Shown here: positions 1 through 32,000 of the stretch, piece by piece | How the letters are laid out: each line of letters starts with the position of its first letter | Numbering within the stretch: position 1 is the first letter of the stretch | Assembly (NCBI RefSeq): GCF_003044035.1 | Contig: NZ_NVQC01000017.1 | Span: 180,001 to 212,000 of the forward strand | Length of the DNA: 32,000 nt | Direction: 5' to 3' | DNA from: Candidatus Methylomirabilis limnetica | GTDB lineage: Bacteria > Methylomirabilota > Methylomirabilia > Methylomirabilales > Methylomirabilaceae | The notes under the pieces: model-generated | Told to the model about the DNA's origin: nothing | What the model saw: only the letters and a program-made list of their open reading frames with translations | Database searches by the model: none | Made by a program: the position numbers and the translations under genes

Positions 1-1917
1 CCGCATCAGAGCGATATTGCCAAGGAGAATCTCCCGCCCCTCTACGACGGCCCTGATCCCATATCCAGGGATCGCCTTAAACTCCTGCGGCTCGGCCACG
101 TCGAGCCCCTTTGCCTTGGCGTAATCAATGATCGCCTGTCCAAGCGGGTGCTCGGAGCCTTGTTCCGCCGATGCCGCAAGCCGAAGTAGCTCCCGCTCAT
201 CCGGGCTCAGCGATAAGTTTCGAGTTTCGGGTTTCGGGTTTCTGGTCAAATTCGATGAAGAACTCGAAACTCGAAACTCGAAACTCGAAACAACATCCGT
301 AACTACCGGCTGGCCGACGGTCAGCGTACCAGTCTTATCGAAAATGATCACGTTCACCTGGTAGGCTCGTTCAAGGCTCTCGGCGTTCTTGATCAGAATA
401 CCGTACTCTGCCCCCTTCCCGATTCCGACCATAATCGACGTGGGCGTCGCGAGACCCAGGGCACAGGGGCAGGCGATCACCAGCACGGCCACGAAGTTCG
501 AGAGGGCAACGAGAAACGCCTGCTCACCCCCGAGCAGCAGCCAGACCCCGAAGGTCACGACCGCGATAACCAGGACGATCGGCACAAAGACCCCGGCGAT
601 CTTATCGACCAGTCGCTGGATGGGCGCCTTTGATCCCTGGGCCTGCTCGACCAATCGGACGATCTGGGCGAGGACGGTCTCTTGTCCCACCTTGGTCGCC
701 TCGAACTTGAAGCTGCCCATCTTATTCATCGTTGCGCCAACCACCTGATCGCCCGGCCCCTTCTCCACAGGGAGGCTCTCCCCGGTCAGCATCGATTCAT
801 CAAGCGCCGATCGACCCTCGCGGATAATCCCGTCCACCGGCACCTTCTCCCCCGGCCTGACCAATACCAGGTCGCCGGCCCTAACCTCCTCCACCGGGAT
901 GTCTTGCGCGAGGTCCCCACGGATTACCCGAGCGGTCTTGGCCCGAAGTCCCATCAGTGTCTTAATCGCCTCAGAGGTCCGACCCTTCGCCTTGGCCTCA
1001 AGCCACCTTCCCATGACGATCAGGGTCATGAGGATGCTCGCTGTGTCGTAGTAGGTCATCGCCTCCATCCCCGTCGGAGCGATGGCCGCAGGGAAGAAGG
1101 TGAGCGCCGCACTGTACAGGTAGGCCGCATTCGTCCCGATCGACACCAGGGTGTTCATATCGGCGGTTCGGTGTTTCAGACTCATCCAGAACCCTCGATG
1201 GAACTGCCAGCCGACCCAGAACTGTACTGGTGTGGTAAGAACAAAGAGCAGGTTGGGGTTGGCGAGCAGCGAAGGCGCCCACGGGAACCAGTCCGGAAAA
1301 CTGCCAAGCAGGATGGGGACGCTCAGGGCCGCCCCAACCAGAAATCTGGTCCGAAGCAGGCGGATCTCCGCATCTGCTGTCGCCTTCTCCTGATCGGGCG
1401 TTGGGACAGCATCCATGTCCGGGACAACATACCCGGCCGCTTCGATTGAGTTGCGCAGATCAGCCGGCTGGGTGACGGCGTCAAGGTAGGTCACGCTCGC
1501 CCGCTCCGTTGCGAAGTTGACGGAGGCGGAGACCACCCCCGGGACTTCCAGCAACGTCTGCTCGATGCGCTGCACGCACGAGGCGCAAGACATCCCCCGG
1601 ATCGGGATCTCGACTACCCTCGTGTTCGCACGTTGCACCTCGGGCGCTACACTCAAAACCCCCCTTTGCCCCCCTTTGCTAAAGGGGGGGGCAGGTGGTT
1701 TTGGACTTTGCCCCTCTGCCTCTGCACGCCCTATCCCCATATTCCCCCCTTTCGTAAAGGGGGGGTGGGGGGGTTTAGTCACATACTGCTCCGGCGACTT
1801 GTCGAAGGCTTCTTTACAGCCCACCGCGCAGAAATAGTACTCTACCCCTCGGTAGCGGCTCGTGCCTGCGGCCTCCTCGGGGAGCACATCCATACCACAA
1901 ATCGGGTCTCTTGCCAT
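1..1917 (-). CDS. copA: Copper/heavy-metal translocating P1B-type ATPase (CopA-like); 3' end runs off the window, 639 codons visible
   Basis: Absent from the ORF track because it is edge-truncated. My minus-strand translation from ATG 1917-1915 stays open down to position 1. Motifs: N-terminal YHS/TRASH-like DPICGMDV...[12 protein letters not shown]; HMA motif [12 protein letters not shown] (1561-1596); transmembrane CPC (463-471); phosphorylation motif FDKTGTLT (319-342); N-domain SEHPLGQAI. The ATG overlaps the upstream TAA (TAATG). Confidence 0.93.
217..291. repeat. 75-bp palindromic heptamer-array element (GTTTCGR x4 / loop / YCGAAAC x4) lying in frame inside copA
   Basis: Left arm is gtttcgagtttcgggtttcgggtttc (217-242). 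Right arm is gaactcgaaactcgaaactcgaaactcgaaac (260-291) and is its reverse complement. Loop is tggtcaaattcgatgaa. The length is 25 codons, read as [24 protein letters not shown] between VTDVV and [15 protein letters not shown]. Confidence 0.85.
1655..1776. repeat. MITE-like element of about 120 bp bounded by inverted C6-N-C6TTT-N3-AAAG6 units, in frame inside the copA N-terminal linker
   Basis: Left end is aaaacccccctttgcccccctttgctaaagggggg (hairpin 1669-1689). Right end is cccccctttcgtaaagggggggtgggggggttt (hairpin 1744-1764), the same unit in inverted orientation. It is translated as [39 protein letters not shown] between the YHS and HMA domains, with no stop codon. Confidence 0.75.
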
Positions 1918-3110
1918 TACCAGCTTCCCAACTCTTGGCGTCTGCCGCTGAAGCCTCCTCGACCGGCCAAAAGATCAAACAGCATGACAATGGAACGAGG
2001 CGTCCCCGCCCAGACCTGATCCTCAAACGACTCGTAACTCTCCTCGCCTATCAAGACCTTTCTGTAGAGATCGATCACCCCGCGACGTCGTCTGAGCACC
2101 TGGAACCAAAGCCAGGGAAGCCGATGGGCCGCACGGCTCAGCCGGCCAGCCGCCTCAAGCGCCGGTGTGATCTCCGTCGAGATGGCCGCCTGATACCACT
2201 GGAGATCACCGCCATCGCTCCCCGCCCTGACAATGGCCCTGGCTGCCAGTTGTCCGCTCTGGATGGCGTAGTAGATCCCTTCCCCTAGAAAGGGATCGAC
2301 CAGACATGCCGCGTCACCTGTGAGAAGCGCGCGTCCCCGGTGAATCGGGCCGGTCCCGTCATGATAGACCGGGATCATCGCCCCGGTGGTCCGCACCGCT
2401 TTGCCGTTGCTGAAGCCGCCGGCGCTGAGGAAGGCCGTGAGGCACGGTAGGGCCCGCTTCGCCGACCTCCGGTCGATCGATACGCCGACAGAGGCCACCC
2501 CACGCTTCGGAAAGGCCCAACAATAGCCCCCTGGGGTCCTACCCACATCGATGATCACCCGGCCCCGGAGCGCTGCCTCACCAGCGCTCGTCAAGGGAAT
2601 CTCCGCGTCCAGCCCCACTGCCATTGGCTGCGCGCGATCCGGAAACAGATCCCTGGCGACAACGCCGCAGGCGCCATCAGCCCCGATCACAAAGTCCGCG
2701 ATCTCCGTCCGCCCGCCGAGATCAACCTCGACACCGTTCGCCGATTCTTTGACAGATCGCACCGCCTGTCCATCCTGTAACTCGGCTCCGGCGTCAACCG
2801 CACGGCCGCACAGGGCCTGATCAAAGGTGTCGCGCCAGACCATATAGGCCACCGGCTCCGAAAAGGTCGCCTCGACCGGATTGCGACCGCGCCAGGTAAA
2901 GGTGAGGTTGGTAATCGACTCCTCGTTCAGCTCGCCCAGATCGAACGGCAGCAGCCGCTCCACCCGCCGCGACAGGCAGCCGCCGCACGCCTTATAGCGA
3001 GGCAGCCTTCGCCGTTCCAGCAGAAGCACCTTGGCGCCCGCCTTTGCCAGCGCCATCGCCGCCGTCGCCCCGGCAGGCCCGCCACCAACTACGATCGTAT
3101 CGTATCGCAC
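1917..3110 (-). CDS. FAD-dependent oxidoreductase, geranylgeranyl reductase family
   Basis: 397-aa ORF. N-terminal Rossmann dinucleotide motif [23 protein letters not shown]...LLLE, plus the C-terminal [21 protein letters not shown] motif typical of the GG-reductase/FixC-like family. GTG start at 3110. The TAA overlaps the copA ATG. Confidence 0.8.
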
Positions 3111-3125
3111 CAGATCCCTCAGGCG

Positions 3126-3413
3126 CTACCGGCCGTAGCGCGCGAAGACCTCCAGAAGTTCCTCAATCTTCTTCTGTCGATCCTCCGCCCGCCCGGAGGC
3201 TATCGCCTCTGCAACACACGATTCAATATGACGGCCCAGGAGAATCTTACGAACCTGCTCCAACGCGCCATGGACGGCGGAGAGCTGCAACAGGATATCG
3301 ACGCAGTACTTCCCCTCCTCCACCATCCGCTGCACGCCCTGCACCTGGCCCTCGATCCGGCTCAGGCGGCCCATCGCCTTTTGCTTCGTCTCCTCGTCGA
3401 TCATCTCTTCCAC
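3126..3413 (-). CDS. csoR: CsoR/RcnR-family metal-sensing transcriptional repressor
   Basis: 95 aa. RLSRIEGQVQGVQRMVEEGKYCVDILLQLSAVHGAL...HIESC shows the DUF156 fold signature with Cys/His/Cys ligand positions. It heads an operon that ends in copA. Confidence 0.85.
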   Translation of the reverse strand: MEEMIDEETKQKAMGRLSRIEGQVQGVQRMVEEGKYCVDILLQLSAVHGALEQVRKILLGRHIESCVAEAIASGRAEDRQKKIEELLEVFARYGR

Positions 3414-3436
3414 CTCAATTCAGTCTAAGCGACAAC

Positions 3437-3456
3437 TACCCTACTCCGGTAGAGTA
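3437..3456. promoter_or_regulatory. Candidate CsoR operator (8-4-8 pseudo-palindrome TACCCTAC-tccg-GTAGAGTA)
   Basis: Inverted repeat with 7/8 complementary positions, 24-43 nt upstream of the csoR start. The TACCCTAC half-site resembles, from memory, the Bacillus subtilis copZA CsoR operator. Confidence 0.45.
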
Positions 3457-3539
3457 TACGCCCGCATGGCGATCCAGTCAAAACTAACCCGGTAATCAGG
3501 TGTCTTGCGTCTCGCTTCATCCGTCCCTCGCCAGATTGA

Positions 3540-3568
3540 TTGACATCTATAATCTGCCCCCTTACAAT
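3540..3568 (+). promoter_or_regulatory. Sigma70-like promoter (TTGACA-17 nt-TACAAT) for the hydrolase gene; it would give a near-leaderless mRNA
   Basis: TTGACA at 3540-3545, a 17-nt spacer, TACAAT at 3563-3568, and the ATG at 3576. The TTG start the ORF track calls at 3540 is the -35 hexamer itself. Confidence 0.4.
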
Positions 3569-3575
3569 CGCCTCT

Positions 3576-4370
3576 ATGCCAAAAGTCCGGGTCGGCGAGA
3601 TTGAGATGTTTTACCACGAAGACGGCCACTGTGAGCCTGTCTTCTGGATCCACGGGCTCGGCATCGACCACCGGATCTGGGCGCTGCAGATACCGCTGTT
3701 CAGCCGGCACTTCCGTTGCGTGACCTTCGACAACCGCGACGCCGGCCAAAGTGACCGCTCACAGGGTTCCTATACTATACAGAACATGGCCGACGATGCC
3801 ATCCGCCTGATGGACGCACTCGCCATTGATCAGGCCCACATCGTGGGTATTTCCATGGGCGGGGCGGTCGCCCAGGAGCTGGCTATTGCCCATCCTACCA
3901 GGGTCAAGCGACTGGTCCTTGTCTCGACCTACACCTCGGCCGATCGACGCGGCACTGACATACTGAACTCGTTCGCCTTGATGCGGGCCCGCTTCAGCCG
4001 GGAAGAGTATGCGCGGGCTACCAGTCCATGGGTATTCACGTACGAGGACTATCTTATCCCGGGATTGGCAGAGTCGGTCATCACCCGATTCCTGGAGGAT
4101 CCATACTTTCTCCCGTCCGACGTCTACGCCCGCCAAATCGAGGCCGCACGCAGTCACTTCACCGAAGATCGCTTGAGCCGGATTACGGCCCCCACGCTGA
4201 TTGTGGCCGGCGATGAAGATCTCATGACCCCAATGCGTTTTGCCGGGACGCTCCACGAGGGAATCCCCGGCGCTAAGCTGGCAGTGATCCGGGGCAGCGG
4301 ACACGCCTTGGTCCTCACCCACGCTGAGGAGTTTAACCGCATCGTCCTGTCGTTCCTCAAAGAGTCCTGA
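3576..4370 (+). CDS. Alpha/beta-fold hydrolase
   Basis: HGLGIDHRIW oxyanion region, nucleophile elbow GISMGG, C-terminal GSGHAL histidine. The start was moved to ATG 3576 (MPKVRVGEIEMFY...). Confidence 0.8.
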   Translation: MPKVRVGEIEMFYHEDGHCEPVFWIHGLGIDHRIWALQIPLFSRHFRCVTFDNRDAGQSDRSQGSYTIQNMADDAIRLMDALAIDQAHIVGISMGGAVAQELAIAHPTRVKRLVLVSTYTSADRRGTDILNSFALMRARFSREEYARATSPWVFTYEDYLIPGLAESVITRFLEDPYFLPSDVYARQIEAARSHFTEDRLSRITAPTLIVAGDEDLMTPMRFAGTLHEGIPGAKLAVIRGSGHALVLTHAEEFNRIVLSFLKES

Positions 4371-4392
4371 GCCTCGATCAAATCCCCCCTCG

Positions 4393-4413
4393 CCCCCCTT
4401 TATCAAAGGGGGG
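4393..4413. repeat. Solo copy of the C6TTT-N3-AAAG6 palindromic unit (hairpin) between the hydrolase and GNAT genes
   Basis: cccccctttatcaaagggggg, preceded by cccccctcg. This is the same unit as the two copies inside copA. It lies 23 nt after the hydrolase stop and 11 nt before the GNAT ATG. Confidence 0.7.
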
Positions 4414-4424
4414 TTGGAGAGATT

Positions 4425-5234
4425 ATGGACGCGTCGATTCGCACTACCCTGGATTCTTACGAAACCTACCTCGTCGAGCACAACCGCTCCATGGGGTGCA
4501 TGGTGACCATCAGGCACCCGTTCGTGCTTTTCACGAACGACGAGATCGCCGTGCCCTGGTACAACTATGCCGGCGTCGTACCGTGGAGCGAGATCCCAGG
4601 GCGCGAGTGCATCGAGGAGGTCATGGCGCACTACCGCGCGCGGGGCTATAGCCCGCACTTCACGTTCACGCTCGAGACAGCGCCGGAGGGACTGGCCGAG
4701 GCATTGCAGTCGGCGGGCTGTGCGCTCGAGTCCCACAAGTACGTCATGTTTCAGTACGAGCCGGTCGACCCGTCGGTACCGGCAGACGTGCGGCTGGGCA
4801 AGACAGGGCCTGAGGACATGCCGGCCGCGGGGCGCATCCTGGGCGTCAGTTTCGATTCGGGCGAGTCGGCGTGGCAGGATCCAACGGTGCGTATCCGGCT
4901 GGTTGCGCGTATGCGTGCGGCGCGCATGCACCAGCTCGGCGCGTGGGTGGATGGACAGCTTGCCGCAGCGGCACATCTGCACACGGGCGTCGGTGTGGGA
5001 CATATTACCGGGGTAGCCACCGCTCCGGAGTTCCGCGGGCGCGGTCTGGCCGGCCTGCTCACCGCGTACGCCGCACGCTTCGCCCGCGAAGAAGGCGCCA
5101 CGCTCGTCGCGCTCGAGGTAGCCACGCCGGACGCGGAGCGTGTGTACGCGCGCATCGGCTTCAGGCGCGCGGTAGAACGAGTTGAGTATAGTGTAACTAC
5201 TCAGGTAGATAGGCTGAAGGCTGAAGGCTTTTAG
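4425..5234 (+). CDS. GNAT-family N-acetyltransferase; the last 13 codons are supplied by a repeat element
   Basis: Acetyl-CoA binding motif A: ITGVATAPEFRGRGLAGLLTAYAARFAREEG. The C-terminal VTTQVDRLKAEGF-stop is encoded by the left terminal repeat of the element starting at 5193. Confidence 0.8.
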   Translation: MDASIRTTLDSYETYLVEHNRSMGCMVTIRHPFVLFTNDEIAVPWYNYAGVVPWSEIPGRECIEEVMAHYRARGYSPHFTFTLETAPEGLAEALQSAGCALESHKYVMFQYEPVDPSVPADVRLGKTGPEDMPAAGRILGVSFDSGESAWQDPTVRIRLVARMRAARMHQLGAWVDGQLAAAAHLHTGVGVGHITGVATAPEFRGRGLAGLLTAYAARFAREEGATLVALEVATPDAERVYARIGFRRAVERVEYSVTTQVDRLKAEGF

Positions 5235-5545
5235 GGGTAAGTCATGCGTGATCGTAACTACTCAGGTGTTTAGGCTGTAGGCTGAAGGCTGTTAGCCATT
5301 GCGCATGGACCGAATCAAGGCGCCCAGAACCTTTTCGGCCTCCATCATGTTCGCGTCGCATTCAGAAAACGCCTGGCTCATCTGTGCGCGTTCCTACAGT
5401 CTAAAAGACTACAGTCTATCCACCTGAATAGTTACGCGTGATCAAAGAAAACTCAGAAAAGGTCTTGAATGGCTCGATTCGTGCCTTGCTAGATAATTTA
5501 GAACCTTCAGCCTTCAGCCTTCAGCCTAAACACCTGAGTAGTTAC
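5193..5545. mobile_element. MITE-like element (outer copy) with terminal inverted repeats GTAACTACTCAGGT-N5-(GGCTGAA)n, carrying a deleted four-helix-bundle protein gene remnant
   Basis: Left end is gtaactactcaggtagataggctgaaggctgaaggc. Right end is ccttcagccttcagccttcagcctaaacacctgagtagttac. The interior aligns with the element at 7898-8135 (…atgcgtgatc / …gaaaaggtcttgaatggctcgattcgtgccttgctagataattt). No clean target duplication is seen for this copy. Confidence 0.75.
5254..5435. mobile_element. Second, variant copy of the same element family nested inside the outer copy, flanked by an 8-bp direct repeat GCGTGATC
   Basis: Its ends are gtaactactcaggtgtttaggctgtaggctgaaggc and ctacagtctaaaagactacagtctatccacctgaatagttac. 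GCGTGATC occurs at 5246-5253 and again at 5436-5443. The interior read on the minus strand gives ...EAEKVLGALIRSMRNG-stop, a four-helix-bundle protein C-terminus. Confidence 0.8.
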
Positions 5546-5546
5546 C

Positions 5547-5834
5547 TTAGATCTTCGCCGGTCTATGACCGGCTGACTTCAATTCATGGTCGATGCGTTC
5601 GCTCAGGAACACCTTGAGCAATGACTGATATGGTACATCGCGTTTGTTCGCCAGGAGCTTCAACTCTTCCAACATGATTTCCGGCAGCCGCAACGATATC
5701 GTTTTTACAGAAGGGTGAAGCCGGGGAAAGAGCATCCTCCTGCCCTTCTTCCAATCGATGTAGTCCGTCGAGTCGGCCGTCGCCCAAAACTCGCGCTCTT
5801 CATCTTCCGACGAAAACCTCGGGATCTTCTTCAT
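5547..5834 (-). CDS. brnA: BrnA-type antitoxin (CopG/RHH-like)
   Basis: 95 aa. EDEEREFWATADSTDYIDW...KTISLRLPEIMLEELKLLANKRDVPYQSLLKVFL is typical of BrnA. Its start overlaps the brnT stop (ATGA). Confidence 0.85.
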   Translation of the reverse strand: MKKIPRFSSEDEEREFWATADSTDYIDWKKGRRMLFPRLHPSVKTISLRLPEIMLEELKLLANKRDVPYQSLLKVFLSERIDHELKSAGHRPAKI

Positions 5835-6133
5835 GACGCCTTATACTCCCTTCGCTCCTTCTTACTCATGTCTCTGGCCGAAATCACACGGATCAGATTG
5901 CGTCGGAGCGTAAAGACCACCAGCAACAGCCTCCCGGCATCGGTCTGGCCAAGAGCATACAATCGTTCCTCGACCTGGGAATGCACCAGGTCTTCGACAA
6001 CAATAAGCGGACAATTGAAAAATATCTGCTCACACTCCGCAGCCGTCACGCGGTGATTTACCCAGCTCTTGAGGACATTTCCCTCGTCCCAAAGAAATCC
6101 TGTACACTTGGCCATCTGCTCGTATACGTCCAT
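5831..6133 (-). CDS. brnT: BrnT-type toxin (DUF497 ribonuclease family)
   Basis: 100 aa. FLWDEGNVLKSWVNHRVTAAECEQIF...HSQVEERLYALGQTDAGRLLLVVFTLRRNLIRVISARDMSKKERREY matches the DUF497 pattern. Confidence 0.85.
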   Translation of the reverse strand: MDVYEQMAKCTGFLWDEGNVLKSWVNHRVTAAECEQIFFNCPLIVVEDLVHSQVEERLYALGQTDAGRLLLVVFTLRRNLIRVISARDMSKKERREYKAS

Positions 6134-6205
6134 ACGATATGTATATTATGACAGTATACACATGTCAAGAGGATAGACCAACAGACGGGCTGTTGAATTT
6201 TTTTC

Positions 6206-6234
6206 TTGACACTGCTCCGGTCAACATTTATCCT
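6206..6234 (+). promoter_or_regulatory. Sigma70-like promoter for fur (TTGACA-17 nt-TATCCT)
   Basis: TTGACA at 6206-6211, a 17-nt spacer, TATCCT at 6229-6234, in the AT-rich divergent region between brnT and fur. Confidence 0.35.
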
Positions 6235-6252
6235 GGGCTGGTTAATCGACAT

Positions 6253-6267
6253 TGACAATCGTTTTCA
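6253..6267. promoter_or_regulatory. Fur-box-like site upstream of fur (possible autoregulation)
   Basis: tgacaatcgttttca matches TGATAATCATTATCA at 12/15 positions. It lies 13 nt upstream of the fur ATG. Confidence 0.4.
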
Positions 6268-6279
6268 TTTTCTTATGCT

Positions 6280-6753
6280 ATGAAGGCTAAACTTCTCCAA
6301 TTCCAGCAGTACCTTCATCGAGCCGGGCTGAAGGCGACCCGCCAGCGCGAGTTGATCGCACGGGCCTTCTTCGCCACGACGACGCACGTCAGCGCCGAGG
6401 GCCTCTATCGCCAGGTGGGGGGTCGGAACCCACGGATCGGGCTCGTCACCGTCTATCGGACACTGAAACTCCTGAAGAACGCCGGGCTTGCCCATGAGCG
6501 ACAGTTCGGCGATGGGCGCGGCCTGTTCGAGCACGCATCCAGTGAGCGCCACCACGATCACATTATCTGCACCGAGTGCGGCAAGATCACCGAGTTCGCA
6601 AGCTGCGAGATCGAGGCGCTGCAGGAACAGATCGTCCGTAGGTTGGGTTTCTCCATTCAGTACCACAAGCTGGAGCTGTACGGTCTCTGTCGCGACTGTG
6701 GCGCGAACGTCAGCAGAGGACCCGGTAAGGTCTCTGCGATTGTGGCCGGATGA
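6280..6753 (+). CDS. fur: Fur-family metalloregulator
   Basis: 157 aa. Winged-helix LKATRQRELIARAF, metal-site HHDHIICTECGKITEF and C-terminal CRDCG. It lies immediately upstream of an Fe(III)-type ABC importer. Confidence 0.85.
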   Translation: MKAKLLQFQQYLHRAGLKATRQRELIARAFFATTTHVSAEGLYRQVGGRNPRIGLVTVYRTLKLLKNAGLAHERQFGDGRGLFEHASSERHHDHIICTECGKITEFASCEIEALQEQIVRRLGFSIQYHKLELYGLCRDCGANVSRGPGKVSAIVAG

Positions 6754-6786
6754 GGCCCCCGGAAGAAGCCTTTTTAGGCGACCTTA

Positions 6787-6801
6787 TTGAAAATGATTGT
6801 C
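6787..6801. promoter_or_regulatory. Fur-box-like site upstream of the iron ABC transporter genes
   Basis: Within ttgaaaatgattgtc, the core GAAAATGATTGTC matches GATAATGATTATC at 11/13 positions. It sits between the fur stop (6753) and the binding-protein ATG (6843). Confidence 0.45.
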
Positions 6802-6842
6802 TTTGTCATGCGGCGTCCCGAGATCCGCAGCTAGGAGGTGTA

Positions 6843-7877
6843 ATGGCACGTTTCAGAAGGCTGGTGCGTAGTAGGCGCCTCTCAACACGACTCCTGTCCT
6901 CTTGGGTCTTACTCCTTACCGTATCGTTGCTCTTACACGTACACGCTTCTGCATCGGCCTCCGAGTTAGTCATCTACTCCGGCCGTAAAGAGAGCGCGAT
7001 TAAGCCGGTAGTGGAACTCTTTGAGCGGCAGACCGGCATCAAGGTTGCGCTGAAAACGGGCAAGACCTCCGGCCTCGCGAACGAGATGCTCCAGGAACGG
7101 CAGCGGCCGAGGGCCGATATCTTTATCGCCACCGAGGCCGGTGTCTGCGAGATCCTTGCGAAGGAAGGGCTACTGGAGCCGTATACCTCTCCCGGCGCCC
7201 GCGCGATGCCGGCCTCGCACAAGAGTGCTCGCGGGCTTTGGACCGGTATCTCCGGACGCGCCAGGGTCATCATTTACAACAAGAACCTCGTGAGGGAGAG
7301 CGATACCCCGAACTCGATATTAGACCTGACCGAGGCCAGGTGGAAGGGGAAGATCGCCATCGCCGGTACGCGCGAGCGGACGACCCTCGCCTGGCTGAGC
7401 GCCTTGGTGGAGGTCATGGGCGAGGCGAAGGCCAAGGCGTACATCGATAAGCTGATCGAGAACGGTCTGAAGGTCCTGCCTGACAACTCCGATGTCTGGC
7501 GCGGCGTAGGGAGCGGTGAGTTCGCCGTGGGATTGACTAACTCACCCAACTACCACCTGGCCCTTGAAGCGAAGCTGCCGATCGGGGTCGTGTATCCGGA
7601 TCAAGGGCCTGCAGGCATGGGCGTCATGGTCAACCCGAATGCTGTAGCAATCGTGAAGGGCGCAAAGAACCTCGACCAGGCCAGGCAATTCGTCGATTTC
7701 CTCTTCAGTAAGCCTGCCCAGGAACTCCTGGTTCACCACGCCTTCGAGATCCCGCTCCTTCCCGGGATAGACCCTGGCCCGGTCCGGCCGCTCGCGGGGT
7801 TCAAAGCGCTCCAGATCAGTCAAGAGCGCCTGGCTGACCTGGAGGATAAAACCATCGCCCTCTTCCCCGGTCTGTAA
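6843..7877 (+). CDS. Fe(III)-type ABC transporter periplasmic substrate-binding protein (FbpA/AfuA-like)
   Basis: The start was moved to ATG 6843, with a GGAGG 5 nt upstream. Signal peptide MARFRRLVRSRRLSTRLLSSWVLLLTVSLLLHVHASA. The mature part, VIYSGRKESAIKPVVELFERQTGIKV...ADIFIATEAG, is typical of iron(III) solute-binding family 1 proteins. Confidence 0.8.
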   Translation: MARFRRLVRSRRLSTRLLSSWVLLLTVSLLLHVHASASASELVIYSGRKESAIKPVVELFERQTGIKVALKTGKTSGLANEMLQERQRPRADIFIATEAGVCEILAKEGLLEPYTSPGARAMPASHKSARGLWTGISGRARVIIYNKNLVRESDTPNSILDLTEARWKGKIAIAGTRERTTLAWLSALVEVMGEAKAKAYIDKLIENGLKVLPDNSDVWRGVGSGEFAVGLTNSPNYHLALEAKLPIGVVYPDQGPAGMGVMVNPNAVAIVKGAKNLDQARQFVDFLFSKPAQELLVHHAFEIPLLPGIDPGPVRPLAGFKALQISQERLADLEDKTIALFPGL

Positions 7878-7897
7878 GGGCCGGCCGAACATCTAAC

Positions 7898-8135
7898 GTA
7901 ACTACTCAGGTAGACAGGCTGAAGGCTGAAGGCTGAAGGTTTTTAGTGACAAATCATGTGCGATCACACAAAACTTCGGGCATTTGAGTTGGCGGATGAA
8001 GTAGCAATATTGGTTTATCGGGTTGAACAAGAAGTCATAGAAACCGAGGAGGTCTTGAACGGCTTGATTCGTGCCTTGCGGGATAATTCAGAGCCTTCAG
8101 TCTTCAGCCTTCAGCCTAAACACCTGAGTAGTTAC
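7898..8135. mobile_element. MITE-like element of the same family inserted between the binding-protein and permease genes, with an 8-bp target duplication CATCTAAC
   Basis: 42-nt terminal repeats: gtaactactcaggtagacaggctgaaggctgaaggctgaagg and ccttcagtcttcagccttcagcctaaacacctgagtagttac. CATCTAAC occurs at 7890-7897 and 8136-8143. Confidence 0.85.
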
Positions 8136-8153
8136 CATCTAACAACATGGTGA
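7956..8153 (+). pseudogene. Internally deleted four-helix-bundle protein (23S rRNA intervening-sequence protein family) remnant carried by the element
   Basis: The N-terminus KLRAFELADEVAILVYRV and C-terminus EEVLNGLIRALR match the two ends of the ~120-aa family, but the middle is missing. The reading frame runs through the right terminal repeat. Confidence 0.55.
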
Positions 8154-8163
8154 AGCGCAAGAC

Positions 8164-9801
8164 ATGGCCGGCAGCGACGTGCGACGCGTAGGCCCGAGAC
8201 AGTTCGCCACGCTGTGGCGGTCGCAGGCAGTGGGGCTTCAGCCTGCAATCGCCGCCGGGACGGCCCTGATTATCCTTCTGACCGCCTCTCCCTTGGTCAG
8301 TCTCTTGACTTCTGCCTTCACCGGAGGGCCGAAGGCTTTTTCGATCCTCATGAACAGCTCCGTACTTTCGCTGATCGCGCGGACTGTGTTGCTCGCCACC
8401 CTCGCTACGTTGTGGGCTATAATCCTTGGGTTGCCACCCGCCTGGATCCTCACCCGCACGGACATCCCGGGGCGACGTTTTCTCCGGATCGTGGGGGTCC
8501 TGCCGCTGGCGATCCCCCCATACATCGGCGCCTTTACGTACATCACGCTGCTCGGTCCCGTCGGGTGGGTCAATAAGATCTTCCAGGCTATGGGTACCAG
8601 CGGGCCGATCGTGAACATCTATGGCCTGTGGGGCGGGGTCCTGGTGCTCGGCCTGTTTACCTATCCGTACATCCTCCTCATTGTCGGCAGTGCCCTCAAG
8701 GGAAGCGATCCGGCTCTCGAAGAAGCGGCCAGAGCCGCAGGTCTTGGGCCGTTTGGTATCTTCCTTCGGGTCACGTTCCCCCTGCTGCGCCCTAGCCTCC
8801 TGGCCGGAGCGCTGCTGGTCTTTCTCTACGCCCTCTCGGACTTCGGCGCCGTCTCGTTGCTCCGGGTCGACACCTTTACCACCGAGATCTTCCATCAGCT
8901 CAATACCCGCTTCGACCAGCGGAATGCGGCCGCCCTCTCCATTATCCTGGTCATCCTGACGGCCGTGGTCCTGATGGCCCAGCGGAAAAGCTTGGGCCGC
9001 CGCGGTTTCGTCCAGCGGCGAAGCGGTGTCAGACCACCCACCATCTACCCTCTCGGGCGATGGAAGGTGCCGGTCCTTTGCTGTACCTATCTCATCATCG
9101 CCGGCTCAGTCTTTCTGCCGGTTGCGCTACTCCTCTACCAAACCGGCTCACCGATGAGCTTCCTGCGCACGCTCATCGCCGGCCACCGCTATCTTTGGAA
9201 CAGTCTCTGGACGGCGACCGTGGCGGCGACGGCGGCATCGGGACTTGGGCTCTTCGTCGCCTACCTTACCCAGCGCCGAAAGGGGTTGGCGCCGCTCATC
9301 CTCACGTCCGCGACCCAACTCGGGTATGCCATCCCCGGCACAGTCCTTGGGCTGAGCCTGATCCTCCTCTACAATGCGTACCTGCCATGGATCTACGGAA
9401 CCGCCGCCATGGTGATCATCGGCTACCTCCTGCGGTTTCTCCCACAAGCGGTCCAGGGTAGTACGGCCGCGATGATTCAGGTCAATCGGAACCTGGAGGA
9501 GGCGGCCCGTAGCCTTGGCCGGTCCACCTGGCAAGCGCTTCGAGAGGTCACCATCCCCCTCATCCGACCGGGGATTGCAGCAGGATGGATGCTCGTCTTT
9601 ATCTCTTCGATGAAGGAGCTGGCCGCCACGCTCCTCCTCCGCCCGGCCGGGTTCGACACCCTGTCGGTCAGGATATGGATCGCCTCCATTGAGGTTGATT
9701 ACGCCGGGGCTGCGGCGACCTCACTGATTCTCATCGCCATCACCGCGCTCCCCCTCTTCCTCATCAGCCGACTTGACGCCACCGTCTCACAGCTCGATTG
9801 A
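8164..9801 (+). CDS. Fe(III)-type ABC transporter permease, fused two-module (FbpB-like)
   Basis: 545 aa with about 12 hydrophobic segments and two EAA loops (LEEAARAAGLGPFGIFLRVTFPLL and LEEAARSLGRSTWQALREVTIPLI). Confidence 0.88.
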   Translation: MAGSDVRRVGPRQFATLWRSQAVGLQPAIAAGTALIILLTASPLVSLLTSAFTGGPKAFSILMNSSVLSLIARTVLLATLATLWAIILGLPPAWILTRTDIPGRRFLRIVGVLPLAIPPYIGAFTYITLLGPVGWVNKIFQAMGTSGPIVNIYGLWGGVLVLGLFTYPYILLIVGSALKGSDPALEEAARAAGLGPFGIFLRVTFPLLRPSLLAGALLVFLYALSDFGAVSLLRVDTFTTEIFHQLNTRFDQRNAAALSIILVILTAVVLMAQRKSLGRRGFVQRRSGVRPPTIYPLGRWKVPVLCCTYLIIAGSVFLPVALLLYQTGSPMSFLRTLIAGHRYLWNSLWTATVAATAASGLGLFVAYLTQRRKGLAPLILTSATQLGYAIPGTVLGLSLILLYNAYLPWIYGTAAMVIIGYLLRFLPQAVQGSTAAMIQVNRNLEEAARSLGRSTWQALREVTIPLIRPGIAAGWMLVFISSMKELAATLLLRPAGFDTLSVRIWIASIEVDYAGAAATSLILIAITALPLFLISRLDATVSQLD

Positions 9802-10985
9802 GCGCAGCGATGGATAACGGGGCGGGAAAGATGACAGGAGGGATCGTGGCGGCAGGAACGAAGGTCATCCCGCGTGAGACAGCAGTGAATGCCGTGCCGA
9901 TCTCACCACCGCGTCCCATGGTTATCCGGCTCGATCGGGTGAGCAAGCACTATGGGGACGACACGATCCCCGCGGTAGAGGAAATCTCCTTCTCCGTTGA
10001 GCGAGGAGAGATCCTGGTGTTGTTGGGACCGAGCGGCTGCGGAAAGACCACGACGCTACGCCTGATCGCCGGGTTTGAGGCCCCTGATAGCGGGCGGATC
10101 GAGATTGGTAGCCGAACGGTAGCCCACGACACGATCTTGCTGCCACCGGAGCAGCGAGGCGTGGGCATGGTCTTCCAAGACTATGCGCTCTTCCCGCACC
10201 TGACAGTCCTGGAGAACGTCGCATTTGGCCTACGCCGCTATAATGCGGAGCAACAACGGAGCCGAATCGCGGAGGCGTTGGACTTGGTAGGACTCTCAAC
10301 CCTTCAGGGACGGTACCCGTATGAGCTCTCCGGCGGGCAGCAGCAACGGGTTGCTCTGGCGCGTGCGCTGGCCCCCGGCCCGCAGGTCGTCTTGTTGGAT
10401 GAGCCGTTCAGTAACCTGGATGCCGATATGCGGACGCAGATACGGGAAGATGTCCACTCGATCCTCCGCCAAGCCGGGACTACCGCCATTTTCGTGACCC
10501 ATGACCAGGAGGAGGCGTTTGTCATCGCCGATCGTGTTGGGGTACTGAACCATGGGCGCCTGGAGCAGCTCGACCATCCGGAGGCGATCTACCATACGCC
10601 GGTCACCCGTTTTATCGCTCAGTTCGTCGGTTCGGCCGATTTCATCCCCGGCCTCGTCCAAGGCGAGAGAATCACCACGGAGCTGGGCACGTTCCCGAAC
10701 CAGCAGGGGCTTTCGGTAGGGCAGGCGGTGGAGCTGATGATCAGGCCAGACGATATCGACCTGATCCCCGATGAGGCGAGCGAGGCGACCGTGATCACCA
10801 GGCAGTTCCGTGGCCCAGACAACCTCTATTGCGTGCGCCTGCCATCCGGCCAGAAGATTCACAGCAGCCAGGGTTCAACGAAGCTCATCGAGCCGGGGAC
10901 CAGGGTCACCGTAAAAGCCAATCCGACCCATGTGGTCTGTTTCGATGTAACAACTCAGGTGGATAGGCTGAAGGCTGAAGGCTGA
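9798..10985 (+). CDS. ABC transporter ATP-binding protein (FbpC-like); the start is probably downstream (ATG 9810 or 9918); the last 12 codons are supplied by a repeat element
   Basis: Walker A GPSGCGKTT, signature LSGGQQQR, Walker B VVLLDEP, and a TOBE-like C-terminal domain. The track start is a TTG overlapping the permease stop. MVIRLDRVSKHYG (ATG 9918) looks like a typical N-terminus. The C-terminal VTTQVDRLKAEG-stop is encoded by the element starting at 10947. Confidence 0.85.
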   Translation: MSAAMDNGAGKMTGGIVAAGTKVIPRETAVNAVPISPPRPMVIRLDRVSKHYGDDTIPAVEEISFSVERGEILVLLGPSGCGKTTTLRLIAGFEAPDSGRIEIGSRTVAHDTILLPPEQRGVGMVFQDYALFPHLTVLENVAFGLRRYNAEQQRSRIAEALDLVGLSTLQGRYPYELSGGQQQRVALARALAPGPQVVLLDEPFSNLDADMRTQIREDVHSILRQAGTTAIFVTHDQEEAFVIADRVGVLNHGRLEQLDHPEAIYHTPVTRFIAQFVGSADFIPGLVQGERITTELGTFPNQQGLSVGQAVELMIRPDDIDLIPDEASEATVITRQFRGPDNLYCVRLPSGQKIHSSQGSTKLIEPGTRVTVKANPTHVVCFDVTTQVDRLKAEG

Positions 10986-11290
10986 AGGTTTTGATGGGTA
11001 ACGCAGTGATCACACAAAACCGTGGACATGCGAGTTGGCTAATGAACGACCGCGCAGCAAGCTGCGGGGTATCGTCTTCTGTTCTGGCCCGTCATTCCGT
11101 GCTTGACACGGAATCCAGTCGGACCCTCTGGATACCGGCGCCTGCCCCGGACTCCGATCCGGGGTCCACCGGTATGACGAACTCGCGGCAAGCCGCGGGG
11201 TATCAACCCTTAACGAAATGAAGTCGCGATTTGAGGAGATAAACTGAAGACGAGCTTTTAACGGTTCCAAGATTTCACGGAATAAGAGAA
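10947..11290. mobile_element. Degenerate third copy of the MITE-like family (left terminal repeat intact, right end eroded), interrupted by a different repeat
   Basis: The left end is gtaacaactcaggtggataggctgaaggctgaaggctgaagg. Then atgggtaacgcagtgatcacacaaaaccgtggacatgcgagttggctaatgaa parallels atgtgcgatcacacaaaacttcgggcatttgagttggcggatgaa of the 7898 copy. A weak match to the C-terminal part (gacgagcttttaacggttccaagatttcacgg) lies near 11255-11285. No right terminal repeat is present. Confidence 0.55.
11048..11215. repeat. Hairpin-rich repeat unit bounded by 21-bp direct repeats (CGCRGCAAGCYGCGGGGTATC), inserted in the element remnant
   Basis: Direct repeats lie at 11053-11073 and 11184-11204, and each contains a CGCRGC-AA-GCYGCG palindrome. 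Internal hairpins: attccgtg-cttgac-acggaat, ccccgga-ctccga-tccgggg and ataccggcg...caccggtat. ORF 10991..11221 merely translates this repeat. Confidence 0.5.
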
Positions 11291-11337
11291 GGCGACTCCA
11301 CCGCTCCCTGCTTGCCGGCCGGCGCGGTGGAGTCGCC
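11291..11337. other. Perfect 14-bp stem hairpin (GGCGACTCCACCGC / GCGGTGGAGTCGCC, 19-nt loop)
   Basis: The arms lie at 11291-11304 and 11324-11337. There is no U-tract on the plus strand. On the minus strand the stem is followed by ttctcttatt. It could be a terminator or insulator between the ABC operon and the apbE cluster. Confidence 0.35.
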
Positions 11338-11510
11338 TGACGCCTCGGATGGCCATTGTGTCAAGCGACCCCATGGGGCCTTTCCACTTTTGGCCTTCCT
11401 GGCTTTGTGATTTTAGCAACCTCCTGAGGAGAAGTCTAGTTTCGTTTCACTTAGAAGACACAGGGGCAACCGTAAAATGGAGGGGAGAAACTTGAGGGAG
11501 GGATTTCCTT

Positions 11511-12617
11511 ATGGCTGAACGCGATCTGCAGATCCTTGACGAGTTCGGCCTCCGCCGAAGACGCTTCCTCCTGGCGATCGCCGGAGGCTTTGTGGGGACG
11601 CTTTTCGGGTCCCTCTCACCCGGAAGAGCATGGGGCAGATCGAGGATGCAGACACTCACACTCGGCCGTCTACTGATGGGCACGGCCGTGGAGATCGAGG
11701 CAAATCATCCTGACCTCTCGATCGCCAGGGAGGCGATTGAGACCGGCCTGCAACGAATGGTGGACGTCGATCGTCTGATGAGTATCTTTCGGTCCGACAG
11801 TGAGATCGGTCTGGTGAACCGTCTGGCCGCCACACTCCCTGTCTCGGTCGGGGAGGAAACCTTCGGCGTACTGACGGAAGCTAAGGATATCGCGCTGATG
11901 AGCGGTGGCGCCCTTGATGTCACCATCCACCCGTTGATGCAGCTCTGGCGCCGCGCGACGCAGCGAGGCCGCCTTCCATCATCGCGGGAGATTGAGGCAG
12001 CCCTCGGTCTGGTGGCCCATAGTGGCCTTTCCGTTGATCCCAACAACCGCAGCGTTCAACTACAACAGCCTGGGATGGGCATCGATCTGGGGGGCATCGC
12101 CAAGGGCTATGCCGTTGACGTCGCGGCGGAGGCTCTCGCGAAGCAAGGCGTTCACAGTGGTTTGGTCAATGCTGGGGGCGACCTCCGAGTTGTCGGCCGC
12201 AACCGGGATGGGGGTATCTGGAGGATCGGCCTGCGGCATCCTCTCGCGCCTTCGAGGCTGCTGCTCTCGGTTCTGGCCGAGGATGAGGCTGCGGCGACAT
12301 CCGGAAATTACTTTCGCTACTTCACTGTCGGCGGGATGCGTTACGGCCACCTATTACACCCTCGAACCGGAACGCCAGCAGATAGCGCGCTGAGCGCGAC
12401 CATCATCGCAAAGAGCGCCATGCGCGCCGACGGCCTGGCGACCGCCGCCATGATCCACGGGGCAGGCGCAATGGCGTTCATACAACGCGTGAGCGGGGTC
12501 GAAGGGATCGTGGTCAACCCCCTCGCTCGCCATCCAGGGAAGGTCTCGGTTCAAATTACGCCGGGACTTCGTGGCCGGGTGGAGCTTCTGGATCGCTCGG
12601 CAGAACTTGAACGTTGA
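11511..12617 (+). CDS. apbE: FAD:protein FMN transferase (ApbE family), Tat-exported
   Basis: 368 aa. Twin-arginine signal LRRRRFLLAIAGG. ApbE motifs ALDVTIHPLMQLW, GIDLGGIAKGYAVD and SGNYFRYF. A GGAGGG RBS lies 9 nt upstream. Confidence 0.88.
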   Translation: MAERDLQILDEFGLRRRRFLLAIAGGFVGTLFGSLSPGRAWGRSRMQTLTLGRLLMGTAVEIEANHPDLSIAREAIETGLQRMVDVDRLMSIFRSDSEIGLVNRLAATLPVSVGEETFGVLTEAKDIALMSGGALDVTIHPLMQLWRRATQRGRLPSSREIEAALGLVAHSGLSVDPNNRSVQLQQPGMGIDLGGIAKGYAVDVAAEALAKQGVHSGLVNAGGDLRVVGRNRDGGIWRIGLRHPLAPSRLLLSVLAEDEAAATSGNYFRYFTVGGMRYGHLLHPRTGTPADSALSATIIAKSAMRADGLATAAMIHGAGAMAFIQRVSGVEGIVVNPLARHPGKVSVQITPGLRGRVELLDRSAELER

Positions 12618-12661
12618 TCCACTGACCCAAACAGGCGTCGAGGAACCTAAAGGAGGAAGAC

Positions 12662-14107
12662 ATGAACATAAAACTGTTGCGATGTTTCATGGCTGCATTG
12701 ATGGTCTGGATGGTCTCGCCCAACATGGCGGTCGCGGCGGCCCCATTGGAGGATCTGGAGAGGCAACTCAAAGATCTTCAGACGCAGATCGAACGGCTTA
12801 AGCAGGACAAGGTAGAACAGGATCGAAGGGTGCGCGAGATCGAAACCGCTCAGAAGGAAAGGGCTGCCAAGGAGGCCGAGGCTCAACAGGAGCAGGCGAA
12901 GCGGAGAGAAGAACAGGAGCGAAAGACCGTCATCCTCGGCGAAGAGATGGAGACGCTCAAGAGCAAGATCACCCTACCTGAAACGATCGAGTACAAGAGC
13001 CTCTACGGCCTGGGTCCGGCAGCCTCGAAGGTTTACCAGATGCCGAGAGGGCTGTCAATCGGCGGCTACGGCGAGGCCAACGCCAACTTCTTCGTCGGCG
13101 ATAATGAGGGACCGGACAAGAAGAGAGATGTCGGCGACCTCGCGCGCTTCATCACCTATATTGGGTACAAGTTCTCGGACCGGATCATCTTGAACTCAGA
13201 GATCGAGTATGAGCATGCAACGACCAGCACAACCAAGTCCGCCTCCTCGGGCTCGGTCTCAGTAGAATTTCTCACCTTGGACTTCCTCCTGACTGAGCGG
13301 GCAAACATCAGGGCGGGACTACTCCTGATGCCGATGGGATTCATCAACGAGATGCACGAGCCCACAACCTACTTCGGCAACCTCCGCCCGGAGGTGGAGC
13401 GGCGGATTCTCCCGAGCACCTGGCGGGAGCTTGGGGTGGGGCTCCACGGCACGATCCTGCCGGGGCTGACCTACCGGACCTATGTCACAAACAGTCTGAA
13501 CGCCAAGGGCTTTTCCAAGAGCGATATCCGGAGCTCCCGCCAGAACGGGAACCGAGCCCTGTTTGAAGACTTCGCCTGGACCACGCGCCTCGATTACACC
13601 CCGATGCCGGGCCTCCTGCTCGGAGGGTCGGTCTTCTGGGGCGATACCGGACAGGATCAACTGTTCGCCGGGAAAGAAATCGCTGCAAACCTCAGGCTCT
13701 ACGAGTTCCATGGCCAGTATCAGTATCGAGGGCTGCAACTACGCGCGCTGTTCGCCCAGGGGCACATCAGCGACGCCGATGTTCTGAGCACTGAGCTAAA
13801 GACACCCATCAGCCGGCGTATCGTAGGGGGTTACGCGGAGGCCAGCTATGATATCCTGCCGCTGTTCTTCCCTGGGACCGACATGTCGCTGTCTCCGTTC
13901 TTCCGATTCGAGCGGCTCAATACCCAGGCTGATGTCCCATCCGGCTTCACCCCCGACAGATTACAGAACACCACAGTGATCAACACGGGCCTGAGCTTCA
14001 AACCGATCCCCAACGTGGTGCTCAAGCTCGACTACCGGAACATGGATGGGAAAGGGCCGGGCCAGATCGCCGACGAGCTCAACGTCGGCCTCGGCTTCAT
14101 CTTTTAG
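12662..14107 (+). CDS. Outer-membrane beta-barrel porin-like protein with an N-terminal coiled coil
   Basis: Signal peptide MNIKLLRCFMAALMVWMVSPNMAVAAAP. A heptad coiled coil of about 80 aa, rich in E/K/Q/R. Then alternating amphipathic strands ending in the OMP-type C-terminus LNVGLGFIF. An AGGAGG RBS is present. Confidence 0.7.
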   Translation: MNIKLLRCFMAALMVWMVSPNMAVAAAPLEDLERQLKDLQTQIERLKQDKVEQDRRVREIETAQKERAAKEAEAQQEQAKRREEQERKTVILGEEMETLKSKITLPETIEYKSLYGLGPAASKVYQMPRGLSIGGYGEANANFFVGDNEGPDKKRDVGDLARFITYIGYKFSDRIILNSEIEYEHATTSTTKSASSGSVSVEFLTLDFLLTERANIRAGLLLMPMGFINEMHEPTTYFGNLRPEVERRILPSTWRELGVGLHGTILPGLTYRTYVTNSLNAKGFSKSDIRSSRQNGNRALFEDFAWTTRLDYTPMPGLLLGGSVFWGDTGQDQLFAGKEIAANLRLYEFHGQYQYRGLQLRALFAQGHISDADVLSTELKTPISRRIVGGYAEASYDILPLFFPGTDMSLSPFFRFERLNTQADVPSGFTPDRLQNTTVINTGLSFKPIPNVVLKLDYRNMDGKGPGQIADELNVGLGFIF

Positions 14108-14219
14108 CCGAAGCCGGGCAATCCTGAGAGTTGGGTGAGGCGGGGGAACCGAAGAGTGACCAGTTGGTCGCCTCGCGCCCCCCTCACCCCATCCCTAACG
14201 CTGTCAAGGAGATAAGGTT

Positions 14220-14768
14220 ATGCGCACCCTGGCCGGCCTGACCTTACTGCTCGTCTTGCACCTCTGCGCACCCGTTGGCCTCCTCGCCAAGGTGTTTTAC
14301 GCCAAGGACGAGGCCGTCAAGGCGGCGTTCCCAGAGGCTGACATCATCGAGAAGCAGACATTTTTTCTGACAAACGACCAGAAAAAGCAGATCGAGACCC
14401 TCGCACGCACGCCGCTAGATTCCAAGCTTGTGACGATGTACATCGGAAAACGAGGCCAGAAGCTACTCGGCTATGCAATGATTGACGTTCACACGGTACG
14501 GACCCTGCCGGAGGCTGCCATGGTTGTGCTCTCCCCGGAAGGGCGGGTGGCCTCCACACTAATTCTAGCCTTCTATGAGCCACTGGAATACCTCCCAAAT
14601 GAACGCTGGCTCAAGCAGTTCGATCAGGCAAGGCTCACCCCGGACCTCCGGGTGGGAGGAAAGATCGCGGGGATCACCGGGGCGACCTTGACGGCTCGGG
14701 CTATGTCTGAGTCGGTCCGTAAGGTTCTGGCCCTCTACCAGGTCTTGATCGAAAAAGGAGGGCGCTGA
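14220..14768 (+). CDS. Secreted FMN-binding domain protein with an ApbE flavinylation motif
   Basis: Signal peptide MRTLAGLTLLLVLHLCAPVGLLA. The C-terminal GKIAGITGATLTARAM matches the [S/T]GA[S/T] flavinylation site of NqrC/RnfG/NosR-type FMN_bind domains (Thr156 codon at 14685-14687). The stop overlaps the next ATG (TGATG). Confidence 0.75.
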   Translation: MRTLAGLTLLLVLHLCAPVGLLAKVFYAKDEAVKAAFPEADIIEKQTFFLTNDQKKQIETLARTPLDSKLVTMYIGKRGQKLLGYAMIDVHTVRTLPEAAMVVLSPEGRVASTLILAFYEPLEYLPNERWLKQFDQARLTPDLRVGGKIAGITGATLTARAMSESVRKVLALYQVLIEKGGR

Positions 14769-15268
14769 TGCGTTTCGTCGTCACGGGGGAGTGGACCCAG
14801 AATCGCCTCCTTCGTCTCATCATATTGTGGTTTCTCATCTACAGTGCAGGCCTTTGGCTGACCAACACATTACTCTTCTTGAATCAGATGGGGCTTCGTT
14901 ACGAGTCCGTCGTCGCCTTCTACCGGGGATCCGAGACGCAGTATTTGCTGCCACGCAGCTACAAGGTCTTGCTCGAGATCAGTCATTTCCATCTCCTGGC
15001 AATGGGCATCTTCATCTTGACGCTGAGTCACCTGGTGCTATTCGTGCCCCTTACGCCTCGAGTCAAGTACTGGCTGATCCACCTGACCTTCCTATCCGCG
15101 ATTTCAGACGAGGCCGCGGGCTGGCTGACCCGATTCGTACATCCCCTCTTCGCCTATTACAAGATCGGGGCTTTTGTTCTCCTCCAGACAACCATGGCAG
15201 TACTGATTATAGCTGTCCTACTCGCTGTGCGCCTGAAGGCGCGCAGTGCATACACAGAGGACGTTTGA
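14768..15268 (+). CDS. Four-TM integral membrane protein of unknown function, His-rich helices
   Basis: 166 aa with four hydrophobic segments. Histidines occur in or next to the helices (SHFHLLAMG, LSHLVLF, LIHLTF, FVHPLF). It is translationally coupled to the FMN-binding gene. Confidence 0.6.
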   Translation: MRFVVTGEWTQNRLLRLIILWFLIYSAGLWLTNTLLFLNQMGLRYESVVAFYRGSETQYLLPRSYKVLLEISHFHLLAMGIFILTLSHLVLFVPLTPRVKYWLIHLTFLSAISDEAAGWLTRFVHPLFAYYKIGAFVLLQTTMAVLIIAVLLAVRLKARSAYTEDV

Positions 15269-15293
15269 AAAACTTGAGATCAGGAGGGATATC

Positions 15294-16442
15294 ATGAACA
15301 ACTCGCGACAATCGTTTACCTACTACCGGTTGGGTCAATACCAGGGATTGAAGGTTCTCTTACTGCTGTTCGTCACGATGCTGATTGGGTGTACATCCGC
15401 CATAGCTCAACAGACCCGCACCTATCGCATCGCGGCTATCGAGGTGGACTGGGATTACGCGCCGACCGGCATCAACCAGATCAGCGGGAACGCGTTTGGA
15501 GAGAGCGAAAATGTCTTTGTTCAGAGCGGCAAACAGCGGATCGGCAAAGTGTACCGCAAGGCGGTCTACCGCGAGTACACCGATGCCGCCTTTACCGCCG
15601 CAAAAGCTGTCGCGCCGCAATGGGAGCATTTGGGTGCTCTGGGCCCCGTCATCCGCGGGGAGGTTGGTGATACCATCCAGGTTGTCTTCAAGAACATGAC
15701 CAGCTTTCCCACTAGCATCCACCCGCATGGCGTCTCATATCTCAAGAACTCCGAGGGGGCTCCGTACAACGATGGGACCTCTGGGGCCGACATGGCTGAC
15801 GATGCTGTCCCCTCTGGCGGGACCCACACCTATATCTGGCAGGTTCCAGAACGGGCAGGCCCGGGCCCGATGGACGGAAGCTCCGTCCTCTGGATGTATC
15901 ACGCCCACACCGATGAGCCGGCGGACACGAATACCGGCCTGGTCGGGCCGCTCATCGTCACACGCAAGGGAAACGCAAACCCTGACGGTTCCCCCAAAGA
16001 CATCGACCGGGAGTTTGTCACGCTGTTCACCGTCTTTAATGAGAACGCCAGCCACTATCTGGAGCACAATGTCAACCACTTTACCGGCAAGCCTAAGAAA
16101 ACGATGAAGAACCTGGATGATCCCGAGTTTCAGGAGAGTAACCTGATGCACTCCGTCAACGGCTACGTCTATGGCAACTTGCCTGGATTAACCATGCAGC
16201 AGGGCGAACGCGTGCGCTGGTACGTGCTGAGTATTGGAACTGAGGTCGATCTGCACACGCCGCACTGGCATGGCCAGACCGTCCTCTGGATGGGGAGTCG
16301 CATGGACATGGTGGAGCTCCTCCCGGGGAGTATGAAGACGATCGACATGGCACCGGACAACCCGGGAACATGGTTGTATCACTGCCACGTGAACGATCAC
16401 ATCACCGCTGGGATGATGGCGCTCTTTACGGTCACTGAGTAG
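15294..16442 (+). CDS. Two-domain multicopper oxidase, ceruloplasmin/hephaestin-like, predicted lipoprotein
   Basis: The start was moved to ATG 15294, with an AGGAGG 6 nt upstream. Lipobox LLFVTMLIGC. The ceruloplasmin-type opening is YRIAAIEVDWDYAP. All four MCO copper motifs are present: IHPHGV, MYHAHT, HTPHWHG and HCHVNDHITAGM. LVGPLIV is also present. Confidence 0.82.
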   Translation: MNNSRQSFTYYRLGQYQGLKVLLLLFVTMLIGCTSAIAQQTRTYRIAAIEVDWDYAPTGINQISGNAFGESENVFVQSGKQRIGKVYRKAVYREYTDAAFTAAKAVAPQWEHLGALGPVIRGEVGDTIQVVFKNMTSFPTSIHPHGVSYLKNSEGAPYNDGTSGADMADDAVPSGGTHTYIWQVPERAGPGPMDGSSVLWMYHAHTDEPADTNTGLVGPLIVTRKGNANPDGSPKDIDREFVTLFTVFNENASHYLEHNVNHFTGKPKKTMKNLDDPEFQESNLMHSVNGYVYGNLPGLTMQQGERVRWYVLSIGTEVDLHTPHWHGQTVLWMGSRMDMVELLPGSMKTIDMAPDNPGTWLYHCHVNDHITAGMMALFTVTE

Positions 16443-16597
16443 CCAGAACGCTTTGGAATGACAGGGATAAAGGTTTATGAAAATGTCAGGAGAAAGACAA
16501 ATTGTCCAGGTCAAGGCCTCATGGGCGGAGTTTTGCAAAACACACCTCACACGCCTGGTCGAAGAATAGATTATAACGTTCCCCAAAAACTAGTGTA

Positions 16598-17434
16598 ATG
16601 GAGATACCGATGGCCGCGAAACGATCGACGCAATCAACGGATTTGCCGGGCAGCGAGTTGGATCCGGCGAAAATGCCGGGTCACTGGCTCCTTGCCCGAC
16701 TTGGCAAGCGCGTCTTGCGCCCCGGAGGTCTCGGTCTAACGCGAGCGCTGCTCGATAGCTTGGCGATCGGACCGGACGACGACGTAGTCGAGTTCGCACC
16801 CGGCCTGGGCGTGACGGCGCGTATGATCCTGGAGCGGAAGCCTCGGCGCTATGTGGGCGTCGAGCGGGACGCAAAGGCAATGCAGTGGACGGCCCGACAA
16901 CTCCCCCGCAGCCCGAATGTATCAGTTATCGTCGGCGCCGCAGATCAAACGAATCAACCTGACGGCTCGGCATCGGTCGTCATCGGCGAGGCCATGTTGA
17001 GCATGCACACCCAGGAGCGAAAGCGCCTGATCGCGGCGGAAGCGTTCCGGCTCCTGCGTCCTGGGGGCCGCTACGGCATTCATGAGCTCGCTGTTGTTCC
17101 CGACGATATGCCGGCCGACCAAAAGCAGGAGATCGACGGTATGTTGTCGTCGGTGATCCATGTTGGCACCCGCTCCTTGCCAGAACACGAGTGGAGGGCC
17201 CTGTTGGAGGGAGTCGGATTCCGCGTCGTAGCGTCCGGATACGCGCCGATGCACCTGCTGAGGCCGCGGCGCCTAGTCCAGGATGAGGGGGTATTCGGAG
17301 CGCTGAGGCTCGCGAAGAACCTCCTACTCGATGGCGCGGCGCGGCGACGGGTAGTCGCGATGCGACGGGTGTTCGAGCATTATCGTAACAACCTGAGCGC
17401 GATCTTCCTCATCGCGCAGAAGGGTCTGGATTGA
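16598..17434 (+). CDS. Class I SAM-dependent methyltransferase
   Basis: Motif I VVEFAPGLGVTA and post-I/II LRPGGRYGIHEL. 278 aa. Convergent with the gvp cluster. Confidence 0.75.
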   Translation: MEIPMAAKRSTQSTDLPGSELDPAKMPGHWLLARLGKRVLRPGGLGLTRALLDSLAIGPDDDVVEFAPGLGVTARMILERKPRRYVGVERDAKAMQWTARQLPRSPNVSVIVGAADQTNQPDGSASVVIGEAMLSMHTQERKRLIAAEAFRLLRPGGRYGIHELAVVPDDMPADQKQEIDGMLSSVIHVGTRSLPEHEWRALLEGVGFRVVASGYAPMHLLRPRRLVQDEGVFGALRLAKNLLLDGAARRRVVAMRRVFEHYRNNLSAIFLIAQKGLD

Positions 17435-17692
17435 ACCGGCCTAGTAGCTCTGTTGTGCGCATGGGTGGTTGGGGTATGGCGCGTTGATACTCCGCCCGCT
17501 GTATGAGATGTGGGGAAAAGGCTGGGAGCACCGATCTCCTCGGTCCTCACGAGCCCTATGCCCATGAGATCCCGACCCCACTAGTCATTCGGGAGGATGT
17601 AAAGTTAGAGTACGGTGAGCGCCGTCCCACCGTTGGATGGGCTACGCTATCGAGATGTCAGGAGAGAGCTATCCGTTGACGGGTTGGCGTGA

Positions 17693-18037
17693 TCACATCA
17701 GGTCCCCGAGCGGCCCGAGCGACAGGTTGAGGTCGTCCTCGGCGAGGCCGAAGTGTGCCCGGAGTTCCACCATCTTCTCCTCCAGCCGGATGAAGGTCAC
17801 CCCCATCCGCTCGATCTCCTCGGAGGTGAGGGAGCCCCCCTCCATCCTTCGAAGGGCCTGACGCTCGAGAAGCTTTCTGAGGAGTTCGATGAGGGTGAGC
17901 ACGAGCTTGGCCAGCCCCTGCTCGACCTTCTCAGGGTCGGCGTTGATCCGTCTCGGCAGGGCCTGGGTGAGCTGCTCCAGCTCCCCCTCAAACTCCGCCA
18001 GAGAGCTCTCAGGCGCCGAGAGTGTCTTTGGTTTCAT
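17693..18037 (-). CDS. gvpK: Gas vesicle protein GvpK
   Basis: RINADPEKVEQGLAKLVLTLIELLRKLLERQALRRMEGGSLTSEEIERMG is the canonical GvpK core. The start was moved to ATG 18037 (MKPKTLSAPE), which gives a 29-nt overlap with the upstream gene. Confidence 0.88.
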   Translation of the reverse strand: MKPKTLSAPESSLAEFEGELEQLTQALPRRINADPEKVEQGLAKLVLTLIELLRKLLERQALRRMEGGSLTSEEIERMGVTFIRLEEKMVELRAHFGLAEDDLNLSLGPLGDLM

Positions 18038-18737
18038 CGTGGGCTCCGTTGACGAAGTGGTAGGGAGGCCAGGGGCCGGTGAGGAGGAAGCTAAGGCGGG
18101 GAAACTCTTCCCGGATCTTTGCCACGCCTTCACGGAAGGCGTCCACTCGATCCCGCTCCACCAGATAGGCCCCGGTGAGAAGCAGCCGCTCTGTGGGGAA
18201 CCGCTGGAGCCGGCTTTCCCCAGCCAGGGAGGGGAAAGAGGCCTGGAGCTCCTGAATCAACCGCTCCCCCGCCGCTCGAAACCTAGCCCGATGCCGCTCC
18301 TCCGTAAGCCTCCTGTGGAGGTATTCCGTTCCAGGGCCTTCATCGCTAGTCTTTTGATCCACCGCCGTGGCGGAGTCACCAGGCGGTTCCCAGAGCACCC
18401 TGAGCCCCAGCTCCACCTTTCCTGTCACCCGCTCCAGCGCAGAGCGGAATGGCCGAGCGCGTTCGTTGAGGAGCGCGATCGCAGCATCCTCAGTTCTGAA
18501 GAGCGTGTTGAAGCGGGCGGGAAGGACAGGGCGGGAGATCATCACCTCCTCTAGCACCGTCTCGTGGAGGGTCAGGTGGTCTTCGTCGACGGGCCATAGG
18601 GTGAGCGGCGACCGGCTGACCACAGCGGCTAGGTCCCCCTGCGGAACAAGGAAGACGGGACGCCTCCCGAGCCCAACGATCTGCTGTAACAGCGGCGGGG
18701 GGAAGGCGACGATCCCGTAAAGGTAGATCCCCTCCAT
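18009..18737 (-). CDS. GvpL/GvpF-family gas vesicle protein (paralog 5)
   Basis: The N-terminus MEGIYLYGIV...VFLVPQGDLAAVVS...LHETVLEEVM...VLPARFNTLF and the C-terminal LTGPWPPYHFV are hallmarks of the GvpL/F family. Confidence 0.85.
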   Translation of the reverse strand: MEGIYLYGIVAFPPPLLQQIVGLGRRPVFLVPQGDLAAVVSRSPLTLWPVDEDHLTLHETVLEEVMISRPVLPARFNTLFRTEDAAIALLNERARPFRSALERVTGKVELGLRVLWEPPGDSATAVDQKTSDEGPGTEYLHRRLTEERHRARFRAAGERLIQELQASFPSLAGESRLQRFPTERLLLTGAYLVERDRVDAFREGVAKIREEFPRLSFLLTGPWPPYHFVNGAHDETKDTLGA

Positions 18738-18740
18738 GGC

Positions 18741-18950
18741 TCACTCCTCGACGCTCTTAACACCCCATTCCCTAGCCGTTTCCACAGAGCAGAGGAGGAG
18801 CCGGAGACCAACATAGATGAGGTCCACATCGGCTACGGATAGGGTCACATCCCCCGCTACCACGACGCCCTTGTTGAGGAGGCGGTCCAGCGTCTCGAGG
18901 AGCGTGACCTGCCGTTCCAGGCTGGAAGCAGGCCGGCCGTTATCCTTCAT
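18741..18950 (-). CDS. GvpA/GvpJ-family small gas vesicle protein (GvpJ/M/S-like)
   Basis: TLLETLDRLLNKGVVVAGDVTLSVADVDLIYVGLRLLLCSVETA is a GvpA-fold core. The start was moved to ATG 18950 (MKDNGRP...). Confidence 0.82.
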   Translation of the reverse strand: MKDNGRPASSLERQVTLLETLDRLLNKGVVVAGDVTLSVADVDLIYVGLRLLLCSVETAREWGVKSVEE

Positions 18951-19743
18951 CGTCAAGCCTCGGGACAAAGTGGTATGGTGGCCAGGGGCCCGAGACAACG
19001 AGCCTGAAGGCTTCTTCGGCATGGCTCTGGTTCCACTGCTCCACCCCGGAGAGGAGGTCCTCCACTCCCTCCCGCCTCACGAGACAGGCCAGATTAAGCA
19101 CGATCCTCTCCCCCTCTCTGGCCTCGGGGAGGATGGAAGGATACTCCACCAGCTCCACCACTTTCCCCCGGAGGGCCTCCAGCGCCTGACTGGCAAGCGC
19201 ATCTTCACGCTCCTGGGATTTCGTCGAGGCGCTCTCCTCGATTTTTCTCTTGAGGAAGAATGCCAGCCCGGGCGGTTTAGTGCTTGCCTCGCGGGCCAAG
19301 GCAAGGAGCGCCGCATCGTTCTTGAGCACGGCGGCTCGAAGGGCCGTCCGGTCCGCGAACCCCTTCACGCCCCACTCGACCTTATCTCTCAGGAACTCCA
19401 GGGCCTCTTGGATGCGCCGAGTATTCCTCCGAATGACCGACCGGATCGTCCCCGCGTCAAGGAAGATAGTGCCAAACCTCATCGGGAGAAGCGGACCCGT
19501 GGCCAGAGCCGACTCCACGATCGACTCGTGAAGGCGCACTTTCTCCTCCAGCCAAGAGGGGTCCTCCAGGTTGCGGCGGAGAGCCTCCTCCCCGAACTCG
19601 GTCAGGGGGACCGGGCTGGACAGTGCCACGATCCCGTTCTCGGCGATGAGGCTCAAAGGAGAGTGCCCGTCGATTCCCATCATTGGCGGCAGGTCTCCGT
19701 GGGGGGAAAAAGCATAGAGGTACCAGCCAATCTCGGAAGGCAT
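18940..19743 (-). CDS. GvpL/GvpF-family gas vesicle protein (paralog 4)
   Basis: WYLYAF...IVALSSPV...LHESIVESA...LLPMRFGTIF...SGPWPPYHFV. ATG 19743 forms an ATGA overlap with the upstream stop. Confidence 0.85.
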   Translation of the reverse strand: MPSEIGWYLYAFSPHGDLPPMMGIDGHSPLSLIAENGIVALSSPVPLTEFGEEALRRNLEDPSWLEEKVRLHESIVESALATGPLLPMRFGTIFLDAGTIRSVIRRNTRRIQEALEFLRDKVEWGVKGFADRTALRAAVLKNDAALLALAREASTKPPGLAFFLKRKIEESASTKSQEREDALASQALEALRGKVVELVEYPSILPEAREGERIVLNLACLVRREGVEDLLSGVEQWNQSHAEEAFRLVVSGPWPPYHFVPRLDDEG

Positions 19744-20357
19744 CAGCGCTCCTTTGCGTCCCACAGTGGGAGCCGATCGATGAGAAACTCCACCTGGATT
19801 CCCTCTGGCAGGAGCCGATCCACTTCGTGCATCATCCCCAGGAAGAGGAGAGCCACTTCACCCTCCTCCAGGGTCTCGGCAATCCGCTGGGCGATGAAGG
19901 TGTCCCGCGCCTTCAGGATCTCCGCGCTCTCAGCAGCGTAGCTCCGCTTGGCCTCTTCCCGCTCGGCGTCTGTCTGGGCCTCGGTGATCTGCTTAACGTG
20001 GGCGTACTCTCGAAGTAAGAGCTCTGGTGACTCGGTCCCAATCAGCTTCGCCCCCTTGTCAACCAGCTCAAGGACGATCTGGTAGTTCTTACTCCCCTGG
20101 GCTGCCACACCCCGCGCAATCTCCAGCTCTTTCCCCGAGACGGGCAGGCCGTCCTGATAGATCCTGACCCGCTCCCACGGGAGATTCCTGATCAGGAGCT
20201 TCGCCCTGATCCCCTCCCAGACATCATCAATGACCCGTCGGCTCCGCTCCCAGCTTTCGACCCCGAATCGTCTGATGGACTCCTGCCGGAGCGCCTCCGA
20301 CTTGGACCCCATATCCGCCATGGTGTGAATGATGGGGACGTAGATGAGCCGCCTCAT
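19743..20357 (-). CDS. Hypothetical protein embedded in the gvp cluster (204 aa from ATG 20357); no family recognised
   Basis: MRRLIYVPIIHTMADMGS...RIYQDGLPVSGKELEIARGVAAQGSKNYQIVLELVDKGAKLIGTES...ALLFLGMMHEV. There is no TM segment. It is tightly packed: 4 nt after the receiver gene stop, and its own stop overlaps the next ATG. Confidence 0.6.
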   Translation of the reverse strand: MRRLIYVPIIHTMADMGSKSEALRQESIRRFGVESWERSRRVIDDVWEGIRAKLLIRNLPWERVRIYQDGLPVSGKELEIARGVAAQGSKNYQIVLELVDKGAKLIGTESPELLLREYAHVKQITEAQTDAEREEAKRSYAAESAEILKARDTFIAQRIAETLEEGEVALLFLGMMHEVDRLLPEGIQVEFLIDRLPLWDAKER

Positions 20358-20361
20358 CGCG

Positions 20362-23829
<3,468 letters not shown>

Positions 23830-23833
<4 letters not shown>

Positions 23834-24345
23834 GCGCTCTTGCCGGCCTTAGCGACAGTGACCTCCAGGATGCCGTTCCGGTAGGAGGTCTTCAGCGATT
23901 CCTGCTTTCCCTTGGCAGGGAGGAGAATCTCTTTGCTGTACTTCCGGTCCTTGCCCTCGGCGGAGATGGTGAGAATGTCATCTTTCAGCTCTACCCGGAC
24001 GTCACCGGTATCCACTCCGGGCATCTCGGCAATCACTCGGATGGCCTCGTTCTCATCGAAGACGTCTACCAGCGGCTCCCGCACCTCCTCGACCACGGCC
24101 CCCGCTTCGCCCTTCTTGATGTTGCCGAAGGTCTCGACGGTGGGTTCGCCCCCCAGGCCGACCTTGACGTTGAAGCCGTACACTCCTCTCAGATCTTTAA
24201 GCCGCCCTTTCCCCCTGAGCTCCCCCGTGCGAGTCGTCTCGGTCTTCCCCTCCGCCTCCATCTCCTTGAGGAGCTCGATGAGGTCGCCAATTCCCTTGAA
24301 GAGGTCGCCGAGGCCGAATCCCGCTCCACCTTTTCGCTCTGTCAT
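23830..24345 (-). CDS. Hsp20/alpha-crystallin family protein (GvpH-like)
   Basis: Alpha-crystallin domain: VDVFDENEAIRVIAEMPGVDTGDVRVELKDDILTISAEG...SKEILLP...SYRNGILEVTV. The start was moved to ATG 24345, with a GGGAGGAAG RBS. Confidence 0.82.
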
Positions 24346-24361
24346 ATCTTCCTCCCATGCC

Positions 24362-24655
24362 TTACCCGCCGAGGCGGGCCTCAAGTCGGTCAAGCCGCTC
24401 CTTGAGTTGATGGTTCTCCTCTTCCAGGACCCTGGCCTTCGAGGAGAGGGCGGGGTCGCTCTGCCACCAGTCGATTCCCATCTCCTTGGCCTTCTCCACC
24501 GAGGCGACCAGGAGCCGGATCTTGATGGTCAACAACTCGACGTCGGCGAGGCAGATCTTGATGTCGCCGGCGATGACGATCCCCTTGTCGAGGACCCGTT
24601 CCAGGATGTCAGCCAGGCTGGTGGTCTGGATGCTGTGGGGGATGTTCTGTGGCAT
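24362..24655 (-). CDS. gvpJ: Gas vesicle protein GvpJ
   Basis: SLADILERVLDKGIVIAGDIKICLADVELLTIKIRLLVASVEKAKEMGIDWW is the canonical GvpJ core, followed by a C-terminal coiled tail. Confidence 0.88.
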   Translation of the reverse strand: MPQNIPHSIQTTSLADILERVLDKGIVIAGDIKICLADVELLTIKIRLLVASVEKAKEMGIDWWQSDPALSSKARVLEEENHQLKERLDRLEARLGG

Positions 24656-24664
24656 GTCGTCCCC

Positions 24665-24859
24665 CTACCGTCCCACTCTGGCCGGCTCGACCCTCGCCCC
24701 GCAGGACGGACAGAACTTGTAGTCATCCTTGTAGATGTACCGCCACGTTCCCCCGCACTCGGGGCATCGCCGTGTTAACGGCTCCCCGCACTTCGTGCAA
24801 TGCTTGAGCGCCCCCCACGTCGTCTCCCCACACCCCGGACACTTGAATGACCCTACCAT
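24665..24859 (-). CDS. Double zinc-ribbon protein (four CxxC pairs), 64 aa
   Basis: MVGSFKCPGCG...HCTKCG...RCPECGG...FCPSCGA. ATG 24859 lies 4 nt after the gvpG stop. The longer track N-terminus overlaps gvpG. Confidence 0.6.
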   Translation of the reverse strand: MVGSFKCPGCGETTWGALKHCTKCGEPLTRRCPECGGTWRYIYKDDYKFCPSCGARVEPARVGR

Positions 24860-24863
24860 AGCG

Positions 24864-25196
24864 TTACACCTCCCCTTCATGCGGGGGCCCACCGCTGCCA
24901 GTCACGGCATCGCCCCCACCGGTCTCCGCAGGGCCTGGCACCGCCTCACCTCCCGCCAACTCCACCTCTTCGTCGGCCTGCCGGACGGCATTGAGCCTCG
25001 CCTCCCATTCCGCTGCTTGCACAGTGTACTCCGCCTCGCCGATCTCGTCCATCTCGTAGAGGAGTTGGAGTTCCAGGAGCTTTTCCTGGATGTACCCCTC
25101 ATCGTTCTGCTCCCGGTCGGCCATCTCGTGGATCTTCTCGAAGACGCCGATGAGGCCCTTGAAGGGGAGCGCGATGAGATCGTCAATGAGGAGCAT
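24864..25196 (-). CDS. gvpG: Gas vesicle protein GvpG
   Basis: MLLIDDLIALPFKGLIGVFEKIHEMA...LLELQLLYEMDEIGEAEY is the canonical GvpG N-terminus. An AGGAGAGG RBS is present. Confidence 0.85.
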   Translation of the reverse strand: MLLIDDLIALPFKGLIGVFEKIHEMADREQNDEGYIQEKLLELQLLYEMDEIGEAEYTVQAAEWEARLNAVRQADEEVELAGGEAVPGPAETGGGDAVTGSGGPPHEGEV

Positions 25197-25207
25197 GAAT
25201 TCCTCTC

Positions 25208-25951
25208 CTAGACCTGAATGACCAGGTTCACGAAGTTGAAGGGGGGGAACCCCCCCACATACTTGAACCTGACCATCTCCCGATACCGCTCAGCCAGCTC
25301 GTCCATTCTCCGATCAAAGGCCGCCTCCTGGTCCCGGTCTATCAGGAAGGCCGCATTCATGATCATCCGCTCCCCCAGGAGCCGATTGGTCAGGCGGAAG
25401 TCGTGACAGGCCCCCTTCAGCGCCTCCACGATCTCCTCCCGGACTCTATCCTTCTCGACCTTAAGGGCCGCCTCCACCATCCTCCCAACCTCGACAAGCT
25501 GCCAGTGGGCCTGCTGGGGAGGCAGTTTGGCGATGGCCTCTTTCCGCCTCCGGATCTCCCCGTATCGCTCGAGAATCTCTTGGTATATGAGCGTTTCGTT
25601 GAAGATCGCCTTCACCCCCACCTCCACCTTTCCGCGCATCCGCTCCAGGAGGCCCCTGAACTCGACATACTCCCGCTCCAGGATGGCCCGCACCCTCGCT
25701 TCGTTCTCGGCAATAGTGCAGAATCGGGCGGGCAGGACAGTATGGCATTTGAAGACGGCCTCAATGGCCCGCTCGTGAACCAGCGAGTTCTCCCGAGAGA
25801 CGGGATAGCGCATGACGGGGGAGTCGCTCACGATGGCTGCAATGTCGCGATACGCGATGGCGGTCAACTCATCATCCCGGCCGCCGATTCCTAAAAGGCC
25901 GAAGCTCTCCTCTCGAGCCTCATCCGTGACGCAATAGATGTACTTTCCCAT
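25208..25951 (-). CDS. GvpL/GvpF-family gas vesicle protein (paralog 3)
   Basis: MGKYIYCV...IAYRDIAAIVS...VHERAIEAVF...VLPARFCTI...YVGGFPPFNFV. The start was moved to ATG 25951. Confidence 0.85.
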   Translation of the reverse strand: MGKYIYCVTDEAREESFGLLGIGGRDDELTAIAYRDIAAIVSDSPVMRYPVSRENSLVHERAIEAVFKCHTVLPARFCTIAENEARVRAILEREYVEFRGLLERMRGKVEVGVKAIFNETLIYQEILERYGEIRRRKEAIAKLPPQQAHWQLVEVGRMVEAALKVEKDRVREEIVEALKGACHDFRLTNRLLGERMIMNAAFLIDRDQEAAFDRRMDELAERYREMVRFKYVGGFPPFNFVNLVIQV

Positions 25952-25970
25952 AGAGGAAATCCCTTCTGAG

Positions 25971-26723
25971 TCACTCGTCAGGGTGGAGGATGATGTTGAC
26001 AAAGTTGTAAGGGGGGACTGGCCCCACGTAGGCGAACTTCACGCGTTCCCGGTATCGAAGGGACAGCCGCTCCATCTGGTCGTCGAACTCCTTCTCCCTG
26101 GCCCGATCCACCAGGAATGCAGCGTTGAGGAACATCCTGTCGCCGACGGTCGCGTTGAGACGGTGCTCCGCAGCCAGACGCCTCAATACCCAGAGGATCT
26201 GCTCTCCCTCCCCCTCCTTCTTCGCCTCCAGGGCGGCCTGGACCATCTTGCCGATGGCGATCCGCTGAGGATGGGTCTGACGGGACGGCTGCCTGGCGAT
26301 CTCCGCCTTCAGATGCTTAATCGCCTCGTTCTCATCCACGATCTCCTGGAAGAGGAGATCCATCTCCCGCCAGAAGGCCTTCACCCCCAGCTCCACCTTC
26401 CCGTCCAGGTCTCGCAGGAGATGTTTCAGTTCCTGGTACCGCCGCTCCAGGAGCTGCCGGATCTCCTCAGCGTTCTGGGCGACAGTGCAGTATCTGACCG
26501 GGAGGACAGTATGCTCGTTCATGACTCGCTCCAGTACCCGCTCATGGGCCAGGAGGTTCGCCTTGCTGACCTCATACTTGCGCAAGGGTGCAGTACTCAT
26601 GACCGCGCTGAGATCCCGGTAGGCGATGGTCTCGACCTCCCGGCCGCCCAGGCCGATGGGGCCGAAGTTCCTTTCCTCGTTGGTCCCGATGATCGCATAC
26701 AGGTACTTCCCCTCCTCACGCAC
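25971..26723 (-). CDS. GvpL/GvpF-family gas vesicle protein (paralog 2)
   Basis: GKYLYAIIG...IAYRDLSAVMS...AHERVLERVM...VLPVRYCTV...YVGPVPPYNFV. GTG start at 26723 with an AGGAG RBS. It overlaps the upstream gene by 8 nt. Confidence 0.85.
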   Translation of the reverse strand: MREEGKYLYAIIGTNEERNFGPIGLGGREVETIAYRDLSAVMSTAPLRKYEVSKANLLAHERVLERVMNEHTVLPVRYCTVAQNAEEIRQLLERRYQELKHLLRDLDGKVELGVKAFWREMDLLFQEIVDENEAIKHLKAEIARQPSRQTHPQRIAIGKMVQAALEAKKEGEGEQILWVLRRLAAEHRLNATVGDRMFLNAAFLVDRAREKEFDDQMERLSLRYRERVKFAYVGPVPPYNFVNIILHPDE

Positions 26724-27768
26724 CGGCGGGCTCCTGAGACAATTGAAAGAGTTTTACTGCCACAGTGTCCAGGACGTCTGGCGCGCGAAAGGATGAGCCC
26801 ACCTGGCTGTATTCCCCCAGAAGCCGGTAGGCCCGCGTCACCGCCTCGAATGCGCCGTTGGCCTTCTGGCCGACCTTGCCCCCATCGGAGATAAGGTCTG
26901 GATGGCACTGCTGGACGAGCCGCCGGTAGGCCTCCTTGGCATCCTGAAGGGTGGCCTGTTCCCCCAGTTCCAAGAGCCGCCGCGCGGAGTCAATCTCCTC
27001 AAACTCGAATGACCTGACCTCAACGGTGGCAAAACTGTATGGGGGAAGTGGCCCCACGCAGCGAAAATCGATGGCGTTGTCGTATCGGTTGTTCAGCCGC
27101 TCCAGAGCCTTGCCGACTTCTCCTTCCCTGTCCCTGTCCACCAAGAAGGCGGTGTTCAGGATCATTCGATCGTCCAGAAGAGCATGAGGGCAGAGGCCGT
27201 GGGCCAAGGGCTTGAGGGCTAGGGCGATCTCAGCGCCCAGGGCCTCCCGTCGCTGATCCAGCCGGACCTTGACCATCTGACCGACTCTGATCCGTTCTTC
27301 CGTGGTCTCCTGCGGGGACCGGTCCGCGATTGCGGCCCTGTTCTGCCTGATCTCCGGCTCTTCGCCGATCTGCCGTAACACCGAAATGAGGTCGCGCCAC
27401 TGGGCCACCAGGTTGAGCTCAATCTTCCCCTCCATAGCCTCCAGGGCGGCCGTAAGCTGGGGGTAGCCTGACTCCAGGATCTTCCGCACCCGGGCCTCAT
27501 CCCGAGCCATAGTCCCGAACTTCACGGGTACCACTGTCTGGCGCTTCATGACCTGCTCGAGGACGACCTGATGGGTGAAGAGGTATGGGATGACCTCCTC
27601 CTTCTTCATGGACTTGTAGGCCCGGATAGGAGTGAGGCTGACGAGAGCTGTCAGACCGCGATGGCAGACGTCTGAGACCTGACGCCCATCGAGGCCGATC
27701 AGGCCGGAGTCTACCTGCACGCCATTCCCGAGAACACAGTAGAGGTGGAGGGCTTCCATAATTATCAT
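26716..27768 (-). CDS. GvpL/GvpF-family protein fused to a C-terminal DnaJ J-domain
   Basis: The N-terminal ~270 aa is GvpL/F-like (LHLYCVL...LTALVS...THQVVLEQVM...VVPVKFGTM...CVGPLPPYSF). The C-terminus is RRLLELGEQATLQDAKEAYRRLVQQCHPDLISDGGKVGQKANGAFEAVTRAYRLLGEY, with J-domain helices I-III and an HPD tripeptide (codons 26896-26904, checked on the sequence as CAT CCA GAC). ATG 27768 forms an ATGA overlap with the upstream stop. Confidence 0.85.
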   Translation of the reverse strand: MIIMEALHLYCVLGNGVQVDSGLIGLDGRQVSDVCHRGLTALVSLTPIRAYKSMKKEEVIPYLFTHQVVLEQVMKRQTVVPVKFGTMARDEARVRKILESGYPQLTAALEAMEGKIELNLVAQWRDLISVLRQIGEEPEIRQNRAAIADRSPQETTEERIRVGQMVKVRLDQRREALGAEIALALKPLAHGLCPHALLDDRMILNTAFLVDRDREGEVGKALERLNNRYDNAIDFRCVGPLPPYSFATVEVRSFEFEEIDSARRLLELGEQATLQDAKEAYRRLVQQCHPDLISDGGKVGQKANGAFEAVTRAYRLLGEYSQVGSSFRAPDVLDTVAVKLFQLSQEPAGA

Positions 27769-28166
27769 CCCTTCGCTTGGACGAGTGCCTGGACAACGCC
27801 CTTGCCGCGGCACGCCAGGCAGGGGAGCTTGCTGTTGGCCTCAATCCCGCTGCCCCGGCACTGGCGGCATTCGGTGAAGGGCTCTTTGACGGGGACGACC
27901 CCTTTGCCCCGACAGACAATGCAAGTAATGTTGGTCTGGGGATTGGCCTCACCCCTTCCACCGCAATAGGCGCAGATGATAGCCGGTGGGTCAACTTCCA
28001 CACTGCCTGCACCCCGGCAGACGGGGCATTGGATCCCCTTCGAGCGGGGGAGGACTCCGGTCCCGCGACAGAAGGCGCAGGAGAAGATCCTCCCCGGGAC
28101 GACCTCTCGCCCCCTCTTTGCGGCCGTCCCCCTCCGCCAGGAGCCCCACTCCATCAGCTTCATCAT
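27765..28166 (-). CDS. Stand-alone DnaJ-type cysteine-rich zinc-finger protein, six CxxCxGxG repeats (paralog B)
   Basis: CAFCRGTG, CPVCRGAG, CAYCGGRG, CIVCRGKG, CRQCRGSG, CLACRGKG. 133 aa, with no J-domain and no substrate-binding C-terminal domain. Confidence 0.8.
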   Translation of the reverse strand: MMKLMEWGSWRRGTAAKRGREVVPGRIFSCAFCRGTGVLPRSKGIQCPVCRGAGSVEVDPPAIICAYCGGRGEANPQTNITCIVCRGKGVVPVKEPFTECRQCRGSGIEANSKLPCLACRGKGVVQALVQAKG

Positions 28167-28195
28167 GATACCCTATCCCCTCCCCAGTGATCTCA

Positions 28196-28516
28196 TCAGT
28201 AGTTCATGGAGAACGTTTTCCACTTCTTCGCGGGGGCGTTCCGCGCTGTTGCCGTTTCCCCTGCATTGCTGGGGCGTTCTGACTGAGCCGGCCGCTCCAG
28301 GTCCTCCATCTGCCGATGGATATCAGAGAGACGCTTCTGGATTCCCTGGCTGCGCTTGGCCAGGAGGGCCGCCTCCTTGTCGAGCCGCCCCTTCTCCACC
28401 CGCAGCATGTAGAGCTCGAGGTAGGTGGACCCCTGCCTCCGGGGTATGGCGCGCTGGCCGGTGGTGTGCAGGCTCCGGATGTCCCGGAGCCCAGTGACGT
28501 CCGTGACCCCTCTCAT
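28196..28516 (-). CDS. Coiled-coil gas-vesicle accessory protein, possibly GvpV-like
   Basis: 106 aa. STYLELYMLRVEKGRLDKEAALLAKRSQGIQKRLSDIHRQMEDLE. The position shortly after gvpN and the coiled-coil character recall GvpV of cyanobacterial and Serratia clusters, but that assignment is from memory only. Confidence 0.4.
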   Translation of the reverse strand: MRGVTDVTGLRDIRSLHTTGQRAIPRRQGSTYLELYMLRVEKGRLDKEAALLAKRSQGIQKRLSDIHRQMEDLERPAQSERPSNAGETATARNAPAKKWKTFSMNY

Positions 28517-28529
28517 GGCTGCCTCCCGA

Positions 28530-28697
28530 TCACCGGGCGCTCTCGCGCGCGGAGAGTAGAAGCTGCTTCTTCTTGCTGGCCCCCACCACCTTCAACTCCA
28601 CCAGTTGGCCGGCCTTGAGCCCCACTTCCAGCCGGATGTTGTTGGGGATGGAGAGCTTCCCATCGGCGTCTACCTTTGCAAAGGCTCGCATCAGCAT
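28530..28697 (-). CDS. AbrB/SpoVT/MazE-fold small protein (55 aa), not in the ORF track
   Basis: My translation is MLMRAFAKVDADGKLSIPNNIRLEVGLKAGQLVELKVVGASKKKQLLLSARESAR. A GGAGG RBS lies 8 nt upstream (28706-28710). It sits 15 nt after the gvpN stop, and its own stop is 13 nt before the next ATG. The pattern AKVDxxGKLxIPxxIRxxxGLKxGxxVEL is the SpoVT-AbrB swapped-hairpin motif. Confidence 0.65.
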   Translation of the reverse strand: MLMRAFAKVDADGKLSIPNNIRLEVGLKAGQLVELKVVGASKKKQLLLSARESAR

Positions 28698-28712
28698 CAG
28701 AGCCACCTCCCC

Positions 28713-29633
28713 TCAGCAGTATTGTTTGACGATCTTCTTCACCAGCTCCCTGACCTTGGCCTGATTGCTCTTGCTCCCCACCCGACTCGTCTCCGAGGCC
28801 AGAATGTCCTGGCAGACCTGCCGGAAGACTCCACTGGACCCCTTGACGTGGCCATTGAGCACCGTGAGGGATCTGGCGATCATGATCGCGCCGCGGACGG
28901 TGGGAGAGAATTCACACGCTCCCGACTCCCGGAGGGCCCGGACGACCTTGACGATCTTCTCCGCCTCCTTCCGGGGGAGACCGGACTTAGCCTGGGTGAT
29001 GGCGGCCTCCGTTTCCTCATCGAAGTGGTCCAAGTCCATGGTGATCATTCGGTCGCGGAGGGCATCCTGGCTCCGGTGGACGCCGGCGTACTCCTCGGGG
29101 TTCGAGGTGAAGATCGCCGTGAAGTTCGGATCGACCCTCAAGTAGGTCTCCTCCCCCCCACGACGGATGGGGAGGTCCAGCATCCGCTCCTGGAGAATGG
29201 CGAGAAAGATGTTGTTGGCCTCGGGCCGGGAGCGGGTGAACTCGTCGTAGATGAGGGTGAAGCCGTACTTGCAGGCAATGGTGAGGCGGTTATCGACCCA
29301 CCGCTTGACCATGTCTTCCTCGACCTTCAGGACCCGGGAAACGAAGCGGTCAATGACCTTCCTCAGGTGATAGCCGTACTCTCCTCCCACCAGGTCCGAG
29401 GTGGTGTACTCTTCGTCGCCGTGGATTAGCACGACAGGACGTTCGAGCTTCGAGGCCACATGGAGGGCCAGGGTGGTCTTGCCCGTGCCGGAGGCCCCCC
29501 GGAAGTGAATCGGGAAGCCCGCCTTGATATAGCCCATGGCCCGTTCGGTGAGGTCTTTGACATGCTTTGTTTCCACAAAATCCGGCAACGGGGCAGGCTC
29601 GATGACCGTGCTGAGTTCCTCTATACCTCTCAT
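28713..29633 (-). CDS. gvpN: Gas vesicle AAA+ ATPase GvpN
   Basis: FVETKHVKDLTERAMGYIKAGFPIHFRGASGTGKTTLALHVA...VLIHGDEEYTTSDLVGG...LIYDEFTRSRPEANN is the canonical GvpN sequence. Confidence 0.9.
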   Translation of the reverse strand: MRGIEELSTVIEPAPLPDFVETKHVKDLTERAMGYIKAGFPIHFRGASGTGKTTLALHVASKLERPVVLIHGDEEYTTSDLVGGEYGYHLRKVIDRFVSRVLKVEEDMVKRWVDNRLTIACKYGFTLIYDEFTRSRPEANNIFLAILQERMLDLPIRRGGEETYLRVDPNFTAIFTSNPEEYAGVHRSQDALRDRMITMDLDHFDEETEAAITQAKSGLPRKEAEKIVKVVRALRESGACEFSPTVRGAIMIARSLTVLNGHVKGSSGVFRQVCQDILASETSRVGSKSNQAKVRELVKKIVKQYC

Positions 29634-29642
29634 GGATACCTC

Positions 29643-29981
29643 CTATACAGGGAGCGCAGGACGGCGGGGGATCGCGCCTCTCCCACGGCAGTGAGTGCAT
29701 GGAAGGCCATTCCCAGCGGTGCGCCCGCTTCCCCGGCAGTCAGGGCACGCTTCTCCGGGTCCCCCGAATCGCACGACTCCCTTTCCCCCGCAGACCTGGC
29801 ACGTGACCCTCATGCCATAGGGCTGGATCCCGCTCCCGCGACAGTAGACGCACATCCCATTGGGCTCCTCGACCATGACCGTACCTTTTCCCCCGCAGAC
29901 CTGGCACCTGGACAGGCGCGAGAGGCAGTTAAAGGGGTCGGACCCCTTCCCCTGGCAGAAGGCGCACCGGATTGCCGTCAT
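29643..29981 (-). CDS. Stand-alone DnaJ-type cysteine-rich zinc-finger protein, six CxxCxGxG repeats (paralog A)
   Basis: CAFCQGKG, CQVCGGKG, CVYCRGSG, CQVCGGKG, CPDCRGSG, CTHCRGRG. 112 aa. The repeat spacing is the same as in the 27765-28166 protein. Confidence 0.8.
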   Translation of the reverse strand: MTAIRCAFCQGKGSDPFNCLSRLSRCQVCGGKGTVMVEEPNGMCVYCRGSGIQPYGMRVTCQVCGGKGVVRFGGPGEACPDCRGSGRTAGNGLPCTHCRGRGAIPRRPALPV

Positions 29982-30543
29982 CTCTTCCCCCGTTTACTCT
30001 CCCGGCGCAGCACCGGGATTGAATGGCTCTGAGGGTGGCCTTGAACTCTTTGACCCTGACGGGGCCACCGTTGGACAGAAGCCCCTGCAAGGCCCGGGTT
30101 AGCTCCTCCTGCTCGCCTTGGAACTCGGCCAGGAGGGTCTTGACTTCCCGCTCCCGCTCTTCACGCCTGGCCGTGATCTCTTCCAGCAGTTCCTTGAGAC
30201 CGCCGACCCGTTGCGCTTCACCCCTGGCCAGGGCTTCCCGCAGGGTGGCGGCCAGTGTCCTCTGTTCATGGAGGTAGTGCTTCATCGTCCCCCTGACCGC
30301 TTCCTCCCGCTCCCGTTGGTGGGCGAGGACCCCCTCCATCATGGCATCGAAGTCCCGCCTCCGGAGGGAGGCGGCCCTGGCTAGGGCCTCCTTGAGCTGG
30401 GCCCGCATCTCTTCTCGCTGGCTTCGAAACGTTCCCAGCATCTCGTGGGTGGACTCGACGATCTGCTCCACCGACGAGACCCTGGCCTCGTAGGAGGCGA
30501 TGACCTCCCGGGCCAGGAGCGCCATCTCCTCCCCCCTTCCCAT
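29929..30543 (-). CDS. Arg/Glu-rich coiled-coil protein (paralog 2); candidate gas-vesicle shell-associated protein; start uncertain (30543 or 30525)
   Basis: MALLAREVIASYEARVSSVEQIVESTHEMLGTFRSQREEMRAQLKEALARAASLRRRDFDAMM..., with repeated R/E heptad-like segments. The 3' end overlaps the next gene by 52 nt. Confidence 0.55.
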   Translation of the reverse strand: MGRGEEMALLAREVIASYEARVSSVEQIVESTHEMLGTFRSQREEMRAQLKEALARAASLRRRDFDAMMEGVLAHQREREEAVRGTMKHYLHEQRTLAATLREALARGEAQRVGGLKELLEEITARREEREREVKTLLAEFQGEQEELTRALQGLLSNGGPVRVKEFKATLRAIQSRCCAGRVNGGRDDGNPVRLLPGEGVRPL

Positions 30544-30586
30544 CGGGCTTACCTGAACGCTTCTCTTTCCTCTCAACTCTTCCCTC

Positions 30587-31201
30587 TCATCTGCCGCCGG
30601 CGCGCTTCCCCGCCATCGTGGCGGTCATATTCCGCCAATGACCAGCCATGGCCTCCTGCTCCCGGCGAAAGCCAGCCAGCATGCCTCCGACCTCCTGGGC
30701 CCGCTGCTCGCTCCCGCGGTAGAAGCGATTCATGAGTTCGGCGGTTTCCCCACTTCTCTCCTCCTGGCGAGCCCGAATACCCTGGTGCATCGCCCGGAAG
30801 TCTCTCAGCCGGGTAGACTCGGAAGTGCTGAGGAATCGCTTGAGGTCCGCTGCCTTCCGCCTGAGGTCGTGGCGAAACTCCTTCAGCTTTGCCGCGGTCT
30901 CATCCCTCAGCGCCGCCACCCTTGCCACTCGTGTGTCGAACGAATTGACGATCTCCTGGGCCAGATCCCGCATATCCTCGGCCAGTGTCATTGTGCCGAC
31001 CCTCCCTTCTTGCGTCATCCCCTCCTGGGGGAAGAAGTGAACCCTTTCAGGAGCTCTCTTTCCTTTTTTCTTCGATCCCATGTTCCCCTCCCAGGGCGTT
31101 AACACGCCCCACGTGTCCTCAGGTTGGACTAGAGGGAGATCCTGGCGAGGCATACTCTCTGCGGTTGTCCGCTCAAGGATGCCCCGGCAGACACCCCTCA
31201 C
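30587..31201 (-). CDS. Arg/Glu-rich coiled-coil protein (paralog 1); the true start is probably ATG 30991 (134 aa)
   Basis: The core MTLAEDMRDLAQEIVNSFDTRVARVAALRDETAAKLKEFRHDLRRKAADLKRFL...RDFRAMHQGIRARQEER aligns by eye with the N-terminus of the 29929-30543 protein. ATG 30991 has a GGGAGGG RBS 8 nt upstream. The track start at 31201 is a GTG, and the stretch from 30992 to 31201 has no convincing coding features. Confidence 0.55.
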   Translation of the reverse strand: MRGVCRGILERTTAESMPRQDLPLVQPEDTWGVLTPWEGNMGSKKKGKRAPERVHFFPQEGMTQEGRVGTMTLAEDMRDLAQEIVNSFDTRVARVAALRDETAAKLKEFRHDLRRKAADLKRFLSTSESTRLRDFRAMHQGIRARQEERSGETAELMNRFYRGSEQRAQEVGGMLAGFRREQEAMAGHWRNMTATMAGKRAGGR

Positions 31202-31217
31202 TGGTTCCAGGCCGACC

Positions 31218-31433
31218 TTACGCCGGTGCCGCCGCTGTAGCGGTCAGGCCGATGGCCTCAGCATACTTCAGGTACGTCTCGACGGAGGCCACCACCACCC
31301 GGGCCTCGATAGCCAGGAGCTCGATCCCAACCAGGGAGACGCGCACCCAGGCATCGATGACCACACCCTTGTCCAGGATCCGATCGATCACCTCAACCAG
31401 ACTTGACGACGCGATTGCCTTCTCCACTGCCAT
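31218..31433 (-). CDS. gvpA: Major gas vesicle structural protein GvpA
   Basis: [63 protein letters not shown] is near-identical in pattern to cyanobacterial GvpA. The ATG is at 31433 with an AAGGAGGTG RBS 7 nt upstream. The track's TTG at 31439 is rejected. Confidence 0.95.
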
Positions 31434-31461
31434 TGTCAATCACCTCCTTTCGGTTTTTCCC

Positions 31462-31489
31462 CTTGCCACCGTTCACCGGCTCTGGCAAA
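31462..31489. promoter_or_regulatory. Palindrome TTGCCA-N14-TGGCAA in the 61-nt gap between the response regulator and gvpA
   Basis: TTGCCA at 31463-31468 and TGGCAA at 31483-31488. The only intergenic gap directly upstream of gvpA contains this dyad. It may be a regulator site or an RNA hairpin. Confidence 0.3.
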
Positions 31490-31494
31490 GGGCT

Positions 31495-31869
31495 CTATAC
31501 GCCCTCCCTGATGGCACGCTTCAGGAGGGTCGTGACGTGATGGAGTTCAAAGGGCTTGCTGATGAAGCCCTGGAAATCGCCTCTCCTTATCCCCTCCACG
31601 ATTGGCTGATCCTCCTCGTAGTGGTAACCCGAGATCATCAGGATTGGCAGCCGGGGAACAAGCCGCCGGATGACGTGAGAGACCTCGATACCGCTCATGC
31701 CGGGGAGTTTCACGTCGATGATGGCAGCGTCAAACCTCCGCCCTTGCACCTGACGCATCGCATCCTCCCCACGGTAGACGTGGGTAATGTGGACCCCCTC
31801 GTCCTTCAGGCCTATCTGTAGGGCCCAACAAATGTCCTTTTCGTCATCCACGACGAGGACCTCAAGCAT
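31495..31869 (-). CDS. Receiver-only response regulator
   Basis: 124 aa. [30 protein letters not shown] and FISKPF, with no output domain. Its ATG overlaps the end of the upstream kinase gene (ATGCTTGA). Confidence 0.85.
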
Positions 31870-32000
31870 CTGAACCCTCCGCAGGCAGGATGACAGTGAA
31901 CGTCGAGCCCTTCCCTACCTCGCTCTCGACTCGGATCGTTCCCCCATGCTGGTGAACGAGGCTGTAGGCGATAGAGAGACCCAGCCCCGTCCCTTGCCCC
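31862..32000 (-). CDS. Sensor histidine kinase, C-terminal fragment (5' part lies outside the window)
   Basis: My minus-strand translation is [45 protein letters not shown]-stop. It shows the HATPase_c G2 box and C-terminus. It is not in the ORF track because it is edge-truncated. Confidence 0.8.

Follow-up and report, generated by a model that had tools for sequence, protein, structure and literature searches.

Small terminal-inverted-repeat transposons with 8-bp target duplications carry a PF05635 four-helix-bundle gene and its remnants in Candidatus Methylomirabilis limnetica and other bacteria

The window analysed here, the whole stretch of 32,000 nucleotides taken from contig NZ_NVQC01000017.1 of Candidatus Methylomirabilis limnetica, contains four copies of one small transposon family with terminal inverted repeats (TIRs). 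A pattern scan of the window for the terminus GTAACTACTCAGGT, allowing up to two mismatches, located seven sites where 0.05 would be expected, namely 5193, 5254, 7898, and 10947 on the forward strand and 5422, 5532, and 8122 on the reverse strand, just as an earlier note on this DNA had claimed. The copies are about 92% alike and lie in the intergenic DNA of protein genes; no rRNA was found in the window. The shared termini followed by tandem heptamers were also described correctly; the heptamers at every element end number two to four.

The outer copy (5193-5545, forward strand) is split by a nested one. Its left part (5193-5253) consists of the 14-bp TIR (5193-5206), a 5-nt spacer AGATA, heptamers of the type GGCTGAA (5212-5229), an SD-like TTTTAGGGG and the ATG of a four-helix-bundle frame (5244-5246, forward strand), while its right part (5444-5545) holds C-terminal codons of the gene (..EKVLNGSIRALLDN), inverted heptamers, a spacer and the second TIR (5532-5545). 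Reading the letters directly, we found that the 182-bp nested MITE (5254-5435) interrupts the outer copy in the opposite orientation and is flanked by a perfect 8-bp duplication of GCGTGATC (5246-5253 and 5436-5443). It belongs to a second subfamily with heptamers GACTGTA/GGCTGTA, among them the GGCTGTA/CTACAGT variants noted before, and only the last 30 or so codons of the gene are left in it, ending in MMEAEKVLGALIRSMRNG and the stop. Alignment with copy 7898-8135 and with a full-length copy agreed with the view that this insertion hit the start of the ORF, the target 8-mer overlapping the ATG at 5244-5246. No recognisable target duplication was found around the outer copy 5193-5545, whose flanks read AGTATAGT and CTTAGATC.

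Copy 7898-8135, a 238-bp internal-deletion derivative on the forward strand with TIRs and 3+3 heptamers, is situated between the binding-protein gene and the permease gene of an iron ABC transporter and is flanked by a perfect 8-bp duplication of CATCTAAC (7890-7897 and 8136-8143). Its description as intact-looking has to be withdrawn, about 222 nt of the ORF interior being missing; the 65-aa ORF remnant that it carries (7956-8153) joins the N- and C-terminal ends of a 118-aa protein. The ends of this copy fold into a stem of 14 + 28 bp (RNA fold z = -8.7). The fourth copy, on the forward strand, is truncated and extends from 10947 to about 11046, comprising a left TIR with one mismatch, heptamers and the first 17 or so codons of the gene. 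Its right end was looked for and not found; an unrelated repeat adjoins the copy from about 11047, and an ABC ATPase ORF runs into it and ends at a TGA of the copy. This fourth copy, the CATCTAAC duplication and the missing duplication of the outer copy had all escaped the earlier note.

Copies beyond the window proved abundant, and the suspected four-helix-bundle remnants could be aligned to a 453-bp full-length element with a PF05635/TIGR02436 ORF. The full-length ("master") form measures about 430-455 bp and is arranged in the order TIR, spacer, tandem heptamers, SD-like TTTTAGGG, 118-aa gene, inverted heptamers, and TIR. Its TIR is the 14-bp GTAACTACTCAGGT, the terminus pair being written GTAACTACTCAGGT ... 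ACCTGAGTAGTTAC, and positions 1-14 are conserved at 85-98% over 166 ends. The 5-nt spacer reads RGATA on the gene-start side and GTTYA on the gene-end side, and the heptamers, two to four in tandem, are of the types GGCTGAA, GACTGTA or GGTTCAC. Elements range from 86 to 525 bp, the longest encoding only the 118-aa PF05635 protein, and internal-deletion MITEs from 86 to 250 bp. The window copies are such MITEs, derived according to the alignment from two masters or subfamilies; a full-length master of the nested-copy subfamily was seen at locus L224, and the closest copies to the nested MITE itself (90-93% identical) occur in Ca. Methylomirabilis sp. bin48. Full-length copies with both an intact 118-aa ORF and an 8-bp duplication, for which a search had been suggested, were found at loci L113 (TATTTTAA), L121 (AAAGGAGA), L149, L163, L199, and L212.

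The 118-aa ORF matches PF05635 (E 8e-34, 116.5 bits against a cut-off of 33.8), TIGR02436 (E 2e-34, 117.9 bits, cut-off 24) and the PDB entry 2gsc (E 3e-26). The gene remnants of the window taken alone, including the 65-aa ORF, gave no Pfam match and are related to it by alignment at the DNA level only. The gene is under purifying selection, with a median dN/dS of 0.116 over 706 pairs, and 64 of 77 complete gene copies have no internal stop. Neighbouring genes mostly run in its direction, both upstream (50/59) and downstream (38/47).

Comparison with sister strains revealed precise empty sites for two of the window insertions. Copy 7898-8135 is present in contigs L129 and L130 and absent from five others (L131-L134 and L138), where the empty site ...GAACATCTAACAACATGG... 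is precise and CATCTAAC is present once. Contig L130 in turn provides the empty site of the nested copy 5254-5435, since its outer copy is uninterrupted and has a single GCGTGATC, and the nested insertion can thus stand as the proof of mobility that it was taken to be. The word recent, which had also been proposed for this mobility, is to be taken as meaning insertions that are polymorphic between strains 98-99% identical and not copies that are identical to one another. In other genomes, the picture of a MITE-like family with 8-bp target duplications was borne out over more than 80 elements. Among 83 paired elements, the flanks match perfectly (8/8) in 36 and at seven of eight positions in 15, whereas an offset control using the next 8 nt outward yielded none and one, respectively. 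Since the 36 perfect duplications comprise 35 distinct sequences, the flanking 8-mers are variable target duplications and not a conserved part of the element. The target is 8 bp long, AT-rich and weakly palindromic, roughly RAWWWWTY. In the other 32 elements, the flanks match at six positions or fewer; these and the outer copy of the window are probably old or rearranged. Mini-elements of 90-112 bp, consisting of TIRs and heptamers only, still show perfect duplications, and the gene is therefore not needed in cis. That we are dealing with a mobile TIR element producing 8-bp duplications is, in our judgement, virtually certain and, because the element carries the gene and sister strains show the insertion sites, genuine transposons are what the gene family moves on.

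At least 120 matching stretches with the family termini were found in metagenome-assembled genomes (MAGs) which, among the matches listed, are assigned to about nine phyla (Methylomirabilota, Nitrospirota, Nitrospinota, Desulfobacterota, Planctomycetota, Elusimicrobiota, Desantisbacteria, Bacteroidota, and Pseudomonadota), these labels coming from MAG bins that may include mis-binned contigs. The same ends recur at unrelated loci of unrelated phyla, and element and gene are almost unchanged across phyla. Among the copy-rich hosts are the Nitrospirales chromosome OY820905.2, Desulfobacteraceae Eth-SRB1 (RPGP01) and Deltaproteobacteria HYP3_UM_29 (JAIVWD01). Searches with the element of viral contigs, of plasmids (blastn) and of Rfam returned no match. 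Many closely related genes keep the heptamer arms with TIRs that are decayed or gone, and several cyanobacterial cassettes have no TIR at all, for which reason TIR transposition may not be the only route of spreading. Distant PF05635 genes all lie between inverted heptamer arrays, including that of the Azospirillum 23S rRNA intervening sequence (IVS). Complementary arms with lineage-specific heptamers were seen only between distant lineages; within the GTAAC family, no arm covariation was detected, an element's own arms being no more alike than those of different elements, probably because the scan pattern had selected GGCTGAA types.

MITEs and mobile insertion cassettes (MICs) are derivatives of insertion sequences (ISs) that have TIRs and target duplications and no transposase, the MICs carrying passenger genes, as in MIC231 of Bacillus cereus. 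Our family resembles them in its small size, TIRs at the exact ends, duplication of fixed length, many copies, deletion series, nested insertions and empty-site polymorphism, as well as in having no transposase and, in its longest form, a passenger gene. With TIRs on either side of an intact PF05635 ORF and 8-bp duplications next to them at the six loci named above, the full-length form is a "mobile insertion cassette" in IS terminology. It departs from these classes in that no matching autonomous IS is known, none with the same ends having been found in the loci searched, in that the ends bear tandem heptamer arrays, in that the passenger is invariably this one PF05635 gene, on which purifying selection acts, and in that identical 14-bp ends are shared by about nine phyla among the matches listed.

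As the earlier note had it, no transposase is in view: none lies within any full-length copy found, and no autonomous element with GTAAC termini was detected, whether in the window, in the adjoining 8 kb or across related loci totalling 1.25 Mb. Apparent elements of about 3 kb at L224, L167, L188, and L048 (termini paired at up to 8 kb) were rejected, having ordinary genes inside. All-against-all clustering of 1,012 ORFs near termini disclosed no recurrent transposase-like family; the families there were kinases, ABC ATPases, acyl-CoA dehydrogenases, AAA_14/DUF4143, and HemN. A search with an IS66 TnpC motif found one truncated IS66 in a host MAG (L081), which was dismissed as a partner on account of its canonical GTAAGCGCTC ends, which are not those of the element. 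Neither ISL3-type TIRs nor an IS66 TIR from a host genome resembled the GTAAC TIR better than shuffles did. No publication linking PF05635 to transposition with TIRs and duplications was found in the literature covered, which lay mostly outside subscription journals and ISfinder.

The ISL3 family likewise makes 8-bp target duplications, and ISL3 elements of cyanobacteria hold the same gene and heptamer arrays inside their TIRs. Plasmids of Nostoc PCC 7120 and Nostoc HK-01 carry TIRs of 76-84 nt (GGKTCTTGGCAACTTTTGGTGATC plus GGCAGAG heptamers) around an ISL3 transposase (PF01610, E 2e-32) with the four-helix-bundle gene after it, and in Geminocystis one copy with GGCTCTTC-type TIRs and heptamers contains the gene alone and has a perfect 8-bp duplication of AATAAAAA. 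In contrast, the ends of the window family start with GTAAC, whereas those of the cyanobacterial relatives read GGYTCTT (the ISL3 inverted repeat type being GGCTCTT), and no GTAAC element or locus contains an ISL3 transposase, tblastn with the Nostoc enzyme having returned nothing in the 1.25 Mb of loci. IS66 elements, with inverted repeats of 20-30 bp starting GTAAGCG and direct repeats of 8 bp (PMC11946415), are similar in the length of the duplication and in ends that start GTAA (GTAAC or GTAAG here). They differ in that our ends read GTAACTA (GTAAGTA in L121), matching four or five of the seven signature bases, in a TIR of 14 bp instead of 20-30 bp, and in that neither an IS66 with the element's ends nor, in any copy, the DDE transposase TnpC that goes with TnpA/TnpB was found.

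We consider it quite probable that the element is a non-autonomous TIR transposon moved in trans, consisting of the form with the cargo gene and its MITE derivatives. The enzyme responsible would be a DDE-type transposase able to recognise the 14-bp ends and to cut with an 8-bp stagger, with ISL3-like and IS66-like enzymes as candidates. Tentatively, it may be ISL3-like; an IS66-like enzyme appears rather unlikely, and so, to the same extent, does one of another family.

Several other readings have to be weighed against this one. The copies might not be transposons at all but structured regulatory or REP-like repeats of intergenic DNA, or else terminator hairpins, that had spread through recombination or gene conversion, with the 8-mers arising by coincidence. 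Their location in intergenic gaps at gene ends, their very stable hairpins and the outer copy without a duplication would fit such repeats; yet 36 perfect and variable duplications against none in the offset control, sister-strain empty sites that keep exactly one 8-mer, the nesting of one copy in another, identical ends at unrelated loci of unrelated phyla and the missing Rfam match all tell against them. Being contradicted already by the empty-site and duplication data, this explanation has a negligible probability. Scarcely more credible is an RNA intermediate, a hairpin transcript that a host reverse transcriptase would copy with the Avd-like four-helix-bundle protein as its cofactor. Weak homology to Avd, the accessory protein of diversity-generating retroelements (PF22296, E 0.002; NF033474, E 1e-5, at 25.5 bits against an equivalog cut-off of 80), and the sense orientation in operons, suggestive of abundant transcripts, speak for it. 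The ends, however, are exact at the TIR and the duplication is constantly 8 bp; there is no poly-A and no variable 5' truncation, deletion derivatives lose the interior and not the 5' ends, and no reverse transcriptase stood beside any copy in the neighbourhoods examined.

A third reading holds that the element of about 450 bp is autonomous, the 118-aa protein serving as the mobility factor on the TIR/heptamer hairpin ends and no separate, dedicated transposase being involved; the four-helix-bundle protein would then act alone or recruit a housekeeping enzyme of the host. It gains from the facts that every full-length copy found encodes only this protein, that the ORF is under strong purifying selection, and that 1.25 Mb of loci showed no partner transposase; a nearly unchanged element across phyla is also easier to explain for a self-sufficient unit, and Avd-type relatives are nucleic-acid-binding accessory factors of retroelements. 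Still, short TIRs together with a duplication of constant 8-bp length are the hallmark of staggered cutting by a DDE-type enzyme, no catalytic motif is known in the protein, which is a small helical bundle, and the Nostoc relatives have a bona fide ISL3 transposase beside the gene. Moreover, the ORF remains intact in orthologous copies whose TIRs have decayed, and selection on the gene is thus independent of mobility. On balance, we hold autonomy to be very unlikely; if true, it would define a new class of minimal transposon, with a pentamer-forming, Avd-related bundle driving or indispensable for transposition, and 23S rRNA intervening sequences and some 19,000 PF05635 clusters would be its insertions and relics.

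Under the preferred reading of a transposon moved in trans, the gene would probably be expressed by read-through from host operons. Owing to the heptamer arms, the transcript would form a long stem resembling the one in 23S rRNA intervening sequences, and this stem would be a substrate of RNase III. ORF-containing intervening sequences have been described in Leptospira, Coxiella, Brucella, and Xanthomonas, the one of Coxiella having a 28-bp terminal stem and two or three GACAGAT heptamers before the ORF (PMC4990558). Our elements resemble them in length (about 430-450 nt) and in complementary termini that pair into a long stem. Both have two or three heptamers in tandem before the ORF, which is the same PF05635 ("S23p") ORF and is sense-oriented, and both include variants with internal deletions; the Azospirillum PF05635 gene within LSU rRNA has the same inverted heptamer arms. 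They are distinguished by lying in intergenic regions of protein genes and by the additional 14-bp GTAAC TIR and 8-bp duplications. The Azospirillum IVS showed neither a GTAAC TIR nor a duplication. Intervening sequences lie in helix 9, 25 or 45 of an rRNA gene; no family copy in a helix-45 context was present among the loci. The classical ORF-bearing 23S intervening sequences may belong, as insertions or relics, to one superfamily of heptamer-armed four-helix-bundle cassettes together with our elements.

The PF05635/TIGR02436 family comprises 18,982 clusters (50% identity) at E ≤ 1e-3, its domain was termed "functionally uncharacterized" in a 2024 paper, and where 23S rRNA intervening sequences come from has, since 1990-93, been no more than a hypothesis. 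Here, the gene and its heptamer arms were found on transposons with defined ends, an 8-bp duplication and empty-site polymorphisms, which is proof at the level of sequence, and autonomous-looking ISL3 relatives bearing the same gene were identified as well. The long-standing proposal of an origin of intervening sequences from mobile elements thereby receives direct evidence. Carriage on transposons accounts for the multicopy, patchy and cross-phylum distribution of the family and explains why its genes have unrelated genes on either side, such as cas6 and cas4, and why contigs break at them. Whether the IVS protein is a cofactor of transposition or of RNA processing has now become a testable question.

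In the arrangement of tandem heptamers as inverted arrays in intergenic DNA, the family also recalls the STRR sequences, the short tandemly repeated heptamers of cyanobacteria, where small hairpin repeats are known too. The arrays described here differ in being subterminal in a defined transposon and in bracketing a specific gene. Such arrays could mislead repeat or CRISPR finders; the combined signature of 14-mer and heptamers is usable for repeat annotation.

Seven sites in the 32-kb window match the 14-mer GTAACTACTCAGGT with at most two mismatches, against 0.05 expected by chance, and they mark four copies of the GTAAC element, a small transposon with a 14-bp terminal inverted repeat (TIR) and subterminal tandem heptamers. 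Paired GTAACTACTCAGGT termini bound an outer element (5193-5545), an inner element (5254-5435), nested in the outer copy in the opposite orientation, and a third element (7898-8135); the fourth copy is a truncated, solitary left end (10947 to ~11046) with a different repeat after it. The four lie within 5.9 kb (5193-11046), and neither the remaining 26 kb of the window nor the 8 kb before it contains additional termini. The inner copy carries the variant heptamers GGCTGTA/CTACAGT and is flanked by the 8-bp duplication GCGTGATC (5246-5253 and 5436-5443), which overlaps the ATG (5244-5246) of the outer copy's four-helix-bundle reading frame; reverse orientation, variant heptamers, duplication and a target at the ORF start, all claimed in the earlier note, were thus each confirmed by sequence reading. 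The third element, too, is flanked by a perfect 8-bp duplication, CATCTAAC (7890-7897 and 8136-8143). No duplication was seen in the flanks of the outer copy, perhaps because the BrnT/BrnA (CopG) toxin-antitoxin pair directly to its right (5547-6133) varies too: contigs L131, L132 and L134 are homologous to the window only from ~6200 onward.

Alignment revealed that the third element is the full-length form without ~222 internal nucleotides, and hence not the intact-looking copy it had been taken for, and that the outer copy lacks ~290. A second subfamily, with its full-length form (C-terminus ...VLGALIRSMRND) in L224, gave rise to the nested copy, whose nearest short relatives come from Ca. 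Methylomirabilis sp. bin48 and are 90-93% identical to it. A GNAT acetyltransferase ORF (4425-5234) and an ABC-transporter ATPase ORF (9798-10985) both extend into an element, which supplies their shared C-terminal tail VTTQVDRLKAEG(F) and a stop, their native stop regions having been replaced by the insertions. The repeat directly after the fourth copy (~11047-11210), bounded by the direct repeats CGCAGCAAGCTGCGGGGTATC and CGGCAAGCCGCGGGGTATC, apparently truncates that copy; related sequence occurs in the sister strain contig L131 (159-225) and in L157 (1445-1464), there adjoining a four-helix-bundle gene.

Sister contigs from other samples, found through the window's Fur protein and 98-100% identical to the window, provided the empty sites. 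Five of them (L131, L132, L133, L134 and L138) read ...GGCCGAACATCTAACAACATGG... with a single CATCTAAC where the third element stands, this site being exactly 246 bp (238 + 8) shorter than in the window; in L130 the outer copy is uninterrupted and carries a single GCGTGATC, which makes it the empty counterpart of the nested insertion. These are classical pairs of empty and filled sites, each insertion being present in some members of one species-level population and absent from others. The mobility that the earlier note had deduced from the nesting is thereby borne out; its observation is confirmed and its interpretation supported, the finding being stronger and broader than stated there.

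Searching one genome per species for the terminus together with the first heptamer gave at least 120 matching stretches. The hosts among the matches listed are MAGs labelled Ca. Methylomirabilis, Nitrospirota, Nitrospinota, Desulfobacterota or 'Deltaproteobacteria', Brocadiaceae/Anammoxibacter, Elusimicrobia, Desantisbacteria, Bacteroidales and Pseudomonadota, these being bin labels, some of which may be wrong. Pairing of plus and minus termini among the matches listed yielded 83 elements of 86-525 bp (mode ~165-180 bp). Their flanking 8 nt match at 8/8 positions in 36 elements and at 7/8 in 15, compared with none and one, respectively, for the next 8 nt outward; with 35 different sequences among the 36 perfect pairs, these are target duplications, as had been proposed, and further copies exist elsewhere. 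The duplicated targets are AT-rich (74%), favouring a purine at position 1 and a pyrimidine at position 8. Positions 1-14 of the ends are conserved at 85-98% (again among the matches listed) and are common to subfamilies with GGCTGAA, GACTGTA or GGTTCAC heptamers, and the 5-nt spacer is systematically end-specific, RGATA on the gene-start side and GTTYA on the gene-end side. Elements of 90-112 bp (L071, L040, L067) consist only of TIRs, heptamers and a short loop and still have perfect duplications, so nothing from the gene is required in cis. A 47-bp mini-element in L036 (5132-5178), with two GTAAC TIRs 19 nt apart, has no duplication. AAA_14/DUF4143-type ATPase genes, assigned by eye, lie 0.05-3 kb from GTAAC elements in five of the first 120 loci (L015, L040, L047, L086, L111; a fragment at L081 1481-1882) and in none of 80 metagenomic loci; the proximity could reflect a shared preference for variable regions.

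The full-length form is exemplified by L113 (467-919), a 453-bp element with the duplication TATTTTAA and the order TIR, spacer, heptamers, TTTTAGGGACAAATC, ATG, 118-aa ORF, stop, inverted heptamers, TIR. The ORF matches PF05635 23S_rRNA_IVP (E 8e-34), TIGR02436 'four helix bundle protein' (E 2e-34) and the solved pentameric XCC0516 (PDB 2gsc, E 3e-26), and weakly the DGR protein Avd. Further copies combining an intact ORF with 8-bp duplications, for which the earlier note had suggested looking, are L121, whose duplication AAAGGAGA is the ribosome-binding site of gatC, and L149, L163, L199 and L212; a transposase is absent within and beside all six. More than 120 protein-database clusters of 118-aa proteins are 89-99% identical to the L113 protein, mostly on contigs shorter than 3 kb, as expected of an assembly-breaking repeat. 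Of the 77 complete copies among 80 metagenomic loci whose gene is 71-97% identical, 64 lack an internal stop, and the median dN/dS is 0.116 (706 pairs, pairwise Nei-Gojobori), changes being mainly at third positions; the gene is therefore functional in master copies and no remnant. It is co-directional with its upstream neighbour in 50/59 cases and with its downstream neighbour in 38/47, some loci being orthologous and so not independent. Such placement in sense within operons points to read-through expression, and in the transcript both element ends would form a stem of 14 + 28 bp (z = -8.7 on RNA folding of copy 7898-8135), of the same kind as the stem of 23S rRNA intervening sequences (IVSs) cut by RNase III. 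Orthologous, apparently fixed insertions lie between lipopolysaccharide-core genes in metagenomic Nitrospira-like heptosyltransferase loci (L167, L170, L172, L176, L183, L188, L205); ORF and heptamers are intact and the 14-bp TIRs have decayed to varying degree, so selection on the protein outlasts mobility. The protein could be a transposition cofactor, bind RNA stems or serve a host-beneficial function.

The enzyme that moves the elements was looked for and not found. Mobilisation in trans by a DDE transposase whose staggered cuts span 8 bp is the probable explanation; that the four-helix-bundle protein is itself the mobility factor seems very improbable. Within trans-mobilisation, an ISL3-like enzyme is the leading, still tentative, candidate. 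On plasmid pCC7120gamma of Nostoc PCC 7120, an 84-nt inverted repeat (GGTTCTTGGCAACTTTTGGTGATC, then GGCAGAG heptamers) surrounds an ISL3 transposase (PF01610, E 2e-32, with the ISL3 zinc ribbon as well), after which comes a four-helix-bundle gene; the alpha plasmid holds a disrupted second copy with an exactly identical right boundary, and Nostoc HK-01 has the same arrangement. An identical architecture with a transposase thus exists, and this transposase is ISL3. On a Geminocystis plasmid, the gene stands alone between GGCTCTTC-type TIRs and heptamers, with the perfect duplication AATAAAAA. ISL3 genes are absent from 1.25 Mb of loci. IS66, a less likely source, shares the 8-bp duplication as ISL3 does; its hallmarks are 8-bp direct repeats and an inverted repeat starting GTAAGCG (PMC11946415), and the GTAAC-element ends start GTAAC, or GTAAG in L121. 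Aligned to ISL3-type and IS66 TIRs, the GTAAC TIR scored no better than shuffled sequence. The one IS66 seen in a host MAG, a truncated TnpC (L081 3382-4287, minus strand) located 2 kb from a GTAAC element that is itself solitary and truncated, was rejected as a partner, its end GTAAGCGCTCAATAAACC being canonical and different and GTAAC ends not bounding the fragment. A transposase of another family is about as doubtful as IS66.

Distantly related PF05635 genes, 33-46% identical, from cyanobacterial plasmids and Azospirillum all lie between inverted tandem-heptamer arrays of lineage-specific sequence (TTAGCTG, AAAAGCT, CTGCCCT, AAGGGAA, GGGAGTA, GGGAACA, GAGGACG). In several cyanobacterial cassettes heptamer arms are present and no TIR is detectable, so there may be other spreading routes besides TIR transposition. 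In Azospirillum the copy is inserted in sense within an LSU rRNA gene (Rfam RF02541, E 4e-294) and its flanks, judging by the E. coli sequence, presumably correspond to the helix-45 region, which makes it a genuine IVS. The Coxiella IVS follows the same plan, with 428-444 nt, a 28-bp terminal stem, two to three GACAGAT heptamers ahead of the S23p ORF and, in one strain, a 176-bp internal deletion; transposon origin is one of several hypotheses for IVSs (PMC4990558). Recent literature describes the PF05635 domain as functionally uncharacterized and scattered among cas genes, and the four-helix-bundle genes between cas6 and cas4 in L140 (Pseudanabaena pPg_01) and L234 (Anabaena sp. 90 pANA02) fit that report; their very long flanking heptamer arrays, up to ~18 units, could mislead repeat or CRISPR finders.

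The kind of element, a MITE or mobile insertion cassette, is already known. The full-text literature searched contained nothing tying PF05635 genes to transposition with TIRs and duplications, and nothing with the terminus of this family; subscription journals or ISfinder, outside that scope, may contain an earlier description. The GTAAC family with its constant cargo and cross-phylum spread appears new, as does its heptamer-armed architecture, which it has in common with rRNA intervening sequences and ISL3 elements.

Other repeats were also noted in the window. A 75-nt hairpin of tandem heptamers (217-291; GTTTCGR x4, loop, CGAAACT x4), with no GTAAC termini, lies in frame in a copper-type P-type ATPase gene on the minus strand, adding a peptide segment directly after the DKTGTLT motif. 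Its heptamers and the peptide SSFEFRVSS recur in a HemN-like ORF of Ca. Methylomirabilis bin48 (L044, ~2730-2756), and it looks like a second mobile heptamer hairpin, tolerated in coding regions. Three intergenic copies of a palindromic repeat with G/C runs (CCCCCCTTTGCTAAAGGGGGG-like), two in tandem, occupy 1625-1781 and 4380-4430. The gas-vesicle cluster (~17000-32000) contains five GvpL/GvpF paralogues, AAA_5 (GvpN-like) and CDC48-type AAA ATPase genes, and its internal direct repeats are due to these paralogues.

Follow-up and report, generated by a model that had tools for sequence, protein, structure and literature searches.

A J-domain fused to a GvpF-type gas-vesicle protein in Candidatus Methylomirabilis limnetica, and the genomic association of such fusions with Hsp70 in other lineages

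Genes of the gas-vesicle cluster

The window analysed here, a stretch of 32,000 nucleotides from the methane-oxidising Candidatus Methylomirabilis limnetica, contains a gas-vesicle (gvp) gene cluster; all features described below lie on its minus strand. The gene at 26716..27768 is one continuous open reading frame of 350 aa, the product of which is referred to here as GvpF-J. NCBI places its start at 27759, for a protein of 347 aa; 8 nt upstream of this ATG lies a Shine-Dalgarno-like motif, GGGA. The gene shares nucleotides with both neighbours: its ATG at 27768 forms an ATGA with the stop of the zinc-finger gene upstream, and its stop codon runs into the GTG at which the next GvpL/F gene begins. 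Pfam confirms that GvpF-J heads a tandem trio of GvpL/F paralogs, as the sequence-only reading of this DNA had proposed. The other two members (25971..26723 and 25208..26002) are free of a J-domain, and two further paralogs at 18940..19764 and 18009..18737 bring the number of GvpL/F genes in the cluster to five.

As is typical of GvpF/GvpL genes, that of GvpF-J is one of several paralogs and shares its cluster with gvpA, N, G, J and K. The window encodes GvpG (24864..25196), a GvpA/J-family protein (24362..24655), a GvpN-type AAA_5 ATPase (28713..29633), GvpK at the distal cluster end (17693..18133), and the major shell protein GvpA (31218..31439), presumably the final client. A second set of genes is related to protein folding and remodelling: an Hsp20/alpha-crystallin small heat-shock protein (sHsp; 23830..24393), a Get3/TRC40/ArsA-family ATPase (22877..23833), a Cdc48-family double-AAA ATPase (20733..22925), and two standalone DnaJ-type zinc-finger proteins. 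One of the latter (27765..28166; Pfam PF00684, E=6e-13; NCBIfam DnaJ central region) is translationally coupled to GvpF-J, and a motif count finds six CXXCXGXG motifs in it, as many as in the second (29643..29981). A scan of positions 17000-32000 returned 0 promoter-like sites, and fewer terminator-like sites than the shuffled expectation. The M. limnetica gvp cluster is stated to be transcribed in situ in a passage of PMC11008690 that cites Graf 2018.

Domain architecture and predicted structure

The N-terminal 247 residues of GvpF-J share family and fold with GvpF/GvpL (PF06386; 4QSG from Microcystis, 6L5D from Anabaena). The GvpL/GvpF domain spans aa 7-247 (27028..27750) and scores 203 bits against a curated cutoff of 23.6 (E=1e-59). 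It is followed by a J-domain (26806..27003), in which helices I, II and III occupy aa 253-262, 271-285 and 297-318 in the 347-aa numbering. PF00226 matches aa 265-318 (E=1.3e-7), its 32.1 bits lying above the gathering cutoff of 27.8. Single-sequence Pfam scores for this domain exceed the threshold modestly, that of the Octadecabacter protein being 28.0 against 27.8.

The HPD codons (CAT CCA GAC) were found exactly where the sequence-only reading had put them, at 26896..26904, read from 26904 to 26896; they encode aa 286-288, straight after helix II. The same reading was right in assigning a J-domain to the C-terminus, and its span needed correction, the domain covering about aa 253-318 instead of 275-340. 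Nor is the J-domain the end of the protein, as that reading had it: the remaining ~30 residues form a conserved tail (Y-C/S-Q..SFR..DV...AV.L; 26719..26805) with a predicted short helix followed by a β-strand. In the AlphaFold2 model, this helix and strand take the place of the canonical helix IV, which is absent, and the loop after the HPD motif is long and variable.

Comparisons at the profile level are consistent with both parts of this architecture. A profile built from 69 homologs matches the GvpF crystal structures 6l5d (E=1e-29) and 4qsg (E=3e-26), as well as 1bqz and 5nro_B, both structures of the J-domain of E. coli DnaJ (E~1e-13). The alignment of the family profile with residues 8-59 of E. 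coli DnaJ by hhalign has a probability of 98.65% (E=4.8e-16), and the two J-domains are 27% identical over 52 aa. The AlphaFold2 model (pLDDT 92, pTM 0.84) matches 6l5d_B in Foldseek with a target-normalised TM of 0.84 (E=5e-16), i.e., it has the GvpF two-domain α/β fold. When its J-domain is superimposed on 5nro_B, the J-domain of E. coli DnaJ bound to DnaK, the rmsd is 1.5 Å over 58 residues; many J-domain structures are matched at a Foldseek probability of 1.00. The J-domain assignment, resting on Pfam, profile, hhalign and AlphaFold2 results, is firm. Judging from the secondary structure and the pTM of 0.84, the HPD face may be directed away from the GvpF body, and the C-terminal strand may pair with the strand at 245-250.

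PF06386 and PF00226 are the only matches in the chain, and the G/F linker, zinc finger and C-terminal substrate-binding domains that mark class A and B DnaJ proteins are not found in it. For this reason, GvpF-J is regarded as a class C J-protein and not as a DnaJ ortholog; its score against NCBIfam DnaJ_bact is 23.6 bits, far below the cutoff of 377. Like the class C proteins of the HscB-IscU-HscA and auxilin-clathrin-Hsc70 systems, it joins an HPD-containing J-domain to a domain that targets a specific client or site. Unlike in HscB and auxilin, this targeting domain is a gas-vesicle protein, and the J-domain is C-terminal, lying between two short β-strands.

Spread of the fusion and neighbouring chaperone genes

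The HPD motif is kept in all 119 two-domain database homologs, down to 39% identity, in all 80 reading frames extracted from 84 related loci (80 of these loci come from GTDB species representatives, most of them distinct), and in 144 of 148 representatives of clusters formed at 50% identity. In total, about 343 of the 347 sequences examined, from more than 15 phyla, retain it, and this near-invariance shows that the catalytic motif is under purifying selection. Residues K275, Y278, R279 and R280 of GvpF-J align with R22, Y25, K26 and R27 of DnaJ, and F304, A310, Y311 and L314 with F47, A53, Y54 and L57. Positions among these in helices II and III of DnaJ contact DnaK. Among homologs, the residues aligned with Y25, K26/R27, F47, A53, Y54 and L57 are conserved, A310 and L314 being invariant and R279, F304 and Y311 conserved at 90% or more.

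In a neighbour-joining tree, J-bearing GvpF domains form one clade, separate from the paralogs without a J-domain that the same clusters encode, and a single origin of the fusion is probable. The additional J-domain, the conserved tail and the separate clade set GvpF-J apart from other GvpF/GvpL; the GvpF/L proteins characterised so far, from Halobacterium, cyanobacteria, Bacillus megaterium and Serratia, are not known to carry either J-domain or tail. No description of such a fusion was found in the open-access full-text literature, in agreement with the earlier remark that no J-domain-bearing Gvp protein had been described.

Could the fusion have arisen in sequencing, assembly or gene calling? 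The frame is unbroken, and the same architecture recurs in 84 related loci and in independent NCBI, ENA, JGI and Logan assemblies. It is also encoded on a finished plasmid of a cultured, gas-vacuolate strain, Octadecabacter arcticus 238 (protein WP_015497776.1). Recurrence in hundreds of assemblies with an essentially invariant HPD motif excludes a frameshift or assembly artefact; this explanation is already refuted, and the fusion proposed from the M. limnetica sequence is real.

The neighbourhood of GvpF-J genes provides a further line of evidence. In 21 of 79 loci, GvpF-J has a DnaK-type Hsp70 gene within 10 kb on its own strand; among the 30 loci in which the downstream sequence reaches 9 kb or more, 17 have one. 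The Hsp70 stop precedes the GvpF-J start by 2-21 nt in Anaerolineae. The density amounts to ~22 Hsp70 genes per 1.0 Mb of loci, compared with a genome-wide expectation of ~1 gene per 1-3 Mb, which is the baseline used here. A tblastn search with E. coli queries, which distant, weak homologs may escape, detected neither GrpE nor a DnaJ C-terminal domain in any locus; thus, the cluster Hsp70 genes lie outside grpE-dnaK-dnaJ operons. Such same-strand genes embedded in gvp clusters, some abutting GvpF-J as hscB adjoins hscA, lend independent support to the proposal that GvpF-J recruits Hsp70.

All cluster Hsp70s retain R167, N170, T173 and the hydrophobic interdomain linker. Two of their clades are divergent, with 41-47% identity to E. 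coli DnaK, and that of Desulfobacterota is without the nucleotide-binding-domain insert. A single monophyletic clade of gvp-associated Hsp70s is not obvious; the sequences fall into three lineage-specific groups, ~45-50% identical to one another, and for this reason we do not claim a single dedicated Hsp70 family. Hsp70 genes are absent from the M. limnetica window and, within reach, from the second NC10 locus. The M. limnetica partner is accordingly assumed to be the housekeeping DnaK.

Other chaperone-related genes accompany the fusion. Where a Cdc48-family gene is present on the same strand, it lies directly upstream of GvpF-J in 39 of 52 loci, an arrangement shared by most lineages other than that of M. 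limnetica. Hsp20 genes occur in 55 of 84 loci, typically flanking Hsp70, and the clusters further encode Get3/ArsA-like ATPases and DnaJ-type zinc-finger proteins. The gvp cluster of Octadecabacter has the fusion and contains neither Cdc48 nor Hsp70. A tblastn match in another locus (L081), which appeared to join a J-domain to a zinc-finger protein, proved on inspection to be a plain zinc-finger protein.

A putative Hsp70 adaptor for gas-vesicle proteins

The architecture and fold of GvpF-J, the conservation of its HPD motif and its genomic linkage to Hsp70 are established. Starting from these, we consider it probable that GvpF-J is a class-C (type III) J-protein bringing Hsp70 to GvpA or to assembly intermediates. 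The GvpF body would serve as the targeting module, and the J-domain would dock on ATP-bound Hsp70, with the HPD loop triggering ATP hydrolysis. Hsp70 would then clamp GvpA, or a different Gvp protein that GvpF holds as its client. In many other lineages, the chaperone could be the cluster-encoded DnaK-type paralog instead of a housekeeping DnaK. In Halobacterium salinarum, GvpF is the sole accessory protein found to bind GvpA and has been proposed to hold it soluble (PMC7688916). The likeliest purpose of the cycle would be similar: GvpA may be kept soluble and passed on under control while the shell nucleates and grows, with the sHsp, the zinc-finger proteins and the AAA+ ATPases of the cluster acting alongside. 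We infer what the client is, that the cycle acts in assembly and not in disassembly, and that GvpF-J stimulates the Hsp70 ATPase. It counts against Hsp70 recruitment that cyanobacterial GvpF is reportedly located at the gas-facing vesicle surface, i.e., out of the reach of Hsp70. The lack of an Hsp70 gene in the window and in the second NC10 locus, the modest single-sequence Pfam scores, the missing helix IV and the variable loop behind the HPD motif also speak against it.

A broader proposal can be made. Clusters of this type may constitute a widespread and hitherto undescribed class of gvp clusters, found in at least 15 phyla, with a proteostasis machinery of their own: the GvpF-J adaptor, an sHsp, Cdc48-like AAA+ and Get3/ArsA-like ATPases, DnaJ-type zinc-finger proteins and, often, a dedicated DnaK-type Hsp70 that comes without GrpE or DnaJ. 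It is plausible, and put forward tentatively, that in this class the GvpA shell cannot be built or recycled without an Hsp70 cycle targeted by GvpF-J.

The same genes could be read in the opposite direction. By analogy with clathrin uncoating by auxilin and Hsc70, GvpF-J might recognise collapsed or mis-assembled GvpA sheets, from which Hsp70 would extract and recycle GvpA in cooperation with the sHsp and the Cdc48-like unfoldase of the cluster. Small heat-shock proteins, Hsp70 and AAA+ ATPases are the classical disaggregation set, and both the position of the Cdc48-family gene directly upstream of GvpF-J and the frequent pairing of Hsp20 with Hsp70 agree with such a role. At the sequence level, it is not distinguished from a role in assembly. 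The fusion gene is placed among nucleation and assembly genes, the Octadecabacter cluster carries the fusion without Cdc48 or Hsp70, and GvpF/L are essential assembly factors in the systems studied (PMC7688916). Disassembly or quality control is thus an unlikely main function, in our opinion.

Two other explanations dispense with a Gvp client or with Hsp70 itself. Binding of DnaK might govern how active or stable the nucleation complex is and so tie vesicle output to proteostasis, much as DnaK-DnaJ controls sigma-32. J-domain proteins do have regulatory roles elsewhere, and response regulators, histidine kinases and sigma-54 activators are encoded in the clusters; yet dedicated, co-transcribed Hsp70, sHsp and zinc-finger, holdase-like proteins fit bulk client handling better, which makes a purely regulatory role decidedly improbable. 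Alternatively, the J-like module might be a structural remnant that no longer engages Hsp70, as the missing helix IV, the long variable loop after the HPD motif and the modest single-sequence Pfam score might suggest. Against this stand the retention of the HPD motif across phyla, the conservation of the DnaK-contacting residues of helices II and III, and the linkage of Hsp70 genes to the fusion; a remnant is, accordingly, very improbable.

A central, still unsolved question of gas-vesicle biology is how GvpA, despite its extreme hydrophobicity, stays soluble and enters a gas-filled shell as this grows, and the roles of GvpF/L are still vague. Recruitment of Hsp70 by GvpF-J would offer a concrete mechanism, with GvpF as the client adaptor and Hsp70, in many lineages encoded alongside GvpF-J itself, as the motor. 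If the broader proposal made above is correct, gas vesicles would be the first protein-shelled organelle of prokaryotes with an Hsp70-dependent pathway, and the failure of many gvp clusters to assemble in E. coli might be accounted for. Gas vesicles are being engineered as acoustic reporter genes, and their heterologous expression brings proteotoxic stress (PMC12848028). Clusters that fail to assemble could be rescued by co-expression of a matched Hsp70 and J-protein, or by the choice of host. As a cultured gas-vacuolate carrier of the fusion, Octadecabacter arcticus 238 is a starting point for experiments.

The distribution of DnaJ-related modules in these clusters deserves a separate comment. 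As in E. coli DnaJ, a J-domain and a CXXCXGXG zinc-finger module are both present, but here they are on separate genes, the J-domain on GvpF and the zinc fingers standing alone, with six motifs in each standalone protein of the M. limnetica cluster versus four in DnaJ. Plant BSD2, which acts on Rubisco, and Bacillus anti-TRAP are assembly-specific holdases, small and composed of almost nothing but CXXCXGXG repeats. The cluster zinc-finger proteins resemble them in size and composition, and differ in being encoded within gvp clusters and, in NC10 and related lineages, in the translational coupling of one of them to GvpF-J.

Domain composition and fold of GvpF-J

The window ORF at 26716-27768 of the reverse strand encodes, in an uninterrupted frame, a GvpL/GvpF domain followed by a C-terminal J-domain (GvpF-J). 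Its product is 100% identical, in a protein collection search, to an M. limnetica NCBI protein of 347 residues (P0001), the sole annotation of which is "GvpL/GvpF family gas vesicle protein". Pfam places GvpL_GvpF at residues 7-247 (E=1e-59) and DnaJ (PF00226) at residues 265-318 (32.1 bits; gathering cutoff, 27.8). The sequence-only reading had located the HPD codons at 26896-26904, and CAT-CCA-GAC is indeed read on the reverse strand at 26904-26896. The same reading was also right to place the gene first in a tandem run of three GvpL/F paralogs; further paralogs lie at 18940-19764 and 18009-18737, and among the five GvpL/F genes of the window cluster only GvpF-J carries a J-domain. Its ATG at 27768 overlaps the stop codon of the upstream zinc-finger gene (ATGA); at the other end, its stop codon and the initiating GTG of the following paralog overlap.

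Single-sequence Pfam scores are near threshold, but the statistics for the family are strong. A profile built from 69 full-length homologs matched the GvpF crystal structures 6l5d (E=1e-29) and 4qsg (E=3e-26), while its positions 262-319 matched dozens of J-domain structures; among these, 1bqz (E. coli DnaJ) and 5nro_B (J-domain bound to DnaK) scored E~1e-13. A profile of the C-terminal family aligned in hhalign with residues 1-77 of E. coli DnaJ (probability 98.65%, E=4.8e-16), with no gaps across helix II and HPD. In the AlphaFold2 model built on the full-length profile (mean pLDDT 92.2, pTM 0.84), the GvpF body is followed by a strand (245-250), helix I (253-262), helix II (271-285), HPD (286-288), a low-confidence loop (289-296), helix III (297-318), a short helix (326-331), and a strand (333-338). 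Foldseek matched the body to 6l5d_B (target-normalised TM 0.84, E=5e-16) and the C-terminal part to J-domains at probability 1.00 (5nro_B, 1.5 Å over 58 residues). Thus, the proposed J-domain is borne out by PF00226 above its gathering cutoff, by the family profile, and by fold matches, and GvpF-J belongs to both the GvpL/F family and the J-domain superfamily at the sequence and fold levels.

Helix III is followed by a conserved tail of ~30 residues (26719-26805, reverse strand; motif Y-C/S-Q..SFR..DV...AV.L), for which AlphaFold2 predicts a short helix and a β-strand. This strand may pair with strand 245-250 and thereby hold the J-domain against the GvpF body (model pTM 0.84). Neither a G/F region, nor a zinc finger, nor the DnaJ C-terminal domain was found in the chain with Pfam and NCBIfam, and by this domain content GvpF-J is a class C J-protein. 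The same absences rule out a DnaJ ortholog. In function, the nearest analogues are client-specific class C J-proteins such as HscB and auxilin.

Distribution, origin, and novelty of the fusion

Both Pfam domains are present in 119 of the best 120 homologs from a collection of 5.8 billion proteins, at identities down to 39%, and all 119 contain HPD. A GTDB scan with one genome per species found relatives of the C-terminal segment encoded in 301 stretches. The best 80 of these come from NC10/Methylomirabilota, Omnitrophota, Nitrospirota, Rokubacteria, Desulfobacterota, Planctomycetota (including Scalindua rubra), Chloroflexota (including Oscillochloris sp. ZM17-4), Actinomycetota, Acidobacteriota, Verrucomicrobiota, Bacillota, Alphaproteobacteria, Gemmatimonadota, Zixibacteria, Patescibacteria, Saganbacteria, and WOR-3; the search for this architecture elsewhere that the sequence-only reading had called for thus found it in many lineages. 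The set of related loci comprises these 80 and four more from contig look-up; 80 of the 84 yielded a GvpF-J ORF, each time with HPD. An exhaustive phmmer search of the last 119 residues against 1.84 billion cluster representatives yielded 169 at E<=1e-10; among the 148 new ones listed, the GvpF N-domain occurs in all 102 of at least 300 residues and HPD in 144. In the remaining four (P0209, P0224, P0244, and P0158), the motif reads HPA, QPD, or HRG or, in one case, is apparently disrupted by a frameshift; either natural loss of function or sequencing error could account for them.

The fusion also occurs in Octadecabacter arcticus 238, a cultured, gas-vacuolate Roseobacter, on its finished plasmid pOA238_160 (WP_015497776.1, 13266-14348 of locus L087; PF06386 E=3e-42, PF00226 28.0 bits, HPD intact). 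Its cluster is simpler, being devoid of Cdc48, Hsp70, and zinc-finger genes, and the organism is, in our opinion, a good experimental system for GvpF-J. The Octadecabacter genome paper covers the gvp cluster and leaves the J-domain unmentioned (PMC3646047). An assembly or frameshift artefact is dismissed by the uninterrupted ORF, by this plasmid, and by recurrence among the best 120 homologs across NCBI, ENA, JGI, and Logan assemblies. In a rough neighbor-joining tree without bootstrap, the J-bearing GvpF domains form one clade apart from the J-less paralogs of the same clusters, which suggests that the fusion arose once, anciently.

A full-text search of the open-access literature found no described J-domain-bearing Gvp protein, in agreement with the earlier impression, and no link of gas vesicles to a J-domain, DnaJ, Hsp70, or an in-cluster Cdc48. 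The database names of GvpF-J homologs leave the J-domain out, and NCBIfam has no model covering the fusion. For these reasons, GvpL/F and the J-domain being each known, their fusion is rated new; it is real, widespread, and apparently overlooked.

Cluster-encoded Hsp70 and the putative role of GvpF-J

Among loci with an extracted GvpF-J ORF, an Hsp70 gene is present in 21 of 79, in 9 of the 19 flanked by at least 9 kb to either side, and in 17 of the 30 with at least 9 kb downstream, always on the strand of the gvp genes. The density is ~22 genes per 1.0 Mb of loci, against our estimate for a typical genome (not for J-less gvp clusters) of roughly one per 1-3 Mb. Examples are L003 (12167-13906), L032 (7456-9288), L040 (1941-3770), and L063 (17162-18874); others include L065, L068, L074, L076, and L083. 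The Hsp70 gene usually adjoins an Hsp20 gene, and in four Anaerolineae loci the genes follow one another as Hsp20, Hsp70, GvpF-J, separated by 2-21 nt, the Hsp70 stop lying 2-21 nt ahead of the GvpF-J start. In L063, on a 3.4-Mb Desulfatiglandales contig, Hsp70 lies inside the cluster, since it has a gvpJ-like gene plus a histidine kinase/response regulator pair to one side and Hsp20-like and ArsA genes to the other. The Hsp70 genes do not belong to neighboring housekeeping grpE-dnaK-dnaJ operons, since neither GrpE nor the DnaJ C-terminal domain was detectable in any related locus by tblastn with distant E. coli queries.

The cluster Hsp70s fall into three divergent lineage groups: that of Desulfobacterota, together with L003, is 45-47% identical to E. 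coli DnaK and lacks its nucleotide-binding-domain insert; the Planctomycetota group is 41-45% identical; and the Anaerolineae group is 54-56% identical, with the insert. The L063 protein scores 681 bits, below the TIGR02350 DnaK cutoff of 822, and is above the PRK00290 cutoff. All retain R167, N170, T173, and the hydrophobic interdomain linker, which we take to be the classic J-domain-responsive elements. No Hsp70 gene is found in the M. limnetica window, so the partner of its GvpF-J must come from a gene located elsewhere; none occurs within 10 kb in the related NC10 locus L011 either.

A J-domain with an intact HPD stimulates the ATPase of Hsp70, thereby loading the client, and the specificity of class C J-proteins comes from their second domain. 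Among the accessory proteins of Halobacterium salinarum, binding to GvpA was found for GvpF alone, which was proposed to shield the hydrophobic β-hairpin of GvpA and thus keep it soluble (PMC7688916); in E. coli, GvpA is proteotoxic when no assembly factors are expressed with it (PMC12848028). Together, these points make it the best-supported model that GvpF-J would bind GvpA or an assembly intermediate and recruit Hsp70 to it, with sHsp, zinc-finger proteins, and AAA+ ATPases as additional holdase or remodelling components. GvpF-J might instead serve disassembly or recycling, and sequence alone does not separate the two roles; assembly is weighted higher because GvpF/L proteins are assembly factors and because Octadecabacter retains the fusion in a cluster lacking both Cdc48 and Hsp70.

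Cluster layout and neighboring genes

In the recurrent cluster type, the gene order is a response regulator, gvpA, the coiled-coil ORFs, (zinc finger), gvpN, a small AbrB/MazE-like ORF, Hsp20, Cdc48-like AAA+, GvpF-J, GvpF/L paralogs, gvpG, and gvpJ/K. By tblastn over the 84 related loci, of which many are truncated, Cdc48 was found in 57, Hsp20 in 55, GvpN in 54, DnaJ-type zinc-finger ORFs in 41, Get3/ArsA in 27, and DnaK-type Hsp70 in 22. The window encodes two standalone DnaJ-central-domain zinc-finger proteins (27765-28166 and 29643-29981, reverse strand) with six CXXCXGXG motifs each, whereas DnaJ has four; the former gene is translationally coupled to GvpF-J (ATGA). The GvpF J-domain and the separate zinc-finger proteins look like a DnaJ divided among several genes.

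A Cdc48-family double-AAA ATPase (20733-22925, reverse strand; TIGR01243, 962 bits) lies within the cluster; in 39 of 52 other loci with a same-strand copy, Cdc48 is directly upstream of GvpF-J. The open-access full-text search found no mention of Cdc48-like ATPases in gvp clusters. The genes for a Get3/TRC40/ArsA-family ATPase (22877-23833, reverse strand) and Hsp20 (23830-24393, reverse strand; above the NCBIfam "archaeal Hsp20" cutoff) overlap by 4 nt. The ArsA-like ATPase may serve to hold or target hydrophobic Gvp proteins.

Between gvpA and gvpN lie two Arg/Glu/Ala-rich charged ORFs of coiled-coil-like appearance (29929-30576 and 30587-31201, reverse strand), with no significant family match; their counterpart in L063 (3076-4581) has weak apolipoprotein-like matches. 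They may be shell stiffeners resembling GvpC, or scaffolds. A 58-residue AbrB/MazE-like protein adjoining gvpN (28530-28706, reverse strand; also in L003) and a 75-residue double-zinc-ribbon protein between gvpG and a gvpA/J-like gene (24665-24892, reverse strand; also in L002) are conserved small cluster components. Single-domain response regulators occur within the cluster (31495-31869 and 20362-20736, reverse strand), as in L001, L002, and L063, and clusters of other lineages add sigma-54 activators and histidine kinases; this set resembles the GvrA/B/C regulators of Serratia. The flanking genes at 1-17434 (FAD-dependent oxidoreductase, ABC transporter binding protein, permease and ATPase, ApbE, multicopper oxidase, and methyltransferase) look unrelated to gas vesicles, and the cluster appears to end at gvpK (17693).

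Follow-up and report, generated by a model that had tools for sequence, protein, structure and literature searches.

The zinc finger of DnaJ is a domain inserted into DnaJ C-terminal domain I, with four CxxCxGxG motifs that form a V-shaped hairpin and hold zinc in two interleaved centres, i.e., motif 1 pairs with motif 4 and motif 2 with motif 3. DnaJ as well as some plant DnaJ-like zinc-finger proteins have been reported to have thiol-disulfide oxidoreductase/isomerase activity. BSD2 and other plastid proteins that have a DnaJ-type zinc finger and lack a J-domain are dedicated to the assembly of one large protein structure; BSD2 itself contains four motifs with two zinc centres. Anti-TRAP (AT, RtpA) of Bacillus is a small, stand-alone protein of about 53 aa that is built on DnaJ-type CxxCxGxG motifs, combines a single zinc module with a C-terminal helix that leads to trimers and dodecamers, and controls trp genes via binding of TRAP. 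Its one zinc is held by two adjacent motifs (residues 9-36, about 28 residues) (PMC2896485). With regard to gas vesicles, assembly factors are thought to chaperone the hydrophobic shell protein GvpA, and gas-vesicle expression in E. coli is proteotoxic (PMC12848028).

The DNA analysed here (the window), a 32,000-nucleotide stretch from Candidatus Methylomirabilis limnetica, contains a gas-vesicle (gvp) gene cluster on the minus strand that includes two zinc-finger genes, ZnF1 and ZnF2. We give about an even chance to the reading that the two encoded proteins represent an undescribed family of two types that is restricted to gvp clusters, and that they act as optional assembly holdases or adaptors with a predicted three-module structure.

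Gene content of the cluster

The features of the cluster are as follows, from gvpA onward:

31218 to 31439, minus strand: GvpA, major shell protein, pI 4.6, no cysteine (Pfam Gas_vesicle, 60.9 bits)
30587 to 31201, minus strand: basic coiled-coil-like protein 1, downstream of gvpA, a 'cc' gene conserved in related loci
29929 to 30576, minus strand: basic coiled-coil-like protein 2, downstream of gvpA, likewise a conserved 'cc' gene
29643 to 29981, minus strand: ZnF1, type-1 six-motif zinc-finger protein, 112 aa (ORF check, Pfam, junction sequence, AlphaFold2)
28713 to 29633, minus strand: GvpN AAA+ ATPase (NCBIfam gas_vesic_GvpN, 342.6 bits; cut-off 266.8)
28530 to 28706, minus strand: AbrB/SpoVT/MazE-like small protein, 58 aa (weak AbrB/MazE matches, below the Pfam and NCBIfam cut-offs)
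28196 to 28516, minus strand: p106, basic, 106 aa, with homologues in most related loci
27765 to 28166, minus strand: ZnF2, type-2 six-motif zinc-finger protein, 133 aa (ORF check, Pfam, AlphaFold2)
26716 to 27768, minus strand: GvpF-J, a GvpL/F with a C-terminal J-domain (Pfam GvpL_GvpF 203 bits and DnaJ 32.1 bits; PDB matches to GvpF and to J-domains)
20733 to 26723, minus strand: core/chaperone block, assigned by Pfam matches throughout, with the next eight genes
25971 to 26723, minus strand: GvpL/F
25208 to 26002, minus strand: GvpL/F
24864 to 25196, minus strand: GvpG
24665 to 24892, minus strand: double zinc ribbon
24362 to 24655, minus strand: GvpJ-like
23830 to 24393, minus strand: Hsp20
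22877 to 23833, minus strand: ArsA/Get3-like ATPase
20733 to 22925, minus strand: Cdc48-like double AAA+
17693 to 20736, minus strand: distal cluster part, with the next six genes
20362 to 20736, minus strand: response regulator
19743 to 20435, minus strand: 230-aa protein
18940 to 19764, minus strand: GvpL/F
18741 to 19022, minus strand: GvpA-family protein
18009 to 18737, minus strand: GvpL/F
17693 to 18133, minus strand: GvpK

The first-pass annotation had described six CxxCxGxG repeats in each zinc-finger ORF, and exact motifs could be counted in both. ZnF1 contains, in order, CAFCQGKG, CQVCGGKG, CVYCRGSG, CQVCGGKG, CPDCRGSG, and CTHCRGRG (CxxC at C6, C26, C44, C61, C79, and C95), and its first two motifs are separated by a DPF insert; ZnF2 contains CAFCRGTG, CPVCRGAG, CAYCGGRG, CIVCRGKG, CRQCRGSG, and CLACRGKG (C30, C47, C65, C82, C100, and C116), preceded by an N-terminal extension of ~29 aa that bears a conserved MEW motif. 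A six-frame scan found 13 CxxCxGxG motifs in the whole window, 12 of them in ZnF1 and ZnF2; block shuffles of the window yielded 0.49 motifs on average and never more than 3. ZnF1 and ZnF2 share 41% identity, and both match Pfam DnaJ_CXXCXGXG (PF00684) above its gathering threshold (39.0 bits for ZnF1 and 49.2 bits for ZnF2; cut-off 32.7), which places them among DnaJ-type zinc fingers. Searches of Pfam and NCBIfam found no J-domain in either protein, and the NCBIfam DnaJ models scored 15-39 bits as compared to cut-offs of 338-585.

At the upstream junction, the gene for coiled-coil-like protein 2 overlaps the start of ZnF1 by 53 nt, and the ZnF1 TAG stop overlaps the GGAGG Shine-Dalgarno sequence of gvpN, so that gvpN is translationally coupled to ZnF1. 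Of the two zinc-finger genes described as flanking gvpN, ZnF1 is directly upstream of it, and ZnF2 is parted from it by two small genes, the 58-aa AbrB-like gene and p106. The latter has no family match in Pfam or NCBIfam.

A J-domain had been assigned to the GvpL/F next to ZnF2, and this assignment is borne out by a Pfam DnaJ match above the cut-off of 27.8 bits (at about 26809-27006), by matches to solved J-domains in the PDB with E-values down to 3e-4, and by an HPD motif (residues 289-291, codons 26896-26904) that is invariant in 16 aligned relatives; all 80 of the 80 scan matches carry the J-domain. The proposed ATGA overlap between the ZnF2 stop and a GvpF-J ATG at 27768 was also found (...GGATGATAATTATGG...), and this ATG is the start chosen by gene callers on identical public contigs. 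An alternative ATG at 27759, 9 nt downstream, corresponds in the alignment to the start of the gene in the relative L036. Depending on the start, the two genes overlap by ATGA or lie 6 nt apart, and relatives keep this junction. As the loci L009, L010, and L041 have the ATGA overlap exactly at the conserved start (i.e., the one aligned with 27759), tight translational coupling of ZnF2 and GvpF-J applies under either start. Class C J-domain proteins, in which a J-domain is fused to a specialised targeting domain, are comparable to GvpF-J, which pairs a client- or site-specific GvpL/F with an HPD J-domain; the J-domain of GvpF-J differs in being C-terminal. The main text of a large survey of J-domain proteins (bioRxiv 10.1101/2022.02.28.482344) does not mention a GvpL/F-J fusion.

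Predicted structure and zinc sites

AlphaFold2 models of ZnF1 (pLDDT 91.7, pTM 0.81) and ZnF2 (pLDDT 86.5, pTM 0.79) are both confident, have one strand pattern in common, and include no predicted helix. In Foldseek searches, the only matches were DnaJ cysteine-rich domains, BSD2, and Anti-TRAP. The DnaJ zinc fingers 1EXK and 2CTT are the best PDB sequence matches and have the CxxCxGxG motif in common with the two proteins, but their global fit to the models is poor (RMSD 14-17 Å, TM 0.27 or below). By contrast, segments of the models superpose on Anti-TRAP at 0.5-1.5 Å over 29-35 columns (26-45% identity). From these RMSDs together with the DSSP pattern, we infer the pairing of the zinc ligands: the models suggest three tandem Zn(Cys)4 modules per protein, in which sequentially adjacent motifs pair as in Anti-TRAP, rather than the interleaved pairing of DnaJ. 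The expectation that six motifs give three zinc centres agrees with the AlphaFold models and with the local Anti-TRAP superposition. Zinc binding itself is inferred from 12 cysteines that are invariant among 68 homologues and from motifs homologous to zinc-binding ones. Each protein would thus be a small, basic polypeptide of three tandem modules of ~35 residues, with two CxxCxGxG knuckles and one predicted Zn(Cys)4 site per module.

The canonical DnaJ arrangement, a four-motif, V-shaped hairpin with two interleaved centres, does not fit the two proteins, given their six motifs, the poor global superposition, and the tandem pattern suggested by DSSP and by the Anti-TRAP fit. They further differ from the DnaJ zinc finger in being stand-alone proteins rather than an inserted domain, and their core is much more basic. 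With regard to BSD2, structures 6EKB, 6EKC, and 8ILB are among the few Foldseek matches, but these are weak (E 0.08-0.4, RMSD 5-6 Å; for 6EKB, E 0.08-0.19 and RMSD 5.2-5.6 Å). The Pfam BSD2 model (BSD2_CRD, PF25436) gave no match to the window proteins at E<=0.01 and reached E=0.013 for one homologue; together with the weak Foldseek fit, this argues against BSD2-type membership. ZnF1 and ZnF2 also differ from BSD2 in their six motifs, their bacterial lineage, and their presumed client.

Anti-TRAP is the best local match in both structure and sequence. The Pfam Anti-TRAP model (PF15777, cut-off 32) scored 38.1 bits for ZnF2 and 28.4 bits for ZnF1, a match that overlaps the related PF00684 match, whereas the NCBIfam RtpA model gave 40.9 and 38.4 bits, far below its cut-off of 65. 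The two proteins differ from Anti-TRAP proper in having three predicted tandem modules rather than one, no predicted helix of the kind that drives Anti-TRAP oligomerization, and a family context of gvp genes only, not trp or rtpA.

The CxxC chemistry would be compatible with a thiol-disulfide oxidoreductase or isomerase acting on Gvp cysteines. We regard this as most improbable, since GvpA is cysteine-free and GvpJ-like has a single cysteine, the proteins would act in the cytoplasm, in lineages that are mostly anaerobic, and the pattern of the 12 invariant cysteines is that usually seen in structural Zn(Cys)4 sites.

Distribution of the zinc-finger family

ZnF1 and ZnF2 are paralogues and represent two orthologous types of one previously undescribed family. 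Six CxxC motifs are present in 92/107 homologues and in 95/109 locus ORFs; variants with four or eight motifs occur, from which a two-motif repeat unit can be seen. In motifs 1-4, the knuckle positions are occupied by conserved hydrophobic or aromatic residues (CAFC, CxVC, CA(Y/F)C), and the median net charge of the core is +9.5, whereas GvpA, GvpG, and GvpJ are acidic.

A co-occurrence test across genomes, as the first-pass annotation had proposed, was strongly positive: 29 of the 31 ZnF-anchored loci include core gvp genes, and the remaining two are shorter than 1.6 kb. All homologues on contigs of sufficient length lie within gvp clusters; they come from about eight phyla, and their genomes are without exception MAGs or single-cell genomes. 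The three weakest scan matches, which served as negative controls, include canonical DnaJ genes outside gvp clusters. The family is restricted to gvp clusters of a chaperone-rich type in uncultured, mostly anaerobic bacteria. The order gvpA, coiled-coil genes, ZnF1, gvpN, AbrB-like, p106, ZnF2, GvpF-J is kept across loci, with type-1 proteins encoded upstream of gvpN in 32/47 homologues and the AbrB-like gene following gvpN in many related loci. p106 belongs to the core of clusters of this type and is usually found next to type-2 genes, on their upstream side (34/57).

The zinc-finger genes are facultative. The cluster of the closest relative, L036, is collinear and 79-92% identical at the nucleotide level, but four genes are missing from it with gene precision, namely ZnF1, ZnF2, the AbrB-like gene, and ArsA. 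Zinc-finger genes are absent from 6 of the 24 J-GvpF clusters with adequate coverage, L036 included. Any role of these proteins would hence be dispensable or conditional.

Long forms of the type-2 protein include one or two winged-helix-like domains that resemble SloR/MntR/MarR/TrmB (profile E-value 3e-4). These forms, along with the Anti-TRAP likeness, raise the possibility that the zinc-finger proteins are regulators. They could, like Anti-TRAP, bind and antagonise another regulator, or they could use the winged-helix extension or the AbrB-like neighbour to control the transcription or translation of gvp genes, perhaps in response to zinc or redox state. Their basic pI, the AbrB/SpoVT-like fold of a neighbour gene that is missing together with them in L036, and the locus L048, where histidine-kinase and response-regulator genes fill the operon slots of the AbrB-like gene and ZnF2, are compatible with such a role. 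However, the zinc-finger genes lie inside a structural operon with translational coupling to gvpN and gvpF, the RtpA scores are low, and both window proteins lack a winged-helix domain. In related gvp clusters this domain is also encoded by small stand-alone genes in tandem, up to four in a row; transcription factors are not usually arranged in this way, and the pattern suggests a role in assembly. We thus consider a regulatory function quite unlikely.

Proposed partnership with the J-domain and candidate roles in assembly

The adjacent J-domain had led to the proposal of a split Hsp40. In its full form, the zinc-finger proteins would supply the DnaJ zinc-finger function in trans to the GvpF J-domain, giving an obligate two-piece, class A co-chaperone that loads Gvps onto Hsp70. 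Several of its elements stand: the zinc fingers are of the DnaJ cysteine-rich type, the J-domain with its invariant HPD is real, the coupled ZnF2-GvpF-J junction is kept, and of about 20 ZnF-anchored loci with adequate coverage, 18 also have J-GvpF. In addition, nine related clusters encode their own in-operon Hsp70, and eight loci combine ZnF, J-GvpF, and a dedicated Hsp70 in a single operon. Strict co-occurrence fails, however, as shown by the six J-GvpF clusters without zinc-finger genes and by L005 and L006, which have zinc-finger genes but no J-domain; an obligate partnership is therefore rejected. Zinc-finger genes are most frequently followed directly by gvpN (43/104) rather than by the J-domain gene (18/104), and the predicted tandem, Anti-TRAP-like topology is not that of DnaJ. 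A class A (type I) Hsp40 in one polypeptide was also rejected: ZnF1 and ZnF2 are J-less, GvpF-J has no zinc finger, and searches of Pfam and NCBIfam found no G/F region or client-binding DnaJ C-terminal domain in any of the three. Overall, we judge the split Hsp40 unlikely.

The repeated units of 35 aa (two, three, or four per protein), the basic core as compared to the acidic GvpA, and pTM values of about 0.8, which suggest a rigid geometry between modules, could alternatively point to minor structural proteins, i.e., rigid rods that, like GvpC, would bind GvpA ribs on their acidic outer face. This appears very unlikely, as gvpA is already followed directly by genes for two coiled-coil proteins that could play a GvpC-like part, ZnFs are missing from close relatives whose shell genes are otherwise nearly identical, and no likeness to GvpC was found.

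In the reading that we favor, the zinc-finger proteins would be optional accessory factors of gas-vesicle assembly, most likely ATP-independent holdases or adaptors, and a role as dedicated assembly chaperones analogous to BSD2 is plausible. They may bind the aggregation-prone, acidic, hydrophobic shell proteins of the GvpA family, or another Gvp, and pass these clients to the ATP-driven machines of the cluster. The machines in question would be GvpN, whose gene is coupled to ZnF1, and Hsp70 together with the J-domain GvpF, whose gene is coupled to ZnF2. Genes for Hsp20, ArsA/Get3-like, Cdc48-like, and J-GvpF proteins are found in the same clusters as the zinc-finger genes.

Zinc-finger genes within the gvp cluster

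ZnF1 and ZnF2, the two paralogous zinc-finger proteins of the gas-vesicle (gvp) cluster, each carry six exact CxxCxGxG motifs, as the first-pass annotation had described, and together account for 12 of the 13 such motifs encoded in the six frames of the 32-kb window; shuffled window sequence yielded a mean of 0.49 motifs and a maximum of 3. Both proteins exceed the gathering score (32.7) of the Pfam DnaJ_CXXCXGXG model, with 39.0 bits for ZnF1 and 49.2 bits for ZnF2, and they share 41% identity. The same annotation had placed a J-domain on the adjacent GvpL/F protein (GvpF-J), an assignment that holds, as this domain scores above the Pfam J-domain threshold, matches solved J-domains, and has the HPD motif at residues 289-291; the reported ATGA overlap between the ZnF2 and GvpF-J genes is likewise present in the sequence. 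The cluster occupies the minus strand from approximately 31869 to 17693 and is composed as follows.

Genes of the gvp cluster, in cluster order
31495-31869, minus strand: stand-alone response regulator, first in cluster order
31218-31439, minus strand: gvpA
29929-31201, minus strand: two basic coiled-coil-like proteins (204 and 215 aa) of no family, directly 3' of gvpA
29643-29981, minus strand: ZnF1 (112 aa)
28713-29633, minus strand: gvpN
28530-28706, minus strand: AbrB/SpoVT/MazE-like gene (58 aa), after gvpN
28196-28516, minus strand: p106, a basic 106-aa protein with no Pfam or NCBIfam match
27765-28166, minus strand: ZnF2 (133 aa)
26716-27768, minus strand: GvpL/F with C-terminal J-domain (GvpF-J)
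after GvpF-J, minus strand: two further gvpL/F genes, gvpG, double zinc ribbon gene, gvpJ-like gene
24665-24892, minus strand: the double zinc ribbon protein (Pfam DZR, 75 aa), after gvpG
20733-24393, minus strand: Hsp20, ArsA/Get3-like ATPase, Cdc48-like double AAA+ ATPase
20362-20736, minus strand: second stand-alone response regulator
19743-20435, minus strand: 230-aa ORF with no Pfam match, flanked by the response regulator and the distal gvpL/F
to 17693, minus strand: distal end with gvpL/F, gvpA-family gene, gvpL/F, and gvpK

The 3' end of the second coiled-coil-like gene overlaps the start of ZnF1 by 53 nt, and the Shine-Dalgarno sequence of gvpN shares nucleotides with the ZnF1 stop codon. 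A second ATG, located 9 nt downstream of the ATGA start of GvpF-J, aligns with the start used in L036 (L-numbers designate related gvp loci from other genomes or metagenomes); in L009, L010, and L041 it is precisely at this conserved start that the ATGA overlap is located, and the tight coupling of ZnF2 and GvpF-J is thus conserved whichever start is used.

With regard to the neighboring genes, many related clusters keep the AbrB-like gene 3' of gvpN, and many also keep the double zinc ribbon protein, a member of a second zinc-protein family unrelated to the ZnFs, in its position after gvpG. The p106 gene, which encodes a conserved C-terminal KKWKTFS(M/V)NY, is a near-universal core gene in this cluster type and is the usual gene directly 5' of type-2 (i.e., ZnF2-like) zinc-finger genes. 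The Hsp20, ArsA/Get3-like, and Cdc48-like genes lie within the gvp cluster and are kept across the cluster family.

A search of 5.8 billion proteins identified 107 homologues of ZnF2, all of which originate from metagenomes or MAGs and, where named, are annotated as "hypothetical" or "DnaJ-class molecular chaperone". Six CxxC pairs were found in 92 of these 107 proteins, with nearly fixed spacing (about 17, 18, 17, 18, and 16 residues), and all 12 cysteines as well as 7 motif glycines are invariant in an alignment of 68 sequences. When 1.84 billion representative proteins were searched with a profile, 105 clusters were identified at E<=1e-30, and the family is therefore sizeable, though not huge; ten of its longest representatives contain only extra zinc-finger repeats and, in one case, a winged-helix domain. 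Type-1 (i.e., ZnF1-like) homologues are hardly extended at the N-terminus and contain an insert with DPF, which brings the spacing of motifs 1 and 2 to about 20 residues; type-2 homologues have an N-terminal extension of about 25-30 residues, the first of which form a conserved MEW motif. Proteins identical to ZnF2 are encoded, amid the same neighbors, on 14 contigs that stem from several independent sequencing runs, and the closest genome match (77% identity) is a groundwater Nitrospirae MAG.

Co-occurrence with gvp genes across genomes, which had been put forward as a check on the first-pass proposal, was confirmed. The six homologues with the longest contigs all lie inside gvp clusters, and a GTDB scan (one genome per species, seeded with a 9-sequence ZnF alignment) identified 24 true homologues, all in MAGs or single-cell genomes, representing Nitrospirota/Thermodesulfovibrionales, Desulfobacteraceae, Syntrophales, Phycisphaerae/Planctomycetia, Cloacimonadota, Chloroflexota, Acidobacteria, Obscuribacterales, and unclassified Pseudomonadota. 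Core gvp genes are present in 29 of 31 non-redundant ZnF-anchored loci, the remaining two being contigs of <1.6 kb; the three weakest GTDB scan matches have no gvp genes nearby, two of them being canonical DnaJ genes, which serve as a negative control. The conserved order in relatives is gvpA, coiled-coil genes, type-1 ZnF, gvpN, AbrB-like gene, p106, and type-2 ZnF, followed by Hsp20, ArsA, Cdc48, GvpF-J, gvpF, gvpF, and gvpG. Type-1 genes have gvpN (32 of 47) or GvpF-J (10) directly downstream, and type-2 genes have p106 directly upstream in 34 of 57 cases and, downstream, a gvpA-family gene (13), Hsp20 (12), a second gvpN paralogue (11), or GvpF-J (8).

Predicted zinc-module architecture

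AlphaFold2 models fed with family alignments reached a pLDDT of 86.5 and a pTM of 0.79 for ZnF2, with uncertainty only in the N-terminal ~25 residues, and a pLDDT of 91.7 and a pTM of 0.81 for ZnF1; both models place a short strand before the odd motifs and another after the even motifs. Foldseek searches of the PDB with both models returned only DnaJ cysteine-rich domains, BSD2, and Anti-TRAP, all as local matches, with none at E<=0.001 for either model. DnaJ cysteine-rich domains fit the models poorly at the global level (RMSD 14-17 Å); for Anti-TRAP, the superposition covers 29-35 columns at 0.5-1.5 Å, with 26-45% identity. As Anti-TRAP holds one zinc through two adjacent CxxCxGxG motifs in residues 9-36 (PMC2896485), and as the Pfam Anti-TRAP model aligns with motifs 5-6 in both ZnF1 and ZnF2, we infer from this superposition that the ZnFs consist of three tandem Anti-TRAP-like Zn(Cys)4 modules, formed by motif pairs 1+2, 3+4, and 5+6 and joined by short linkers. 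While the zinc topology of DnaJ is interleaved, that of the ZnFs would thus be tandem; three zinc centers, as predicted at first pass, are the natural expectation under either topology. Variants with four and with eight motifs occur naturally, which identifies a double motif of ~35 residues as the repeat unit. Stand-alone DnaJ-like zinc-finger proteins are already known (e.g., Anti-TRAP and plastid BSD2-type factors); what is new in the ZnF family is the predicted architecture of three tandem zinc modules, with putative two- and four-module variants, and the exclusive gvp-cluster setting.

J-domain GvpF and facultative zinc fingers

The GvpF-J fusion is widespread; a metagenome scan seeded with GvpF-J found the J-domain in all of the 80 best loci, and the aligned sequences all retain HPD. 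The first-pass annotation had interpreted the ZnFs and this J-domain as a type I Hsp40 split over separate polypeptides. While both modules are real, they are not obligate partners. Of the 24 GvpF-J-anchored loci with coverage of gvpN and the region upstream of it, 6 carry no ZnF and 18 carry one or more, and L005 and L006 have ZnFs with no detectable J-domain. L036 (7201-19410) is collinear with window positions 17681-31456 at 79-92% nucleotide identity, and lacks exactly four window genes (ZnF1, the AbrB-like gene, ZnF2, and ArsA), with the flanking genes abutting in a gene-precise manner. In addition, neither a G/F region nor a DnaJ C-terminal client-binding domain was detectable anywhere in the window gvp cluster. 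GvpF-J is thus better described as a class-C-like J-domain protein than as half of a split Hsp40, and the ZnFs as independent, facultative accessory modules of a chaperone-rich cluster lineage. To our knowledge, the well-studied cyanobacterial, haloarchaeal, Bacillus, and Serratia gvp clusters contain neither a J-domain GvpF nor a ZnF; with this absence and the loose co-occurrence, J-domain and ZnF belong together as traits of the cluster lineage, and only loosely within it.

The window and L036 represent a natural near-isogenic comparison, with and without ZnF genes. Co-variation of ArsA with the ZnFs, suggested by its absence from L036, was ruled out, as the ZnF-less loci L038 and L049 keep ArsA.

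No Hsp70 gene is present in the window. A full-length DnaK-like Hsp70 is encoded within the gvp operon of nine related clusters (L012:14985-16766, L106:17118-19001, and L023:13228-15012, as well as L028, L031, L084, L085, L096, and L097), where it is preceded by gvpF and then a long GvpA/M-like gene (340-440 aa) and followed by Hsp20. With these nine genes, it is quite credible that gas-vesicle assembly in this cluster family includes a working J-domain/Hsp70 step.

Proposed role in shell assembly

We consider the chances about even that the ZnFs act as ATP-independent holdases or adaptors that would assist gas-vesicle shell assembly. The supporting points, each itself inferential, are (i) the exclusive location of the ZnFs in the structural gvp operon, translationally coupled to gvpN and gvpF-J; (ii) co-location with genes for Hsp20, Cdc48-like, Get3/ArsA-like, and J-domain proteins and, in some clusters, Hsp70; (iii) homology to the DnaJ zinc finger, which contacts clients; (iv) a strongly basic core (median net charge +9.5), whereas GvpA, GvpG, and GvpJ are acidic; (v) conserved hydrophobic or aromatic knuckles in motifs 1-4 (CAFC, CxVC, and CA(Y/F)C); and (vi) the generally held view that GvpA is chaperoned by gas-vesicle assembly factors (PMC12848028). 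A more far-reaching reading, which we regard as rather unlikely, is that gvp clusters of uncultured anaerobes encode a dedicated and complete proteostasis line for the amyloid-like GvpA shell, with sHsp and two kinds of ATPase (Cdc48-like and Get3-like), with the nucleation factor GvpF serving as the tether of a J-domain, with Hsp70 encoded in the operon of some clusters, and with ZnFs whose three zinc centers would supply in trans the client-holding and Hsp70-locking functions of a class-A DnaJ zinc finger.

These findings bear on how the extremely hydrophobic GvpA stays soluble and enters the growing shell, and proteotoxicity restricts the deployment of gas vesicles as genetically encoded acoustic reporters (PMC12848028). 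The chaperone set of this cluster type is unusually explicit (J-GvpF, ZnFs, Hsp20, Cdc48-like and Get3/ArsA-like proteins, and Hsp70 in relatives), which makes chaperone involvement directly testable. If the ZnFs are holdases, they would represent a bacterial counterpart to plastid BSD2-type assembly factors with a new three-zinc tandem architecture, and candidate helper genes for heterologous gas-vesicle expression; the significance of the family is tempered by its facultative distribution and its putative function. In full-text literature searches, we found no paper that describes these genes or connects gas vesicles to DnaJ-type zinc fingers, to GvpF fused to a J-domain, or to in-cluster Hsp70 or Cdc48, and the main text of a large survey of J-domain proteins (bioRxiv 10.1101/2022.02.28.482344) does not mention Gvp.

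The main alternative to a holdase or adaptor role is that the ZnFs are regulatory proteins. Anti-TRAP, the nearest likeness of their modules, is a regulator; the AbrB-like neighbor has a DNA-binding-type fold; and in L048 a PAS histidine kinase and response regulators (6573-8312, 8407-8808, and 9139-9951) occupy the operon slots of the AbrB-like gene and ZnF2. Long type-2 forms also carry one or two winged-helix-like domains (e.g., L012:9515-10633), with only sub-threshold winged-helix matches in the loci. However, this domain (~70 aa, weakly similar to SloR/MntR/MarR/TrmB, and absent from the window) is also encoded in many related gvp clusters by small genes of its own, which stand singly or in tandem arrays of up to four (L021:6229-7398, L025:13596-14413, L007:7684-8641, L013:10998-12115, and others), and resembles another assembly-factor family more than it does a transcription factor. 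If so, the forms fused to ZnF2-type proteins would represent a Rosetta-stone link within the assembly machinery.

A redox role is less likely than assistance in assembly; disulfide-isomerase activity, raised at first pass, is unlikely as GvpA has no cysteine. A structural, GvpC-like role is also less likely, given near-identical clusters without ZnFs and the presence in the clusters of coiled-coil candidates for such a role. The coiled-coil-like pair that follows gvpA in the window may represent GvpC analogues.
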